64,000 bases of DNA, taken from positions 96,001-160,000 of the forward strand of contig CBDDDG010000022.1 in NCBI GenBank assembly GCA_965226555.1, given 5' to 3'. Numbering within the stretch: the stretch's first letter is position 1; every line of letters begins with the position of its first letter. The stretch is from Salinispira sp. GTDB lineage: Bacteria > Spirochaetota > Spirochaetia > DSM-27196 > Salinispiraceae. Positions 1 through 64,000 of this stretch are shown one piece after another. The translations under genes were made by a program, and so were the position numbers. The notes under the pieces were generated by a model, which saw only the letters and a program-made list of their open reading frames with translations, was not told the origin of the DNA and did no database searches.

Positions 1-1115
1 CACCAGAATTTCATGTCGTGCCAGTATTCGAAGGGCGGTTCCTGTTTTGCATCCAGAAAATACAGCAGCCCCCCTGAGGTACTGTCCCAGCCGGATTCCA
101 GCATCCATTTCAGAATGTCGGTGCCAAGCCGTATATATTCCTGACGGCGCCTGCGGTCGGAGGCGCTGGCAACGCGGCAGTCATGGGTGTCGGCAGGATC
201 GGGGGCGGATCGGGCAGTGTGGGGGATGAGGTTTCCGTGTCCGCCGAGGTAATCGGCTTCCCTGAGAATGAACCATGCGGCTTCAATGCTGTGCCCGGGG
301 TTCACGAGGCGTCCCTCAAAATGGTCTTCCAGAAACTCGCCTGCCGGGCCGGTCTGCTCCAGAACGCAACGGAGTTCGGGCTTCACGTGGAGGGTTCTTA
401 TGGTTTCAATGCAGACGCGTATAAGTTCCGTATAGAAATTTTTCTCCGGCATTTCCAAGGTTTCCGGCGATTCAAGATTCTCTGAATGGGAATTGTTGGC
501 TTTGTAGATACTATTATGAGCCTCTCTGAGTTCCTGAGCAACATTAATGAGAATCATGAGGTGGGCAAGTCCCGATGTCGGGCGAACTCCGGCATTCATT
601 TTCGGTTCGGCGGGGTTCTTCAGGAAGGCGAGTACATTCAGGAGAAGCTGATGGGCCCGCCTGAGTCTGTCCGCATCGCCGGATGCCCTGGCCAGCATTG
701 CCTTTGCGATGGCGGCAAAACATTCGCTGAAAACATAGCGCCGCTTAATGAGTGGGCGTCCGTCCCGGGTGGTTCTGAAATACATTCTTCCATCGGCAGG
801 GTCGTAGCAGTGCCGATCGCTGAAACTCTCGGCAGATTCCGCTGCCCGCAGCAGCGTTTCTTCAAGTCTCCGGTACTTCGTTGCCGCATAGGGCCTCGTA
901 CCGGCAACAATACTGGCAGCGGCAAAGGTCCATGCGGCGCGCCCCTGAAACCAGACCGACTTATCCTGCTCAATAACAGCGCCCCGCCTGTTCAGCCCGG
1001 TAAAAATTCCGCCATGCTCACTATCAACCCCTTCGCGCAGCCAGAACGGCAGAACATTCCCGTACAGTAACTTACGATATCGGGTTATTTTCCTGCCAAT
1101 TGTTCCGGCATCCAT
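1..1115 (-). CDS. N-acylglucosamine 2-epimerase (AGE) family protein, 3' end runs off the window
   Basis: Not in the ORF track because there is no stop in the window. Manual translation from ATG 1115 (GGAGG RBS at 1121-1125) gives NVLPFWLREGVDSEHGG, DKSVWFQGRAAWTF, NPGHSIEAAWFIL and EYWHDMKFW, all typical AGE motifs. Confidence 0.9.
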   Translation of the reverse strand, partial: MDAGTIGRKITRYRKLLYGNVLPFWLREGVDSEHGGIFTGLNRRGAVIEQDKSVWFQGRAAWTFAAASIVAGTRPYAATKYRRLEETLLRAAESAESFSDRHCYDPADGRMYFRTTRDGRPLIKRRYVFSECFAAIAKAMLARASGDADRLRRAHQLLLNVLAFLKNPAEPKMNAGVRPTSGLAHLMILINVAQELREAHNSIYKANNSHSENLESPETLEMPEKNFYTELIRVCIETIRTLHVKPELRCVLEQTGPAGEFLEDHFEGRLVNPGHSIEAAWFILREADYLGGHGNLIPHTARSAPDPADTHDCRVASASDRRRRQEYIRLGTDILKWMLESGWDSTSGGLLYFLDAKQEPPFEYWHDMKFW

Positions 1116-1199
1116 ACATTCCTCCACGCGCCCATGCTCCCGCAGGCCCGTAGCCCGTGCGCCCTCCGGCAGGCAGATCAAGGCGGATTAAGCACATCA

Positions 1200-2150
1200 T
1201 CAGGCGCGAATTGAGCCGACCGTCAGCCCCCGCACAAAGTAGCGCTGAAACAGCGGAAAGGCAATGAGCACCGGCCCGGTGGTAATGAGCAGAGTTGCGA
1301 AAATAATTGTCTGCGTGGGCAGTTGCTGAATAAGTTCAAACAAGCGCGTGCCGCCGATAGTTCCGCTGTTTCGCACCAGAAAGTCAATGTTCTGTTCAAT
1401 GTTAATGAGCAGGTTTGGCAGAGGAGTCCACTTTGGGCTCCGTATGAACAGTAGCGCGGTGTACCAGTTATTCCAGTAATCGAGCATGGTGAAAAATGCT
1501 ATGGTCGCAATGCTGGGCTTGGCAATGGGAACCACCAGCTTAAAGAGTATCTGGAATTCATTGGCTCCTTCAATCCGCCCGGATTCAATAATTCCTGTGG
1601 GAATGTTAAATGCCAGAAAAGATCGCAGAACAATTACATTAAAAGGATTAATAAGTGTCGCAAGCACCAGCACAAGAAAAGTATCGCCGAGAAAAAGAAG
1701 CTGCGTCACCACCATGTAGAAGGGAATGAGACCGGCATTGAAGAGCAGAGTAATGAGCACAATGAAACTGATCTGCCTCCGGAACCTGAATTCAGGGCGC
1801 GAAAGCGCGTAGGCGCAGAGCAGCATAACAAATACTGACAGACAGGTTCCAATTGTCGTCATTGAAATTGATACAAAATATGAACGGCCTATCTGCTGGC
1901 CAGCCTCAAAAATGTAGTCGTAGGCGGCAGTACTCCATTCAGATGGAATAAAACGGTAGCCGAAATTTTTAATGGAATCTTCGGACGAAAACGACACAGA
2001 CGCAACAAGAATAAAGGGAATCAGACAGAGCAGGGCAAATGCGCCAATGCAAATGTTGAGAAAAACATTGCTATGAACCGAAATGGCATTTACCCGCAGA
2101 CTAATTTTTGCGGGTCTGGATTTTGCAGATTTTGCAGATGCAATAGTCAT
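1200..2150 (-). CDS. Carbohydrate ABC transporter permease (MalG-like)
   Basis: Multiple TM helices and EAA loop IIESGRIEGANEFQILFKLVVP; C-terminal FQRYFVRGLTVGSIR. Likely start MTIAS at 2150. Confidence 0.9.
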   Translation of the reverse strand: MTIASAKSAKSRPAKISLRVNAISVHSNVFLNICIGAFALLCLIPFILVASVSFSSEDSIKNFGYRFIPSEWSTAAYDYIFEAGQQIGRSYFVSISMTTIGTCLSVFVMLLCAYALSRPEFRFRRQISFIVLITLLFNAGLIPFYMVVTQLLFLGDTFLVLVLATLINPFNVIVLRSFLAFNIPTGIIESGRIEGANEFQILFKLVVPIAKPSIATIAFFTMLDYWNNWYTALLFIRSPKWTPLPNLLINIEQNIDFLVRNSGTIGGTRLFELIQQLPTQTIIFATLLITTGPVLIAFPLFQRYFVRGLTVGSIRA

Positions 2151-2169
2151 GCGCCCCCCTTCATCAACA

Positions 2170-3150
2170 TCAGAATAGACTCTTGGATTTATCAATGCGC
2201 CGAACGAGAAAGTTTGCCCCAACGACAAGCATGAACCCAATGAGCGACTGCAGAAACCCGATCGCCGCGCCCAGCCCCAGATCGCCCCGCACAAAAAGCG
2301 CGCGGAACACATACGTGTCAATAACATTGGTAGCCGGATACAGGGCACCGGTATTTCTCGGCACCTGATAGAACAGCCCAAAATCGGCAAAGAATATTCT
2401 CCCGAAGGCCAGAATCATGAGGACGAGAATAATGGGGGCAATGAGGGGAACAGATATGTGCCGTATCTGCTGCCATTTTGACGCCCCATCGACAACAGCG
2501 GCATCGTAGAACGTCGGATTTATCGCTGTTAGGGCAGCCAGATAAATAATGGAATTATACCCGACACTTTTCCACAGAGAGACCAGAATGAGAATGAGCG
2601 GCCAGCGCTCGGACTCAGAGTACCAACGCACCCCCGCTCCGCCGAGAGCCTGAATAATCTGGTTGAGCAGACCATTCGAGGGGCTGAGAATTGCATACAA
2701 CAGGTAGCTCACCACAACCCAGGACATGAAAAAGGGGAGAATGGACAGGGTCTGGTAGATTTTTGCCAGTTTTTTCTGCCGAATTTCGTTCAGACAGATG
2801 GCCAGCGCAACGGCAAAAAAGGCGCCGAGCACAATGAACGCAAAATTATAGACAAGCGTATTCCGAATAATTGTTCCCGTTGCGCTGCCGACAAACAGCG
2901 AGCGGAAATTTGCAAAATTATTCCATGAGCTCGTTATAAGATTCCCAATAAACCCCTGGCCCGCCGTAATGCGGAAATCCTTAAAAGCGAGAATCATGCC
3001 CGGCATGGGCAAGTATCGAAAAAGAAACAGCCAGATAAGGGCGGGCAGCGTCATAAGAAACAGGGATGCGGTCATGGCAGTCTGAGTGCCGCCTCGCTTA
3101 CGATGTTTCGGCATGGAAATGGAAGCCTTCTTCATAATAATATTCTTCAT
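2170..3150 (-). CDS. Carbohydrate ABC transporter permease (MalF/LplB-like)
   Basis: EAA motif FYDAAVVDGASKWQQIRHI, TM helices, NVIDTYVFR motif. Confidence 0.9.
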   Translation of the reverse strand: MKNIIMKKASISMPKHRKRGGTQTAMTASLFLMTLPALIWLFLFRYLPMPGMILAFKDFRITAGQGFIGNLITSSWNNFANFRSLFVGSATGTIIRNTLVYNFAFIVLGAFFAVALAICLNEIRQKKLAKIYQTLSILPFFMSWVVVSYLLYAILSPSNGLLNQIIQALGGAGVRWYSESERWPLILILVSLWKSVGYNSIIYLAALTAINPTFYDAAVVDGASKWQQIRHISVPLIAPIILVLMILAFGRIFFADFGLFYQVPRNTGALYPATNVIDTYVFRALFVRGDLGLGAAIGFLQSLIGFMLVVGANFLVRRIDKSKSLF

Positions 3151-3180
3151 ACTCAATTACAACGTGCGGAAACATAAGAA

Positions 3181-3220
3181 CCGGCCTGCAACAGCGCGGA
3201 AAGAGCGAAACGCAGGCCGG
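3181..3220. terminator. GC-rich stem-loop between the SBP and first permease gene (mRNA stabiliser or partial terminator)
   Basis: Inverted repeat CCGGCCTGC (3181-3189) / GCAGGCCGG (3212-3220) just downstream of the SBP stop. Confidence 0.5.
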
Positions 3221-3246
3221 AAACACAATCCAAAACATTCTATCGT

Positions 3247-4716
3247 TTATTGAGCCGCGTACCAAGCATCAAACTGCCGCTGCAGTTCAGCCATGACCTT
3301 ATCAATTCCGTCCCGATCAAGCCGGGTGTTAATTTCGGCAAGCGAGGCATCGACTGAGTCACCATCAAAAAGGAAATTCTTGAATTCCTCCATAGTATTG
3401 GTGATCGCGTCAATTTCTCCCCGAATTGTTGTGTAGTCCGGAGTGAAACCAAGCGCCGGCGAAGCTGCCGCAGAGTTATTGAATTTGGCAAACTCAACCC
3501 AGAGATCATCGGGCTGGCCCTCAGTCAACCAGAGAATGAAGAAATTCTGCAGGGTGAACTGCGGAATGGGCCAGTTCGCATCGGTACTGCGGACAATACG
3601 ATTTGCTCCGGTTTGCTCGTAATGAACACCTTCAATACCCCAGTTCAGGGCATTGCGCACATATTCATCGCTGTTGAGAAGGTTCAGAAACTGCATAACC
3701 TTATCGGGACGCTGGGAATTCGCGGAAATTGCCAGCATGGAACCGGAAACGGAGGAATTCTCAGCGACCGGATCGGCAGTGGCCGTAAAGTAAATGGGAA
3801 TGCGATACCGTGTCTCCAGCGCGGGTCCCGCCCCGGGAAAGGCAAGGTCGTGCTTCACCAGAAAGTTGCCCTTGCTCAGTTCGTTGGTAACCGCCCCGAT
3901 AACCGATGTGAGCGTCGGCAGGTCGGGATGTATGTACCCGGCATCAATAAGCTGCTTGAATTTTCGGTATACGGAAATTTGCTCCGGCACCTCAAATTGA
4001 TTGCGTATTTTCAGATCGCGCTGGTCGACATAGAAAACAAAGGGCAGCGAAAGGTTCAGCCAGGTAATGTTTTCGCGGTCTCTTATGGCTCCGTCAATGG
4101 GTTCCGGCCACATGGGATAATCGTTGGGATAGTCGCGCTTGAATTGTTCGATGTAGGGCAGAAAGGTATCGTAGGTTACCGAGGTCATTTCCTCGGGGAC
4201 AATTCCGTACTGGTCAATAATCTTTTTAGACATGACATTGACGGGCCAGTTGCCAATTTCCTTATTGGTCGGCACGGCGTAGACCTCGCCATCAATTCTG
4301 TTCCCATCGAAAAACGCAGGGGAGAGAATATTGAGAATATCTTGCCCATGCTCCTCCAGAAGATCATTCAGAGGATGAAAAACACCCTTGAGCGCATTCT
4401 CCCGATAGTTAAAGGCCCATCCGGCCGTAAATGCCAAATCCCATCGTTCCCCGGAATTGGCAATTAGGTTCATCCGCTCGGAATATGAATCGAGTGCCTG
4501 AAACCTCAGAGTAACGTTTATTTTTTCAGTCAGATATTCATTCAATTCCCCGAAAAACTGATCGTATTCATCTGCGTTCGGCTGTCCTCCAAAATGATAC
4601 CAGATGATTTCATAGGTCGCATCCATATCCATATCCATATCCATTTCTGCTTCTCCGCCGGCAAAGGCTGAAAACAGAATTGTGAAAACAATTACTACCA
4701 TAGCGCATTGTTTCAT
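3247..4716 (-). CDS. ABC transporter sugar-binding protein (LplA/DUF3502-like)
   Basis: AGGAGG RBS before ATG 4716; signal peptide ending FAGG; WGIEGVHY motif; C-terminal GIDKVMAELQRQFDAW typical of DUF3502 SBPs. Confidence 0.85.
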   Translation of the reverse strand: MKQCAMVVIVFTILFSAFAGGEAEMDMDMDMDATYEIIWYHFGGQPNADEYDQFFGELNEYLTEKINVTLRFQALDSYSERMNLIANSGERWDLAFTAGWAFNYRENALKGVFHPLNDLLEEHGQDILNILSPAFFDGNRIDGEVYAVPTNKEIGNWPVNVMSKKIIDQYGIVPEEMTSVTYDTFLPYIEQFKRDYPNDYPMWPEPIDGAIRDRENITWLNLSLPFVFYVDQRDLKIRNQFEVPEQISVYRKFKQLIDAGYIHPDLPTLTSVIGAVTNELSKGNFLVKHDLAFPGAGPALETRYRIPIYFTATADPVAENSSVSGSMLAISANSQRPDKVMQFLNLLNSDEYVRNALNWGIEGVHYEQTGANRIVRSTDANWPIPQFTLQNFFILWLTEGQPDDLWVEFAKFNNSAAASPALGFTPDYTTIRGEIDAITNTMEEFKNFLFDGDSVDASLAEINTRLDRDGIDKVMAELQRQFDAWYAAQ

Positions 4717-4731
4717 AATTATACCTCCTTG

Positions 4732-4785
4732 GAAACTTTTGCTACTGGAAATTGTGCAAGCACAATTTTCCAATGCAAAACCTTC
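4732..4785. repeat. Palindromic intergenic repeat, long type, copy 1
   Basis: GAAACTTTTGCTACTGGAAATTGTGC-AA-GCACAATTTTCCAATGCAAAA; near-identical copies at 8253, 29211, 37904 and 45387. Confidence 0.85.
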
Positions 4786-5031
4786 TCATGGGAATTTCTC
4801 AAAACTGAGTAATTCCCCTTTGGGTTAAAACCCGTAATAATTGTTTACAGTATAAACCTTCTTTGCAGTTTGGCAAGACTTTTCTGAAAAAAGTTTGGGA
4901 AATAAACCTTTGGACAGATACACTGGGGGTTACTGAAAAACATAAAAGGAGAAAAATCTCAAATAATTTTCATCAGTTCATAAAGTTTCCAAAAGTTTCC
5001 CATATATGCGATATTTCACAGGAGGAATGCC

Positions 5032-6675
5032 ATGAACACACATGCGTTTATATGTACCGCGGATGCGGTGATTGTCGGGGGGAGTCTGGGGGCGGTGCAG
5101 GCGGCGAGGTCCTTGCTGGATATGGGATATTCGGTGGTGATGACGGAGGAGTGCGGATGGATTGGGGGGCAGCTCAGCGCGCAGGCGGTTCCGCCGGATG
5201 AGCATGAGTGGATAGAGGAGTTCGGGTGTACGCGGCGGTATAAGGAGTATCGGGAGGCGGTGCGGGGGTATTTTTGCGGGAGCGCCGGGTTTAGTGCCGG
5301 ACTCTGCGCGCGCGGGGGCTTTGATCCGGGGAATTCCTGGGTGTCGCGGCTTGCGCATCCGCCGGAGCTTGCGCATGAGCTGTTGTTGGGGAGTCTTCGG
5401 CCGGACATTGAGAGCGGGAGGCTTGTTCTGCTCACGGGGGCGGTGCCGGTGGGGGCGGAGGTCGATGTCAGTCGGAGAGGGGGAAAGGCATCCGGAGAAA
5501 TATCAGGAAAAAAAACAGTGAGGTCGATCAGGATTCGATTCCTTGCCGATAATTCGGAGCGGGAGCTTCGGGCAGAGGTTTTTGTTGATGGGACGGATCA
5601 GGGCGATGTGCTGCCCATTGTCGGCGCAGATTATGTGACCGGAGCGGAGTCCCGGCTCATGACCCGGGAGCCCGGCGCTCCGCTGAGGGAGCGTCCTGCC
5701 GATATGCAGCCGGTCACCTGGGTGCTGTCGCTGGGGTTGAACTGCGGTGAGTCGCCCATTGAGAAGCCCGCGCGCTATGAATATTTTCGGGAAATGCGGC
5801 AGCCCTTCGGCACCGGCGGGCATTCGGTGCTGAGCTGCTACGGACCCGATGGCGCAAGCGGCGGGGCACGGAGGTTTCCCATTCTTGAGGATGAGGGCGA
5901 CCTGCCCCTGTGGACTTATCGGCGAATTCAGTTTCCCGGGTACTTCAGCGCGCCCCGCCGGGAAATCAGCCTGCTGAACTGGCCGCAGAACGACTATTTT
6001 ATGGCAAATATCATTGAGACCGGCGCGCGCGGCGCGGGTGGGGGCGAGCGCGGGGGACAAAGCGCTGGCGAGTGGTCTGGGGGCAGAACCGGGGCGAAGG
6101 AGTTGAGCTATGCCTTTTTGTATTGGCTACAGACGGAGGCGCCGCGGAGGAGCGGGGGGCGGGGATACCCCGAAATTGGACTGCTGCGCGATGTGCTGGG
6201 TACGCCTGACGGAGCCGCGCAGTTTCCCTACATTCGCGAGGGAAGGAGGATTCGGGCGCTGAGGACGGTTACGGCGCGCGATCTTCTTGAGCGATTTCAT
6301 GCGGGGCTGCCGCGACAGAAAGATAGCGTTGGGGTGGGGAGCTATGCCATCGATCTGCACATTACAACGGAGACACACAGCTTTCTCTATGCGAAGAGGG
6401 CGCTTCCCTTTGAGATTCCGCTGTCTGCCCTCATCCCCCGCGATATGACCAACCTCATTCCTGCGTCCAAGAATGTCGGGAGCAGCCATTTGAGCAACGG
6501 CTGCTTTCGGGTGCATCCGGTGGAGTGGAACATCGGCGAGGTCGCGGGGTATTTAGCCGGCTGCTGTCTCAGGCGCGGGGTGCGGCCTGCTGATATGTAT
6601 CGGGAGCATCTTGAGGATTTTCAGGATTTCATACAGGACAGGGGCGTTGAAATATCGTGGCCCGCGGATATGTAA
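5032..6675 (+). CDS. FAD-dependent oxidoreductase (FAD_oxidored family)
   Basis: Rossmann motif VIVGGSLGAVQAA, WIGGQLSAQAVPPDE, PYIREGRRI, RVHPVEWNIGE; GGAGG RBS. Confidence 0.85.
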   Translation: MNTHAFICTADAVIVGGSLGAVQAARSLLDMGYSVVMTEECGWIGGQLSAQAVPPDEHEWIEEFGCTRRYKEYREAVRGYFCGSAGFSAGLCARGGFDPGNSWVSRLAHPPELAHELLLGSLRPDIESGRLVLLTGAVPVGAEVDVSRRGGKASGEISGKKTVRSIRIRFLADNSERELRAEVFVDGTDQGDVLPIVGADYVTGAESRLMTREPGAPLRERPADMQPVTWVLSLGLNCGESPIEKPARYEYFREMRQPFGTGGHSVLSCYGPDGASGGARRFPILEDEGDLPLWTYRRIQFPGYFSAPRREISLLNWPQNDYFMANIIETGARGAGGGERGGQSAGEWSGGRTGAKELSYAFLYWLQTEAPRRSGGRGYPEIGLLRDVLGTPDGAAQFPYIREGRRIRALRTVTARDLLERFHAGLPRQKDSVGVGSYAIDLHITTETHSFLYAKRALPFEIPLSALIPRDMTNLIPASKNVGSSHLSNGCFRVHPVEWNIGEVAGYLAGCCLRRGVRPADMYREHLEDFQDFIQDRGVEISWPADM

Positions 6676-6688
6676 GGAATGAGTCGGT

Positions 6689-8251
6689 TCAATTGGGAGC
6701 GGTCAGTTCAATTTCAAACGGACGTCCCCAGGGGAACGATACGGTGTAGTTTGCCCCGCGTAGCCAGTGGCTGTCGGGGAGTTCGGTTCTGAGGGCTGCG
6801 TTTATGCGGTCGCGGGTTTGTTCGCCCAGTGCGCGCAGGGTTTTTTCTGCGCTGGCTGCATTTGTTTCGCTGGCGGTTCGCGGGGGAAAGGGGGGGAAGT
6901 CTGACAGGCGGAGTTTCCGGCGGACAAGGGTCATGTATCCGAAGTCCTCGAAGATGCGCTGGCGGAGGAGGTCCCTGCTGTTGAGCCGGAGGACGGCGGC
7001 GGCGCAGACGGTGCCGATGGTGTTGCCGCAGGTGTTCCATGCTGCGTAGAAGGCCAGTTTGCCGAGGAGTCCGCGCCGGTCAAGCAGGCGGAGCAGGGCG
7101 CGGTCGCCGCCGTTTGTGTAGCTGATGTCGGCAAGATAGACGGCTGTTGAGGGGGGCAGGGCGGCTATTGCATCTGCAAGGCGGATGAGCTGCGGGGCAG
7201 GGCGGCTGGCGGACGCGCTGAGTGCATGCGTTCGGGGCGCGGGAGCTGGCGCGGGCTGTTCGGAGGCTTCGCGGGTGGCGCCGAGGGGGAGGTTGAAGGC
7301 GATGGCGAGGTCTTCGGGGGTGGGCGATTCGCTGATATTGGTCAGGGTGAAATGTTTCTGGATGCAGTCGGCGAGTTTCAGGTTTTCATAGCGGGGAATA
7401 ATTTCCAGACCTGCTCTGTGACTGTGAATAGGGAATATGCGGGTGGGCTGGCCATTTTTCCGGACATCTTTCCATGCCCGCGCGGCGAGGCTGCAGCCTG
7501 TTTCATCTGCTCCCGGATAGTGCAGAATGCGCGCGTGCAGGGGGGGGATGTTGAGCTGCATCAATTCCAGAGAGGAAAAACTGAACGCTGCGTTGTCGTC
7601 CTGAGGGATGGCGAGGCAGCCGATTCTGCCGTCCAATGCTGCCCGCAGAAGTTGCCGTGTGTATGAAAGGTTAAGTTGTCGGCGGGGCAGGTAGTCGCGC
7701 AGAATGTCGGGGGGAATGTCGGTTCGCAGGGCGGAGAGTTCCTGTTCTTCCTGCCTGCGGATAATACCGGTTGCCTGCCTGTGACGGAGGGCTCCGAGGC
7801 GATGGAGGCTGGCGCCCCAGTGTTCGCAGTACTCCGGTTCTTCGTCCGCTGAGTTGTATGATGGGCTGCGCATAATGACTACGCTGACATATAGTTTCAG
7901 GTGCGGGTAACGGGACCCGAGACCGAGCAGGGTGTTGAGGCGGTCGTTGAGCCTGTACCGGTCTAATGTGTGGATGCGGGAGGGGAGAAGTCCGCCGTAG
8001 AGGAGCATATCGGCTGAGGCAACGATGGCAGATGCCTGCCCCGCATACCGCTGTATCCAGTCGAATATCGCCGGAACATCGGCGGGTTCTTTCCTGAGTC
8101 CGAGCAGGGCGCGGGGCACCGACCGCAGCTCAGTCCGCGCATGAGTGTTCGCATCAGCCCTAACATCGGCCCTTACATCAGCAAAAAACTGAACCGGCCA
8201 AGAAGAATTACAGGGGCGTTCATCGAGGGGAATGGAGAGAATTATATTCAT
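6689..8251 (-). CDS. DUF4127 family protein
   Basis: Motifs IPLDERP, YGGLLPSRIH, YPGADE, ADISYTNGGD and YAAWNTCGNTIGT. Confidence 0.75.
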   Translation of the reverse strand: MNIILSIPLDERPCNSSWPVQFFADVRADVRADANTHARTELRSVPRALLGLRKEPADVPAIFDWIQRYAGQASAIVASADMLLYGGLLPSRIHTLDRYRLNDRLNTLLGLGSRYPHLKLYVSVVIMRSPSYNSADEEPEYCEHWGASLHRLGALRHRQATGIIRRQEEQELSALRTDIPPDILRDYLPRRQLNLSYTRQLLRAALDGRIGCLAIPQDDNAAFSFSSLELMQLNIPPLHARILHYPGADETGCSLAARAWKDVRKNGQPTRIFPIHSHRAGLEIIPRYENLKLADCIQKHFTLTNISESPTPEDLAIAFNLPLGATREASEQPAPAPAPRTHALSASASRPAPQLIRLADAIAALPPSTAVYLADISYTNGGDRALLRLLDRRGLLGKLAFYAAWNTCGNTIGTVCAAAVLRLNSRDLLRQRIFEDFGYMTLVRRKLRLSDFPPFPPRTASETNAASAEKTLRALGEQTRDRINAALRTELPDSHWLRGANYTVSFPWGRPFEIELTAPN

Positions 8252-8252
8252 A

Positions 8253-8306
8253 GAAACTTTTGCATTGGAAAATTGTGCAAGCACAATTTCCAGTAGCCAA
8301 AGTTTC
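8253..8306. repeat. Palindromic repeat, long type, copy 2 (inverted relative to copy 1)
   Basis: GAAACTTTTGCATTGGAAAATTGTGCAAGCACAATTTCCAGTAGCCAAAGTTTC. Confidence 0.85.
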
Positions 8307-8365
8307 CGATCTGGAATGCTTTCTTTGTGCTTAGCATTCTCCTATTTTATAGAAACTTTTGCATT
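8302..8365 (+). repeat. 64-bp dispersed direct repeat (second copy at 29077-29140)
   Basis: GTTTCCGATCTGGAATGCTTTCTTTGTGCTTAGCATTCT... matches 29077-29140 with 3 mismatches on manual comparison. Confidence 0.85.
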
Positions 8366-8412
8366 TTGTAAAACTTTGTCATAGAAACTTTTGCATTTTG
8401 TAAAACTTTGTC
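8349..8412 (+). repeat. Perfect 2 x 32-bp tandem duplication built from the palindromic-repeat terminus
   Basis: ATAGAAACTTTTGCATTTTGTAAAACTTTGTC at 8349-8380 and 8381-8412. Confidence 0.9.
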
Positions 8413-8468
8413 ATAACATTATGCAATGGGAATAGTACATAAAAGGAAATGTTTTGTATAATACCGAC

Positions 8469-11400
8469 ATGGAACCGGAAGCTATTGTTATTTCCCGGAT
8501 GCGGGCGGTTATGGTGGAGCTGGAGAAGCGGCTTTTTGCCGAAGTATGCCCGCTTGAGGGGCGCATTACCAGCTCGGCGCGTGCTGCTATTCCGCGCGCG
8601 GAGCTCGGGCAGCGGGAATGGCGGGCAATTGCGCTGGGGGAGAGATGGGGCGAGCCATGGGGACGAGCATGGTTTCTGTTTACCGGAGCTGTGCCCGCGG
8701 AGGTGCGGGAGAGTCCTGAGCGCTATGAAGCTCACATCAACATTGATGCCGAGGGCTGTGTCTATGTGAACGGGAAGCCCCACATCGGGCTTACGCATGG
8801 AGGGGCGCCCGGGGAGTTTTATCTGAAGCGGAAGGTGCCCCTGCGCGCGGAAATGTTTTCCAGAAATAGTGTGGAGATTTTTGTTGATGCCTCGGCGAAT
8901 CGGCTTTTCGGGGTTGCCCCGGGCGAGGATGCCGAGGAGCGAGGGCAGCGCGGAATGTACCGGCTTCGGGAGGCGCGTGTTGTTGCGCCTGATCGCGTGG
9001 TGGAGGGCATGGTTTTCGATATGGGCTTTCTGCTGGAGCTGGCGCTGGCCCTGCCGGAGAGATCGCGGAGGCGCCGAGTTATTCTGCGCTCTCTGAATGA
9101 TGCGGCAAATGTTATGGACAGCGGGGGCGGATACGGGCGGGCAGCGAAGTTGCTGTCGGCGCAGATCCGGGGGCAGGGAGGCGATACGGGCACGGAGGTC
9201 ATTTCGGTGGGGCATAGTCACCTGGATCTCGCGTGGCTGTGGCCGCTGCGGGAAACGCGGCGGAAGGCAGTGCGGACATCTGCAACAATGCTGCGGATGA
9301 TGGAGCGCTATTCCGACTATGTGTTTGGTTTCAGCCAGCCGCAGATGTATGCGTGGATTGCGGAGGACGAGCCCGAGCTGTTCACGGAAATTGCAGCGCG
9401 CGTTAAGGATGGGCGATGGGAATGCTTCGGCGCGCTCTGGGTTGAGCCCGATACGAACATTCCGTCATACGAGTCGCTCATTCGCCAATGTCTGTACGGC
9501 AAGCAGTACTGGAAGAGCACCTTCGGCATTGACTCCACTGTCGCCTGGCTGCCGGATACCTTCGGCTTTACGGCAGCCCTCCCGCAGATACTGAAGGGCT
9601 GCGGCATCGACAATTTTATTACCATCAAATTATCATGGAACGAACGGAACGCCTTTCCTTACCATGCCTTTCAATGGGAGGGAATTGATGGGAGCAGAGT
9701 GAATGCCCACATTCTCCCAACGCACAATTACAATTTCGACAACACTCCGGCGCAGCTTCGGGAGGCCGATTCCCGCTGGGAGGCCGGCGGACTTCTCGAC
9801 AGCTATCTCAATCTCTATGGTATTGGAGATGGGGGCGGCGGTCCCTCCATTGAGCATATTGAGTACGCCCGGCGGGCGGCCGACTGCGAGGGGCTGCCGC
9901 GTGTGACCATGATCGGCACTGACACCTTTTTCAGGGCCTTGCGCGGCGCGGCACCCGCCCTCCCTGTCTGGAAGGGCGAGCTCTACCTTGAACTGCATCG
10001 GGGAACCTATACCACGCAGGCAGAAATTAAGCGCCTGCACGCCCTCATTGAACTCGCCCTCCACGATCTCGAAGCTGTCTCGGTGCTGTACCGCCGCAAT
10101 CCGCCGCCCCAGCTCGAAAGCTGGTGGAAGATCCTGCTTCTCCATGAATTTCACGACATTCTCCCCGGAAGTTCCATTCATGAGGTCTATGTCGAAGCGA
10201 AACAGACACTGGCATCACTTCTGGCCGATGTGACCGGCGCCATACAGAATATTTTTGATATGAGTCCGCCGCCGATCGAACCCGCAACCGGGAATGATCC
10301 TGCACCGGCGCCCGCGGCGCTTACCCTCGTAAATACCAGAGGTATGGCAGATAGTGGCTGGGTTGAGCAGGGATGCGCGCACATTGCCTACGACCTACCG
10401 CCATTTTCCCATGCAGTATTTAACACGGTGCACGGTGAGCTGCCCGGTGAAAGCGCCTCTGAGGCCACGGAGTCCGCAAGGGCCGCAGAGAAGCCGAAAA
10501 CCGGCGAGTTCCTCCGGCAGAACGGCGCGTACATATTGACAAACGGCATTATCAGCCTGCGCATCAATGCCCGCGGGGCCATTACCTCCCTGCGCGATGA
10601 GCGCAACGGGAGAGAACTGCTGGAGGCGCCCGGAGCGCGGTTCCTGCTCTGGAAAGACAAGCCCTTCAATTGGGACGCCTGGGATGTGCCCGGTTATTAT
10701 CGGGAAACCAGCCCCAAAGAAGCTTCCATGACCGGCATTGACCTCATCTTCAACGACACCCGCGGCATCCGTTTGAAACTGAGCTACGCCGTGGGGAAGT
10801 CTTCCTTCACCTGCCTCCTGACCCTGCGTCCGGATTCGCCGCGCATCAATATCGACCTCAGCATCGACTGGCAGGAACGGAGAAAAATGCTGCGCCTGAG
10901 CCTGCCGACATCCATTCGCAGTTCCTTCGTGAACTGCGGAATTCAGGGCGGCTACGTGCAGCGATCCACGCTCATGAACAACTCATGGGAGCAGGCGCAT
11001 TTTGAGGAGCCGGTACATCGTTTTGCCGATATTTCCGATGCCCGGGCAGGTCTCGCGCTGTTTGCCTTCGCAAAATACGGCTTCCATTTCTCCGACTCCC
11101 TCATCGACCTGAACCTGCTGCGTTCTCCAATTGATCCCGACCCGGAAGCCGATGTCGGCACCCACTCCATCCGCCTAGGACTGTACTGTCATAACAACTC
11201 CTTCCATGAATCTGATGTCATAGATATTGCCGAACACTTCCATCACCCGCCGCTTGTCCTGCCCGGGGCGCCGCCTCCCGCCCTTCAGCCCATCCGCATT
11301 GCCTGCATCGACTCCCCGCGCACAACCCTGCGCATTCGCTTGCTGAAACCCGCCGAGTCCGGCGCTGGCAGCATCCTCCGCATTGCCGAAACCCGCGGTT

Positions 11401-11555
11401 GCCCGGGGAGCATCCGCATTGCCCTGCCCGCCGACACAACCCGCGCTCAAATCTGCAACTACCTCGAAGAACCCCTTGAAGACCTTAAAATTATCTCCTC
11501 CGAAATTGAACTCAGCGCCGCCCCCTTTGAGGTCAGAACAGTGCTTCTGACATAA
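8469..11555 (+). CDS. Alpha-mannosidase, GH38 (class 2C-like)
   Basis: GHSHLDLAWLWP, WLPDTFG, GDGGGGP, GELYLELHRGTYT, FHDILPGSSI. Start could be 8454 or 8469. Confidence 0.93.
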   Translation: MEPEAIVISRMRAVMVELEKRLFAEVCPLEGRITSSARAAIPRAELGQREWRAIALGERWGEPWGRAWFLFTGAVPAEVRESPERYEAHINIDAEGCVYVNGKPHIGLTHGGAPGEFYLKRKVPLRAEMFSRNSVEIFVDASANRLFGVAPGEDAEERGQRGMYRLREARVVAPDRVVEGMVFDMGFLLELALALPERSRRRRVILRSLNDAANVMDSGGGYGRAAKLLSAQIRGQGGDTGTEVISVGHSHLDLAWLWPLRETRRKAVRTSATMLRMMERYSDYVFGFSQPQMYAWIAEDEPELFTEIAARVKDGRWECFGALWVEPDTNIPSYESLIRQCLYGKQYWKSTFGIDSTVAWLPDTFGFTAALPQILKGCGIDNFITIKLSWNERNAFPYHAFQWEGIDGSRVNAHILPTHNYNFDNTPAQLREADSRWEAGGLLDSYLNLYGIGDGGGGPSIEHIEYARRAADCEGLPRVTMIGTDTFFRALRGAAPALPVWKGELYLELHRGTYTTQAEIKRLHALIELALHDLEAVSVLYRRNPPPQLESWWKILLLHEFHDILPGSSIHEVYVEAKQTLASLLADVTGAIQNIFDMSPPPIEPATGNDPAPAPAALTLVNTRGMADSGWVEQGCAHIAYDLPPFSHAVFNTVHGELPGESASEATESARAAEKPKTGEFLRQNGAYILTNGIISLRINARGAITSLRDERNGRELLEAPGARFLLWKDKPFNWDAWDVPGYYRETSPKEASMTGIDLIFNDTRGIRLKLSYAVGKSSFTCLLTLRPDSPRINIDLSIDWQERRKMLRLSLPTSIRSSFVNCGIQGGYVQRSTLMNNSWEQAHFEEPVHRFADISDARAGLALFAFAKYGFHFSDSLIDLNLLRSPIDPDPEADVGTHSIRLGLYCHNNSFHESDVIDIAEHFHHPPLVLPGAPPPALQPIRIACIDSPRTTLRIRLLKPAESGAGSILRIAETRGCPGSIRIALPADTTRAQICNYLEEPLEDLKIISSEIELSAAPFEVRTVLLT

Positions 11556-11891
11556 CCAGATCAAGTCGGTCTTTGCGAAAGGCGTTTATTGTATGAAAAT
11601 CCGGGCATTGGGTGCCTGCCGGCGAAAGAAAAATGGAAAGAATGTGGGCACGCAACAGCGGGCATTCAGCACTTTCTCATTTGAGAGTGCTTGAATATCA
11701 ATAACAAAGGATCGAAATGATTGCCTATCTATGAAGGCTAAAAAATGTCAGGAATGCATGATTTTTTTGACAGGATATTGACGAAACTTGTATCCAATTT
11801 ATGGGGATGATGACGGGGCAGCAACAAACAATTCGCGCGCTCGGGCGCTGCCCTCTTGCGGACATCCGCAGGCATGCACATGCTTTCACAT

Positions 11892-13088
11892 TCAAACTAA
11901 GGTAATAAGATATCGAAGAAATTTTTTACTTGTCTCAATGTTGATGTCGTTGTTCGGTTTCAGAATAAGCTCACGTATCGTTTCTCCATGGAATTGAGCC
12001 ACTCCTCGTGAATTTCTCCCTGCCCAATGTTTACGAATATCTGTGGTATTGAGCAAATCAGTTTGAAATACCGATACTAATGCCTGACCAGCAATTTTAT
12101 TTGGGTAAATACCGATAAAATAAAACATGAAAACACTTTTCTCATTGGATAAAAACCTCAGGAACTTATCAATATTGTAGGCCTTGGGAGAAGATTTCAA
12201 AACCATTATCTTTGTTTTAACATCGATGGCTGTATGGTAATCATCAAAAAATTTTGTATAATCGCCTAATTCATTTTTTGTTTTAAACTGAAAGAGTTTT
12301 CCAACATGTTTTCTCAATTCGTCACGGAGTTTACCTCTCATATTCTCATCTTCTCCGATAACGAGATATTCAATTACCCTGCCCCTGATATTCACGTTTT
12401 CTATGAACACAGCTTTGAGAATTTCGTCCTTACAATTATTAACCCTTCTGTTTAATTCAGATGCAAGCGTAATATATTCATTTGATTTGGTGAACTGAAG
12501 AGTTCGTTCGGGGGCTGATAAAATACACGCCTTTTGAGTGGCAGAGACTTCAAACTTACTGCCTGATGGAACAATATTTGTTGTTGCTGCAACAAGACGA
12601 TTGAGAGTATCAGTAAAATTAATTTTCTGATGTATAGCAAAAAGTTTTTCAAAATTTTCCGGGGAATTTTTAAGTCCATTAAATTCTCTCATAATATCGG
12701 CACCATTAAAGCTCCCTCTGATGTTATCAATTCGTAAATCTTGTGAGCTATGGCTGATCTTTTGCAGAAATGTTGAATTTGCCATATAGAGTATGTTTTT
12801 ATTCGGTGTTACAAGACATACAATAAACGGACGTTCATCATATTTTCGCAGAGTCGAAAGGGACAAAACGGTATTCGAAAAACTGTTGGAGGCAGATACA
12901 CTAAAGCGCAGCGCAAAATGTTCTGAATAATATACTGTCCTGTCTCTGGTCAATTTGAATTGCTCTTGTACAGATTCAGCAAGTAATGCCTTATCTGCAA
13001 TGCCGTTCTTTCTTTTAATATATGCTACCAATGCTCTTAGATTACTATTTATGACTATTGGGAACCTCTGGAAACTCGAATTTTTCAT
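11892..13088 (-). CDS. Putative restriction endonuclease (PD-(D/E)XK-like)
   Basis: Directly downstream of the MTase; candidate catalytic LGD...AIDVKTK motif. No family recognised with certainty. Confidence 0.55.
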   Translation of the reverse strand: MKNSSFQRFPIVINSNLRALVAYIKRKNGIADKALLAESVQEQFKLTRDRTVYYSEHFALRFSVSASNSFSNTVLSLSTLRKYDERPFIVCLVTPNKNILYMANSTFLQKISHSSQDLRIDNIRGSFNGADIMREFNGLKNSPENFEKLFAIHQKINFTDTLNRLVAATTNIVPSGSKFEVSATQKACILSAPERTLQFTKSNEYITLASELNRRVNNCKDEILKAVFIENVNIRGRVIEYLVIGEDENMRGKLRDELRKHVGKLFQFKTKNELGDYTKFFDDYHTAIDVKTKIMVLKSSPKAYNIDKFLRFLSNEKSVFMFYFIGIYPNKIAGQALVSVFQTDLLNTTDIRKHWAGRNSRGVAQFHGETIRELILKPNNDINIETSKKFLRYLITLV

Positions 13089-13205
13089 GATTCATTGCGT
13101 AAAACAATGTTGTTTTAAGCTCAATCATGCGGTCACTGGTTAATTTTTTCTGCCAGATATTAGGTTTCCAGAGGTTCCCTATTACTCCTTTCCTGTCATA
13201 TGCAT

Positions 13206-14162
13206 TCATCTTCTCAGCGATCCGCTTTTCATCAGCTCCGCAATCGGGGCGGGCGAATTACGTTCACGGAACACTCCATCAGCATATCCCTGAATTGCGG
13301 AATCGCGCTCTGCCATGGCTAATCGCTTTTCGGTTAAGCAACAGTATTCCTCGCTCATTTCAATGCCAATAAATTTTCTCTTGAGCTTCTTTGCTGTAAC
13401 CGATGTTGTTCCGGAACCGACAAAGGGATCCAGCACCACATCGCCTTCATTTGAGGATGCGAGAATTGCCTTGGCCACAAGTTTTTCGGGCTTCTGGGTC
13501 GGGTGGTCAGTGTTTTCTGGCATTGACCAGAAGGGAATGGTAATATCTGTCCAGAAATTTGAAGGATGCGTTAATCTGAATTTGCCATTGCCATTTTCTG
13601 TCCAGTCCTTCGGTTTGCCGTTGACCGTGTACGGAGCAATGACTTTTCGCTGTAACTTCACCGCATGAACATTGAAGGTGTAATTGTCCGATACTGTTGC
13701 AAACCACATATCCTCCGCGCAATTCTTCCAGTTCCCCAAGGCGCCGCGCCCCTTCTCCCGCTCCCAGGTGATTCTGTTCCGTATCTTAAAATGCCTGTCT
13801 AAAACAGCAAAAATCTGCTGTGAACTCTTCCAGTCGCAGCACACATACATTGACGCAGTCAGCTTGAGCGTGTGCCGTATTGCGAGTATCCAGTTTTCAA
13901 AGGTTTTCTCATACCCATTGGCGGTTTGCGCGCGAAATCTGTTGCCGCCAAAGTTTTTATTCATATTATACGGCGGGTCAATAAAGAGCAGATCAACTGA
14001 AGACTCAGGCAATAAGGGCGCAATTTCGAATATATCGGCATGAATTGTCGTGTTGATACACTTGCCATTGAAGGCTTCTTTTGTCAACAATCGCTTTTTT
14101 AAGATAGCTATTTCGTCCTCTGTCAGATATGTTGTTCTATTGTTCTTTGCCCGTTCTTTCAT
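13206..14162 (-). CDS. Site-specific DNA methyltransferase (N4-C/N6-A, beta class)
   Basis: DPPY motif N-terminal, then HPTQKPEKL and VLDPFVGSGTT. Confidence 0.92.
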   Translation of the reverse strand: MKERAKNNRTTYLTEDEIAILKKRLLTKEAFNGKCINTTIHADIFEIAPLLPESSVDLLFIDPPYNMNKNFGGNRFRAQTANGYEKTFENWILAIRHTLKLTASMYVCCDWKSSQQIFAVLDRHFKIRNRITWEREKGRGALGNWKNCAEDMWFATVSDNYTFNVHAVKLQRKVIAPYTVNGKPKDWTENGNGKFRLTHPSNFWTDITIPFWSMPENTDHPTQKPEKLVAKAILASSNEGDVVLDPFVGSGTTSVTAKKLKRKFIGIEMSEEYCCLTEKRLAMAERDSAIQGYADGVFRERNSPAPIAELMKSGSLRR

Positions 14163-16951
14163 GGTGATGACTTTAATACAGTATTGAGATACTGTCAAGT
14201 TCAATGACATGGAATATTAATATTTGAGATATCTCCATTTCATTTATTAAAAAAAACAAAGGTTCCCCCACCAGTAAAATGTGCTCTAAAGATCAGACAT
14301 CATATAGCATACCCTGAGGGTTACCTTCCAATATCGTCAAAGCTCTTATCCTATTTAAATGCGGGTGGGCAAATTGATTGCGGTAGCTGCGCAAGCAACC
14401 ATAGCAACTGGAATCGCACCCGCACCCACCTTCCACCCGCTCTTTTGATTTAGCCAGAACATTGCGAAAGATATCGACATCTTCTAGCTGTGCCACCAAT
14501 CCTGCCCCACCGGGAACATTATCATATAAAATGATCGCTATTTCATTCGGATTTTCGCCTTTAGCAATTGTCACATTCAAATCTCTATCTGGCACGCTCA
14601 ATGCTGCTGATGCTCCAAGCATAATTGAATAGGCAACAGAATATGCCTGCCATGGTTCGCAAAGTCCCGGAAACTGTAAACGCACTACATCGGTAACCAG
14701 CTCATGTCCCAATGAATATTTGCCCAATGCACATTCACAATCAGAACCCCAAGGAGTTTTATGTGATGAAGATTGTGGTTTCGTAAAGTGCGCGCCACAG
14801 GAGCGACAGATATAAAACCCCTGTTTTTTCTTGCCCTCACACAGAATAACCAAAGTACCAGGTGATGCTCTTGTTATTTTTATTTCATCAATCAATGTTG
14901 TTTGCGGCAATTCTTCATCCCTAAAACCATCGAAGAATGGTTGGGTAGTATAAAGGCGTTGAGTGCGCCTGTTTGGGATTTTTGGTTTCTTTTGCGCAAC
15001 GAATCCGAATATGGGAATGAGATATTTTTTGCTATTTTCTGATTGAGCGTCTTCTAATTTCTGAAAGTCATAAGCGTTATGGTAAGTGTAGTTTTGAATA
15101 GGACAATTTTTGCCTTTTACTATTTTAATGCCAGACGATACCCATTCTAATTTATTGGCAATTATTTTACTTCCAGCCGCATACTCAGCAATTGCTTGAG
15201 ATAAATCCCGCTGCAATGTAAGTTTATTGTTATCGGTTTCTAGTTCTACAACATCTACCGGAAAACCATACTTGGGAATGACTGCTTTACGGGAGAGAAA
15301 ATTTAATGCCGATTCACCAGAAATGGTGTCTATGCGTTTTTCTATGGCATCAGTCCCTTTGTTCATCGTAAAATGTTCTTGTCTCAATTCTTCCAATTTA
15401 TGATAATCCCCACATACTTCGCTTTCCACATTAGCAAGGCGGCTGTCAGGGCCTGTTATTTTGTCAATCCATGAATCATTGTCAATTCCCATTTTATTGT
15501 GCATGCTTTGAGGAATGATTGCGCGCAACGATCTTTTCAAATAATTATTGGTTTTACAGAATACAAACAGTTCAGATTTCGCAGCAGGATTCTCCCAATC
15601 GTGAATAAAGGATTTAACGTTCTTAAAGCGGTCTTCATTTTCCTTGAAAAAGGCAGATAAAACTGTGGCGACTACGTGTCGTAAAATAATTTTCTCGTTT
15701 GTTACTTGTAAGCGTGGCGGGTGTATTGTGCTGTTAATTATTCGCTCCTCCGGATTTTCATAGTGATAGAGATCATGAGGGTTACGACGGCAGTAGGTTA
15801 TTGCTAATCCTTGAGTATTTCGACGTCCAGCTCTTCCGACACGCTGCGTATAGTTAAAAGGCTCTGGAGGCACATTACGAAGAAAGGTAATTTCCAGATC
15901 GCCCAAATCAACACCAACCTCAAACGTAGTAGAAGAACTGAGCAGATGAATACTCCCCATTTTAAATTCATTTTGCCGTTCTTGAGCAACATTGCTACTA
16001 AGTTGAGCAGTGTGTTCTTCAGACCGCAGCGAATAGGGTAGTTCGGCATTTTCATCGCCATTGTTATATAATGCTTCCCACACACGATCCATAAGTTTTG
16101 TTGTTTCTTTTGTGTTTTTCTTCATCAGATAATTTACTGTTTGCGAGTAAGCGATAAAGAAAATGTTTTACAACAGCAGATTGAGCTCCTCCCCACTGAG
16201 ACACGTTTCGGGTGCTTCTTGGCTGTCCGTAGGTATACGCCCATTGCGGGTATGGAGAAAGTTTTTTCCAATTAGGTGTCTCTGCTTCTGTTGGTAATTC
16301 CATGGCGCGTCGCAAACGCATTTCGTTTAGGAGGTACATTAGCAGGTAATATAATTCATCATCGTTGAAGTTCCATGGAGGTTCCTGCAATGGTATTAAA
16401 TCATCCAATTTTATAAAATGTTCAGGCAGTGCCACAAACCACCGGACTAACCCTACGCCGCTGAGCGATAGCCTCTTTTCCTCCGTCAGGCTTTCCTGCA
16501 ATATTGATGTTAATATGTTCCGCCCTCTTGTTTCCTCTGTGTCATCACTTTTGAATAATCCCGCTTGCGCATATTGCTTGTATAATCTGCTTTTAAGGTC
16601 TTCAACGGATAAACCTTCTTCATTGACAGCTTCTGATCGAATGGCTCGAAGTAAAAAATTACGATCACGCAGTTTTTCGTAAGAATCTTGAGCGTACCAT
16701 GCAAAAAATGCGGCTCCTTGGCGACTGTCGGCAAAGGCCAGCACCTTGCGTCTGCCTTCGGGTAGTGACTCATGGAGGGCAGTAGCAATAACAGCATTAG
16801 GGCCGTCTGTCCCGTGTACAATTTCTTGCACAGGATCTCCAAAACTGCCTCGTTGATAGTCACAAACCTCACATTTCTCCAGTTGGTCAGGATTTTTTTC
16901 GTAAGCTTTGCATTTCCTGACTGATCTTGCTTCGAAAATTCGGACAATCCG

Positions 16952-17836
16952 CTAAGCAACACAACAGGATTCTCCTGCTGTTTTCAAAGCATAATTCATC
17001 GGACTCATATAGTCAAGAGAAGAATGAAGCCTCTCTCGGTTATACCAGTTGATGTATTCAAAAACTATCTTCCGCGCCTCCTGAAGGTTCTGAAACCTCG
17101 GCTTACCAAGCTCATTCTTCAGCGTGTGGAAAAAACTTTCCACAAAGGCATTATCGTAGCAATTCCCCCTTCTCGACATCGACTGGGTAATATGTAACAT
17201 TTCCAGTTTGTCTCGAATGCTCTGCGCGCAATACTGCGTTCCCTGATCTGAATGAAAGACCAAGCTATTCAACTCCCCGGGAGTTCTCCGTACGGCCTGT
17301 AACAGAGCCTTTTCCGTCTGTGTGCTCTCCATGGAATCACTGACATTCCAGCCCGTAATTTCCCGGGTATAGATGTCCAGAACCACAACAAGGTACGCAA
17401 ATCCTGCGCCGGCGGGCAGGTACGTGAGGTCCGATGCCCAGACCTCATTCGCTTTCGTAACCGTGGAGCTTTCAATGCGAAACACCCGCGGAGACTTCTT
17501 CTGGGATGGATTGCTCATTGTTGTTCGCGGGCGATATGCCTTCGTTCTCCCCGCATTGAGCCCCGATTCCCTCATAAGCCGGGCGACTCGGTTCCTCCCG
17601 ATTGCTTCACCATGAAGATGCAGCAGCCGGTGAATTCGGGGCGAACCGTAGCATCCCTTATTTTCAGTATACACACGCAGGATTTTACCCGTAAGCTCAT
17701 CATCCCTGCGGGTGTTTTTGGACGGTTCTCTCTTAAGCCAGTCATAGAATCCCGAGCTGGACACCTTCAGAAGTTTGCAGCATGGTGCAACAGCATGTCC
17801 GGTCTGCTTCAGCTGCTCAATTCCTCGATACTTCAT
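16952..17836 (-). CDS. IS3 transposase OrfB (DDE integrase core)
   Basis: YGSPRI, WASDLTY, FHSDQGTQY, GNCYDNAFVESFF, YNRERLHSSL; ATG overlaps the orfA stop (ATGA). Confidence 0.95.
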   Translation of the reverse strand: MKYRGIEQLKQTGHAVAPCCKLLKVSSSGFYDWLKREPSKNTRRDDELTGKILRVYTENKGCYGSPRIHRLLHLHGEAIGRNRVARLMRESGLNAGRTKAYRPRTTMSNPSQKKSPRVFRIESSTVTKANEVWASDLTYLPAGAGFAYLVVVLDIYTREITGWNVSDSMESTQTEKALLQAVRRTPGELNSLVFHSDQGTQYCAQSIRDKLEMLHITQSMSRRGNCYDNAFVESFFHTLKNELGKPRFQNLQEARKIVFEYINWYNRERLHSSLDYMSPMNYALKTAGESCCVA

Positions 17837-18123
17837 TTCAGGCTCTCCTTTCTGCAAAAAAAAACCATTGCATCATTGAGTATTGCCACCGCCTTTTTCT
17901 CGGCGCGCAGTTCCTTTCTCAATCGTTTGTTCTCGGCCAGGGCTTCCTGAAGTTCCCGAAACTCGGGACCTTTCTGGTCGTTCCGAACCCATTTCGCGAG
18001 GGTATGATAACTTGCTATACCCAGCTTTTCCGTCGCCTGCTTCGTGCCAATTTCTTTGGCAAGCTCCACAGCCTGTTCCTTAAAATCCTCAGCATAGAAT
18101 TTTCTGACTTTCCGTGTTTCCAT
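17833..18123 (-). CDS. IS3 transposase OrfA (HTH)
   Basis: FKEQAVELA...LGIASYHTLAKW HTH followed by a leucine-zipper ENKRLRKEL. Confidence 0.92.
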   Translation of the reverse strand: METRKVRKFYAEDFKEQAVELAKEIGTKQATEKLGIASYHTLAKWVRNDQKGPEFRELQEALAENKRLRKELRAEKKAVAILNDAMVFFCRKESLK

Positions 18124-19547
18124 AACACTCTCCTCTCCCTATAGTATCGTGCTTAGAAGAGTGTCCGTTAAATCGAAGCAAGATCATGACAAAAATTCTT
18201 GCTTCGCGGTTGCAACTACATTTTGGTTCAGATAAAGGATGCAATAATTCACCGCAACAACGGCATAATTCCAAATCTGTTGCGTCTGTTACGGGCAAAT
18301 AGTAATCTACCCCAAAATCTGTTTGACTCGGATCACGATTGGCTTCCACAAGTTTCCCGTTATTTTCTTTACCAACGTAATAGTGCTGTCCACATTCTCG
18401 ACAAAGGGCAATTTCCAGTGGCTTAGCTTTTCCATTGTCGCCTTTACGATTTAGTACTATAATGTCTTTGTTATTTTGATGAAGTAGGAATGCTCCTTCC
18501 AATGCGCGCAAAAACGCATGGAGTCGAGGGTGTTTTTTCGCTGGTATTGATTCACCAAAAGTAACGCCGGAATCAGAGAATGATTCTTCAAAGAGTTCCT
18601 GCGCAAAACCCGCAACAATTTTTTTATTATTGTCATTTTTGCTGGAGACAAGGGTGGCGCTTGTAGCGATACATCGAAAAGAATCTTTTTTTCCGCCATC
18701 GTACAATCGTTGTTTGAGGCGTCGAATTAACATGCCCATTTCCATGCCCTTGGTTCCACGGTACTGATGCGCTTCGTCAAGCACAATGAATTGCCAGTTG
18801 GCGCCTTTTCCGTTATCAAACAATGGACTATCATTTGGACGAATAAGTAGATATTCCAGCATTGAATAGTTGGTTAGCAAAATATGCGGAGGATTTGCCC
18901 GCATGTCCTTTCTAAAAATTAACTCTCCCGGATGAGGTTGCTGATCTGTTCCATTGCGGTACCGATTATTCTTATTCTCTGGTGTCTGCCCAATATATTG
19001 TCCAAACGTTGGCAAGAAGGAAGAATTATTTTCTTGTAATTTTTGACATATATCTCCAATCCGTTCGCGCTGATCATTTGCGAGAGCATTCATCGGATAT
19101 AGAATTAAAGCCCGAACTCCGGGATCGCTAAGCTTTCCATTCAAATGCTGCTTATATAACTCAAAAAAGATAGGGTAGAGAAAACACTCCGTTTTACCAC
19201 TGGCGGTGCCAGTTGCAATAACGGTATTTTCATTGTTCTCACACATGGCACGGATAGCATGTTCCTGATGAGAGTAGAGTTCCCTGTCAGCTAGAGCAGG
19301 AATAAGATGATTGGCTTCATTGCCAAAGTATTCTTGCGCAAGCCTGCGCGCATTTAATCCTTTCCTGAAGTCCTTTTGTTCTTCAGGGGTCACCTTCTTT
19401 AATAACTGATTCTCTTGCTCTAAGGCGGCTTGAAAAGATGCTCTCAGCGCCGGATCTTTGAAGAAAAATGAAGTTTTCAGGTAACTTTCATATCGACTAC
19501 GAACTTTTTCACAGATTTTATCAGGGGTGAGTACAGATTGGCTATTA

Positions 19548-21482
19548 TCATTGCTGCTCATTTGCGATCCTCACAATTTTGTCTACATTAACAAAATGAA
19601 TACTTTTTCTTCGTTTATCAACTGGCAAATACTTTAATTCTTTTTGCATCATTTCACCTTTAAGGGCTTGGGTTACTTCCCCCGCGCTAAAACCTTTGCC
19701 GTGTCTATAGCCCCAACTGCGTTTTACCATCGGAATCACTGAAGATGCAGGGTGAGCTATTTTAGGTAGTAAAATCTGAATTTCAGGTTGTGCAATCTGA
19801 ATGAGCTGCTGCACTTTGTCACCAATGATTGCCTTCAAATACTTACAATCATCCAGATTATCATATCTGAACTCTCGAAGAGGAATAGGGATCAGTGAAT
19901 ATCCCGTTTCATTTTGATTTTGGCGAGGATACCTCCTGCCCTGTTGATTATCCCATGCAATTTCAACTCTTTTAATATGGCGGGGTAGCCATAAGTGAAT
20001 TTCCGCATTAGCATCGCCATAGTTTTTAAACTTTTCAGGAGTCATTTGGAAACATGTGTCTTGCCAGTCTGCCGATTCGTTATTCATACACCACCAGATT
20101 CTGGGCAGGTGTAACGAAATCGTAACTTCATCGTTATTGGAGTTACATGTAAATATTTGCTTATCGTATGCTGCGTATGGCGCAACTTCAAATGCGTTCT
20201 CATTTTTTGTCATCAATTTACAGGTATTTTTTGCTGTCAAATCAATATTGTTTCCAATAAACTGAATTCTTGTTGAAGTATGTCCGCTTTTATCTGGTAG
20301 CAATATGGTATTTTCGACATATTCTCCTCCGTTTATTGTAATTTTCTCAAGGCCCTGTATATAGCGAAACGAAATGCTATCTTGCATTTTAATGTTTTCA
20401 TCGTAGACGCGAAGAAAGAACCGTCCTTGCCTCTGAGCCATAACATCTATAAGCTTTTGCTCGGGAAGTTTAATATTTTCTCCCCAGCCATCTGCTTTCT
20501 CTTCACCAACTCGCGCCCAGACAATGTTCTTTCCTGCTATAATCTGTGGCAGATTACCAACAAATAGCTCATTTTCATTATTTGTAAATAGACATTTTCC
20601 CTTTAGTTCTACGGCAATGGATGATGTCAGTGCAATAGGTTTACCCTCATCATCTCTAAATTCATAATTTTGCGTTGATGCATCTTTGTCAAGAAAATAA
20701 AAATGCGCCATAAATCGTTTATCACTACAAAATTCCGGTTCGACACGTATATTACTACCGATTCTTTCCCACTGTTGGGGAGCAATCACAATGAAATGTC
20801 CTTTGGTTAATGTGGAAATTTCACGTCCATCATCACTCCAGTCATTTTTCATTTTAAAAATAAGAGGTTTATTTTCTTTATATAACGTAATTTTGTCGCT
20901 ACTGCCATCAGTAAATATGGTTAACAAATTTTCTGTAAACGATGTTAATTGATATTCGTTATTTAGAGTGTTCAGGCAGCTACCGTTTTGCGTAATCTCC
21001 CTAATTTCCCTACTTTCATTTACCGATAGAAAAATACTCCAGCCAGTAGAAAGATTGCGACAGATAAATTCGGGTTTTGGTTTTATAAAAGAATTATCGC
21101 TTTTGTTCTTATTGTGCTTTTGATGTTTTTGCGTTCTTTTTCCAGGTGCCTTTATTGGACCGCGGTTTGAGTCAGTTTTCTCATTGTGAATGGGATTTTG
21201 AGGCAGCTGTACGGGATCAAGGGGAGGTTGGTGTTGGGTATTATCCGGTGGAGATATAATTTCTCGAGTTGGAGTAGCTGTAATGCCCCCATCTCCCGCT
21301 GTCTGGTTACTGTTAATACGATCATGTGATATTTCAGGTTCAATAGCAGGAGTAGTGGGCTTATTTCCGTTATCCCGGGAATCATTTTCAGCATCAGATG
21401 TCTCATGCATATTATCCTCTTTGGATAATAATTGTGTAATCCACCGTTTACAGAGATTGATTATTTTGCGAATCCAATTCAT
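19548..21482 (-). CDS. Uncharacterised 644-aa protein with a C-terminal ribosomal protein eL13 (L13e)-like domain
   Basis: C-terminus PMVKR...RHGKGFSAGEV...LPVDKRRKSIHFVNV resembles the L13e consensus (R-x-G-R-GFS-x-x-E...I-x-VD-x-RR-x-S-x-H-x-x-NV). Overlaps the helicase start by 14 nt. Confidence 0.7.
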   Translation of the reverse strand: MNWIRKIINLCKRWITQLLSKEDNMHETSDAENDSRDNGNKPTTPAIEPEISHDRINSNQTAGDGGITATPTREIISPPDNTQHQPPLDPVQLPQNPIHNEKTDSNRGPIKAPGKRTQKHQKHNKNKSDNSFIKPKPEFICRNLSTGWSIFLSVNESREIREITQNGSCLNTLNNEYQLTSFTENLLTIFTDGSSDKITLYKENKPLIFKMKNDWSDDGREISTLTKGHFIVIAPQQWERIGSNIRVEPEFCSDKRFMAHFYFLDKDASTQNYEFRDDEGKPIALTSSIAVELKGKCLFTNNENELFVGNLPQIIAGKNIVWARVGEEKADGWGENIKLPEQKLIDVMAQRQGRFFLRVYDENIKMQDSISFRYIQGLEKITINGGEYVENTILLPDKSGHTSTRIQFIGNNIDLTAKNTCKLMTKNENAFEVAPYAAYDKQIFTCNSNNDEVTISLHLPRIWWCMNNESADWQDTCFQMTPEKFKNYGDANAEIHLWLPRHIKRVEIAWDNQQGRRYPRQNQNETGYSLIPIPLREFRYDNLDDCKYLKAIIGDKVQQLIQIAQPEIQILLPKIAHPASSVIPMVKRSWGYRHGKGFSAGEVTQALKGEMMQKELKYLPVDKRRKSIHFVNVDKIVRIANEQQ

Positions 21483-21626
21483 TATGATTGATAATAGTTT
21501 TAAAAATTTATGACGTCAATAGATGGATGCCATTGCAAGTCATCTTGAATCCAAGAATTATAAAATCAGGGAGAAACACACTACATACGAAAGGGGTGAA
21601 GATATAGCGGGTAATGAGGAACGGCA

Positions 21627-22832
21627 ATGAGTAAATCAGCGTATGGGCAGCCAATTATTATTACAGAAGATGAAAAGCTTCTTAAGCCCCAGCAGCCTCC
21701 GAAGCCGGAGGAAGATGAGAAATTTCTGCAGGATCTGATTTTCAAACATGCCGATTGCCTGCCCGTATCGGAAATTGATGACGCCTACACCCCGCTGATC
21801 CCCGTTTGCAGGGAACTGAATACGCATGCCGGTCCCCTAGACATTCTGATGGCCACGCCTGCAGGCAAGCTCGTGATAATTGAAACCAAACTCTGGAGAA
21901 ATCCGGATGCCCGACGGAAGGTAGTTGCGCAAATCCTCGATTATGCGAAAGAACTTGCCCGGTGGTCTTATGAAGATTTATATCGGGAGATTAACAGAAA
22001 CCTGCAGACCTCAGGCAATCATCTCTATAATACGGTTACCGCCTCAGCAGGTGAAGCTTCAGCCCTCGATGAAGCTGCTTTTGTTGATGCTGTGAGCAGA
22101 AACCTCCAAAAAGGTGAATTTTTGCTGTTGCTGGTCGGAGATGGAATTCGGGAGGGCGCAGAAAGATTAACCGAATTTCTGTCAACTGCCGGTAATCTTG
22201 CCTTCACATTTGGCATGATTGAAGTTGCTTTTTTCAAGGCACCGGACATTGGCACTCTGATTATTCCCCGGGTAATAGCCCGCACAGTCGAAATTCAACG
22301 ATCAGTTGTTGAACTCCCTCCGGGACTGCAGCTCCGGGAAGTTGCCGATCAATTTGATACATCACTTTCTCCAGAACGAAAAAAGGAGAAAGAGTTTTAC
22401 AGTACTTTCTGGAGAGAATTTATCAATGGACTTTCACTTGATGATCCCGGACAGCCAATGCCGCATCCTTTAAATGCCGAGAACCAATATTTTTATCTGC
22501 CACCGCAGCCTCCAAAAAGGGTATGGATCAGCGCAGCTTTTATTCCGAGTAAGAAGCAGGTTAGTGTATATTTCACCTGTAGTACCATTCCGCCCGGGCC
22601 TGATATGGCTGAAAAACTGGAGTTTGAGAGGGATGAAATAGTTGCCGAACTTTCCAAACTCGGTGAGGGAATTTACTGGGATATGCCGAAAAGCGTCGGT
22701 GTCTACCGATCTGTTGATGATATATTTGCCCCGGAGAACCGGCAGATAATTCAGGACTTCTTTCAAACCTGGGTAAACCGGTTCATCAATGCCTTTAGGC
22801 CGAGACTAAAGCGGCTGTCTGAAGACAGATAA
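21627..22832 (+). CDS. NucS-like PD-(D/E)XK endonuclease with DUF4268-like C-terminal domain
   Basis: LDIL...IIETKLWRNPDARRKVVAQILDYA nuclease motif; second domain begins FYSTFWREF. Confidence 0.7.
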   Translation: MSKSAYGQPIIITEDEKLLKPQQPPKPEEDEKFLQDLIFKHADCLPVSEIDDAYTPLIPVCRELNTHAGPLDILMATPAGKLVIIETKLWRNPDARRKVVAQILDYAKELARWSYEDLYREINRNLQTSGNHLYNTVTASAGEASALDEAAFVDAVSRNLQKGEFLLLLVGDGIREGAERLTEFLSTAGNLAFTFGMIEVAFFKAPDIGTLIIPRVIARTVEIQRSVVELPPGLQLREVADQFDTSLSPERKKEKEFYSTFWREFINGLSLDDPGQPMPHPLNAENQYFYLPPQPPKRVWISAAFIPSKKQVSVYFTCSTIPPGPDMAEKLEFERDEIVAELSKLGEGIYWDMPKSVGVYRSVDDIFAPENRQIIQDFFQTWVNRFINAFRPRLKRLSEDR

Positions 22833-22857
22833 TCGTCCCACCCTGCCCCGCGCGCCC

Positions 22858-23280
22858 TCAAACCCAGGTAAAGGTTCCATCGGCCTGGGGTTGTGAAAAG
22901 GGGTTGAAGGCGACCTCCCACAGGTATCCGTCGGGGTCGGAAAAGTATGCGGAGTATCCGCCCCAGAAGACCTTTTGGGGTTCTTTGACAATGTGCGCGC
23001 CAATTGCTCGCACATCTTCTATAACCTCATCAACCTCTGCTTCAGAACCAACATTGTAGGCCATGGTAAAACAGGGCGATGCCGCAGGAATCGGCACCCC
23101 GACATCCTCAGCCAGTCCAGTAAGCGGATAAAGCGACAACACAAAGGACTGCAAATTAAAAGCCACAATGTTTTCAGCGCCTTCCTCGGTCGCGACCTTC
23201 CATCCCAATTTTTCATAGAACACACGCGACCTCTGAAGATCGGCCACGCCCAATGTTATAATGCTCAATCGCTGTTCCAT
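22858..23280 (-). CDS. VOC/glyoxalase family protein
   Basis: ITLGVADLQRSRVFY...FWGGYSAYFSDPDGYLWEV. Confidence 0.92.
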   Translation of the reverse strand: MEQRLSIITLGVADLQRSRVFYEKLGWKVATEEGAENIVAFNLQSFVLSLYPLTGLAEDVGVPIPAASPCFTMAYNVGSEAEVDEVIEDVRAIGAHIVKEPQKVFWGGYSAYFSDPDGYLWEVAFNPFSQPQADGTFTWV

Positions 23281-23307
23281 ACAATACTCCTCGCGCTATC
23301 GACGTAT

Positions 23308-23353
23308 AAAAATTTTTGCATAAATCAAAAAATTTCAGTTTTGCAAAACTTTC
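23308..23353. repeat. Degenerate short-type palindromic repeat
   Basis: AAAATTTTTGCA...TTTTGCAAAACTTTC, with the same termini as the repeat family. Confidence 0.55.
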
Positions 23354-23454
23354 GAATAGCTATGCCATATAACAGTATCAGAAAATTGCGCAAAATACAG
23401 CACAATGCAAAAGTGTCTGATAATATTCGGGGATATCAATCCTTCGCCCAGCCT

Positions 23455-24653
23455 TCATCCGAGCGCGCGCAATTTTCGCATTAATTTCTCCAGGGAAACA
23501 ATGTGCGCATCGTTGCCAATGGGAAACTCGTCATCGCCGCCATAGACGACATACCTGCGCACGGCGCCAATGTCATCGCAAATCTGGTGAAAATATCTGT
23601 TCACCTTGGGAGCAAGCCCATATTTGACTTCCACAGCCCAAACATCCGCGTTCGGCATGGTTATGAGCAGATCAATTTCTGCGCCGGCGGCGCTGCGGTA
23701 GAAGTGGGTTTTTGCGAGGGAGGTAGGACTGAATGAATGTTTTCCACAACAAAACCTTCCCAGCTCTTGCCGATAATGGGGTGAGACAGCAGCGCATCGC
23801 CATTCCCAATGCTCAGCAGCCGGTGGAGCAGGCCGCTGTCGCGCACATAATAGCGCGGCGATTTCACCAGCCGTTTTTTAGCATTCCTGTGCCATGGTTC
23901 AATTCGCCGAAGCAGCAACAGATCGGTCAGAATGTCGATGTAACGGCTAACGGTCTTGTGGTCTGTTTCCAAATTCGCCCCCAGTTGCGAAACATTCACC
24001 GGCTCGCCCTGAAAATGGGCAAGCATTGTCCATAAACGTCTCAGCCGGACAGCGGGAACGCGAAACCCCAGCTGCGGCACATCGCGCTCCACATAGGTCC
24101 GAATTAAATTTTCCAGCCATTCCATGGCTGTCGCGTCAGTATCGGCAAGATAACTATCGGGAAATCCTCCCCGCAGCCACAGACGCTGAACATGATTCTG
24201 AGATTCGCCAATATCCAGCTTCATTTGAGAATCGCCGGTCTCCAGAACATTAAGCCCCGTCAGTTCAAGATAGCTGATGCGGCCGGCAAGGCTTTCTGAC
24301 GATTGCCGCAATACCTCCATGGAGGCAGAGCCCAACAGCAAAAATTGAGCAGCGCTGCGTCCGTCCTGCCGATTCCGGTCGATAATGCCGCGCAGAATCC
24401 TGAAAATTTCAGGAAACTGCTGTATTTCGTCCAGAATAATGAGCTTTTCGCGCCGCGAATGAAAAAAAGCAATTGGATCGCTCAATTTCAGTGTGTCTTC
24501 TGGAGATTCTAAATCGAGATACAGAGCGCTCATATCGCGCTCCAGAGATCGGGCAAGTGTTGTCTTACCCACCTGGCGCGCGCCAAGCAGGGCAACCGCA
24601 GGCACTCGCGCAATGTGTTTCCTGAGCCTGTCGCCCATTAACCGTTCCAACAT
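23455..24653 (-). pseudogene. AAA_14 ATPase + DUF4143 protein, one frameshift near 23715
   Basis: GARQVGKTT, ILDEIQ, LLGSAS, RGGFP, LVKSPRYYVRDSG; continues in another frame as FYRSAAGAEIDL...AVEVK. The frameshift may be a sequencing error. Confidence 0.85.
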
Positions 24654-24777
24654 ACCGGTATAGTAGGCGATACATGCCAAAATTACAAGGCCTCAGTACG
24701 TTTTACCGTGTAATTTGGGAATTCGATGCCCAAATTGCACGGTAAAGGTGAAATGTATTGGTTTTGTTATTGGTCTG

Positions 24778-26155
24778 TTATTTATTTGGGGGAGAAGTTT
24801 GCTCATGGGGCATCAGGCGCCGCAGCGGACGAAAATAGGTTTTGGGGCTGTAATCGGCAAGATCAGATACTCTGGTCATATACACACAGGCATAGCTACT
24901 AATCTGCTCGGCATAACGGCTTTCTTCGAGACCGGCGCGAAGCACCTCTCCCCAGTATGGATTAAAGTATTCTCTGTATTTGATGAGAAGTTCCGATATA
25001 CGGTTATTTAACCATTCAATTTTTTTCAAATAAGGTATCAAGTTCGGCTCGGTTAGCCGCTATTCCTTCATGCCGGGCAATATCAAGTTGATTCAGCTTC
25101 AGTTCGAGGGCAGCCTTTTCTGCGTTCAGATGAGCAATTTCCTGCTGAGTGGATTCCCCCCTGAGCACTCCCTTCATCTCATCCTCAAGATCGCTGAGTA
25201 CGAGACCTGTTCGCCAGTCGCAGCTTTTCTTAATGGTAATAACATCACCGTAAATATGGTCGCCGAGGTAAAGAATTTCGTTACCCTGTAATCCAAGATC
25301 CTTTTGAAGTTTTTTAAACCATCCGCCCTGATAAATACCGGTGATCACCTTACCTTCATAATTTGTCATGTTTCCGGTTTTCGTGTCGACCTTGAGAAAG
25401 CGGTGAGCCTTCTGAAAAAATTCCGGTTTGTCTGCAAGGGTTATGACAATATCGAAAAGTTCACGCCAATTCTTATGATTTTTCAGATATGGAGTAATTG
25501 CGTAGTCGAGAATGGTTCGGGAATAGGTATATTCGCTGTTTGTGATCATCATGAGTTTTTTACCATAATCTATGTAACGTTCAAGCAGGAGCGGAATGCG
25601 TTTATCGAGAAGGATGAGGCGCTCGGGCCTATTCTCTAAGACCTTTTTAATGGAACCGTCAATATGCGCGGTATTAATTGCGTCCTGTACGTTCTGTCCA
25701 ATATCGGCGAGCGATGGAAGTTTTACTCCCGTGTTATATAAATCCACAAGCTGGCTGTATAAAACTCCGGCAGAAATGGCAAAATTCGTATCGAGAGGAA
25801 TAAAATTCGTATCTTGAATATCAATTGCGATATTCTGATAAAAATTCTGAACCTGCCGATAATGTATTTCCTTCAATCCATGAAATGCCCTTTTCACCTT
25901 ACCAAAGCGATTGAGCTTCAGAAGGTTACCGTTTTTGCTGTCAATTACCAGACCGACAATGGCACGGTCGTAATCAAATTCAAGTTCCCGTATTTCCGGC
26001 GGATATTCATAGTGTTCGGTGAGTATACGTAATGCTTCGGTATGCGCAAGTTTTTCAAAAGCTTTGATATTGTAGCATACAAGAGTGTAGTCCATATCGA
26101 AGCCGATGAGTTTGATTTTTTTAAGATTCAGGGAACGATTTACGTATACTGCCAT
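24778..26155 (-). CDS. HAD-IG (cN-II type) 5'-nucleotidase, frameshift in an A7 run at about 25020
   Basis: GFDMDYTL, ITNS, KPEFF, LYLGDHIYGDV; C-terminal part FNPYWG...YACVY...RRLMPHE lies in the adjacent frame. Confidence 0.88.
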
Positions 26156-28995
26156 TATTCTTTTTCCGGGAAAAGTATAATTTCCGCATATGAGGAATTT
26201 TCAAAAACCCGTTTAGCGGAATTCTGAATATCATCTGCGCTCAGCTCATCGTACCATGCGGTTTTTTCCAGAGCATATTCCCAGCCGAGGTCATTTTTGG
26301 TGAGAAATTCAATTTGTCCCAGCCACCATCCATTTCTTTCAAGATTTTCTTCATAACTCACTCGCTGACTCTCTGAAACCCGCTGCGCATATTCCTCGCC
26401 CAGTCCCTCGGCAACAATGCTGGTAATCTCGTTTCTGATCAGGGTAGTGAGTTCCTGAACCCGCTCAGGCTCGGTACTGAAATTTATGGTAAACAGATAA
26501 TCTTCATCGGGAACCCGATTCAGGGTGAATGAAGCATTAATACTGTATGTTCCGCCGACTTCCTCTCTCACAAGCTCAATGAGCCGAATGTTAAGCGCGC
26601 TGCTGAGGGCGGAAAAATCGTAGAGGGTGTCGTAATTCCAGAGAATTTCATCGCTCCATGCAAGTGTTACAATGGCTAAGGGTTCTATTCCGGCGTAAAT
26701 TTCATCGCGGATATTTTCGGTAAAGTAATCAAGTCCATTATCGCGCGCTGTTTCCTGTTTTCCCCCATCGGGAAGACTGGCAATCCATTGAGTAACCTTC
26801 TGTTTCAACTCCTCAGGTTCAAAGGCGCCAACGAAAAAGAAGGTGAAATCGCCCGCATGGGTGAACCGTTCTCTGAAAAACGAAAGAAGCTCGTCATAGT
26901 CGAGATCAGAAACATCTTCAGGCAGGGGACTGCGCAGGGGATAGGTGAGCGCGCGGAAATGATTGTTGAAGAGGGCCGCGTTTAAACGATTCCGATACTG
27001 AACCCGCGGATCCCGTTTCCTGATTTTCAAGGAATGCCGAGAGGCGGCTGCGGTACGACTCCCAGGCTTCAGTATCTTCGCCAAGGTCGGTAAAATACAG
27101 ATAATTCAACTGCAGCATGGTTTCAAGATCATCAGGAGAAACACTTCCAGAAAGTCCTTCTTCATATTCGGAAATCCATGGAGATATATCGACCTGCTTC
27201 CCTGCCAGCGCCTTACCGATATCCACTGAACTCAGCGCGCCAAGCCCTCCCGTTGATACGGCAAGTGTTGAAAGGGCAGCAGCTGTATAATTATCATTAT
27301 CAATAAGGCTGAGACCGCCCCTGCTGACGGCGCTGAATAGAATTTCGTCATCTTTGAAATCTGTCGGCTTTGCATATACAACAGCGCCGTTGGAAAGTTC
27401 CCAGCGATATATCCCTGAATAACTATCGAAAAGTTCCTGTTGAATAGTTCCATGGCTTGGAGTATTGGGCACAAGTTCATTATCTGCGGTATTGTCAGTC
27501 CATGGAGACGGATTTTTATCGGCGCCGGAATGATAGGCAGAGAATATTTTTTCCTTCGTCAATGAGATGTTTTCAAGTTCCTCAGGTCCGGTGATGATTA
27601 TTGTATTGTTTCTATTATCAAGGCGTTCCTGAGTAATTGTTTCAAAATCGTCAATAGTAATGCCTGGCATGATCTGCTGAACAGTTTCCCATTCCAGTTT
27701 GTAGACGGCACAGGTTCTCCCGTTAAGTAATGTTCCTGCAGTATGCCGGGATATTGCCAGTGTTCCCGATTATCCTGTTCCTTCCACTGTCTTTCATACC
27801 GGCTCAGCAGCTGTTTCTTTGCCCGTTCAAGTTCGCTACTGAGAAAACCATGGCGCCGTATCCGCTCAAATTCTTCTGAAACTCGTTCTATGGCCTGTTC
27901 AATTTCTTCCACCTCGGCGAGAATGGAGCTGCCGTTACGACGGGTCCAGCGGGTATATGCGTTTGAATAGGCAGATGCGGTAATAAAGGGCGGGTCGGCT
28001 TCCTGAACAATTTCAAACAACCTCTGATTAATCATTTATAAAAGAGTTGGTCAATGAGAGAATGCGGTATTCATGCACTGTACGAATTTCAGGAACAGTA
28101 TAACGCGTGGTAAGAATTTCAACAGAGGTAACTGTTTCTTCAGGGTCGCTTGCAACAATGAACTGCTCCGATTGGCTTTCAGGCACATCAAATTTTCTTC
28201 TGTTCCGAGAGGGCATGGGATTCTGATGTTTTGAAAAACGTTCACGGATCATTGTCTCAATTTCAGAACTATCAAAATCGCCTACTGCAATAATTGCCAT
28301 GAGATCAGGACGATACCAATCTTCATAAAACGCCGCAGAGTTTCCGGATCGGCAGTTTCAATGATCTCCGGCTTGCCAATGGGAAGGCGCTCCGCATACA
28401 GTGACCCCTCAAAAGTACGGGGAGAATTTTCTGTAAAATCCGCTGCCGGGCGCCCGCGGCCGATGCGCCACTCTTCGAGAATAACATTTCGTTCGCTTAT
28501 AACATCCTGTTCCTGAGTGTTATGGGAGAATGCCCAATGTTCAAGTATTTCAAAGCCCTGTTCAAGGCGTATTACCGCGGTCTGTTGGTACAGAGAGCAT
28601 GTATACTGTTTCATCAAAGCTTGTATACGCATTAATATCGGGACCAAATTTATTCCCGCATTTTGAAGAAAGGAAATGAGATCATTTTCAGGGATACAGT
28701 TCGGTACCGTTAAAGGCCATGTGCTCAAGAAAATGAGCGAGCCCTGCTGATCATCATCTTCCAGTATTGAGCCGGCATTAACAACGAGCCGTAATTCTGC
28801 GCGGTTTTCCGGTTTACTATTTTCAACAATATAATACACAAGTCCGTTTTCCAGGGTTCCGTGAGTTATTGCGGTATCAAAGGGAATTTCTGCCATATCC
28901 GCGGCATGCGGGATATTTCCGGTACTCTGACAGGAAAATAGCAAAATACTACAAACACATAACAGAGTGAGTAGCTTAGCGTGTAAGGTATACAT
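26155..28995 (-). pseudogene. M16 family zinc peptidase (PqqL-like) lipoprotein, multiply frameshifted
   Basis: Lipobox LLFSC, GTLENGLVYY...VNAGS; the HxxEH motif AHFLEHMAFNGT is readable in a shifted frame at about 28740; LSNGAVVYAKPTDFK; spread over at least 5 ORF pieces. Confidence 0.85.
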
Positions 28996-29011
28996 AATTT
29001 TATTTCTCCTT

Positions 29012-29038
29012 AAAATTTTTGCATAAGGCAAAAATTTC
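29012..29038. repeat. Short-type palindromic repeat
   Basis: AAAATTTTTGCATAAGGCAAAAATTTC, matching the first half of the copy at 51817. Confidence 0.65.
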
Positions 29039-29076
29039 AAATGGCTGGTCGGAGGCTGCGCATCCGGTTCGCCCAT

Positions 29077-29169
29077 GTTTCCGATCTGGAATGCTTTCTT
29101 TGTGCTTAGCATTCTTCTATTTTATACAAATTTTTGCATTGATAAAGTTTTGCCTGTGGCAAAACTTTC
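29077..29169. repeat. Copy of the 64-bp repeat fused to a short-type palindromic repeat
   Basis: 29077-29140 matches 8302-8365; 29128-29169 is close to the reverse complement of 51817-51859. Confidence 0.8.
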
Positions 29170-30823
29170 TTATACCTTGAGAGAATCAAACATATAGATG
29201 AGAGAACCCTCATTGGAAAATTGTGCAGAGCACAATTTTCAGTAGCAAAACTTTGTAGTATTTTCTTTTTATACAATGGATCTTCGAGTTTTGTATATAC
29301 ATATTCGAGTATGGTCAAGGCATAATTCTGTATGCTGCGGGTATCGTGTTCTGTGTAGGTCAGTAAGGCGTATTCCGCGCAGGAAAGAATGAAGGATTCC
29401 GGAAGTTGCCAATTTTCTGCCGACTGGAGAAATGCAATAAGAGTCTGTAGAAAAAATGTTTGCGCGCGTAATGACTGATCGGGAAAAAATGGCAGTAATT
29501 CAGTGAATACATGCGGATTTATTTCGGCTCTGAGGAATGAACTGATCCGGGCGGCAGCGCTCGCCCCCCCCATATCGGAGAAAAAGCCTGAGAATGAGGG
29601 CCCGTGCGCAGGGTCCCACGAGGGTATATCTATCGCTTGCCGCGTATATATACAGAAGTACATTGTGAAGCGCCGATTCATACATAAGCAATTTCCCTTG
29701 AAGGTTATCCGTCTTGTCAATAATTTCCAATTGTTCCCGGAGCCTTTCAGGATTGCCGACAAGGCTGATGAGAAAATCGGATAAAAAATTACTTTGTACA
29801 TATTGTTTTTCGGGAAAATCCTGCGCCGGAGGGAGCAGTGTTTCCACCAGAAAAATTCTCAGCGATCATCTGCATATCAAAACGGTGAATTCTCCATACG
29901 GAATCGCTGACATGAAGATATTTTTTATGCAGCGCGGCAAATTCATATTCCCATGGTTCCGGAAGATTATACAGTTCATATTCGGTATTTTCTGAGGTAA
30001 CTGCTTTCAATCGTCTGTTATCAATGTGAATATACAGTGTCGTATTACGAAAAAAGAGAAGGGCAATGAGGCGCCCATTGCCCGGGGTTTTTCCGCCCTG
30101 CAGTTCTTTTCCGCTAAGTGTATAACGCCGGTATTGACCTGAAGCCGGTGAATGAATAAGAAATTCTCTGCCATGTACAATAAATTCATTCCAGTTCTTC
30201 TGAATGCTTATGTGCGTAATGAGAATTCCATCAATTGAATACCAGAGCAATTGTTCATCAGTTTGAATAATAATTGTCTCTTCCTGACTTACCAGTAATT
30301 TTTTCCATGAGCGAACGGGAAGTTTCCAGCTCATAAGGGGCATATCGCCGAGTTGGAATGCAGACGAAAAAATATGAACAGTATTGTGTTCATCAATAAG
30401 TATACCTCTCCCGTCAACAAGAGCAATTTCTTCCCCCTGTGAGGATAATGATCGGAAGAAGGGTGTTTTTCCAATAAATCCGCGGGGTGAAAATGAGAGG
30501 AGGGTATCGCGGACAGGAATGTGAATTTCACCATTTCCCTGAACATACCACATTCCCCAAGGAAGATGCGCAAAATCATACTGCCAGAGAATATTCCCGT
30601 TAACATGAAGGCGCTGTATATGTTTGTCATCGGTCATGACGATAAGTTCATTCTCCCCAATAGTTAATGGGGTCTGAAGTACTCTGCCCTCAAACACTAT
30701 CTGCCTGTACCAAGGGGGCATACCGTCATCTCCCTGCGCATCTGCCGGAAATGGAGATGCGAAAGTTATGAATGCGGCGATTAATGCGAGAGGAAAGATC
30801 AGATTACTTATCATATAGTACAT
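29106..30823 (-). CDS. Exported protein with PQQ-like beta-propeller N-terminus and helical C-terminus; frameshifted near 29800
   Basis: Signal peptide, beta-rich repeats (NGNILWQYD, YSIDG) and overlapping ORF pieces. Function unclear. Confidence 0.45.
29211..29254. repeat. Palindromic repeat, long type, copy 3
   Basis: CATTGGAAAATTGTGCAGAGCACAATTTTCAGTAGCAAAACTTT. Confidence 0.8.
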
Positions 30824-30851
30824 ACTATCCGAAATAGTATATATAACTATG

Positions 30852-30878
30852 GAAAATTTTGCATTTTGCAAAAATTTC
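30852..30878. repeat. Minimal palindromic repeat between divergent genes
   Basis: GAAAATTTTGCATTTTGCAAAAATTTC. Confidence 0.6.
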
Positions 30879-30906
30879 TAGTGTATACTGTAATGTAGGT
30901 AGGTTC

Positions 30907-33900
30907 ATGGAAAAAACGTTACTTGTTTTTATTTGTGTTGTTTTTATTTTTCTTGGTATAGGCGGGCTTCTTTTATTTCAGCAGAGCGCGTTTCTCAATC
31001 CGTTTCAGAAACTGTACACCTTCGATGTTCCTGTTTTTGCTACCGGTGATATTCTGGGTAACAATTATATTATCGATTCAGCATTCAAAAGGGTGAGTAA
31101 GATACAGCCTGATGGTAAGATTGTATATCAGATTAACGGCGGACTCCGAAATGATAATCAGTTCTTTTATGTTAACCAGATTGCAGTAAATGATGATGGA
31201 TATTTATTCCTTCTTGATGAGACAAGGGATGAAAAAGGGTTTTATGTTCTCCGTGAACGAATTCTCCTCTATTCTCCGCAGGGCAAATTTCTTGGCGTTC
31301 TCCATGAAATAAATTATCCGGTTGATCTCAATGATCCCACTCTTGTACAACGCGGCCGGATAAATAAGCTTGCCGCCTCAGAAAACCGTGCGGTTACCTA
31401 CTATATTCTGGAAGAAAATGAAATTATCATAAACGAGGTAAATTTCGCAATAGAAAATGATCGGCTTTCCGAAGGTTCCATTACGTCAATTCAGGAAAGA
31501 AAGTATACCTATCCCGATACCCTTTTAAATATTGCCGACATTATTGAATTCCGCAATTCCCCCGTTGTTACTCTTCGGAATGGTACAATAAAGCTCCTGA
31601 GTAATACGGGCAGGGAAGATGATACCATCCTTTTTTCAGGGCAACGGAGTTCTCAAAATTCCAAACGAATTGTTCCATGGGAACTTGCCTCAGACAGTCA
31701 AAATAATATCTTTTTTGTCGATTTGGAAAGTCGGGCAATTCGTGACCTCAATGGAAACATTATCCTCGATCGTGACCGTATTGCCTCTGCGACCGGCATT
31801 GAAGATTTCGATGAGTATGACTATTACCGTCTGGACATTTCTGACAATGATATCCTTTACACGACCAATGATGTTGGTGTTGTAAGCTACTCTTTCACGG
31901 ATGGCAGTATCTCGTTTGAAGATACTGCCGAATTCAGTCAATATCAGATTCTCATCATTGTATTGTGGTGGGTAAGTTTGCTTGTTTTTATTGTCTCATT
32001 TATTTTGCTGCTGCGTGTTGTGTACGTGAAAATATTTAACCGAAAATTTCCTCAGGCGGTAATTCAGGCAATAGCCGTAATAGCCGTAGTAACTGTCATT
32101 GGCGGAATGAGCACGTTTTTACTCATAGATAATTTCAATTCCCGGTATACCGGCGTTATTTTTCAAAGAATTTCACAAATGATTCAACTCGTTCCGCTTG
32201 TTATTGATGGAGACGATTTTGAAGAACTGAATTCACAGGCCGACTTCGGAAACCCTGCCTATATGTCACTTCGGCAGAAATTAATTGCGGCATACAATCA
32301 AAACAAGGATGAGTGGAACAAAGGATATTATTTTGCCATCTACCGTATAATTGATGACAGGCTCTATGGGCTAATGTACCTTAACGGGCAGATCGGAATG
32401 TTTCATCCCTTCGACTGGTTGGAAGGGCAGAAAATCCGGGAATCTATGATCTCACTCTGAATGGAGAAATTGGTACTGAAATGATTCAGGATATTACCGG
32501 TGAGTGGATCTACGGAGTCGGCCCAATATACAACAGCGCTGGTGAGGTAGTCGGAATATTTGAAACAGGCACCGATCTGTATACTCTGACGGTTGAGAAC
32601 CGCGCCCTTATTATTGATCTTATCTGGGAACTTGTTACCGTATGGATTGTGCTTATGCTGCTTCTAGTTGAGGTAAGCGCCCTGACCAGCCTCTTAAAAG
32701 ATCGGGAAATGGCTCATATGCCCTATTCTCTCAATGATCAGAGTTTTTCAGATGGAAACCTTGCCCGTCCGCTTGTATTTCTCTATTTCACGGCGGTCAG
32801 CTTTTCAATATCCTTCCTGCCGCTTTTCTCAAGGGACCTTGCTCAAGCGCTGCCCTCTGCAAACAGAGACATCCTTATTGCCCTGCCTCTTTCTCTGGAA
32901 ATGGCATTTTTCGGGGCGGCTACTGTTGTTATCGGTTTATTTACCAAACATTATGGCTGGCGTTCTATTTTTTCACTAAGCCTTTTTCTTACCGGTTCCG
33001 GTTTACTTCTTTCAGCCCTGTCTCACTCCAGTACCTTTACCGAAGCATCGGCGAGTTCCGGTTTACTTTTTTCATCCCCGTCTCACTCATACTATCTTCT
33101 TATTGTTGCGCGCTCCATTACGGGTTTTGGCACAGGTATGGGATATATTGCGCTGCGCAGTTTTATAAACCTTGAGGGCAGGGATGAGATCCGCAACAAG
33201 GCATACTCCAATTTCTACTCAGGTATGATAGGAGGAATTAATGTTGGACTGGTTCTTGGCGCCTCGCTTGCGGCCTGGGTTGGGTATAGTAATGTCTTTG
33301 TTATCGGATTAGTTCTTCTGATAGTAACGGCGATTCTTTTTGCGACACTTTATAGAGATGCAAAATTTTTCTGGCCGCGAGAAGAATTGAGTGATCTCAC
33401 TCATAGGCAGGCTCTTTTTTCCCTTATTAAATCGCCGCGCCTTTGGGTCTATTTCATTTTCCTTCTTCTTCCGACCTATGCAGCTGCGGCCTATGTTGGA
33501 TTCTATTTTCCCCTATTCGGAGAAAATGTTCTGGGGCTCAGTACTTCGCAAATTGGCCGTTTTATGATAATGAATGGTCTTCTCATAGTGTATCTTGGTC
33601 CTCCGCTCAGCCGCTTCATTGAGCGTAAAATCGGAAATTACTGGGGGAGTGTTCTCGGATCCATTTTCTGGGGACTTATCCTCGTAATTGCCGGTCTTAC
33701 AGGTAATATTTTTGCTGTAGCCATAGTTCTTATACTTATGGGGCTCACGGAAGGTTTTGCGGTAAGTACCCAGAATGGGCTATATTTTTCCGAAAAGATT
33801 ATTAGTGTTGTTGGGCAGGATAGATCAACAGGGTATTTCGAGTTTTTCGGTAAAATTGGAGATACAATCGGACCGGTAATCTTTGCATCTGTTCTGATGC

Positions 33901-34016
33901 TTGGAGCGCGGACTGGTCTGATTACGCTTGGAATTGTCATTGCTACCATGACAGTGCCCTACATACTATTTATACGGAATCCGGACGGACGCAAAAAAAT
34001 CGCACGTGAAAACTAA
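30907..34016 (+). CDS. Sensor-MFS fusion: extracytoplasmic NHL/beta-propeller + Cache-like domain + MFS transporter (one frameshift near 32426)
   Basis: Adding one G to the GGG at about 32426 joins the ORFs (WLEGAENPGIYDLTLNGEIGTEMIQD). C-terminal MFS features: ARSITGFGTG, GINVGLVLGASLA, KIGDTIGPVIF. Confidence 0.75.
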
Positions 34017-36875
34017 AATCGTCATAAACAAAATATTTCTTTTTATTCTCATCGTGTTGATTAGCTCGATCATACTTTTTGCGGTGGGTAATCGTAACTC
34101 GCATAGAAATTTATTTGACAGACACGTCTATTTTGATTATCCGCAGTTCAGTGTTATGGATGATGACAACACCATATACATTATTGATACGAACCGACGC
34201 CGTATTCTGCTGGCCGATAATACCGGAGAATTGATAACGTCTATCTCCGAAGGAAAGCGGGAAGAAGGATCCTTTTATTACGCTGAGAAAATCATTCCCG
34301 CTTCTACCGATACATTTTTTGTTCTTAATTATGTTCTTGATATCAATGGAATGTTTGTTTTGAGGGAAGAGCTTATTGAATATGACAAACAGGGAAATTT
34401 CAAACGCATTTTCTACCAGCGGCGGTATGAAAATCGAAAAGCAACCCTGGTGCAGAGAGGCGAAATTTTCAGTCCGAAAGTATTTCAGGACTGGCTTTAC
34501 TTCTTCATTATTGATGAACAGCAAATTCGATTTATCCGTAAATCAACACAAAATGAATCAAGTGAAATCATTACAAGCCTGCCCTTTGAAGAGGCCATTG
34601 CCTATGTTGCGGACATTGAATGGCTCGATTCAGAAAATTTTCTTATTCTTGATAAACGGGGGTTTATGACTCGAGGTGATATCGGGCGGCACTATGCAAA
34701 CCATATACTATCATCAGGATAACAACATAAACAGCACAAACGATGGCGGAATTGATTTTTTGCCCGCCGATAATCTCTGGAATATGACTATTTCAGGAAA
34801 TGGATTGCTGTATATTACCGATCTTATTAATCGCCGGATTGTTTCTATACCGCTTTCAGATATCAATTCTTCAGAGGAAGATACCTTTGAAGTTTCATAC
34901 ACTGTTGTGATGGAACCTGAGATACTGGCGGCCGCGGGTTTTTCCGATGAACCATTTATTTACTATCAGATCGGATCAGCACCAAATGGCTTTGTAACTG
35001 CCTATGAAATTGGGGTATATTTTGCTGATACAGAAGGAAAATTTAAGCATTATCAGTCCTTTACTCTTCCGTTTGCTGAAATAATTATTACCTTTTGTTG
35101 GTGGCTGGGAATTATTTCCGGTTCAATTTCATTAACCATCGGCATTTTCTATGTGTTTACAAGAATTCTCAAGGGCCGAATTTCATTAATGGCCAAGCAA
35201 TCTCTTATTATTTTGCCACTTCTTGGAGGCGGTATAATACTTATCGCCAGCATTCTACTTCAGACATTTATTACCCAATATGAAGCAAGTAATATTGATA
35301 AATTACTCTCCCTGACTCAAACCATAAGTCAGAGTATAGATGGCGATGTGTTTTACGGGGTTACGAATCAGGGCGATTACATGAATGATTCATATCGAAG
35401 GATTAGAGAGAAGCTGAGAGGGGCATTAAATTATAATCAGGATAGTTGGAACGAAGGGTTTTATTTTGCGCTGTATCAGGTCATTAATGAAAACCTTTAT
35501 GGCTATATGTACTTGAATAATTTAATTGGTCTCCGGCATTTATTTAACTGGTATGAAGATCCACAGAGTATTTACCGCTATGCCTATGAAGGTTCTGTTG
35601 TTTTTGAGCAGGCCGAAGATATCAGCGGAAGTTTTCTGTATGCGGTGGCTCCGATTTATGATTCATTAGGCCAGCCTGTTGCCTTACTGGAAATTGGTTC
35701 AGATCTATATTATTTCAGACAGAATGTTCAGCAAGTATATAATCGTACCGTCTTGTATATGTCCTTTGTTGGGCTTACGCTTATCATATTTATTCTTCTG
35801 ATGACCTTCCTCATTCTCAGAAATCTTGGTGTTTTGCGAAGGGGTGTCGAGCGTATTGCCGAAGGCGAATGGTCCCATAAGATAGCGCTGAAAAGTAATG
35901 ATGAAGTAAGTGAGCTTGGCGAACGTTTCAATTATATGAGCGATTCAATTCATAATTATTTGAATCAAATTCAACTTTTAAATAGCAGTTATCAGAAATT
36001 TTTTCCCGATGATTTTCTCCAGCACCTTGATCTTAGGAGTGTTACTGAAGTAAAGCTGGGCGATCAGGTAGAAAAGAATATGAGTATCTTATTTTCAGAT
36101 ATCCGCTCCTTCACATCAATATCCGAAAATCTTACTCCGGCGGAGAATTTTAATTTTCTTAATGAATATCTGAAAATAATTGCCCCTATTATCCGTAAAA
36201 ACCAGGGCTTCATTGATAAATATGTTGGTGATGCCATTATGGCTCTTTTCCCATCGGTTGCCGATGATGCCGTCAAAACTGCCATTGATATGGTCACGAA
36301 TCTTAAGGAATTTAATTACCAACAGACTACTCTGCCGGAAATAAAAATCGGAATCGGTATACATACCGGTAAGGTAATGCTTGGTATTTTGGGTGAACAG
36401 CAGCGTATGGAAGCAACTGTTATCGCCGATTCCGTTAATTTTGCCGCCAGACTCGAATCGCTTTCAAAACATGCGGGAGCTACAATAATTGTAAGCGAAG
36501 ATACCATGAACCAGATAAGTAACCAGGAACATTTCCTGAAGCGCTATCTTGGCCGTGTTCAAGTCGTGGAGAAAGGATGAAGCAATGCGTATTTATGAAA
36601 TTCTCAGTGGTTTGCCTGAAAAGGAGCTCGAAAATAAGTTGCGATGCAAGAGCATGCTCATGAAGGGAATTCAATCTTTTGAGGAGGGCGATTTACAAAC
36701 TGCTCTGGATAGTTTCTCACAATTACGAAAAGACCCGTTTAATGAAAAAATAGCTACACTTTATATTAGTTGCATTAAACACTATCACCACCGCTTGGAT
36801 GTTGCCGCCCGGCATGAGGAAGAATCACCTGAATGGAATGGTGTTCTCCACATTGTCAGTAAAGTAAAGGGATAG
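34006..36875 (+). CDS. Sensor adenylate/guanylate cyclase: NHL/beta-propeller + Cache-like + HAMP + class III cyclase (frameshifts near 34685 and 36575)
   Basis: HAMP SNDEVSELGERFNYM; cyclase ILFSDIRSFT, IDKYVGDAIMA, IGIGIHTG, TVIADSVNFAARLES. Confidence 0.85.
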
Positions 36876-36885
36876 GACTTGCCTC

Positions 36886-37888
36886 GTGAAAAGGAAAATT
36901 TGTTTATTTATCGGAAGTTACCGGCCAGTTGTCAGCAGACGCGACAGCGGTGAGGAACTTATTAAGGCGCTGCTGCCCCAGGGTTTAAACCTGACAACTG
37001 TTTATCTGCGCCCGGATGACCCACTCCGCAAAAAAAAATACAAGAATTGCGCTATCAAGACTATTCCGCAGATCATGCGTCAACCGAGAAAACACATTGT
37101 TAAAAGTTTCAAAGAAAACGAGTTTACCGCAGACTGGAAAAGCTGGATGGATGACTTCCGATTGGAAAACTATGATCTCGGTATTGTCTATTTTGGCAGT
37201 TGGATTCCTCCTGAACTCTTCAATACACCAAAATATGGATTCATAAATTTTCATCCTGGTCCATTACCATCGTTGAGAGGATTTGAGGCTGAGACATGGG
37301 CAATACTTTCCGACATGCGTTATTTTTATGGGACAGTTCACAGAGTCAGTGAAAATTATGATGAGGGAGAAATTATCTGGCGTACGCAAAAGGTGCGGAT
37401 CCGTCAAAAAGAAACTCCTACTTCCATTCTGCAGCGTGTTTGTTATGCTGGTATAAAAAACAATTCATAAAGTGACGCAGCAATTTCTTGCAGGAAGGCT
37501 GAACACAATAAGCCAAAAGGCGGAAGATGGTATTCTGGCATCAGTGAAATTTGTTTCTTCCTATGCCAAGGTGGACTGGGCGAAAGACAGTTTGAACATT
37601 CTGAACCGAAAAAATAGGGCCTTTAACGGTCAATATATATCTGTTTCGCTTACACTTAATCATAAAGGACAGGAACGAATTATCAGAGATCTTCATGTCA
37701 TTCCCGGGGAACAGGAAGGGGGACTTGGCAAATATCTTGGAAAATATCCGAATCCCGGTCATTTTCAGGGAAAAGATATGTTTCAGGCCCTCGATGGTAT
37801 TGTGATTTTTGACTTTCTTCCGCTTGGTTCAACAAAACCACTGCGTGCCGCCGTTTTTGCTGAATATAATGACAAAACCTATTCCTGA
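36886..37888 (+). CDS. Formyltransferase (Fmt/ArnA-N-like), frameshift in an A-run near 37460
   Basis: INFHPGPLPSLRG and GTVHRVSENYDEGEII; C-terminal VDW...NRAFN segment. Confidence 0.75.
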
Positions 37889-37903
37889 AATCTTTGCACA
37901 CAT

Positions 37904-37956
37904 AAAGTTTGCATTGGAAAATTGTGCAGAGCACAATTTCCAGTAGCAAAACTTTC
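37904..37956. repeat. Palindromic repeat, long type, copy 4 (between convergent genes)
   Basis: TTTGCATTGGAAAATTGTGCAGAGCACAATTTCCAGTAGCAAAACTTTC. Confidence 0.85.
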
Positions 37957-37963
37957 GATGACA

Positions 37964-39328
37964 CTAATTATGATCAATAACCGAGATTGATTGCCACTTT
38001 CCCTTAATATAGCGGGAGGACATGGCACAGCCTAGGCAGATAACAAATACAATGAACAGCAGCCATGTACTTATTGGTGGAATTTTGACCAGCCGAACAA
38101 AAACTATAACAGAAATGGCGTAGAACCAATGAATGAGTACCGACACGCGCATTACCCAATGCGTATCACCTGCTCCACGCAGAGCACAGGCAAAAATGAG
38201 CTGGGTCATATCGGCCAAAATATAAATTGATGCAAGCCGCAGCATTGTTCTCGAAAGTTTCAGATATTCATCACCGACATCTTTAAATTGTGCCGCAAAC
38301 AAGTTCACAAGTGCTTCGGCGCCAAATAAAAATATCAGCATCATAATGCCGCCGTAGAACAAACTTATTTTCCAGGACATGAAACCGGCCTTTCTGGCAA
38401 TCTGCGGTTTTTTTGCCCCCATGTACCGTCCGACAATTGATGTTGTCGCCGCTCCGAGGCCGGCCATCGGTATAAATACAACTTGATCATAATTCAGTGT
38501 AATAGTTACTGCGGCAGCAACTTCTGCCCCATATGAATGAAGAAGCTGCAGTCCAATGTTGAAGGCCATTATGTTTAAAAAAAGATTTCCTCCGGCAGGA
38601 GCGCCGAATTTGATCAGTTTGATGAATATTTCCTTATCAAAAGACCACAATCTGTTATGTTTGTTCATTTTGTACCCATGGGAACAAAGATAAAAGATAA
38701 AGAGAATGCCGTTGATGATAATAATACTGAAAAGTGTTGCGTAAGCAGCTCCCCGTAAACCGAGTGCGGGAAAACCGAATTTGCCAAAGATCAGTACATA
38801 ATTGAGCGGTATATTGATGAATACCCCGATAACATTGGCAATGAATACAAGATTGGTTTTTCCAATACCGATAAAGTAGCTGCCGAAAGCAGTGCGCAGC
38901 AGTGTGAAAATTGAGCCTGCCATAAGAATACGCACATATAAATATTCATACGCAATTTGTTCGGGAGTATGACCAGCAAGAATGAATGTAAGGCGAACAA
39001 TTGGAATGGCAGCTACAATGATGGGCCAGGCTATAAAGGATAATATGATCCCCTGACTGAGAGTCTTTCGTCCATGTTGTAGTTTTCCTGCTCCATAAAA
39101 TTGGGCAACGAGAGCATTGATGTATCCTATGAGGCCAATAAAAAAACTTTGAAAGACAAAATTACTTATTCCTCCGCTGAGAGCGGCAGACATAACCGTG
39201 ATATTGACCCGAGACAGAAAAAGACGGTCAAAAAAGAACATGGTTGTCTCAGATGCCTGAGATGCAACCATCGGAAGAGCAATTATCAGAATTTCACGGT
39301 ATGTGAGTTTATCGGATGTGACAGACAT
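37964..39328 (-). CDS. MATE family efflux transporter
   Basis: About 12 TM helices; NIPLNYVLIFGKFGFPALGLRGAAYAT and ALRGAGDT. Confidence 0.93.
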   Translation of the reverse strand: MSVTSDKLTYREILIIALPMVASQASETTMFFFDRLFLSRVNITVMSAALSGGISNFVFQSFFIGLIGYINALVAQFYGAGKLQHGRKTLSQGIILSFIAWPIIVAAIPIVRLTFILAGHTPEQIAYEYLYVRILMAGSIFTLLRTAFGSYFIGIGKTNLVFIANVIGVFINIPLNYVLIFGKFGFPALGLRGAAYATLFSIIIINGILFIFYLCSHGYKMNKHNRLWSFDKEIFIKLIKFGAPAGGNLFLNIMAFNIGLQLLHSYGAEVAAAVTITLNYDQVVFIPMAGLGAATTSIVGRYMGAKKPQIARKAGFMSWKISLFYGGIMMLIFLFGAEALVNLFAAQFKDVGDEYLKLSRTMLRLASIYILADMTQLIFACALRGAGDTHWVMRVSVLIHWFYAISVIVFVRLVKIPPISTWLLFIVFVICLGCAMSSRYIKGKWQSISVIDHN

Positions 39329-39356
39329 AGATACTTATATCACATATATTCATACT

Positions 39357-40220
39357 ATGAAACTTAATCCCAAATATCTGCGTGAATATGATCTTATTCA
39401 GAAAACAGGCAATTCCCCCATAACCGGAAAAATGATCCGGGCAGTCCTCAAGGATCTTGGTATTGAACAGGGTTGTCGGCTTATGATGCACTGCTCACTT
39501 CGCAGTATCGGTTGGCATGTGGGAGGGAGTAGAATGCTTCTGGAAGCTGTTATGAATCAGATCGGAGAGAAGGGACTACTTCTCATGCCTGCCCACAGTA
39601 ATGATTGCAGCGATCCGGAAGACTGGGGTAACCCCCCTGTTCCCGATGCTTGGAAACCCATTATCCGTAAGGAAATGCCTCCATTTGATCCAAATCGGAC
39701 ATCTGCGCTTCGCGTAGGAGCAACGGCGGAATTGTTCCGAACCCTGCCGGGAGTGCACCGCAGCAGTCATCCCCTGCTTAGTGTTGCCGCATGGGGGAAT
39801 GGTGCTCGGGAAATAACAGCGGATCATGCTCTCGATTATCCGAACGGCATGGCTAGTCCGCTTGCCAGACTCTATGAACATGGAGCGGTAATTCTTCTGT
39901 ATGGAGTTACGTATGCAAATTGTACCATGCTTCATCTGGCGGAATACCGCGCGCAATGGCCAGGGAAAAAGGCGATAGTGATAAAAGCGCCAGTATCTCG
40001 GGTGAATGGGAATACTCACTGGGAAGAACTCAAAGACTATGACTATGACATGGATGATTTCATGAACATTGGTACTGCCATGGAAGAACAGGGGGTTTCA
40101 TGGATTCGTCAAAAAAACCTTGGAATCGGCACTCTGCGTGCCATTAATTGCAGAGAATTTGTTGATTTTGCGGTTGGGTGGATGGAAGAGCATCGGGATG
40201 AAACGGGTTTTCCCCTATGA
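39357..40220 (+). CDS. AAC(3)/YokD-family N-acetyltransferase
   Basis: HCSLRSIGW, LLMPAHS, RSSHPLLSVAAWG, NCTMLHLAE. Confidence 0.9.
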   Translation: MKLNPKYLREYDLIQKTGNSPITGKMIRAVLKDLGIEQGCRLMMHCSLRSIGWHVGGSRMLLEAVMNQIGEKGLLLMPAHSNDCSDPEDWGNPPVPDAWKPIIRKEMPPFDPNRTSALRVGATAELFRTLPGVHRSSHPLLSVAAWGNGAREITADHALDYPNGMASPLARLYEHGAVILLYGVTYANCTMLHLAEYRAQWPGKKAIVIKAPVSRVNGNTHWEELKDYDYDMDDFMNIGTAMEEQGVSWIRQKNLGIGTLRAINCREFVDFAVGWMEEHRDETGFPL

Positions 40221-40229
40221 AACGTGAGA

Positions 40230-41405
40230 CTAAAAAATGAACCCTACGCCGACTTCAGCCCCGTATCCGCCGAGGCGGTGGTTTGCGAAGGTATCGCCGT
40301 CCTCGCCAATTTGGGCATTTAGGGTAAAGTACAGGGTGAACCCCTGGTAGAGGTTGAAACTTCCCTGCGCAATAATAATTGCAGAGAGATCAATCGGTGA
40401 AACAATTGAACGCAGAGAAGCGGTGAAAATACGGTCCACAGTGAAGGAAGTTTCCGCATATCCGTATATCCCCAAAGGAGAAACAGCGCCGCTCACGCCG
40501 CTCATTCCTCCTGCATCAGCATTCACACTGAAGGGATGGGCGAGGTCTACAAGAAGTTCTGCCCGCATACCGAAGCCGAATTCCGAGCCTCCGTCTTCGG
40601 GAATAAAATTTTCAAAGAAAAATAGTCCGCCGCTTGCCTGCAGTCCCGTAAAAAAATCTTCCGCGCTCCCTCCTACATGTTCTTCGCTCAGCGATATGGA
40701 AGAATTGAGAAACCAGTTGAGCCCTTCACCGCCCTGTAAACTCACATATACTTGATGAAGATCATCCATTCCCTTGAAAAGATATCCGCCCTCCAGTTTC
40801 AGGGAGATATCGGCAAACTCGGTAAGAAAACGCCCCCCGAATGACGGAAGGTCGGTAAGCGGCGCCGGGTCGACAAACGGCATCGGCGGAAGGATAAGTG
40901 CTTCCAGAAACGAGAAACGATCAATGGGAATGTAAATACTGCCCAGCCATGCGCTATTATCGCGCAGTTCTTCCGCAGAGAAGTTGACATTAAGATCGCC
41001 GGAATCGGCAAGAAGATCTCCAGAGTTGAAAACAAAACCCTCACCCCATGAAATTATTGTCTTTCCAATGGTCAGACGCAGGGAATCGAAACGAATACCC
41101 AAATACATCTTATCGAGAATAATTTCAGAACTTTCCGGACGAATAGTGCTAACATTGGCAAGCAAACTGAGATGTCCCTTCACATTTCGGTTACCTCGTG
41201 CATCAAGAGTGAACCGTCCGCTGCCATTAATACCATAAACAGCAGCCGGATCTTCAGGCGCCGGATCAGAATCCGGATTAAGAGCAAGGCTGTTTTTCAG
41301 ATCAATGCGGACCGAGCTTTGAATTTCAGCAGACAGAGCAGACGGAATTATCAGCCCAGCCAGAATACAGAAAAGAATAAAGACATTCCTTCCCGCTATT
41401 GCCAT
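40230..41405 (-). CDS. Putative outer-membrane beta-barrel protein
   Basis: Signal peptide, alternating beta-strand pattern, IGKTIISWGEG motif and C-terminal Phe; last gene of the Lol-like operon. Confidence 0.6.
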   Translation of the reverse strand: MAIAGRNVFILFCILAGLIIPSALSAEIQSSVRIDLKNSLALNPDSDPAPEDPAAVYGINGSGRFTLDARGNRNVKGHLSLLANVSTIRPESSEIILDKMYLGIRFDSLRLTIGKTIISWGEGFVFNSGDLLADSGDLNVNFSAEELRDNSAWLGSIYIPIDRFSFLEALILPPMPFVDPAPLTDLPSFGGRFLTEFADISLKLEGGYLFKGMDDLHQVYVSLQGGEGLNWFLNSSISLSEEHVGGSAEDFFTGLQASGGLFFFENFIPEDGGSEFGFGMRAELLVDLAHPFSVNADAGGMSGVSGAVSPLGIYGYAETSFTVDRIFTASLRSIVSPIDLSAIIIAQGSFNLYQGFTLYFTLNAQIGEDGDTFANHRLGGYGAEVGVGFIF

Positions 41406-41415
41406 GTCAATTCCT

Positions 41416-42156
41416 CTACCATGTCAATTCCTCAATTGAGAAGAAATCGATATCCAGCGGATAGTCTGGTTCAATATCGTCAATGATAAATTCAGTATAG
41501 GAATTTTTCTTGAGTGTATCATCAATACGTATGTGAACCGGAACGGTATACTTACCAATATCCTGAAAATCGAGAACCGATTCTTCCTTTATGAGGCGAT
41601 TGCTCAGGGAGTATTTTTCAGAGCCGACGCCATTCAAATTGTCATCAATCCAGATAATCTGGCGGGGGTAGGGAACAGATGCTTTTTTTGCCTTGAGTTC
41701 AATACGGTAAAGTTCTCCTCCCGCATCCTGCTCTTCTATCTGAAAAGCGGTAACCTCATAATCGGTTAACATGGATCTTTCCCCCGTGAGATCTTCATAG
41801 CTGGCATCACTGCCGAGGATGCCGTCTCCGAGAGCCGAACCAAAAAGGCGAATAACTTCCTCAGCGTCCGGATAATAAATATAGATATCATCATCGCTGC
41901 GCAGGATTTTCTGTCCGAATTCTTCCACACTGGTAAATTCAATGAGACTGTAATCGCTTCCGAGTGAGTAACTGTCAAAGCTACTAATTTTTTCCCCAAA
42001 GCGGTCATGTATAATAAGTCTTCCGCTCACGAAAGCACTGCTAAATACTTCCTTATCCTCCATCTGACGAATGATATTTTCGGCTTCACCAAACTGCGCA
42101 AGCAGCGGAAGTGAGATGCTTAATAGTATACATACCGCAAGTATATTTCTCTTCAT
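41416..42156 (-). CDS. Outer-membrane lipoprotein-sorting (LolA-like) protein
   Basis: Signal peptide; GQKILR...YIYYP, LGSDASYEDL and final FSIEEL motifs. Confidence 0.8.
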   Translation of the reverse strand: MKRNILAVCILLSISLPLLAQFGEAENIIRQMEDKEVFSSAFVSGRLIIHDRFGEKISSFDSYSLGSDYSLIEFTSVEEFGQKILRSDDDIYIYYPDAEEVIRLFGSALGDGILGSDASYEDLTGERSMLTDYEVTAFQIEEQDAGGELYRIELKAKKASVPYPRQIIWIDDNLNGVGSEKYSLSNRLIKEESVLDFQDIGKYTVPVHIRIDDTLKKNSYTEFIIDDIEPDYPLDIDFFSIEELTW

Positions 42157-42176
42157 ATATGGACTCCTCTATTCCT

Positions 42177-43406
42177 TTATATTGACCGCATTGCCTCAAC
42201 AGGTTTGATCTTTGCCGCGCGGCGCGAAGGCAGCAGGCTGATTCCTGAAGCGACAAAAATACCTGTTACTAAGGCGATAATAATGTTGTAAACAGTAAGT
42301 TTCGGATACATAATTCCGCTGATCTGAAAATCTATTCCCCCCATCGCATCAGTGAAATCAATTCCTGTCTGTTCGAGAACAAGCGTGAGAATAGATCCGG
42401 CAACAACCCCTATTACCGAGCCGATAGCGCTAATAAAGAACGATTCCATGAAGAACATTTTCACAATGTTTTTGCCCTCCATACCCATACTCGCCAGAGT
42501 TCCAATTTCTTTTGTGCGTTCGAAAATTATCATCATAATTGTATTGATAATGACAGTAGACGCAAGGAGATAGAATATCATACCAATGATATAATACGAT
42601 ATCTGCGCGAGGGCAATAAACATGTAGGCTGAAGGAATTTCCCGCCATGACTCAACGGCCGCATCAGCATTTATTCCTTCCCGCTGAAAATCTGCCAACA
42701 CTGATGATGCCGCCTCGGCGCCTTCGCGAGTACTCACTCCATTTTCTGTGTGAAGAAGAATATCGACAACCCTATCTCCCATTTTTGTAAACCGCTGCGC
42801 GGTACTCAGGGGAATGTATGCTCCATGATTCAGATCATTCAGAGGAAGGGCGGCAATGCCGACAACCTCAAAGGTCATTCCATTACTGGCTCTGCGGAGC
42901 GTCATTGTTACGGCAGTAAATTTGTCGCCAACGGTAACCCCCAGTTCTTCGGCTGCCTTTTTTCCGAGAATAACCTCCCGTCCTTCAGGAATGCGGCCTT
43001 CAATGAGAAAATCCTGTATGTTGAAAGGATCTTCTGAAAACTGAAGTCCTGTCATTAACAGACCGAGTTCTTCATCGTTCCGGAAAACAGCAGTAGGAAA
43101 ACGAATTCGTCCTCCTGCAGAAGCAAAACCCTCCGTCTCTCCAAGCTCCTCCAGAACTGCAGAGGCATTTTCGATACTGAGATGAAGCGGATTAAGGTTG
43201 GCATTTTTCTCAAACTCAGTATGACGCACGCGTATTTCACCGAAATAATAGCGCCGTAAATTATCCCTCATTTCAGCGGAGAGTCCGGCAAAAATTGAAA
43301 AGAGCAAGAGAATACTCATGGCGGCAATGGCAATGGCCGATGCTGCCAGAAGACTTCGCCGCTTATTGCGCAAAACATTGCGCCAGGCCATCGTATTGTT
43401 TTTCAT
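42177..43406 (-). CDS. ABC transporter permease, FtsX/LolE-like
   Basis: AWRNVLRNKRRS, ERTKEIGTLASMG, PSRRAAKIKPVEAMR. Confidence 0.9.
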   Translation of the reverse strand: MKNNTMAWRNVLRNKRRSLLAASAIAIAAMSILLLFSIFAGLSAEMRDNLRRYYFGEIRVRHTEFEKNANLNPLHLSIENASAVLEELGETEGFASAGGRIRFPTAVFRNDEELGLLMTGLQFSEDPFNIQDFLIEGRIPEGREVILGKKAAEELGVTVGDKFTAVTMTLRRASNGMTFEVVGIAALPLNDLNHGAYIPLSTAQRFTKMGDRVVDILLHTENGVSTREGAEAASSVLADFQREGINADAAVESWREIPSAYMFIALAQISYYIIGMIFYLLASTVIINTIMMIIFERTKEIGTLASMGMEGKNIVKMFFMESFFISAIGSVIGVVAGSILTLVLEQTGIDFTDAMGGIDFQISGIMYPKLTVYNIIIALVTGIFVASGISLLPSRRAAKIKPVEAMRSI

Positions 43407-43432
43407 ATCAACATTCTCCTCATGCTATGAAA

Positions 43433-44692
43433 TTAGGTATCTGAACTCAGACATTCCGTTATGTTCATTTTCATTGCCTGTCGGGTCGGAATAAGGGCGG
43501 AGACCATGGCCATGAGTGTTGCTGCGATGAGCGATAACACAAACATTTCCGGCCGCCATACACCCCGAAAGACTGAAGAAATCCGGTACCCGGCATCAAA
43601 ATCTCTGAGAAGAAATTCATAATTAATGCCAATTTCCACAAGAAAGGCAACAACTCCGGCTCCCAGAGCCAATCCTATGGCCCCGCCGATAATTCCTATG
43701 CCGCCGGCCTCAAGCAGAAAACTCAACATAATTTCCGAATTCTTCATGCCGAGCGCCCGCATCATTCCCAATTCACGGCGCCGTTCATACATGGCAAGGA
43801 GCATGGTGTTTGAAATTCCCACGAGGGCGATAATAAAGAGAATTCCGAGAATGACGGCAGAACTGGATTGTTTTGAAGCTGCCAGCAGAAGATAATCGGC
43901 AGCCAGATCCTGCCAGCTCAGTACCTCCACATCATTCCTGTTGGGAGGGAGAGCTTCCTGAATGACAGCAACTACTTCATCCGCCTCAGCGGTAATTGGA
44001 AAGGAAAGATCAATCTGCGTGACCGCTCCATTCAGCATGAGGAATTCATCAGCATACCCCTGATCCATGAGAATGACTCCCCGGTTAATAATAGGATTAC
44101 CGGTATTGACGAGTCCCACAATCTCCACATCGAATGTTTGATACGCGCCATCGTAGGTGCGCGTAACAATTGTTACCGAATATCCGATGTCCGCTCCAAT
44201 GTCTTCTGCCATCCATCCGCCCATAATAATCTGATTTGTGCCGGGCTCAATCCAGGTACTATTTTCGGTGAGATCATTTTGAAAACGATACACAGTGGAA
44301 TCGGTGAGGGGATCAATTGCGGTAACACGTACCTGAAGCGACCCATCTTCGGGGAAGGGGTCCTTATATACAACCATTTCTCCATTAAAAACGCTGCGGG
44401 CAGTTGCTTTCAGACCAGCGGAACGGAGATTGTTGAGGATTTGATCCGGGTTCTCAATAAGGTTTTTGAGATTTGCCCGCTCCCATTCGTCAACATTTTC
44501 ACGGTGGTATATACGGGCAGAGGATGTTTCATACCAAATGAGGTTTCTTTCAGAATCGCGTTCTCCGCCCTGAAGCATACTGTCGACAAACAAGAACATC
44601 ATAATTCCTATGGAAATGGCCGATGCGGTTATAAGCGTTCGTTTTGTATGCCGGGCGAGGTTTTTCCAGGAAAGCCGTAAAAAGAATTTCAT
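43433..44692 (-). CDS. ABC transporter permease, FtsX/LolC-like
   Basis: SWKNLARHTKRT and ERRRELGMMRALGM. Confidence 0.9.
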   Translation of the reverse strand: MKFFLRLSWKNLARHTKRTLITASAISIGIMMFLFVDSMLQGGERDSERNLIWYETSSARIYHRENVDEWERANLKNLIENPDQILNNLRSAGLKATARSVFNGEMVVYKDPFPEDGSLQVRVTAIDPLTDSTVYRFQNDLTENSTWIEPGTNQIIMGGWMAEDIGADIGYSVTIVTRTYDGAYQTFDVEIVGLVNTGNPIINRGVILMDQGYADEFLMLNGAVTQIDLSFPITAEADEVVAVIQEALPPNRNDVEVLSWQDLAADYLLLAASKQSSSAVILGILFIIALVGISNTMLLAMYERRRELGMMRALGMKNSEIMLSFLLEAGGIGIIGGAIGLALGAGVVAFLVEIGINYEFLLRDFDAGYRISSVFRGVWRPEMFVLSLIAATLMAMVSALIPTRQAMKMNITECLSSDT

Positions 44693-45372
44693 TCTTTCCT
44701 CCGTTTATCGCTCTGAATTTTTCCGTCATGAAGTAATATCAGCCGGTTTGCATAATCCATAACCATTTTATCGTGTGTGCTGAAAATGAAGGTGTTGCTA
44801 TACCTGTCGTTCATGGATTTCATGAGTTCCAGAATCTCCTGGCCGGTTTCACTGTCGAGATTGGCTGTTGGTTCATCAGCGAGAATGATTGTCGGATTCT
44901 TTATGAGCGCGCGGGCAATAGCTACCCGTTGCTGCTGCCCCCCCGAAAGTTTGTTCGGGCGGCGATTTTCCATACCTTCCAGTCCTACTTCACTGAGAAG
45001 CTTCATAACCTTCTCATGTATTTCCTTATCGGAAAATTTAAGTAGTTGGAGCGGAAGAGCGACATTTTCCCAAGCGCTGAGCACGGGAATGAGATTGAAC
45101 GATTGAAAAATAAAGCCGAGTTTTTCGCGCCGGTAGCCGGCCAGTTTTTTGAGAGAAATGGAACTTACTTCGGTACCGTCAATGCTTACGGTTCCGCTAT
45201 CGGCGCTGTCGATACAACCAATAATGTTCAACAGGGTCGTTTTTCCCGATCCGCTCGGTCCGGCAATGGAAAGAAACTCTCCCTGCTCAATATCTACACT
45301 CACGCCTCTGAGGGCATGCACTACCACATCTCCGGTTTTATATTGTCGATAAACATCTTTAATGACAATCAT
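44689..45372 (-). CDS. ABC transporter ATP-binding protein (LolD/MacB-like)
   Basis: [32 protein letters not shown]. Confidence 0.95.
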
Positions 45373-45386
45373 AATTCATCCTCCCT

Positions 45387-45439
45387 GAAACTTTTGCTAC
45401 TGGAAATTGCGCACGCGCAATTTTCCAATGCAAAACTTT
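45387..45439. repeat. Palindromic repeat, long type, copy 5 (compensatory stem variant)
   Basis: GAAACTTTTGCTACTGGAAATTGCGC-AC-GCGCAATTTTCCAATGCAAAACTTT. Confidence 0.88.
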
Positions 45440-45539
45440 GTCGCTGAAACTTTTGCATTGCGCTGATTATTTCCCATATGTAATACACTTATTATAGCTA
45501 TGTCAAGCATTATTTTTTGCCAAAATTCAAAAATTACCA

Positions 45540-45569
45540 TTGCACAATGGTTTTTGGATATGATACAAT
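45540..45569 (+). promoter_or_regulatory. Candidate sigma70 promoter for the lipoprotein gene
   Basis: TTGCAC-18 nt-TACAAT with a TGn extended -10. Confidence 0.4.
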
Positions 45570-45606
45570 ACAACAATCTTAAACTATGACCATGAGGAGC
45601 TATATC

Positions 45607-47550
45607 ATGAATGTCAAATTATACAAGGGAATCCGTTTTCTAGTCTGCGCAATGTTTATTGTATTGATTGTTGCATGTCCAATGCCGGAACCCGAACCAA
45701 CCCCGCCGGGTACCATGGCTGCCCCAACCCTTGAAGCAGGGAATGGGCAAATCATTGCTGCATGGACTGCGCCGACCGATACCGGCGGCAGCGCCATTAC
45801 CGCGTATCACCTTCGCCATAACGCGGACGGCGGCACAACCGTAAATATTTTTATCGAAGTCCCCGCGCCAGCCGCAGCCTACACCATTACGGGACTCACA
45901 AACGGCGCCCCCTACCAAGTACAGGTACGCGCCGTGAACGCTCAGGGCGATGGTGATTGGTCGGGGAGCGCCGCCGCAACCCCCGTTGCCGTTCCCATGG
46001 CGCCGACAGCTCTCACGTTCACCGTTGGAGAGAATTATATCACCGCGGCATGGACTGCGCCGACCGACAACGGCGGCAGCGATATCCTTCGGTATGAACT
46101 GGAACATCGCGAAGCCGATGCACCCGAGTGGGAACCTGCCATTGCCACCGCCGATGCCGACACCCTGACCCTCACCATCCCCGGCCTCACGAAAGGTACC
46201 GAGTACGATGTACAGGTATACGCTGTTAATGCGGAGGGTAACGGTAACCCCACGGAAATTCTCAGCGAAACTCCGGTTAGCACGCCCGACGCGCCCAATG
46301 CTCCAACCCTCACCCCGGGGAAGGCCCAGATCGCCGCGACATGGAACCCACCCGCCGACAACGGCGGCAGCCCCATTACCGGGTATGAGTTGCAGTATCG
46401 CGAATTCGGAGTAACCGCTTGGGAAAATGCTTCCGGCATCGGCGCAAACACAACCCACACCATCACCGAACTGAAAAACAGCACCACATACGAAGTACGG
46501 GTGCGCGCAGTCAACACGCCGGGCACTGGCGACTGGTCGGCAATTGCAACAGCAACACCGCTTTTTGCAACGCCGATTCCTTCTGATACCCTCGCCGTTC
46601 TTTCGGATGATATTACTACCCTTATTACCGATGAGAATCTAACCGTTAAATTGACCGTTGTGGAACCGGGCACTCTTGTGGTCAATGAAATGTCGGGAGC
46701 TATTACGGTCACCCCCGTAACTCTGCCCGATGGGGTCACCCCGCCGGCAGTTAATGCAAGTACCGGAGTTATTACGGTTACTGCGAATACAACGGCCGGA
46801 ACCTATCTGGTATATGGTGAAAACGGAAGCAATGTTGTTCTGTTTGCCGAGTATTTCTACGTTACCGAGAGCCCTCAAAATAGAACTGAACTGGAAGCAG
46901 CGGTAACCGCAGGAATATCAACCTGGGGCCAAACTGCCGACCTCAACTACATTATTACCACGGCAGTAAGGGATATGTCCTTAATGTTCAAGGATAAATA
47001 CACATTCAATGGCGATATCTCACTCTGGGATGTCAGCTCGGTAACGAACATTGGCGCTATGTTCCGTTCAGCACGGGCATTCAATGGCGATCTCTCTGGG
47101 TGGGATGTCAGTTCGGTAACTAATATGGCGAATATGTTCACTGACGCACACGTATTCAATGGCGATATTTCCGCATGGAATACTGGAGCGGTAACGGATA
47201 TGTCGTGGATGTTCGCTGCCGCAAAAGTATTTAATATCGATATTTCAGTCTGGGATGTCGGTTCGGTAACGGATATGGCGAATATGTTCAACATTGCAGC
47301 TGAATTCAATTACGATATCTCGGAATGGGATGTCAGTTCGGTAACGAATATGGATGATATGTTCCGTGAAGCAAGCGCATTCAATCAGAATCTTAACGAC
47401 TGGGCATGGGATAACTCGATGGACCCGCCGGTTCACTGGAACAATACTAACTGGACTAATGGCACATATAACGGAACCAAAAGCAATATGTTTTTGGGTT
47501 CCGGCGTGGTGGCTGCGGGCGGTGTGGGTGTTCCAATGTGGTATCAATAA
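45607..47550 (+). CDS. Surface lipoprotein with three fibronectin type III domains and DUF285/BspA-like repeats
   Basis: Lipobox IVAC then a Pro-rich linker; three WxxPxDxGGS...Y.V.V.AVN..G.G FN3 units; about five 25-aa FNGDISxWDVSSVTNM..MF repeats (75-nt period). GAGGAG RBS. Confidence 0.88.
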   Translation: MNVKLYKGIRFLVCAMFIVLIVACPMPEPEPTPPGTMAAPTLEAGNGQIIAAWTAPTDTGGSAITAYHLRHNADGGTTVNIFIEVPAPAAAYTITGLTNGAPYQVQVRAVNAQGDGDWSGSAAATPVAVPMAPTALTFTVGENYITAAWTAPTDNGGSDILRYELEHREADAPEWEPAIATADADTLTLTIPGLTKGTEYDVQVYAVNAEGNGNPTEILSETPVSTPDAPNAPTLTPGKAQIAATWNPPADNGGSPITGYELQYREFGVTAWENASGIGANTTHTITELKNSTTYEVRVRAVNTPGTGDWSAIATATPLFATPIPSDTLAVLSDDITTLITDENLTVKLTVVEPGTLVVNEMSGAITVTPVTLPDGVTPPAVNASTGVITVTANTTAGTYLVYGENGSNVVLFAEYFYVTESPQNRTELEAAVTAGISTWGQTADLNYIITTAVRDMSLMFKDKYTFNGDISLWDVSSVTNIGAMFRSARAFNGDLSGWDVSSVTNMANMFTDAHVFNGDISAWNTGAVTDMSWMFAAAKVFNIDISVWDVGSVTDMANMFNIAAEFNYDISEWDVSSVTNMDDMFREASAFNQNLNDWAWDNSMDPPVHWNNTNWTNGTYNGTKSNMFLGSGVVAAGGVGVPMWYQ

Positions 47551-47577
47551 ATCTGCATGAATAGAAAGTTTCTCAGG

Positions 47578-50517
47578 TCAAATCAGATTGTAATGTTTTG
47601 CTGTATTGAATAATTTATTGTTCCAGATTGAATTTTTGAGAAAGAGCCGCTTATCCATTGGTTCATCAATGTTGTTTGAACGTTCCTGAAGAATTTTTAC
47701 AGCTCTGCTGAGGGTGGTAAGCCAATCTCTCTTATTTTCATTTTCTGACGACTGTTCCAACATACAAAAGTACCAGTAAAGAATGATGCTTAAATGAGGA
47801 TCGGTTGAAGAAATCTTTTTTTCCCGCGTGAGCCAGTGAAAATTTTTGATGCTTTCTTCGGTATTTCCATTTTTTCCCATGGCAAAGGCAGTAATGGCAT
47901 AACGGAAATTAATGAGAGTGCTATCTTCCGCTGGATCTGAGACAAGCAGATCTTCAATCCATGAAAAACCGTGTTTCCATGTAAACATAAAGGAGAAGGG
48001 GTGCCGTTTCGGTTTTTCTTCTTCCTGCCGGAGAACTGTGAGCGCGTTGCTGAACTGTCCCCGCATAATGAACGATTCAGCCGTAAACAGAATTACTTCA
48101 GATGTCTGCGGAAGCCGTTTAAGTATTTTCATACCTGCCTTGAACATCCCCCGATACATAAAGCAACGGGCAATCCATACGTAAAAGAGCTCATGAATTG
48201 CCTGAAATCCTCTATGAACGTTGAGTTGCCGTGTAAGGGTAATCTGCGCTTTCTGATACTCTCCCAAAGCAAAGTAGGTTCGCGCCATGAGAAAGGACGC
48301 AGCATCTACCCAACTGTACTGTCCTGTTCGGGTCAATCGCGCGAGGAGACCATGATCACCCGTGAGTTTGTGCTTGACATCACTGTACCTGCACCGTACA
48401 AAATTATTCAGCACAGACATAAATTGCGCAAATATACGATTACATTCACCAGCGGTATTGTTTTTTTCTACTATCGAAAAATAGTAGCAGGCTTCCTGGT
48501 GTCTGCTGAGACGATGATAGAGGTATCCGAAGATATTGTTTGCCTGACAGAGGCTCTGTTCATCATTGAGCTGCTGGGCAAGAATAATTGTTTCCTTGCA
48601 ATTGTGCTTTGCCTTGTGAATATCCTCTTCCTGTATGTGGAGTCCGGTTTGTATAATGAGCCATTGTTCTTTCCAGAAATTGTCACCTGAAAATATACGG
48701 GGAATGCGTATTTTTGAAAATGCGCCCGCTCCTCTGGCTGCGCCCGCTTCCCCGTCCCCGCCCGCTTCCAGAGTAATTTCGGCATTAATAAGATCCTGTG
48801 TTTCCCTGTTCAAGGCAGTAGCGGCGATCTGCTGGGCCCGGGCATATTGACGGTGATCAATGAGCATTTTTGCATAACGGTATGTGGCAGGCAGATATGT
48901 CTGATGTTTACCGAGTTTGCTTATAACATTGATGAGACCATCTTGTAATCGTACCGCATTACCGGGGTCAAATATAAATTTCAGCGTATCGGGTATGAGG
49001 CCGGTCTGACTATATGTATGAGCGAGTCTGATAATTACATCGGTAAACGCAATGTTGTGCGTATGAAAAATATAGCCCTTTTTCCTGAGTTCCCGGTACA
49101 ATTCAGCGGTTTCCGTATGCGATCGTTCCCGCGTATGAAAAAATGCAAAAACCTGATCTCTGCTCAGCCAAGGCCCAAAAAGCATAAGAAAATACAACAG
49201 TTCTCTAGCCGCATCGCTGAGGATGCTGAGACTTCGCTGAATTATTCCCTGCGAGGGGGGCATGGCGCTTCGGCCGAAATTCCGGAGACGGCTTGGAGGT
49301 ATTTTAATAAAATACTCTTTGTTATTCAGAATGTGGTACAGAGCGCTCAGTTTCTGCTCCGATATTTCGAACACATATTCTATTCCCCGATCCGAGAATT
49401 TATGCTTTTTGCAGAGAGTATAAATTTCTTCTTTATTCTGTATGTTCAGGGAAGTGAATATGCTCTCAAGCGCAAGCGCCTGAGAAGGCACATACTCTTT
49501 TTCTCCGATAAAAAACCAGAAAAGGCGCGATTTTTCCTTCCCCGACTTCATGAGAAATGTGAGAAAGAGTTGTTCATCGGCGCTGAGTTTTCTTCGGCAG
49601 TAGATAATGACAAGCGGAACTGTTCCCCGCGCATAACTCCTGCGGGAATGTGCGTAAAGGTATATTTGCAGGGCAATGCTCATGTCGCGTTCTGTTTTTT
49701 CACTGATAGATGTCGGGAATGAAGAAGAAATTTCCGGGTAATGGTTCCACAGTACAATGCGCTTTTCTCTCCAGACAATTTTTTCTGTTTCGCTGAGTTC
49801 ATCTTCCACCCATTGTACCTTCCGCATGTTTATGGAACGGGCAATGGCAGGCAGGAGATCCTGAGCTTCCTCAATTACCGCATACATACATTTACCCTGA
49901 GCATCGGAATCGCAGAGATAATGGATAATACCGGAGCCGACAAGGTGAATGCCATTACATTCATCTCCGCTGATATGTACTTCTCCGGGAAGCTCCTTCC
50001 CATTGATCCACGGAGCTAATTGATCAAATAATTTTTCAAAAAATGGGTGCCGTATTATCCAGTGAGTAATGTTATCAACATTCCGATAATCCTGCGGTTT
50101 CATATCGGAAATTCGTAAGAGTCCGTCTGATGTATATTCCGAAAATAAGTGGGACATAAGCGATGCCGCATTTTCCCCCAGATACAGTCCCCAGCGTTCT
50201 CGAATTTTCAGGGTGAGCAATGAGATTCTGAGATGTTCCCTTTCATCATATTTTTCAAGAATAAGGTTATATCCATGGAGAATATCTTCATAGGAACTGA
50301 GGATATCCTTCAGGACGAAGAGTATCTGAACCAGTTCCCGGTATTCATCGGGAATGGAGCCCCTGTAGGTATAGATAAAATAGTTCGTATTTTCTTTTGA
50401 TAATGTGCCCCATTTTTCGCAGCGCGCCTTTATTATGCCAACAAGTTTTGTGGATTTTTCAGGTTCAATAATAAGCAACTGTGATAATTGATGGATATCG
50501 ATGAGCAGATAAAACAT
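47578..50517 (-). CDS. Large hypothetical protein with TPR-like helical C-terminal half
   Basis: 979-aa intact ORF with helical repeats such as ARTYFALGEYQKA. Confidence 0.55.
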   Translation of the reverse strand: MFYLLIDIHQLSQLLIIEPEKSTKLVGIIKARCEKWGTLSKENTNYFIYTYRGSIPDEYRELVQILFVLKDILSSYEDILHGYNLILEKYDEREHLRISLLTLKIRERWGLYLGENAASLMSHLFSEYTSDGLLRISDMKPQDYRNVDNITHWIIRHPFFEKLFDQLAPWINGKELPGEVHISGDECNGIHLVGSGIIHYLCDSDAQGKCMYAVIEEAQDLLPAIARSINMRKVQWVEDELSETEKIVWREKRIVLWNHYPEISSSFPTSISEKTERDMSIALQIYLYAHSRRSYARGTVPLVIIYCRRKLSADEQLFLTFLMKSGKEKSRLFWFFIGEKEYVPSQALALESIFTSLNIQNKEEIYTLCKKHKFSDRGIEYVFEISEQKLSALYHILNNKEYFIKIPPSRLRNFGRSAMPPSQGIIQRSLSILSDAARELLYFLMLFGPWLSRDQVFAFFHTRERSHTETAELYRELRKKGYIFHTHNIAFTDVIIRLAHTYSQTGLIPDTLKFIFDPGNAVRLQDGLINVISKLGKHQTYLPATYRYAKMLIDHRQYARAQQIAATALNRETQDLINAEITLEAGGDGEAGAARGAGAFSKIRIPRIFSGDNFWKEQWLIIQTGLHIQEEDIHKAKHNCKETIILAQQLNDEQSLCQANNIFGYLYHRLSRHQEACYYFSIVEKNNTAGECNRIFAQFMSVLNNFVRCRYSDVKHKLTGDHGLLARLTRTGQYSWVDAASFLMARTYFALGEYQKAQITLTRQLNVHRGFQAIHELFYVWIARCFMYRGMFKAGMKILKRLPQTSEVILFTAESFIMRGQFSNALTVLRQEEEKPKRHPFSFMFTWKHGFSWIEDLLVSDPAEDSTLINFRYAITAFAMGKNGNTEESIKNFHWLTREKKISSTDPHLSIILYWYFCMLEQSSENENKRDWLTTLSRAVKILQERSNNIDEPMDKRLFLKNSIWNNKLFNTAKHYNLI

Positions 50518-50563
50518 AAAATTTTCTTGATATTGTTGCTCTTTTTTGTGAAATAGTCAATGA

Positions 50564-51793
50564 TCAGCGGATTTCAACTTCACTGTCATAATTATCGCCA
50601 TATAATTCCCGGGATATTCGATCTTTGACAATATCCGATAAATCAACAAATTGTATTCCAAAATATATACGATTCACATAGTTGAATTTTCTCACTATTC
50701 TTCCTTTGATGGGGATCGGGTTGTTATCAATTTCCAGTATGAGATCCAATTCCGAATACAACTGAGGCGGAGGCGTGGGTACATTCTGAGGATAGCTGAA
50801 TGCCAGACCGGAGGCACTGATGTCAATAAGTTCACAATTCGTAATTTTTTCCCGTACCAGCTTCTTCTTGAAATATCCCTTTGTCTGCATGGAGTAGGCA
50901 AGGAGGCGGCAGAACTGATAACTCAGCTCTACCTGTTTTTTGCTGAAGCCCTCTGTTTCCCTGCGCATGAGATACACATAACCAACAACATATTCATAGT
51001 ACAGAATGGGAACATAGAGTTCATGCCTGTACATGCGCCTGCCCATGGTAGTAATGTGATTTTGAAAATCTTTGTTGAGTTTTGCATAGTCTTCCCCGAT
51101 CTCTATGGCCACCCACTTGGTATCGTGGGCTTTCAGAAAGGGAATTTTTTGTTCCATTTCAGTGAACTGTTTCAGATCGGAGAGGGGAAGCGCTATTACC
51201 TTCCCTGATATGGCTATAAGTTGTTCGATGATGTTTGCAAATTTCCGGTTCCTGAATATGTTAATACGCGCAGTTGAGGAAAAAGATGCAAAGTGAGCGC
51301 GGAAATTTTTTATGAGGTCGCCCATTTTCAGGTCGGACATCTTCCGATCGGCAAAATTGTGTTCTCTTGTAAGCAGTTCGGGATCAAAATACGATGCGGA
51401 TGTCGGAAAATCAATGTTCATCTTCAGTCCTTCAATAATAATACTCAGAGATATTCTATCATCAGCCTCAATCCGCTCATGGACTCGCGTAAGATCTTTG
51501 TACATGATGACGGGCGATGAAAATATATGGATTTTGTCTTCAGACGAAACATAGGATGATTTAAATGTTATCGGAATTTTCTGAAAATGAAAAAATACAT
51601 TGACCGCATGGTTTTTTGAAACATTTCCCATATCCGAATTATCGTGAAGGGTGACAAAAAGATTGTCGGAATTGAAGCTGCTCAGCACTCCGGTGAAATG
51701 CTGGGTGAGGAGGCGTATGTCAATTGAAATTTTATTATCAACCAAGTATTTGAGGACAAATTCCTTTTCAATGCGCTGAATCGTCTGTGCCAT
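50564..51793 (-). CDS. PilZ-domain c-di-GMP receptor (spirochaete PlzA-like)
   Basis: RIEKEFVL N-terminus; RxxxR (RVHER) and DxSxxG (DISASG); ends YFGIQFVDL. Confidence 0.75.
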   Translation of the reverse strand: MAQTIQRIEKEFVLKYLVDNKISIDIRLLTQHFTGVLSSFNSDNLFVTLHDNSDMGNVSKNHAVNVFFHFQKIPITFKSSYVSSEDKIHIFSSPVIMYKDLTRVHERIEADDRISLSIIIEGLKMNIDFPTSASYFDPELLTREHNFADRKMSDLKMGDLIKNFRAHFASFSSTARINIFRNRKFANIIEQLIAISGKVIALPLSDLKQFTEMEQKIPFLKAHDTKWVAIEIGEDYAKLNKDFQNHITTMGRRMYRHELYVPILYYEYVVGYVYLMRRETEGFSKKQVELSYQFCRLLAYSMQTKGYFKKKLVREKITNCELIDISASGLAFSYPQNVPTPPPQLYSELDLILEIDNNPIPIKGRIVRKFNYVNRIYFGIQFVDLSDIVKDRISRELYGDNYDSEVEIR

Positions 51794-51816
51794 GTATCAA
51801 CATGTACATTATAGCA

Positions 51817-51859
51817 GAAATTTTTGCATAAGGCAAAACTTTATCAATGCAAAAATTTC
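51817..51859. repeat. Short-type palindromic repeat between divergent genes
   Basis: GAAATTTTTGCATAAGGCAAAACTTTATCAATGCAAAAATTTC. Confidence 0.75.
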
Positions 51860-51874
51860 TGATACTATAGCGAC

Positions 51875-53431
51875 ATGCAGGACAATTCCCTATTCAGAAA
51901 CATTTCTCCTCTTGATCATCGCTATTATGAAGCGAACAGAGAACTGTTTGATCATTTACGGTCATATATCAGCGAAGAAGCCGCGCTCCATTATCATGCG
52001 AGGGTGGAGGGTGCCCTGCTCAAAACCCATCTGCACTTCAGAAAGAACTTTGGAGAGAACCGTGGAAAGGGCTTCGGAGAGGACTTCGGACAGGGCTTCG
52101 GAAATGAAAGGCGCCTTATTCATAAAATTGATGAGGCAGTGCAGGCGCTGAGCCCCGCGGAGGTGTATAGGGCGGAGGAGCGGACGCAGCATCATGTTCA
52201 GGCTCTGGTGCATGTGTTCAGGAACAAGGTTCCGGCTGAAATCCGGCAGCTTGTGCATGTGGGGGCAACCAGCATGGATATTGTGGACACCGCGGGAGCC
52301 TTGCGAATGAAGGAGGTAACATATCATGTTCTCCTCCCTCAGCTTCTTGCGTTAGAGGAAGAACTTATTACATTGAGCGGGGAGCATGCCGAAACTCCCC
52401 AAATTGGGCGCACGCATGGGCAGTATGCAGTTCCCATTACCCTCGGCTATGCCTTTGCCGAATATGTTTCACGATTGGGCGCATCTATTCTTGAAATTGC
52501 GCGGCGGGCCGATGATCTGCGCGGTAAAATGTCGGGAGCTGTCGGTTCATATAATGCCATGCGCATACTCTACAAGAATCCTGTTGAGGTTGAAAAATAT
52601 TGCCTTTCCCTCCTTTCCTTGAAACCTTCCGATTATTCCACACAAATTGTGGAACCGGAATATCAGCTCCGCCTTCTTCTGGAATTAAACACGGCATTCG
52701 GTATTATCGCGAATCTGGCCGATGATCTGCGCCATCTGCAGCGGAGTGAAATTCATGAGGCAGCCGAACACTTTGCTTCATCGCAGGTGGGCTCATCCAC
52801 CATGCCCCATAAGCGGAACCCTTGGAACTGCGAACATGTAAAAAGTATGTGGAAGGTTTTTGCGCCCCGTGTTGTTACCATGTACATGGATCAAATTTCC
52901 GAGCATCAGAGAGATATGACAAATTCCGCATCTGCCCGCTTCATTCCCGAGTACATATGCGGTTTCTCAGAGGCGGTAGAGAGAATGAAGAACATTCTCA
53001 AAACACTTGCGGTAGATACCGAAGGTCTGCAAAAAAATTTGCGGAATGCGGGGTCGCTCATTCTTGCCGAACCCGCCTACATTCTTCTGGCGCGTCAACA
53101 TGAACCGCATGCGCATGAAAGAATCCGAAAAATAACACTTGCGGCGGAAAAAGAAGGTATTCCCTTTCATGCAGCGCTCATGAGGGAGAAGGATGTCTGG
53201 AAAAAGCTTGTCCATGGTCTGGAGACATCCGGACTGGACGCCGATTTCTTCCAGAAACCATCGCAGTATCGGGGGCTAAGCGCCGACCGCGCACGGGAAC
53301 TGTGCCGTACATGGCGGAGCACGCTTGAAAAGCTCAGAGAACGTTCCGGCATTACCGCTCGGAGCGGGGGCGCTCGGAGCAGGACCGAATCGCCGGTAGT
53401 GGTCGACAGCCGATCCGCATGCGGCAGTTGA
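51875..53431 (+). CDS. purB: Adenylosuccinate lyase
   Basis: SPLDHRY, HVGATSMDI, GRTHGQ, GSSTMPHKRNP, EHQRDMTNSA. The C-terminal ~30 aa look like read-through. Confidence 0.93.
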   Translation: MQDNSLFRNISPLDHRYYEANRELFDHLRSYISEEAALHYHARVEGALLKTHLHFRKNFGENRGKGFGEDFGQGFGNERRLIHKIDEAVQALSPAEVYRAEERTQHHVQALVHVFRNKVPAEIRQLVHVGATSMDIVDTAGALRMKEVTYHVLLPQLLALEEELITLSGEHAETPQIGRTHGQYAVPITLGYAFAEYVSRLGASILEIARRADDLRGKMSGAVGSYNAMRILYKNPVEVEKYCLSLLSLKPSDYSTQIVEPEYQLRLLLELNTAFGIIANLADDLRHLQRSEIHEAAEHFASSQVGSSTMPHKRNPWNCEHVKSMWKVFAPRVVTMYMDQISEHQRDMTNSASARFIPEYICGFSEAVERMKNILKTLAVDTEGLQKNLRNAGSLILAEPAYILLARQHEPHAHERIRKITLAAEKEGIPFHAALMREKDVWKKLVHGLETSGLDADFFQKPSQYRGLSADRARELCRTWRSTLEKLRERSGITARSGGARSRTESPVVVDSRSACGS

Positions 53432-53436
53432 CGCAG

Positions 53437-53658
53437 CCGGCAGGCGTTGAAGGGCGTGTACCCTTTCGGGGCGAACTCCACCCCTACCTTCACCAGCTCG
53501 TAACCGGATTACGCAAGGGAATGGGATATACCGGCTGCGCCACAATAAAAAAATTGCAAAATTACAAAAAATACATTATAATTAGCCATGCGGGGCTGCG
53601 TGAAAGTCATGTCCACGATGTTACTATCATTCAGGAACCGCCAAATTATTCTCGCTGA
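53437..53658 (+). pseudogene. guaB: 3'-terminal remnant of IMP dehydrogenase
   Basis: PAGVEGRVPFRG...LVTGLRKGMGYTGCATI...AGLRESHVHDVTIIQEPPNY matches the GuaB C-terminus; the catalytic core is absent. Confidence 0.88.
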
Positions 53659-53674
53659 AAACAAGGAAGGTATT

Positions 53675-54898
53675 ATGAACATTGTTATTATTGGGGCGCA
53701 GTGGGGCGATGAGGGAAAGGGAAAAATGGTCGATTTTCTCTCTGTTCATGCAGACATTGTTATCCGATTCAGCGGAGGGGCGAATGCCGGTCATACCATT
53801 GTTAATAACAATATAACCTATAAATTCCACCTTCTTCCCTCGGGCATACTGTATGAGAACACAACTGCCGTTCTCGGAAGCGGAATGGTCATTGATCTTG
53901 AAGCCCTCTTTGCGGAACTGGATGAAATTCAAAAACAGGGCATAGAATGGAAGGGGCGGGTTTTCATATCCAATAGAGCCCACATTGTATTACCCGGGTA
54001 TAAAAAGAAAGATATTGAGCTGGAGAAGGAACGCAAAAACCCCATTGGTACGACTGGAAGGGGTATTGGAGTTGCCTACAGTATGAAGGCAGGCAGGGAT
54101 GGCCTGCGGGTTGTGGATGTTCTTGATCCCGATCGTTTGCAGGCGCTTGCCGATGATGACAGGCGATATCTTGCGCAATTTACCGATCTTCTGAAAGAGA
54201 TGACCTTCGACATCAGTACCTTCATCCACAAAAATACCTCCAGCCAAATACTGCTTGAAGGCGCTCAGGGAGCACTTCTCGATATCGATCTTGGAACCTA
54301 CCCCTTTGTAAGTTCCGGCTGTTCTGCTGCGGCAGGGGCGAGCCTTGGCGCGGGCATTGGTCCGAAGCAGCTCGATAAGATATATGGTGTTTTCAAAGCC
54401 TACTCAACGCGGGTTGGTAATGGTCCCTTTCCAACCGAATTCAGAGAAGAATTCGATGGTAATACGGAAGATCTGGTGCGCAGTCTTGGTCATGAATATG
54501 GAGCGACCACAGGGCGTCCACGGCGCTGCGGACACCTTGATCTTGTCGCTCTCCGCTACGCTGTTCTGGTAAATGGTTTCGATGCGCTCATACTTACGCA
54601 CATTGATGTCTATGATCAGTTTGATGAGATATATGCCTGCGTTGCCTACGACATTGACGGACGGCGCACGAAGGAATTTCCCGCGAGTATCAGCGATCTG
54701 GAAAGAGCGCGGCCGGTTCTCCAGTCCTTCCGGGGGTGGAAAACAGACATTACTGCCATTCGGGAGTATCAGGATTTTCCTGCTGCCGTACAAAATTACA
54801 TTACCTATATCGAAAACTTCTGCGAAAATCCGGTTGAAATTGTCAGTGTTGGGGCTGACCGCGCGCAGACCATCATCCGAAAGCCGATATGGACATAA
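53675..54898 (+). CDS. purA: Adenylosuccinate synthetase
   Basis: GAQWGDEGKGK, GGANAGHT, IGTTGRGIG, EGAQG, GATTGRPRRCG. Confidence 0.96.
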   Translation: MNIVIIGAQWGDEGKGKMVDFLSVHADIVIRFSGGANAGHTIVNNNITYKFHLLPSGILYENTTAVLGSGMVIDLEALFAELDEIQKQGIEWKGRVFISNRAHIVLPGYKKKDIELEKERKNPIGTTGRGIGVAYSMKAGRDGLRVVDVLDPDRLQALADDDRRYLAQFTDLLKEMTFDISTFIHKNTSSQILLEGAQGALLDIDLGTYPFVSSGCSAAAGASLGAGIGPKQLDKIYGVFKAYSTRVGNGPFPTEFREEFDGNTEDLVRSLGHEYGATTGRPRRCGHLDLVALRYAVLVNGFDALILTHIDVYDQFDEIYACVAYDIDGRRTKEFPASISDLERARPVLQSFRGWKTDITAIREYQDFPAAVQNYITYIENFCENPVEIVSVGADRAQTIIRKPIWT

Positions 54899-55017
54899 TA
54901 CTCATAATGGATTTCGGCGGGCAGACTGCTTAGCTCATTTCCCGCCGCATCCGCGAAATTGGCCTGTACACGGAAATCGTACCCGGAAATTGTCCATTCA
55001 CCAACAGTCCTCCCTGA
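54889..55017 (+). pseudogene. guaA: 5'-terminal remnant of GMP synthase with a premature stop
   Basis: Manual translation [32 protein letters not shown] matches the GuaA N-terminus (DFGxQ..QLI.RR.RE). TAG at 54931; the rest of the gene is missing. Confidence 0.85.
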
Positions 55018-55139
55018 TCGGTGATGGGATCGGGAATACTATTCGGGGCATTGGAAAAAATGCCCGGGTGATCAAAAAGTCAGCGAACAGTTCGATAAAT
55101 ACCAGAGAGCCCTCATAAACAGCAGGACATTTCAGGCAC

Positions 55140-55465
55140 AGACCAACCTTCTTGTTCTGGTGCTATGGTACCATGGCGAAGCACTATGGGAAGGAAATCT
55201 CAGTTTTCACAGTTCCCAAGATATACATACACACATACCGGAAAAATTGTACACAATGATGGAAAAAGTTCAGATGAGTGATTGGTTTGTCAATCAGGGC
55301 ATGGAGAAAGGCATTCTGAAAGGCCGGGTTGAAGGGCATATTGAGGAGCGGAGAAAAAACGCTCGCAGTATGTTTTCCAAAGGATTTTCAGCCCATGACA
55401 TTCAGGATGTTACCGGGCTGAGTGATGATGAAATGCGGACAGTGCGGAACGGATTCGTGAATTAA
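55140..55465 (+). pseudogene. Rpn family (recombination-promoting nuclease/putative transposase) C-terminal remnant
   Basis: LVLWYHG...W motif, then QGMEKGILKGRVEG...ARSMFSKG...IQDVTGLS tail; no nuclease N-terminus. Confidence 0.7.
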
Positions 55466-55574
55466 ACGGATCTGTGGCATCCACAAGGCAATGGTTGAAT
55501 TCGCCCTTGACTTCAAGGTTTATTGCAGACTAATATGACCACATCGAAATACAGAGCAGAAAGGAGTATACGCT

Positions 55575-57347
55575 ATGATGAAAAATCGCTACCTTACCTT
55601 GTTGGAAAATCTGCGTCACAAACTGACTGAGGTCGGAATGGAGCAGGAAGTAGTTGAACAGACACAAAAAATAGCCTCAGACATAGAATGTTTTGAGGTG
55701 ATTATTCCGGTTGTCGGCGCATTCAGCGCTGGCAAGACTTCACTTATTAATAGCTTTTTACAGCGAGATAAGAAAGCTGAACTGCCAGTCGACACTCTCG
55801 CCCAAACAGCCATTGCTACCGAAATTCGTTCGGCAGCCCCCGGACAGAATGAGTACATTGATCTGTGCGATAATGACAGTTGTGAGCATTCGAAAAAAAT
55901 TGATTTGGAAGAATATAAGAACATATCTACCGGAACTCTGAAAACTGAAAAGCCTAAATGGCTCTTTGCGCGGGCATTTCTGCAAAGCGAAAGATTGTCA
56001 TTATCAGACAACAAAATACTTGTTGATATGCCGGGGCTTGATTCAGGACTCAGAACACATAACAACGCAATACTACGCTACCTTCCCCGAGGTAGTTTTT
56101 TCATACTGGTAATTGATGCGGAAAATGCCTCACTGCGGAGAAGTGAACTAATTATGTTGCAGGAACATAACATTCAGGGCTTCGATTTTGCCGTCCTGAT
56201 AAACAAAATAGAGAAAAAAGAACAAGATCGGGATGAAATTATCAGCCACATTACTGAACAGATAAAAACTCAACTGAATATAGAGGCTCCTGTCTATGCG
56301 GTGTCTACAAGAAAAGGTGAGACGGGTATTCACGGTATGTTGGAAACATACCAGAACATTGACTGCGACCGCGCCCTGCAGAATTTTTATTATTCAGTCC
56401 TCATTCAGCACTTTGACAGTATTCTGCAACTATTACATGCCCGATACAGCGGCCTGAATCTTGATTCCGCTGAGAGCGATGAAATTATTGAAGAACTGCA
56501 GAAGCAGAAAGAACAAGCCATACATGCCCTGCAGGAACAGACCAGAGACATTGAACGGAAATATTCCAATACTGCCGTCGATAAACTGCTGCGGGCACTG
56601 CGTGAAAGAATTTCTGAAGCAGCCCCCATGCTCGCGGAGTCCTATTCGGGAGATGGTGAAAGCCTGAAACGTGAACTAAATGAAATTGTGCGATTTGAAC
56701 TTACTCATTTACTAACAGCTGCCCGAGAGGAAACCTCGCGTGAAATTATGGAATCTATAAGCGAGCAGATGCAGAAACTTGATGCTGCCTTTGAACGTTT
56801 GGTCACTCCCGAAAATACCACTGTTTCAAACATTTCAGCCACACTGGAAAACATAGTGCCCGCAATGAGAAAAGTGCATACTGGTTTTTCGGACGTTGCA
56901 CAGAAAATTACTAACCGCGATGTTCAAGCATCGTACCTTGCAATAAGTGGAACACTGGCCGCGGCCACTGCCGTTATCGCGCCATGGCTGGAGGTAATTA
57001 TTATTATGCTCCCTACTATAATTGGCATTCTGAGCAAGGGAGCGCGCGAGGAGCAGGAACGCAAGCAGAAACAGAAAATTGAAACCGAAATAAAAGGAAG
57101 CGTCGCGTCCCGCATTACTTCTGAACTCCGCTCTGAAGTTAGCAAAACCTATCGTGAGGAATGCGCTTCAATGATTCATGCGGTGCAACAGCAGCTAAGC
57201 GGCAACATTGAGGCAATTGAAAAGGAACTGAAGCAGGCCCGTGAACAGCGTAATGTGAAAGAGGCTGAATTGGAGGCGCAAAGAGAACAATTGAGCGGGG
57301 CCATTGAAAGCATCAGCTCCTTGAAACAGTCAATTCAGGCGCAGTAA
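55575..57347 (+). CDS. Dynamin-like GTPase 1
   Basis: G1 GAFSAGKT, G2 QTA, G3 DMPG, G4 NKIE; hydrophobic paddle AISGTLAAATAVIAPWLEVIIIMLPTIIGIL; coiled-coil tail; AAGGAG RBS. Confidence 0.88.
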   Translation: MMKNRYLTLLENLRHKLTEVGMEQEVVEQTQKIASDIECFEVIIPVVGAFSAGKTSLINSFLQRDKKAELPVDTLAQTAIATEIRSAAPGQNEYIDLCDNDSCEHSKKIDLEEYKNISTGTLKTEKPKWLFARAFLQSERLSLSDNKILVDMPGLDSGLRTHNNAILRYLPRGSFFILVIDAENASLRRSELIMLQEHNIQGFDFAVLINKIEKKEQDRDEIISHITEQIKTQLNIEAPVYAVSTRKGETGIHGMLETYQNIDCDRALQNFYYSVLIQHFDSILQLLHARYSGLNLDSAESDEIIEELQKQKEQAIHALQEQTRDIERKYSNTAVDKLLRALRERISEAAPMLAESYSGDGESLKRELNEIVRFELTHLLTAAREETSREIMESISEQMQKLDAAFERLVTPENTTVSNISATLENIVPAMRKVHTGFSDVAQKITNRDVQASYLAISGTLAAATAVIAPWLEVIIIMLPTIIGILSKGAREEQERKQKQKIETEIKGSVASRITSELRSEVSKTYREECASMIHAVQQQLSGNIEAIEKELKQAREQRNVKEAELEAQREQLSGAIESISSLKQSIQAQ

Positions 57348-57394
57348 AACATCGACGGCATATAAACCAATACAATAAACGGAGGAAAACCCCC

Positions 57395-59590
57395 ATGGAA
57401 AATAATACACCTAATACCGATACTGTTCGGGAACTTTACCAGACGCTGTCTAAAATCGCAGAAAGCAACAAAGAGTTTTTCAATGATGGCAGTACCATAC
57501 GGAATATTCAAAAAGACTCTCAGAGCTTCACCGAAGACAGCAGAGAACTGGAAAATAACAACCGCCTGCTCCGCATAGGCATTATAGGACAAATAAAGGC
57601 GGGTAAATCCACACTGTTAAATCACCTGCTGTTCAATGGGCAGGATGTACTGCCAAAGGCAGCCACACCCATGACTGCAGCCTTAACCCACATCGTCAAG
57701 GGCGCTAGGAATGTCATTGAAACCACCTATTTCGACAAAAAATCGTGGGCGGATATTGAACGACTTGTAAAACAGACACAACAAAAACAACCCACTGAAC
57801 CTTCCGCCCCCAGCGTTAACGAAGTAGACAAAACAGTGTCCGGGGCGCGTGAAATATACAATCATGTGAAAAAGAATGGTATTAATGTTCAGGAATATCT
57901 TGGTAAAACGGAAACACAGGATTTTTCCAATACTAATGATCTGGCAAAAAAACTGCTGGATCTCGTGAGTACGAAGGGTACTCTCTCTCCTTTGGTACAG
58001 CAGGTGAAACTGGAAATATGCGAAGGAGCTATGCCGGATTTCGACATTGTTGATACACCAGGCTTTAATGATCCTGTTGTATCTCGCGATATCGCAGCCC
58101 AAAGGCTCCTCGGTAAATGCGATGTTGCCATTCTCATGAGCTATACTGGCCAATTTTTGGCTCAGACAGACAAAGACTTTCTCTTAAGGCGTATTCGGGA
58201 AAAGGGCATAAAACATGTTCTTGTGGTTGGCAGTAAGTTCGACAGTGTCATGATGGATGAAATCGACTCAGATGAAGGCCCGCATAATTTTGACGAAACA
58301 TATAATGCAACAGCCACTAAATTACGTGGAGTGACCAAAAATTTGAAAACGGCAGAAGCCGGACTGAACCTCACAGATGACGATGTTCAGTTTATCTCCA
58401 CCATGGCCTCCGACATTGCGAACAATACGCAGCATTTGAATGAGGAACAGGAGCACATATTACGCTATTTGAATGAGGTGTTTCCCGATTACTTCGATGG
58501 TATGCCCCCCCTGAGCGAAACAAGCAGAAGCAACCTCCTAAAATTAGGCAACATGGAGGGTATTAATGCGCGACTCCAGAGCTACAGGGAAAAGAAGGAT
58601 AAAATTATTCGCGGACGGCTCGGAGAACGAATACAAGGCGAACTATCGCTGCTGTATGACCTTCAAAAAAGTATGATAGAAGATGTTGAAGATTACTGGA
58701 AAGATTTGGATAATTTTGATCCTAACAGCGCGGAAAATAAGAAGCAAGAAATGGAAAGCATTCTCATTGATGTTAAAGATACTGTGGAAATTGAAGTGGG
58801 AGAGATGACAATAGGTTTTTACAAAGATAACATCAACAAAGTTCGTAAATTTATTACCACAGAATGTTCAGACGTAGAATATGCCGTTACAAACTCCGAA
58901 ATAACGAAATACAAAACCGTAGAAAAAAGGCAATTTTTGGGTGGACTAATACGATTATTAAGGTTCTCTAGCGGATGGGAAACACAAGAATATTCGGTCT
59001 TCGACAGTAACAATGCCATAATGGAAATAGAAAAATTTTTGGATGAAGTACAAAGACTCTGGAAAACAAATGTCTTAATACCTTACAAACAAAATACTAA
59101 TAAACACTGTAAAGACTTAAGAGATACGGTTGTTATTATTATTAATAATAAGATCTCTAATGAAGCTATGAGCCCCATTAATGAAAGCGAGTTGAAAAGA
59201 ACCCTGAAGAAAACCATGAGATCTGTAGTTTCTGATGTTGGTGAAATTCTGTCAGATACGAATGCTCTCATAGATAGTAATGATAGTGCCATGAGTCAAA
59301 TTATTGGTGATGATAGTGACAGGAGTAAAACTGAATTTTTAAAATCACTGCGGGGTGTAGTGAGAGAAATGGAAAATACATTGCTCGATACCATTGAAAA
59401 GCTTATTGAAGCCACAAATAATGCCTGCGCTGGTGTTACGGAAAAAATTCAAGCTGCCTTTAACACACATCTTGATGATCTCACAAAGCAAATTGAACAA
59501 AAGAAATTTATGCACCAGCGTTGTATTGCAGCCGTTAAAGAACTTAAAAATGTGAAGGTACCGGAAATAAGCCATGAATACGAACATTGA
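57395..59590 (+). CDS. Dynamin-like GTPase 2
   Basis: G1 GQIKAGKS, LPKAATPMTA, DTPGFND, SKFD; paddle FLGGLIRLLRF. Confidence 0.88.
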   Translation: MENNTPNTDTVRELYQTLSKIAESNKEFFNDGSTIRNIQKDSQSFTEDSRELENNNRLLRIGIIGQIKAGKSTLLNHLLFNGQDVLPKAATPMTAALTHIVKGARNVIETTYFDKKSWADIERLVKQTQQKQPTEPSAPSVNEVDKTVSGAREIYNHVKKNGINVQEYLGKTETQDFSNTNDLAKKLLDLVSTKGTLSPLVQQVKLEICEGAMPDFDIVDTPGFNDPVVSRDIAAQRLLGKCDVAILMSYTGQFLAQTDKDFLLRRIREKGIKHVLVVGSKFDSVMMDEIDSDEGPHNFDETYNATATKLRGVTKNLKTAEAGLNLTDDDVQFISTMASDIANNTQHLNEEQEHILRYLNEVFPDYFDGMPPLSETSRSNLLKLGNMEGINARLQSYREKKDKIIRGRLGERIQGELSLLYDLQKSMIEDVEDYWKDLDNFDPNSAENKKQEMESILIDVKDTVEIEVGEMTIGFYKDNINKVRKFITTECSDVEYAVTNSEITKYKTVEKRQFLGGLIRLLRFSSGWETQEYSVFDSNNAIMEIEKFLDEVQRLWKTNVLIPYKQNTNKHCKDLRDTVVIIINNKISNEAMSPINESELKRTLKKTMRSVVSDVGEILSDTNALIDSNDSAMSQIIGDDSDRSKTEFLKSLRGVVREMENTLLDTIEKLIEATNNACAGVTEKIQAAFNTHLDDLTKQIEQKKFMHQRCIAAVKELKNVKVPEISHEYEH

Positions 59591-61277
59591 TAATCTGCAT
59601 AGGATTCTCGCAGATGGACATAAATTGTTACAACAAACAAATGCCACTATTGCCTCGGGGCTACACGCCCTGCAGGAAGATACCCGCCAAACGGCGGTAC
59701 AGAGTGAAACGAGTTCTGCGCAGCTGGATCACTGGTGCTTACGCGTACAGTCATGGCTCAATGTTGAAACAATAGAAAGCCGGCTGAAACGCCGCACCCT
59801 GCATCGTCTGCGGAGGAAAGATATTCTTCGCTTGTTCAGTTTGCTCAAAATGTGCGCGCAGAAAATGACCGAACACATCCTCAACAATTACACATTACAC
59901 AAAACTTTTCAGACTCACATTCAACAACATGTGGACGCAGTTGGGAATGTTGCCAATAACCGCGACATTCACGTATTATCCCGCTCAATCAATGACACAA
60001 TGCAATTACTCAAAGAACAAAGTGAGGCTATAGAGAAACAGCGTAAGATTATTGATCTAAAAAGTGATGTTATTGAATTTATTGCCAATATTGCCCCAGC
60101 AGAATCCGTACAAAGCGTTGCCGACAAACCCTTCAAAGATTACTGCGCGCTACTTGAAGACGACTACCTGAAGGAATTTGCGCCAAATGCCAATTTACCC
60201 GATGAAGCTGCGCAATATGAAAAACTCCTAACACTACGCGAGGAAATGAAACGCATTATGCTCGCTCCTGCTGTCTATCGGCGGGTTATTGGCGCGGTAA
60301 CCGGAGCATTCAGTAGCGGTAAATCGACCCTTCTCAACTATTTGATTGGCCCTAAATTAAAACTTCTTCCCACAGATACTCTGCGCACAACTGCTATTCC
60401 AACCTATATTACCCACGTGAAAAGCGAGAATGTCGAAACATATATTGTCAGTAAAGTAACCGACGGCAGAAAATTGAATACCGAACACGATAGGAACAAA
60501 GAGTGGCTGCCATTCATTACTCATCAATTTACAGAAAACTATAAAATTGCCTTAAATACGCTGCTTGAGTGTGTTGTTCTCTCCACACCCAGCCTTGAAG
60601 CATACAAGAAACTGGCATTCCTCGACACGCCGGGCTATAACAGTGGAGATACTGATAATAAGATTGCAGATCGCTCTACTGCTGGCATGCAGTTTCTCAT
60701 TTTATGCTGTAATTGTCATAAAGGTGGTCTGACTGACCTTGACGTCAGTTTTTTGAACAAACACATGGAGCAACCGGAACCGCCAGAATTGTACCTTGTT
60801 TTGACGAGGGCACGGAGGCACAGTCCCAGCAAACGAAAGGAAATTATGGATGCCGTGCAAAGAGCGGTAGATAAATGGAAATGGAATCCTGCGGGTATTG
60901 GTCTGTTTGACAAGGCAGGATGGTACGAGCATAAGGGAAAATCACTGCCGGAATTTCTTGAAGAAATGAATAGACACAGCCCCAACGACACAATGCAACG
61001 TGACTCCGATGCAATATGGGACACGTATATTGAACATCATAAAAAAGAACAAAAAAAGCAGGAAACGCTACTTGGCTTCGTAAAGAAATGCAGCCTGCTA
61101 ATGGATGATGCAGATGAGGACACATTTAAAACGGAAGTCAGAGATATGAAAAAAACCATTGAAACTGCCATTACGCTACATGCAGACTGCAAAATCAAGG
61201 CTGAAAAATTAAAGTCTAAAACTCAAGATATATTCCACGAATTCTTCAGCGCAGTAGAAAACAGCCATCACTCATGA
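59574..61277 (+). CDS. Dynamin-like GTPase 3 with N-terminal helical extension
   Basis: G1 GAFSSGKS, LPTDTLRTTAIPT, DTPGYN, variant G4 LTRA; overlaps the previous gene by 17 nt. Confidence 0.85.
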   Translation: MNTNIDNLHRILADGHKLLQQTNATIASGLHALQEDTRQTAVQSETSSAQLDHWCLRVQSWLNVETIESRLKRRTLHRLRRKDILRLFSLLKMCAQKMTEHILNNYTLHKTFQTHIQQHVDAVGNVANNRDIHVLSRSINDTMQLLKEQSEAIEKQRKIIDLKSDVIEFIANIAPAESVQSVADKPFKDYCALLEDDYLKEFAPNANLPDEAAQYEKLLTLREEMKRIMLAPAVYRRVIGAVTGAFSSGKSTLLNYLIGPKLKLLPTDTLRTTAIPTYITHVKSENVETYIVSKVTDGRKLNTEHDRNKEWLPFITHQFTENYKIALNTLLECVVLSTPSLEAYKKLAFLDTPGYNSGDTDNKIADRSTAGMQFLILCCNCHKGGLTDLDVSFLNKHMEQPEPPELYLVLTRARRHSPSKRKEIMDAVQRAVDKWKWNPAGIGLFDKAGWYEHKGKSLPEFLEEMNRHSPNDTMQRDSDAIWDTYIEHHKKEQKKQETLLGFVKKCSLLMDDADEDTFKTEVRDMKKTIETAITLHADCKIKAEKLKSKTQDIFHEFFSAVENSHHS

Positions 61278-61561
61278 CCCGCTTACACACCAACAATGTA
61301 TATTTCCCGATTGCCGTTTTTCCTGCTGCATTAGAGAAACTCACCACGATTCGGAGTCAGCGGGTTCATAATCATGGGTGAAGTATGCCGTATTTTGAGT
61401 AATTTATTGAATGATAAAACGTAAAAAATGAAAAATGCGCAAAAATAAAAAAGTTCACATGTGGATTTGACATTCTGAATAAATGAACGATACTACATGT
61501 TATAGATGAGACTGTTGCTGTGCAACGATCTCAAAATTTCTTTCAAAAGGAGAATATAACA

Positions 61562-62627
61562 ATGAACAAACCGAATCTTTTCTCGTATGCCACAAGTGAA
61601 CTTTCGCAAGATGCTTTCATCTGCTGGCTGCTTGCATGGGCTCATCCTGAAAACAAGGAAATCAATTCCGACAGCCCCGCGCTGCATGCCTGCGCGCGTG
61701 CGTTAATTGAAGCGTTTTTTGAGAAGCACAAAAATAGGGAACACCCCCTAAATGCCGCAGACGTAGATAGTTCATACCCCAAAACATTCCCGCAGCCATT
61801 ACCAGCGTGGAAGTGGATAAGCAGCACAAAAGAATTGACGTGCTCTGTATTGTGAATGGTACTTACGCAATTATCATTGAGGATAAAATTGATACCAAAA
61901 ACCATTCAGACCAGTTAAAGCGGTATATGGATGAGATCAGCAAGAAATATTCCAAGGAAAATATTTCCCCCTCTATTTCAAAACTGTGGATCAATCCTCA
62001 TACAGCAAGGTTCGTTCGGCAGGGTATGAGCCATTTCTGCGCGCCGATTTTCTCAAAATTCTCAACGCATATGACGGGAAGAATGACATTCTGCTGGATT
62101 ATCGGCGCCATCTGCAACAAATAGAAGATGAAGTGCAATCGTACACGACTCAGGGTCTGAAGGACTGGCACCCGCTCCAATGGATGGGGTTTTATATGAG
62201 GTTGCAGGAGTTGCTGAAAGCTCCCAACGCCGGTTGGGATTATGTGCCTAATCGATCCGGAGGTTTCTGGGGCTTCTGGTGGGGATGGGTGCCTATTGAA
62301 AAGCCTACTGAAAAACAGGGGAAATGCGAACTACACATTCAATTAGAGGAAGATAAGCTCCGCTTCAAAATTTATGTAAGTGACGCTGACGCTGCGAAAA
62401 TGCGAGAACTCAGGTGGAAATGGCATCGGAAAATTATGGAAGCGGGCGGGAAAGACTTTGGACTGCAAAAACCTGCCCGATTCGGGAACGGCACATATAT
62501 GACGGTATGTGAATTTCGTGCCGATTACAGAGTTTCAGAAAATAACATAATTAACATGGACAAAACGCTTGCTCGCCTGCGCGATGCCGAAGGTATTTTG
62601 GCATCCGCCACTCAGGCGGACAACTAA
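61562..62627 (+). pseudogene. PD-(D/E)XK nuclease (PDDEXK_4-like), two frameshifts near 61800 and 61965
   Basis: NLFSYATSELSQDAFICWLL, RIDVL...IIIEDKI...HSDQLKRY, WDYVPNRSGGFWGFWW. Confidence 0.8.
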
Positions 62628-62664
62628 TTTTCGGGACTCATTCGCTTTCGTTTTTTCGCAAACG

Positions 62665-64000
62665 TTAAACGTTACGCCCCCACCGAGGGGACGAAAATCC
62701 CGAGTAGGTTATGTAGTCAAAGTCGGCGGGGTGCCTGCCCCCGGAAACATCGAAGCAGCCAATGCCGACGTACATACCGGTGAAGCCCATGGGTTTTACA
62801 TAATCATCTGAGTAAATGCTTGCATCGAAAACAGGCTCAATAGAGTTCCAGTCGTTATTTTTCTGGCTGTTTTTCCGCTCTATTCTTCTGTTCATTCTTC
62901 CGGCTATTCTTTTGGCGCCAACGCAGACGCAGTTCTCCCATTGCTGAATCCACTCCGAGTTCAACCGGACCATTTGCCAGCAGAATCTCGTTCTCCCCAA
63001 GGGGCATGCTGAGTTTTCGGAGGTCAAAGGAAATAACACCGAGGCGGCGCGTGCCGTCAATGTCGCTTATTCTGAACAGGAGTTGCGTACTTTCATCATA
63101 ACGGATAATAAGCCCTGCCATATGCTGAAAACTTTCTGGTGAAAAATCGACACAGGTTTCGGCAGACCAGTAAAAATGCTGCACTCTGCGCAGCAGAACC
63201 GATTGCCGGAACCTGCTCAGCATGGATTCAGCGCCATAGAGGCGCAGCCAGCCGCTGCGCTCGCTCAGAGAAAAATACTCATCATCGGCGGGTCCGCGAA
63301 GTGTATTGAGCTTCAGGTTCCAGCCTGGCCCGTCAAAATCCTCCATCCACAATTCCTCTGTTTTCTCGTCCCTCTCTGACTCCCCTGCGGAATTATCAGC
63401 AGAATCATCCTCGTTGTTGGGAGCGCGCAGGCTATCGGGATCGTGCAGGCTATCGGGAGCGCGTAAGCCGGAGGAGCTGAAAGAAACTTCAGTTGCGGCG
63501 CCATCGCCTTCAAGATAGGGCCAGTCGTCAGTGCTCCAGATAATTTTCTGGAGAGCGGTTTCCCGTCCGAGCGGACAACGCCATGTGTCCCACAGGGGGC
63601 GTCCGCAGAGGTGGGCAAGTATCCATTCATTGTCTTTCCAGGGAACCATGCTTGCGTGGCCTGCTTTCTGCAGGCCGGGAAAAAGGCAGGCCCGCGCCTT
63701 TAGGGGGTCATGCAGTTCATGGGCTTTCTGAAAACCAGGCAGATCGGCGACAGCCGTTAAAAGATGTGTTTTAGGGTGAAGTTCATAGGGGCCGTCAATG
63801 TTCCTGCTGCGGGCAAGGGTTACCGCGTGCGTATACGAGGTGCCGCCCTCGGCAGTCATGAGATAGTACCAATTGTTTCGCGTGTATAAATGGGGCGCTT
63901 CGGTCACTCCACGCGGAGTACCGGAAAAAATATGAGCGCTCTTTCCAATGAGCATTTTTTTGGCGGGGTCGTATTCCTGCAAAAGAATTCCGGCAAAACT
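62665..64000 (-). CDS. GH43 beta-xylosidase/arabinofuranosidase (XynB-like), 5' end outside the window, frameshift near 62880
   Basis: TEAPHLY...YYLMTAEGGT, LQKAGHAS, CPLGRETALQ, LRRVQHF; C-terminal DASIYSDDY...GFTGMYVG...ADFDY in the adjacent frame. Confidence 0.9.

Follow-up and report, generated by a model that had tools for sequence, protein, structure and literature searches.

What does a run of minus-strand genes in an AT-rich block of a Salinispira genome encode: one defence operon of a new kind, as the original prediction had proposed, or separate systems lying side by side? The window (the whole stretch of DNA analysed, 64,000 nucleotides) has a GC fraction of 0.395-0.415 at 12-16 kb and 18-22 kb, versus 0.55-0.61 at 6-12 kb. 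Four co-oriented genes, on the minus strand throughout, lie within this low-GC block. The open reading frames called there are, in descending order, 19548-21482 (644 aa), 18089-19561 (490 aa), 16064-16831 (255 aa), 14293-16125 (610 aa), 13206-14210 (334 aa) and 11892-13088 (398 aa). The first is the gene of a protein that we call the partner, and it overlaps the helicase gene by 14 nt (19548-19561). The surroundings consist of PADLOC candidate defence genes and of a restriction-modification (R-M) pair. The flanking genes encode a NucS_C-like protein (21627-22832, PDC-S11) and an AAA_14+DUF4143 protein (23661-24680, PDC-S01, 4e-77). Composition, orientation, overlap and defence-gene flanks are as the original prediction had described them. 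We think it quite probable that the block holds a decayed two-gene module resembling Druantia, with an independent type II R-M pair beside it, and that intact relatives of the module act against phages.

The helicase gene is now in three pieces, all on the minus strand. The first (18187..19561, delimited by Pfam, PADLOC and tblastn) carries the RecA1 domain with DEAH (Pfam DEAD, 3.9e-20; PADLOC DruE3, 9.3e-64, and DruE1, 1.5e-63) and extends to orthologue residue 453; tblastn aligns it with residues 12-453 of the intact orthologue of locus L003 at 61.8% identity. The second (16064..16921, tblastn) corresponds to orthologue residues 453-716 and ends at a premature stop past a frameshift; it is 57.2% identical to the same protein, and its PADLOC DruE matches are weak (1.2e-6). 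The third (14293..16125, Pfam and PADLOC) comprises RecA2, the OB-CON region and MZB/DUF1998 (Pfam Helicase_C, 3.6e-9, and MZB, 4.5e-12; PADLOC DruE1, 2.1e-79). The pieces thus range from 57 to 62% identity with the L003 helicase.

The insertion sequence that separates the first two pieces (16922..18186, minus strand, 1,265 bp, delimited by its domains, its shared ends and frame restoration) belongs to the IS3 family: orfA (HTH_Tnp_1, 17833-18123) and orfB (rve, 16952-17857) overlap, the ends are TG...CA, and a target duplication and multiple copies are present. Eleven full-length copies are found in the genome, 10 of them at 100% identity, and their shared ends, TGATC...GATCA, define the limits of the copy in the window. 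The target duplication, GTCA, is at 16918-16921 and 18187-18190. Excision in silico of 16918-18186 – the span originally proposed for the element – restores a single frame that begins at 19561 and stays open for 742 codons, until the stop at 16064-16066. The one-nucleotide frameshift expected near 16110 is equally there, in or beside an A5 run (16115-16119, minus strand), the place where the reading that matches the orthologues changes frame. To these two lesions, correctly predicted, a third that had been overlooked must be added, making this copy more decayed than supposed: an internal deletion of some 75 codons, with an approximate junction at 16036..16046 (minus strand) in the orthologue alignment, leaves only about 20 codons for orthologue residues 716-811 (tblastn against L003). 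The stretch missing near 16041 is present in all orthologues, the unmatched stretch having been aligned in seven of them. The CxxC...CPxxxC module, found in 34 of the 37 intact orthologues, is absent from the window pieces; it is this zinc module that the deletion took out. With these three lesions the helicase of the window is to all appearances dead; the genome has no second copy of the gene, and the module is here presumably non-functional.

The family to which this helicase belonged can nevertheless be recognised. In PADLOC each of the three pieces, like the intact L003 orthologue (DruE1, 2.4e-146), scores best with the families DruE1 and DruE3. The scores of the pieces, from 1e-63 to 2e-79, stand far above those for DrmA (1e-9), DpdJ (4.9e-22) and DrmB (0.009), so that the Druantia-like character initially attributed to the DEAH/DUF1998 helicase was rightly seen. 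DISARM (DrmA, DrmB and DrmC, with or without a methyltransferase) and Dpd (DpdJ within the dpd gene cluster) were rejected on these weak secondary matches; the locus contains neither a split OB-CON-DUF1998 gene nor a PLD gene, and no third gene is conserved. A nuclease domain is absent from the helicase C-terminus, the DruE3 match ending at position 1673 of the 2055 of the PADLOC profile. By its profile matches, then, the enzyme is a compact DruE-type helicase. Its orthologues at L021 and L035 are labelled Type III-B-like Druantia in Table S1 of Bell et al. (2025; PMC12458937), in which at least two of the 12 contig prefixes looked up found a match. In a FastTree phylogeny of 25 helicases, which cuts across phyla, the helicases of these two loci cluster tightly with the other orthologues in a single clade, and the window pieces align with them at the identities given above. 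The 16 helicases that go with the eL13-tailed partner family form a single clade (support 100), and five DruH-partnered helicases lie outside it.

Is the partner a constant companion of this helicase? Its family comprises at least 634 clusters, and we analysed 237 relatives, 443-1,173 aa long. At 44 of 51 partner-homologue loci all three helicase pieces have their counterparts immediately downstream in the same orientation, and at 47 at least the first has. The adjacency to DUF1998 helicases, on which the original prediction had been made to depend, is thus a regular one. At 37 loci the helicase is a single uninterrupted frame of 1,396-1,466 aa, and at 17 of these the two frames, as called, overlap by 8 nt. 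No conserved third gene accompanies them, and no other neighbour recurs at more than three of the 37 loci. The order, partner upstream of helicase, is the two-gene operon layout of Druantia type III. Partner and helicase are strictly paired across at least ten phyla. Among 41 genomes the partner family is present in one alone, that of the window; the other 40, related to it at the level of family or order, lack it. Together with the low GC, the defence-gene surroundings and the helicase tree, this speaks for a mobile module in a defence context. Relatives were found neither on PLSDB plasmids nor in IMG/VR contigs; that these usual mobile-element carriers were not seen counts against our preferred explanation.

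The partner gene itself (19548..21482, minus strand; open frame, translation, AF2 and Foldseek) is intact. Directly upstream of its ATG lies a promoter-like TTGACG-17-TATTAT (21491..21519, minus strand), a match to consensus only, in a region where 32 such sites were found against 22.6 expected. In the 644-residue product a helix (aa 2-23) comes first; a linker without order (24-127) connects it to an all-beta core resembling Ig and FN3 domains (138-565), and an eL13-like tail closes the chain. The AF2 model has a mean pLDDT of 79 and a pTM of 0.67. Foldseek matches it with tandem Ig proteins, and residues 289-377 of this predicted model match FN3 domains with a VIA-align Z of 6-7. Even at E<=10 the partner meets no PADLOC family, and it matches no Dru, Drm or Dpd subunit; the original prediction had likewise recognised in it no Druantia or DISARM subunit. 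DruH (PADLOC DruH3 models; STY4851/ECs_5259 family) was rejected: PADLOC DruH models are matched by none of 42 partner relatives at E<=1 (as a control, E. coli DruH matches ten of them), hhalign gives a probability of 0.2% against E. coli DruH and, for the partner family profile, of 1.07% against a 24-sequence DruH profile, and the DruH Pfam families PF27205 and PF27201 appear on none of the 120 partner relatives listed in precomputed annotation. The partner has, at the level of sequence, no detectable kinship to DruH. A search of the literature found no paper on its family.

How far, then, is this Druantia? DruE is present, as is the partner-first two-gene order; DruH is absent. With the type III-B or III-B-like branch (PMC12458937), whose label the orthologues carry in Table S1, the module has in common that a partner gene precedes and slightly overlaps that of the helicase, and that this helicase is a compact DruE deprived of PLD nuclease domains. 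The partner described for III-B is nevertheless DruH, of about 1,100 aa (1,132 aa in M. smegmatis MSMEG_1253/1254, PMC13316683, which we take as the III-B example), without sequence relation to the 644-aa, eL13-tailed protein found here, and the helicase of that locus has 1,667 aa, versus about 1,400 in the orthologues of ours. Type III-A, exemplified by the DruH-DruE pairs of E. coli ATCC 8739 and EDL933 and of P. aeruginosa, shares a DruE-family helicase, the gene order and a partner with tandem Ig/FN3-like domains – four to six are reported in DruH – and the same generic PDB folds (1t0p, 7u7n) are matched by DruH and by the partner in the window. Its DruE, by contrast, is about 2,100 aa long (about 2,090-2,104 aa in the DruH-partnered helicases), has two C-terminal PLD domains, of which the orthologues of 1,396-1,466 aa have none, and falls in a separate clade; our partner lacks the large alpha-helical domains, N- and C-terminal, of its DruH. 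We read the module as Druantia III-like with a non-DruH partner, in a decayed copy. As for the new Druantia-like subtype originally suggested, the partner is indeed new, while the helicase core was already known under the III-B-like label.

The tail of the partner deserves separate attention. The domain (about aa 580-644; 19551..19745, minus strand) was defined by profile and structure matches. Taken singly, the partner of the window has no Pfam match there, and with NCBIfam L13e it scores 24.6 bits (E=1.4e-5), short of the cut-off of 96. The profile of its family, however, reaches PDB eL13 chain 9e6q_AH at E=5.9e-10 and, with values near 1e-6, eukaryotic eL13 chains by the dozen, and 7 of 14 relatives scanned pass the cut-off of Pfam Ribosomal_L13e (PF01294). 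The predicted tail superposes on Pyrobaculum calidifontis eL13 with a VIA-align Z of 7.5 (rmsd 2.4 Å, 63 residues, 29% identity), and the top rows are all eL13 chains (Z 7.5, 7.2, 7.2 and 6.9, all <8; rmsd 2.4-3.8 Å over 63-77 residues). The eL13-like tail first noticed from the sequence alone is supported by the sequence profiles. The last 60 or so residues of the partner keep the conserved core motif of the archaeal and eukaryotic protein, and in the predicted model they resemble it in fold; they cover the eL13 core only, and are fused to a bacterial, non-ribosomal protein of 580 residues. We know of no place for eL13 on the bacterial ribosome.

Other members of the family end differently. 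A uS17 tail is found in P0108 (2.4e-30) and in L024 (1.3e-28), where the helicase gene follows and where the tail spans the full length of S17, with 55% identity to the product of the separate, genuine rpsQ in the same genome. P0180 has both the N and the C domain of uS5, P0048 has bS6 (5.7e-7), and P0077 has NusB followed by eL13 (2.1e-27). L044 ends in a TrcR-type HTH, and P0107 in a weak HhH match, below the Pfam cut-off. These comparisons show that the tail is exchanged within the family for other small nucleic-acid-binding domains. Ribosomal-protein tails point to RNA or to the ribosome rather than to DNA, and this too counts against the explanation we prefer.

It might accordingly be proposed that the tail docks on the ribosome or on rRNA, or else on structured RNA still nascent, so that the module would sense or act on the translation or transcription machinery, or on phage RNA, the substrate of its helicase being RNA or an RNA-DNA hybrid and not phage DNA ends. 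Five different ribosome- or rRNA-associated domains at the same C-terminal position of one family, the full-length S17 of L024, the eL13 core motif positions kept in 200 of 237 members and the archaeal structural match of the predicted model all speak for it. Yet eL13 lacks a known bacterial site, the remaining tails are HTH, wHTH-like or HhH-like, usually DNA-binding, so that general nucleic-acid binding may be the common denominator, and MrfA and DruE helicases are described as DNA translocases in the sources consulted. We hold this proposal to be unlikely.

Much less probable is the view that the two genes serve housekeeping repair of DNA, in the manner of MrfA/YprA, and are foreign to immunity. 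The helicase has the SF2 core and the MZB/DUF1998 zinc-binding domain of MrfA, and YprA-family helicases are described as including repair enzymes. It has, however, no MrfB-type exonuclease partner, it carries insertions typical of the defence branches, and its best family matches are DruE models, with a published Druantia III-B-like label. A patchy distribution (one of 41 related genomes), a phylogeny that crosses phyla, a low-GC block with defence-gene neighbours and the decay of the gene here, where no second copy exists, hardly suit a housekeeping function.

There remains the pair at the end of the block, a type II DNA methyltransferase of the N6/N4 class (13206..14210, minus strand; Pfam N6_N4_Mtase, 6.4e-43; PADLOC MTase_II, 3.1e-64) and a type II restriction endonuclease (11892..13088, minus strand; PADLOC REase_II PDLC03461, 2.4e-132, profile positions 2-383 of 384), which has 3,908 homologues at E<=1e-20. 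Because an endonuclease homologue is found at none of the 51 partner-homologue loci, because the methyltransferase yields there only two short matches, on different sides and strands, and because the endonuclease is a full-length REase_II, we consider the pair a separate type II R-M system outside the helicase module; its frames are intact and it probably still works. That all four genes make one system, the methyltransferase marking self DNA and the nuclease acting as effector as in DISARM or ARMADA, may invoke their co-orientation, gaps of 82 nt (helicase-methyltransferase) and 117 nt (methyltransferase-endonuclease), the shared low-GC block and a helicase pair without its own nuclease, but these absences at related loci, the want of any neighbour common to more than three of 37 loci, the very common stand-alone family of the endonuclease and a promoter-like site (consensus match only) at the methyltransferase start leave it close to refuted, and the four-gene operon of the original prediction with it.

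Returning to the Druantia-like module, we may ask how intact copies would work. By analogy with published accounts of type III Druantia (10.64898/2026.05.13.724758, 10.64898/2026.05.12.722862, 10.64898/2026.05.13.724313, PMC13316683), the helicase would load on ssDNA exposed as a phage replicates and unwind the DNA in the 3'-to-5' direction. Recognition of the target would fall to the partner, through its exchangeable tail, probably by binding RNA or single-stranded nucleic acid, while its conserved Ig-like core would tether it to the helicase. No nuclease can be recognised in either protein, a point against our reading, and clearance would therefore rest on unwinding, immobilisation or host nucleases. 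Preprints dispute the role of DruH – ssDNA binder, 3'-5' exonuclease or scaffold – and one attributes to its large alpha-helical N- and C-terminal domains both the nuclease site and contact with DruE, so that the lack of these domains in the partner also counts against our reading; such roles carry over to the partner by analogy only, because the two have no detectable sequence relation.

A more daring view, to which we accord a modest chance, makes the partner family an immune adaptor linking a Druantia-type helicase to the gene-expression machinery: the tail, an eL13 core of archaeal/eukaryotic type in most members and a whole bacterial uS17, uS5, bS6 or NusB in others, would dock on rRNA or the ribosome, or on structured RNA still nascent, and infection would be sensed via translation or transcription, not DNA ends. 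TALON/TOTE (PMC12458937) is described as combining a YprA-type helicase with proteins made of nucleic-acid-binding domains borrowed from gene expression (cold-shock domain, TATA-binding protein); its proteins and its operon are different, and no TPR, CSD, TBP or NERD nuclease is present here. What is new at this locus is the partner. Family kinship and context make it likely that in intact relatives the module defends against phages, and these relatives would thus associate an undescribed eL13-tailed protein with a Druantia-type helicase, likely for protection against viruses.

The module under study is a Druantia III-like helicase accompanied by a partner that is not DruH and that ends in a ribosomal-protein domain. 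In the Salinispira genome it is a pseudogene, present only as a decayed copy. The original prediction described four co-oriented genes in a low-GC block, the first two overlapping by 14 nt, and both the reading frames and the composition bear this out: GC content is about 0.40, against 0.55-0.61 upstream, and the sole exception within the block is the stretch that bears an insertion sequence (IS). Reading along the minus strand, the partner ORF of 644 aa (19548-21482) overlaps by these 14 nt a 490-aa ORF (18089-19561); two IS reading frames on the same strand separate the latter from a 255-aa ORF (16064-16831), and a 610-aa ORF comes next (14293-16125). With Pfam, the 490-, 255- and 610-aa ORFs are found to be fragments of one helicase, comprising DEAD, Helicase_C and MZB/DUF1998 domains, and PADLOC matches them to DruE1/DruE3 at 1e-63 to 2e-79. 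An N6/N4 DNA methyltransferase of 334 aa (13206-14210, minus strand; Pfam and PADLOC) and a full-length type II restriction enzyme of 398 aa (11892-13088, minus strand; PADLOC PDLC03461, 2.4e-132) complete the block. The flanking NucS-type and AAA-DUF4143 genes are present as announced, both assigned by PADLOC: a PDC-S11 candidate defence protein with a weak NucS_C match (21627-22832, plus strand) and a PDC-S01 AAA_14-DUF4143 candidate defence protein (23661-24680, minus strand, 4.3e-77), with a glyoxalase-family gene between them.

Past 25 kb the genes of the window are housekeeping in appearance. M16 peptidase domains extend over several short, partly overlapping ORFs of the minus strand (26155-27084, 26918-27670 and 28282-29112), which may represent another broken gene. 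A 305-aa ORF (39303-40220, plus strand) matches Pfam Antibiotic_NAT (aminoglycoside 3-N-acetyltransferase) over its full length (3.4e-78) and adjoins a MatE transporter gene (37964-39328).

The helicase of the window is dead, by three lesions: an IS insertion, a frameshift and a deletion. When aligned with the intact 1,399-aa helicase of the reference pair L003, it follows residues 12-453, meets the IS, and resumes over residues 453-716. This IS3-family element of 1,265 bp looks recently active, because the 2.98-Mb genome harbours 11 full-length copies (another one is, for example, at G000:C22:167900-169150), ten of them 100% identical. With TTGCTTCG...CGAAGCAA as ends and a GATC duplication, the frame is not restored, and the ends were reset from the other copies in the genome: their common termini, TGATC...GATCA, assign the window copy to 16922-18186, flanked by a GTCA duplication, target duplications of this element being 3 or 4 bp long. 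Removing 16918-18186 by script, as had been proposed, restores a frame of 742 codons. The frame slips at or beside an A5 run (16115-16119), and only some 20 codons stand for residues 716-811 in L003 numbering. While the IS and the frameshift had been correctly perceived, this third lesion had been overlooked: the internal deletion takes away a CxxC...CPxxxC zinc module that is kept in 34 of the 37 intact orthologues.

The partner is assigned to no family by Pfam, nor by PADLOC with the threshold relaxed to E<=10. Its relatives are numerous: a word-indexed search retrieved 289, none informatively named ('hypothetical protein' is the only name), and when 1.84 billion representatives were searched in full with an HMM, 1,580 proteins were obtained at E<=1e-3, of which 634 at E<=1e-30. 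The AlphaFold2 model of the protein (pLDDT 79, pTM 0.67) predicts, in this order, a short helix at the N-terminus, some 100 residues of disordered linker, a core made entirely of beta structure (residues 138-565) and a small C-terminal domain. Foldseek and VIA-align comparisons of the predicted model provide structural matches for the core to tandem Ig/FN3 proteins only. That the protein ends in an eL13-like domain had been read from the sequence, and the tail is a real eL13 core: it matches NCBIfam L13e with E=1.4e-5, under the model cut-off, the profile of the family finds PDB eL13 with E=5.9e-10, and the PF01294 cut-off is passed by 7 of the 14 relatives scanned with Pfam. The best four VIA-align rows for the tail are eL13 chains, with that of Pyrobaculum calidifontis at the top (Z 7.5, rmsd 2.4 A over 63 residues, 29% identity, predicted model); taken by itself, this structure comparison is modest, because Z is below 8.

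This tail changes among family members. Of 237 proteins, the alignment extends across the eL13-like end in 200; in 34 the core is complete and is followed by a different tail or by nothing, and the remaining 3 are truncated; a motif search recovers the eL13 motif in 105/120 proteins and in 32/49 genomic partner ORFs. Pfam identifies elsewhere a full uS17 domain (relative P0108, 2.4e-30; partner of locus L024, 1.3e-28), both domains of uS5 (P0180), bS6 (P0048, 5.7e-7), NusB followed by eL13 (P0077, 2.1e-27), a TrcR-type HTH (locus L044) and, as a weak match of 17.3 bits under the Pfam cut-off of 27, HhH (P0107), and several alternative tails had no match in smaller Pfam scans of relatives. The uS17 fusion of L024 is not a gene-calling artefact; the helicase gene comes after it, and the ribosomal operon of the same genome contains a separate rpsQ, with which the fused domain shares 55% identity. 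As five of the tails derive from rRNA-binding proteins, one may wonder whether the module is coupled to the ribosome or to RNA. We hold this to be improbable: some tails are of the HTH type, and we know of no site for eL13 on bacterial ribosomes. We infer, rather, that the tail is no helicase-binding surface and acts as an adaptor, the target of which varies and is probably a nucleic acid, because the fold of the tail changes where the helicase stays strongly conserved.

Relatives of the partner are encoded at 51 loci in GTDB species genomes, spanning at least 10 phyla, nearly all of them MAGs. Consistent adjacency to a DUF1998 helicase is what is found there: all three helicase pieces are directly downstream on the same strand at 44 of the 51 loci, and at least the first piece at 47. 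Four loci are without any helicase match, one of which (L015) runs into a contig end; partial matches at L002 and L047 also reach a contig end, and L031, L049, L051 and L017 have the appearance of remnants. The helicase is a single uninterrupted ORF at 37 loci, overlapping the partner ORF by 8 nt in 17 of them (ORFs as called), and no other neighbour is common to more than 3 of these 37. The partner family was found in the genome of the window, and none of the 40 related genomes (same family or order) yielded it; PLSDB plasmids and IMG/VR viral contigs gave no relative of the partner either. Many titles of the 51 loci refer to MAGs of marine or host-associated communities (bins APA, COS2, RHO1, CAR2), and they include SAR202, Binatia, Latescibacterota and Poribacteria-type assemblages; cultured isolates are absent from the 51, and it may be for this reason that the family is unnamed.

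Identity of the partner with DruH is ruled out by PADLOC, BLASTP, hhalign and precomputed Pfam families, and the view that it is no known Dru, Drm or Dpd subunit stands. E. coli DruH (1,119 aa, NC_010468.1) matches ten PADLOC DruH3 models, which 0/42 partner relatives match at E<=1. With hhalign, the partner family reaches a probability of 0.2% when compared with E. coli DruH and of 1.07% with a profile built from 24 diverse DruH sequences, and families PF27205 and PF27201, borne by DruH relatives, are absent from the 120 partner relatives listed. Half as large as DruH and unrelated to it in sequence, the partner also differs by its exchangeable modular tail. Its architecture rhymes with that of DruH, because the latter has, in the accessible parts of the 2026 preprints (10.64898/2026.05.13.724758; 10.64898/2026.05.12.722862; 10.64898/2026.05.13.724313), four to six Ig-like domains, which the predicted Ig/FN3-like core of the partner resembles. 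In DruH these are flanked by large helical end domains, where one of the preprints, in the part accessible, places a nuclease site and the contact with DruE; these end domains are missing from the partner.

Intact orthologues of the helicase are 1,396-1,466 aa long and terminate at the MZB domain. They lack the PLD nuclease domains carried by type III-A DruE, which, in E. coli ATCC 8739 as well as at five DruH-linked metagenome loci, measures about 2,100 aa. The clade is known and named, because Bell et al. (PMC12458937) list it as 'Type III-B-like': in the accessible part of their Table S1 this label occurs at least 1,449 times, and at least 2 of 12 contig prefixes from partner loci are present. 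In a FastTree phylogeny of 25 helicases, which took 16 of the 37 of this clade and carries a long-branch warning for outgroups, the 16 with this partner make one clade (support 100), separate from the DruH-partnered one, and branching within it does not follow taxonomy. Across phyla the helicases are 57-79% identical and the partners 33-46%; the pair is a conserved motor with a rapidly evolving companion. Searching metagenomes with a DruH sub-alignment gave 18 loci, which are III-A, because their helicases, whenever the sequence is long enough to tell, measure about 2,090 aa; no canonical III-B DruH locus was obtained among these 18. On plasmids, the closest helicases to the window type are about 30% identical. 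Compact DruE-like helicases of 1,559 and 1,640 aa follow, with a 4-nt overlap, a 1,069-aa partner on C. butyricum pNPD4_2 (1759-9644) and a 495-aa partner on Thermus thermophilus pTF24b (5478-11884), and the checks made on both partners gave no match to the profile of DruH or to that of the eL13-tailed family. It would seem, in general, that this helicase lineage can exchange the partner encoded upstream. That the same helicase lineage pairs with a different, tail-swapping partner suggests that recognition is entrusted to the upstream gene, as a module that can be exchanged.

A four-gene operon is ruled out, with homologues of the restriction enzyme at 0/51 partner-relative loci, only two short, differently placed methyltransferase matches there, and no neighbour shared by more than 3/37 loci. 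The methyltransferase and nuclease, left by the original prediction between membership of the helicase system and independence, are an ordinary, independent type II R-M system, and likely the only active one in the block; the nuclease is 96% identical to that of a 'Salinispira sp.' MAG. Of the new Druantia-like subtype initially proposed, a DruE-type helicase with a non-DruH partner remains; the four-gene system does not, and the copy at hand is decayed.

Druantia is among the commonest bacterial defence systems. By analogy, the intact module probably defends against phages; the partner would ensure recognition and the helicase would be the motor. No nuclease domain was recognised in either. 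How type III Druantia acts has been worked out in the 2026 preprints, in whose accessible parts DruE binds exposed ssDNA of the phage and unwinds it 3'-to-5', with disagreement on the role of DruH: an ssDNA binder inhibited by ATP, a 3'-5' exonuclease, or a scaffold. In M. smegmatis, both genes are required, according to the part of PMC13316683 available. We found no description of the partner family among the papers listed on Druantia or on eL13 in bacteria (text and supplements); 'L13e' and 'DruH' have 0 occurrences in the accessible portions of four supplementary files of Bell et al. (PMC12458937), as have 'ribosomal' and 'L13' in those of the main texts searched. What is new is the partner, the helicase clade being already known. 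The partner family is a clear case of an archaeal/eukaryotic ribosomal domain outside the ribosome in bacteria, and the natural domain-swap series that it offers – eL13, uS17, uS5, bS6, NusB, HTH – can be used to probe what such partners recognise.

Follow-up and report, generated by a model that had tools for sequence, protein, structure and literature searches.

The window, the 64,000-nucleotide stretch of a Salinispira sp. contig analyzed here, carries on its minus strand a partner gene, P0001, followed by a gene for a DruE/YprA-type helicase that is interrupted by an IS3-family element. The features, in window coordinates, are as follows:

19548-21482, minus strand: partner gene P0001 (644 aa), with an amphipathic helix, a disordered linker, an Ig/Fn3-like array and an eL13-like tail
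21423-21479, minus strand: predicted N-terminal amphipathic helix, residues 2-20 (hydrophobic moment 0.73)
21090-21419, minus strand: predicted disordered linker, residues 22-131 (pLDDT <50 for residues 22-124)
19788-21080, minus strand: all-beta core, residues 135-565, about five predicted Ig/Fn3-like domains
19551-19745, minus strand: eL13-like tail, residues 580-644 (net charge +7)
18187-19561, minus strand: N-terminal part of the DruE/YprA-type helicase (DEAD domain), whose start overlaps the last 14 nt of the partner gene
16922-18186, minus strand: IS3-family element within the helicase gene, with 37-nt inverted repeats and TGAC duplicated on both sides
14293-16921, minus strand: C-terminal part of the helicase (Helicase_C, MZB/DUF1998), with no nuclease after MZB
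11892-14210, minus strand: type II restriction-modification pair (MTase 13206-14210, REase 11892-13088)
21627-22832, plus strand: divergent NucS-like/DUF4268-like nuclease gene

The best PADLOC matches of the helicase were DruE. The IS3-family element is recently active: the assembly holds 11 full-length copies (97.9-100%), and the depth of the IS3 contig is about 15-fold or higher compared to the flanks. In sequencing runs X1 and X2, contigs extend into both ends of the element, and no joint skipping it was found among the contigs listed for these runs. As the helicase is interrupted by this element, the cassette is probably inactive in this genome. Near position 16112 the helicase gene has an apparent frameshift, and its product is there about 76 aa shorter than that of L003. 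A run X1 contig has one base fewer at this place, after which the frame stays open for 875 codons, making real damage doubtful and an assembly indel the likely cause. Elsewhere in the window, an M16-type peptidase gene (26155-29112) appears by eye to be spread over several short frames, possibly through assembly indels.

The island between 11.9 and 21.5 kb has a GC content of 0.415 vs 0.45-0.55 on its flanks, and a search of 60 genomes of the same order gave no member of the partner family. The occurrence of the cassette is patchy, and it has likely been moved horizontally. No match to the partner core was found in plasmids, phages or viral contigs. Archaeal contamination of the contig was ruled out by the bacterial-type neighbours and by the contig GC of 0.466, which is like the rest. 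Neither the restriction-modification pair nor the NucS-like gene is a conserved partner of the cassette.

The eL13 protein is normally an archaeal and eukaryotic ribosomal protein, and the initial annotation had proposed an eL13-like domain at the C-terminal end of P0001, quoting a peptide that corresponds to residues 584-636 of the minus-strand ORF 19548-21482. This proposal was borne out by sequence profiles. The NCBIfam model NF008914 (archaeal L13e) matched P0001 with E=1.4e-5 for the whole protein and 4.1e-7 for the 80-aa tail, and in a genome scan gave a single match in the Salinispira genome (2.1e-6) and none in 14 control genomes. Its 24.6-29.5 bits lie far under the 96-bit equivalog cut-off, and as the C-terminal domain of a 644-aa protein the match is no ribosomal-protein equivalog. 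The profile that had been suggested as a check, Pfam Ribosomal_L13e (PF01294), misses this copy, with no match at E≤1 to P0001 or its tail and none to P0001 in the genome scan, but it matches 85 of 119 homologues at E≤0.01 and exceeds its gathering score in 39 of the 119 (both taken from the best 120 of 289 homologues). The top PDB sequence for the last 80 aa was an archaeal eL13, 9e6q_AH (phmmer, E=0.0057). When a 73-sequence family profile was run against the PDB sequences, 73 matches were obtained at E≤1, and the 60 listed were all eL13, the best at 2.5e-11; the reciprocal search with the tail profile retrieved named archaeal L13e proteins.

Structure prediction pointed the same way. In the full-length AlphaFold model of P0001, the tail has a pLDDT of 85-94, and in a search of 48,161 chains the top four matches were all eL13. 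The archaeal 9e6q_AH came first over model residues 580-644 (Z 7.6, rmsd 2.4, 63 residues aligned), in a search where Z values below 8 are common and where the next matches, Fn3 domains, reach Z 6.8. A model of the tail by itself was of low confidence (59.5) and gave no meaningful structural match, and the ESM Atlas gave no usable match for the tail or the core.

The Salinispira tail is among the most diverged copies, as is P0001 as a whole, with the invariant residues G597, F598, S599, E602, D622 and R625 as well as H629 and N632 all retained. Across the family, the mean tail identity is 49% vs 42-58% for the core domains, and the mean net charge of the tails (+7.5) is similar to that of free L13e. 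The tail has its motif, predicted fold and positive charge in common with the archaeal short form of eL13 (NF008914, PF01294, 9e6q_AH), including the archaeal spacing without the 4-residue eukaryotic insertion, and it covers positions 24-71 of the 83 in the archaeal model. Unlike archaeal eL13, it forms the end of a bacterial protein of 644 aa, has no lysine-rich C-terminal extension, scores below both curated cut-offs and lies outside a ribosomal gene context. The match of the family profile spans human residues 62-120, a region that covers the hairpin and helices of human eL13 that bind 28S rRNA, according to the accessible text of PMC10665555. Profile and model evidence confirm that the last 65 residues of P0001 are a true homologue of the rRNA-binding core of eL13.

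Beyond the tail, P0001 is less easily named, as its all-beta core had no match in Pfam, PADLOC, PHROG or Atlas. We collected 289 homologues and examined the best 120. An extra Ig-like domain precedes the tail in many relatives (54 of these 120 by a crude motif count), and this optional domain is the only one of the family that resembles phage virion proteins. A hydrophobic moment above 0.6 was found at the N terminus of 40-42% of the long members of both clades of the family (see below), vs 7% of background ORFs, and the predicted amphipathic helix may serve as a membrane anchor. Several members depart from this layout. At L050:7785-10760, three repeats of the C-terminal core half come before the eL13 tail, and at L047:5583-9653 the partner follows a fused sigma70 (regions 2-4) and its eL13 tail is degenerate. 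Other N-terminal additions are PIN (P0114), HTH (P0079), DUF4389 (P0038) and a weak HSDR_N (P0392, P0393, P0420). The family also explains "L13e" misannotations on proteins of 340-700 aa (WP_125672376.1, MDE0004075.1).

The suggested link to a helicase proved general. A helicase gene lies directly downstream of the partner in 47 of 50 related loci spanning many bacterial phyla; of the three exceptions, one lies at a contig end, one has a truncated partner and one is a fragment. No third conserved gene was found across these loci. The family helicases end right after MZB, without nuclease or C-terminal PLD domains. By analogy, and given the restriction-modification neighbours in the window and the hsdM that is split in L073, the cassette is likely anti-phage. 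In 29 of 33 loci, the helicase gene shares its first 8 nt with the end of the eL13-coding sequence, as would be expected if the tail were a neutral passenger kept for carrying the helicase translation start. The long branch of the Salinispira copy and the changes in the tail of a related strain (3 non-synonymous vs 5 synonymous) would also fit drift. However, 20-50 codons separate the invariant residues from the overlap downstream, and swapped tails mostly leave a gap of 33-170 nt before the helicase (7 of 11 other-tailed loci) with the helicase intact, so we consider this explanation very improbable.

The motif was found in 107 of the best 120 of the 289 homologues, nearly always at the very C-terminal end. 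The expectation that homologues would keep it therefore held, but the domain is not a fixed feature of the protein, the slot having been swapped repeatedly. The remaining 13 of these 120 lack eL13, and two of them look truncated; the replacement tails include uS17, bS6-like domains (Pfam significant in one, weak in one and two by likeness), a NusA C-terminal repeat and unnamed domains. In one further homologue, a NusB is inserted before eL13, and the related loci contribute uS17 and TrcR tails as well as the N-terminal sigma70. At least 7 tail changes are forced on the core tree of the first clade (50 chosen rows) and at least 11 on that of the second (49 rows). Most replacement tails are nucleic-acid binders or strongly basic (uS17, bS6-like, NusB, TrcR, C2H2-finger-like and basic helical domains). 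Judged from these sequences, eL13 is one state, the majority or default one, of a swappable tail slot. In L012, L014, P0089, P0098, P0102, P0104 and P0118, a domain of ~65 aa is inserted between the two motifs of eL13, and by eye it resembles the stand-alone tail of P0047 and P0051.

Three swapped tails were compared with their hosts, and all are diverged duplicates of genes that the host has retained (54% for uS17, 64% for TrcR and, in 3 of 3 genomes, 38-49% for a Dehalococcoidia domain). These cases suggest an integrated decoy, in which the slot would copy host translation or transcription proteins that are attacked by phage factors, and binding of such a factor would trigger the helicase; eL13 would once have been bait in hosts that own it, with cross-reaction or inertia keeping it in place elsewhere. 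The NusB, NusA-repeat and bS6-like tails, the member with an N-terminal sigma70 and the existence of archaeal-labelled members with eL13 tails are in line with it, and DruH has been proposed to be a sensor of phage proteins in the accessible Druantia texts. Yet eL13 is the majority tail and is conserved in bacteria without an eL13 of their own to protect, the eL13 tails of the second clade cluster together rather than with the L13e of their hosts (weakly resolved), and no host protein is known that could have been the model for the zinc-finger and basic helical tails. We therefore regard a decoy as possible but unlikely.

A scan of metagenomes revealed a second clade, first represented by L073, in which a divergent partner with an eL13 tail accompanies a 1601-aa helicase. 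The cassette (L073:3120-11903) lies between the two halves of a type I hsdM and beside three tRNA genes, in a bacterial-type context. The hhalign probability was 99.1% between the L073 partner and the first clade and 98.8% from clade to clade, the latter being partly driven by the tail, yet extending over core residues 287-560. This partner has 110 homologues, including several from bacteria; 57 of the 110 end in eL13 and the others in C2H2-finger-like or basic helical domains. Archaeal-labelled members carry eL13 tails in Ca. Methanodesulfokora, Aenigmatarchaeota and Promethearchaeota and other tails in Freyarchaeota and Helarchaeota, and archaeal labels are scattered across the core tree of the clade (49 rows). 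Archaeal and WOR-3 labels occur together in one 90% cluster, indicating either recent transfer or mis-binning.

In the representative search, the tail gave 1352 matches at E≤0.001. Among the best 150 of these were 131 new identifiers, 86 of them in the partner family, and the rest included free L13e, a group of proteins with an acidic linker and eL13, and a PLD fusion. No helicase lay nearby in any of the four acidic-linker loci (L059-L062), meaning that eL13 is used in other settings too. The acidic-linker proteins (P0273, P0268, P0292, P0345 and others) have an amphipathic N terminus, a long acidic disordered region and eL13, and one of them is annotated L13e in a Rhodospirillaceae MAG. P0342 (765 aa) has two PLD-like domains and then an eL13 tail, and in P0347 and P0331 helix-hairpin-helix domains are fused to a short-type L13e.

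These fusions bear on a further reading, in which the tail docks the helicase by replacing the C-terminal helical domain with which DruH, in the accessible descriptions, contacts the DruE stalk. The tail occupies the same position in the protein as that domain, and its coding end is the one overlapped by the helicase start in 29 of 33 loci. Nevertheless, close relatives carry unrelated folds in place of the tail, with about 71% per-column conservation kept in the helicase, and eL13 also occurs on the proteins without a helicase, so that docking seems to us quite improbable.

The initial annotation had stated that eL13 is absent from bacterial ribosomes. This is nearly true, but not strictly so at the gene level. 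NF008914 matched 4 of 401 genomes of the phylum of the window, namely the Salinispira genome and three with free-standing genes. These eL13-like genes code for 65-71 aa (E about 1e-15 to 1e-16) and come from 3 of 5 genomes of one class:

L137 (G107), 1465-1680, plus strand: free-standing eL13-like gene
L138 (G065), 1510-1716, minus strand: free-standing eL13-like gene
L139 (G081), 1528-1725, plus strand: free-standing eL13-like gene

Their neighbours are gyrA, moaE/mobA and a napF-like gene, a housekeeping bacterial context, and the partner core was not found in the three genomes. On their sequence, these genes are candidates for a bacterial eL13; Yutin et al., in the part of the text available, place L13e in Cren-, Thaum- and Korarchaeota. 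By suggesting that bacterial rRNA may accept eL13, the free-standing genes lend something to the idea of a ribosome tether, whereby the tail would bind ribosomes or nascent rRNA and either place the system at sites of expression or stall translation on infection. The recurrence in the slot of ribosomal and rRNA-antitermination proteins (uS17, bS6-like, NusB) agrees with this idea, but the site on the mature ribosome would already be filled by the host's own uS17 or bS6, and the YprA helicases examined to date work on DNA, according to the available parts of the literature. Such a tether is, in our judgment, doubtful.

The suggested phylogeny gave a partial answer. In trees of the eL13 tails (57 columns), a single origin of the fused tails was neither rejected (p-AU 0.33-0.57) nor shown, no donor was resolved, and the Salinispira copy sat on a long branch. 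In one broad scenario, the proteins would form a family of helicase defence sensors, anchored in the membrane and shared across domains, with a hot-swappable tail drawn from the ribosome and transcription machinery of the host. The eL13 domain would have been captured once, in a host bearing eL13, and then passed between archaea and a wide range of bacterial phyla; free eL13 would be a genuine and overlooked ribosomal protein in one bacterial class. We find this whole scenario rather unlikely.

The reading that we prefer, plausible but evenly poised, is that eL13 is the default tail of a DruH-like partner in a two-gene, Druantia-III-like cassette, where the eL13 core is reused to grip nucleic acid. 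The amphipathic helix and long tether would suspend the partner from the inner membrane, and the Ig array would be a scaffold or a sensor, a role also proposed for DruH. Structured RNA, or the ssDNA of phage replication or transcription intermediates, would be bound by the basic tail, letting the YprA helicase load and unwind, and cutting would be left to other host nucleases. We favor a grip because the matched region corresponds to the rRNA-binding hairpin and helices of eL13 described in PMC10665555, because the tail stays basic and conserved in hosts without eL13, and because most replacement tails are nucleic-acid binders. Since the conserved tail residues are the same as in free eL13, fold stability alone could also explain their conservation. 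A search for an RNA holder listed none. Against a uniform grip, not all replacement tails are basic, the net charge of the last 100 aa being -4 to +1 in six members (P0107, with the NusA repeat; P0009 and P0085, both bS6-like; P0400, P0404 and P0361).

These assignments add an undescribed partner for nuclease-less Druantia-III-like helicases and place an archaeal/eukaryotic ribosomal domain outside the ribosome in bacteria. The single scaffold with eL13, uS17, bS6-like, TrcR, zinc-finger and other tails amounts to a natural experiment, in which tail swaps could probe sensing, and the free-standing genes could revise the distribution of ribosomal proteins between domains. In the literature searched, we found no report naming "L13e" and "Druantia" together, nor any of this fusion or of a bacterial eL13. 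The accessible parts of the Druantia literature do not mention L13 as a protein or ribosomes, and the available main text of Bell et al. 2025 (10.1101/2025.09.15.676423) contains no L13, ribosom- or DruH, while its supplements may bear on novelty. The sources, each available in part, were 10.64898/2026.05.13.724758, 10.64898/2026.05.13.724313, 10.64898/2026.05.12.722862, PMC13192584, PMC13316683, PMC3353972 and PMC10665555. Within that literature the partner family is undescribed, and its gene and domain content mark it as a real, conserved variant that is Druantia-III-like.

Like Druantia type III, the eL13-tailed cassette consists of two genes with the partner first, followed by a helicase with DEAD, Helicase_C and MZB/DUF1998 domains. 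DruH, as described in the accessible texts, has six Ig-like domains between helical domains, binds ssDNA or forked DNA, contacts the DruE stalk through its C-terminal domain and possibly senses phage proteins. The partner, with its predicted Ig/Fn3-like array, is shorter, with an amphipathic helix and disordered linker where DruH has its N-terminal helical domain and a swappable tail where DruH has its C-terminal one. No sequence link between the two was found: the PADLOC DruH models matched none of 22 family members, nor P0001, while matching the E. coli control; hhalign of the partner against E. coli DruH gave 0.1-0.3%; and a profile search on three DruH gave no partner match. The core structure matched Ig/Fn3 domains at Z about 6, including 1t0p, which has been named for DruH domain D4, a generic fold, and no DruH structures were among the structural matches listed for the core.

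The family helicase, of about 1400 aa, falls outside the canonical DruE III clade. In a tree of 19 rows with long branches, which did not include the Bell reference GIH50614.1, the family helicases, that of L073 and one from a Clostridium plasmid formed a clade (95/96) apart from canonical DruE III (100/100). This closest plasmid helicase, from Clostridium butyricum, has a 1069-aa partner (L053:3759-6968) that matches neither DruH nor the partner family. Druantia type III-A has C-terminal PLD domains on DruE that are absent from the family helicases; their lack of a nuclease fits the "Type III-like" or III-B branch, which is mostly nuclease-less in the available text of Bell et al. 2025. By analogy, the cassette would work like Druantia III, which it resembles by position and predicted Ig content, with a partner that fails the DruH sequence tests. 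Plant NLR-IDs are integrated-decoy receptors in which a conserved scaffold ends in a variable domain that copies host proteins. Unlike them, the partner has no NLR domains, and most hosts contain no counterpart of its majority tail; like them, the partner family presents a variable terminal domain on a conserved scaffold.
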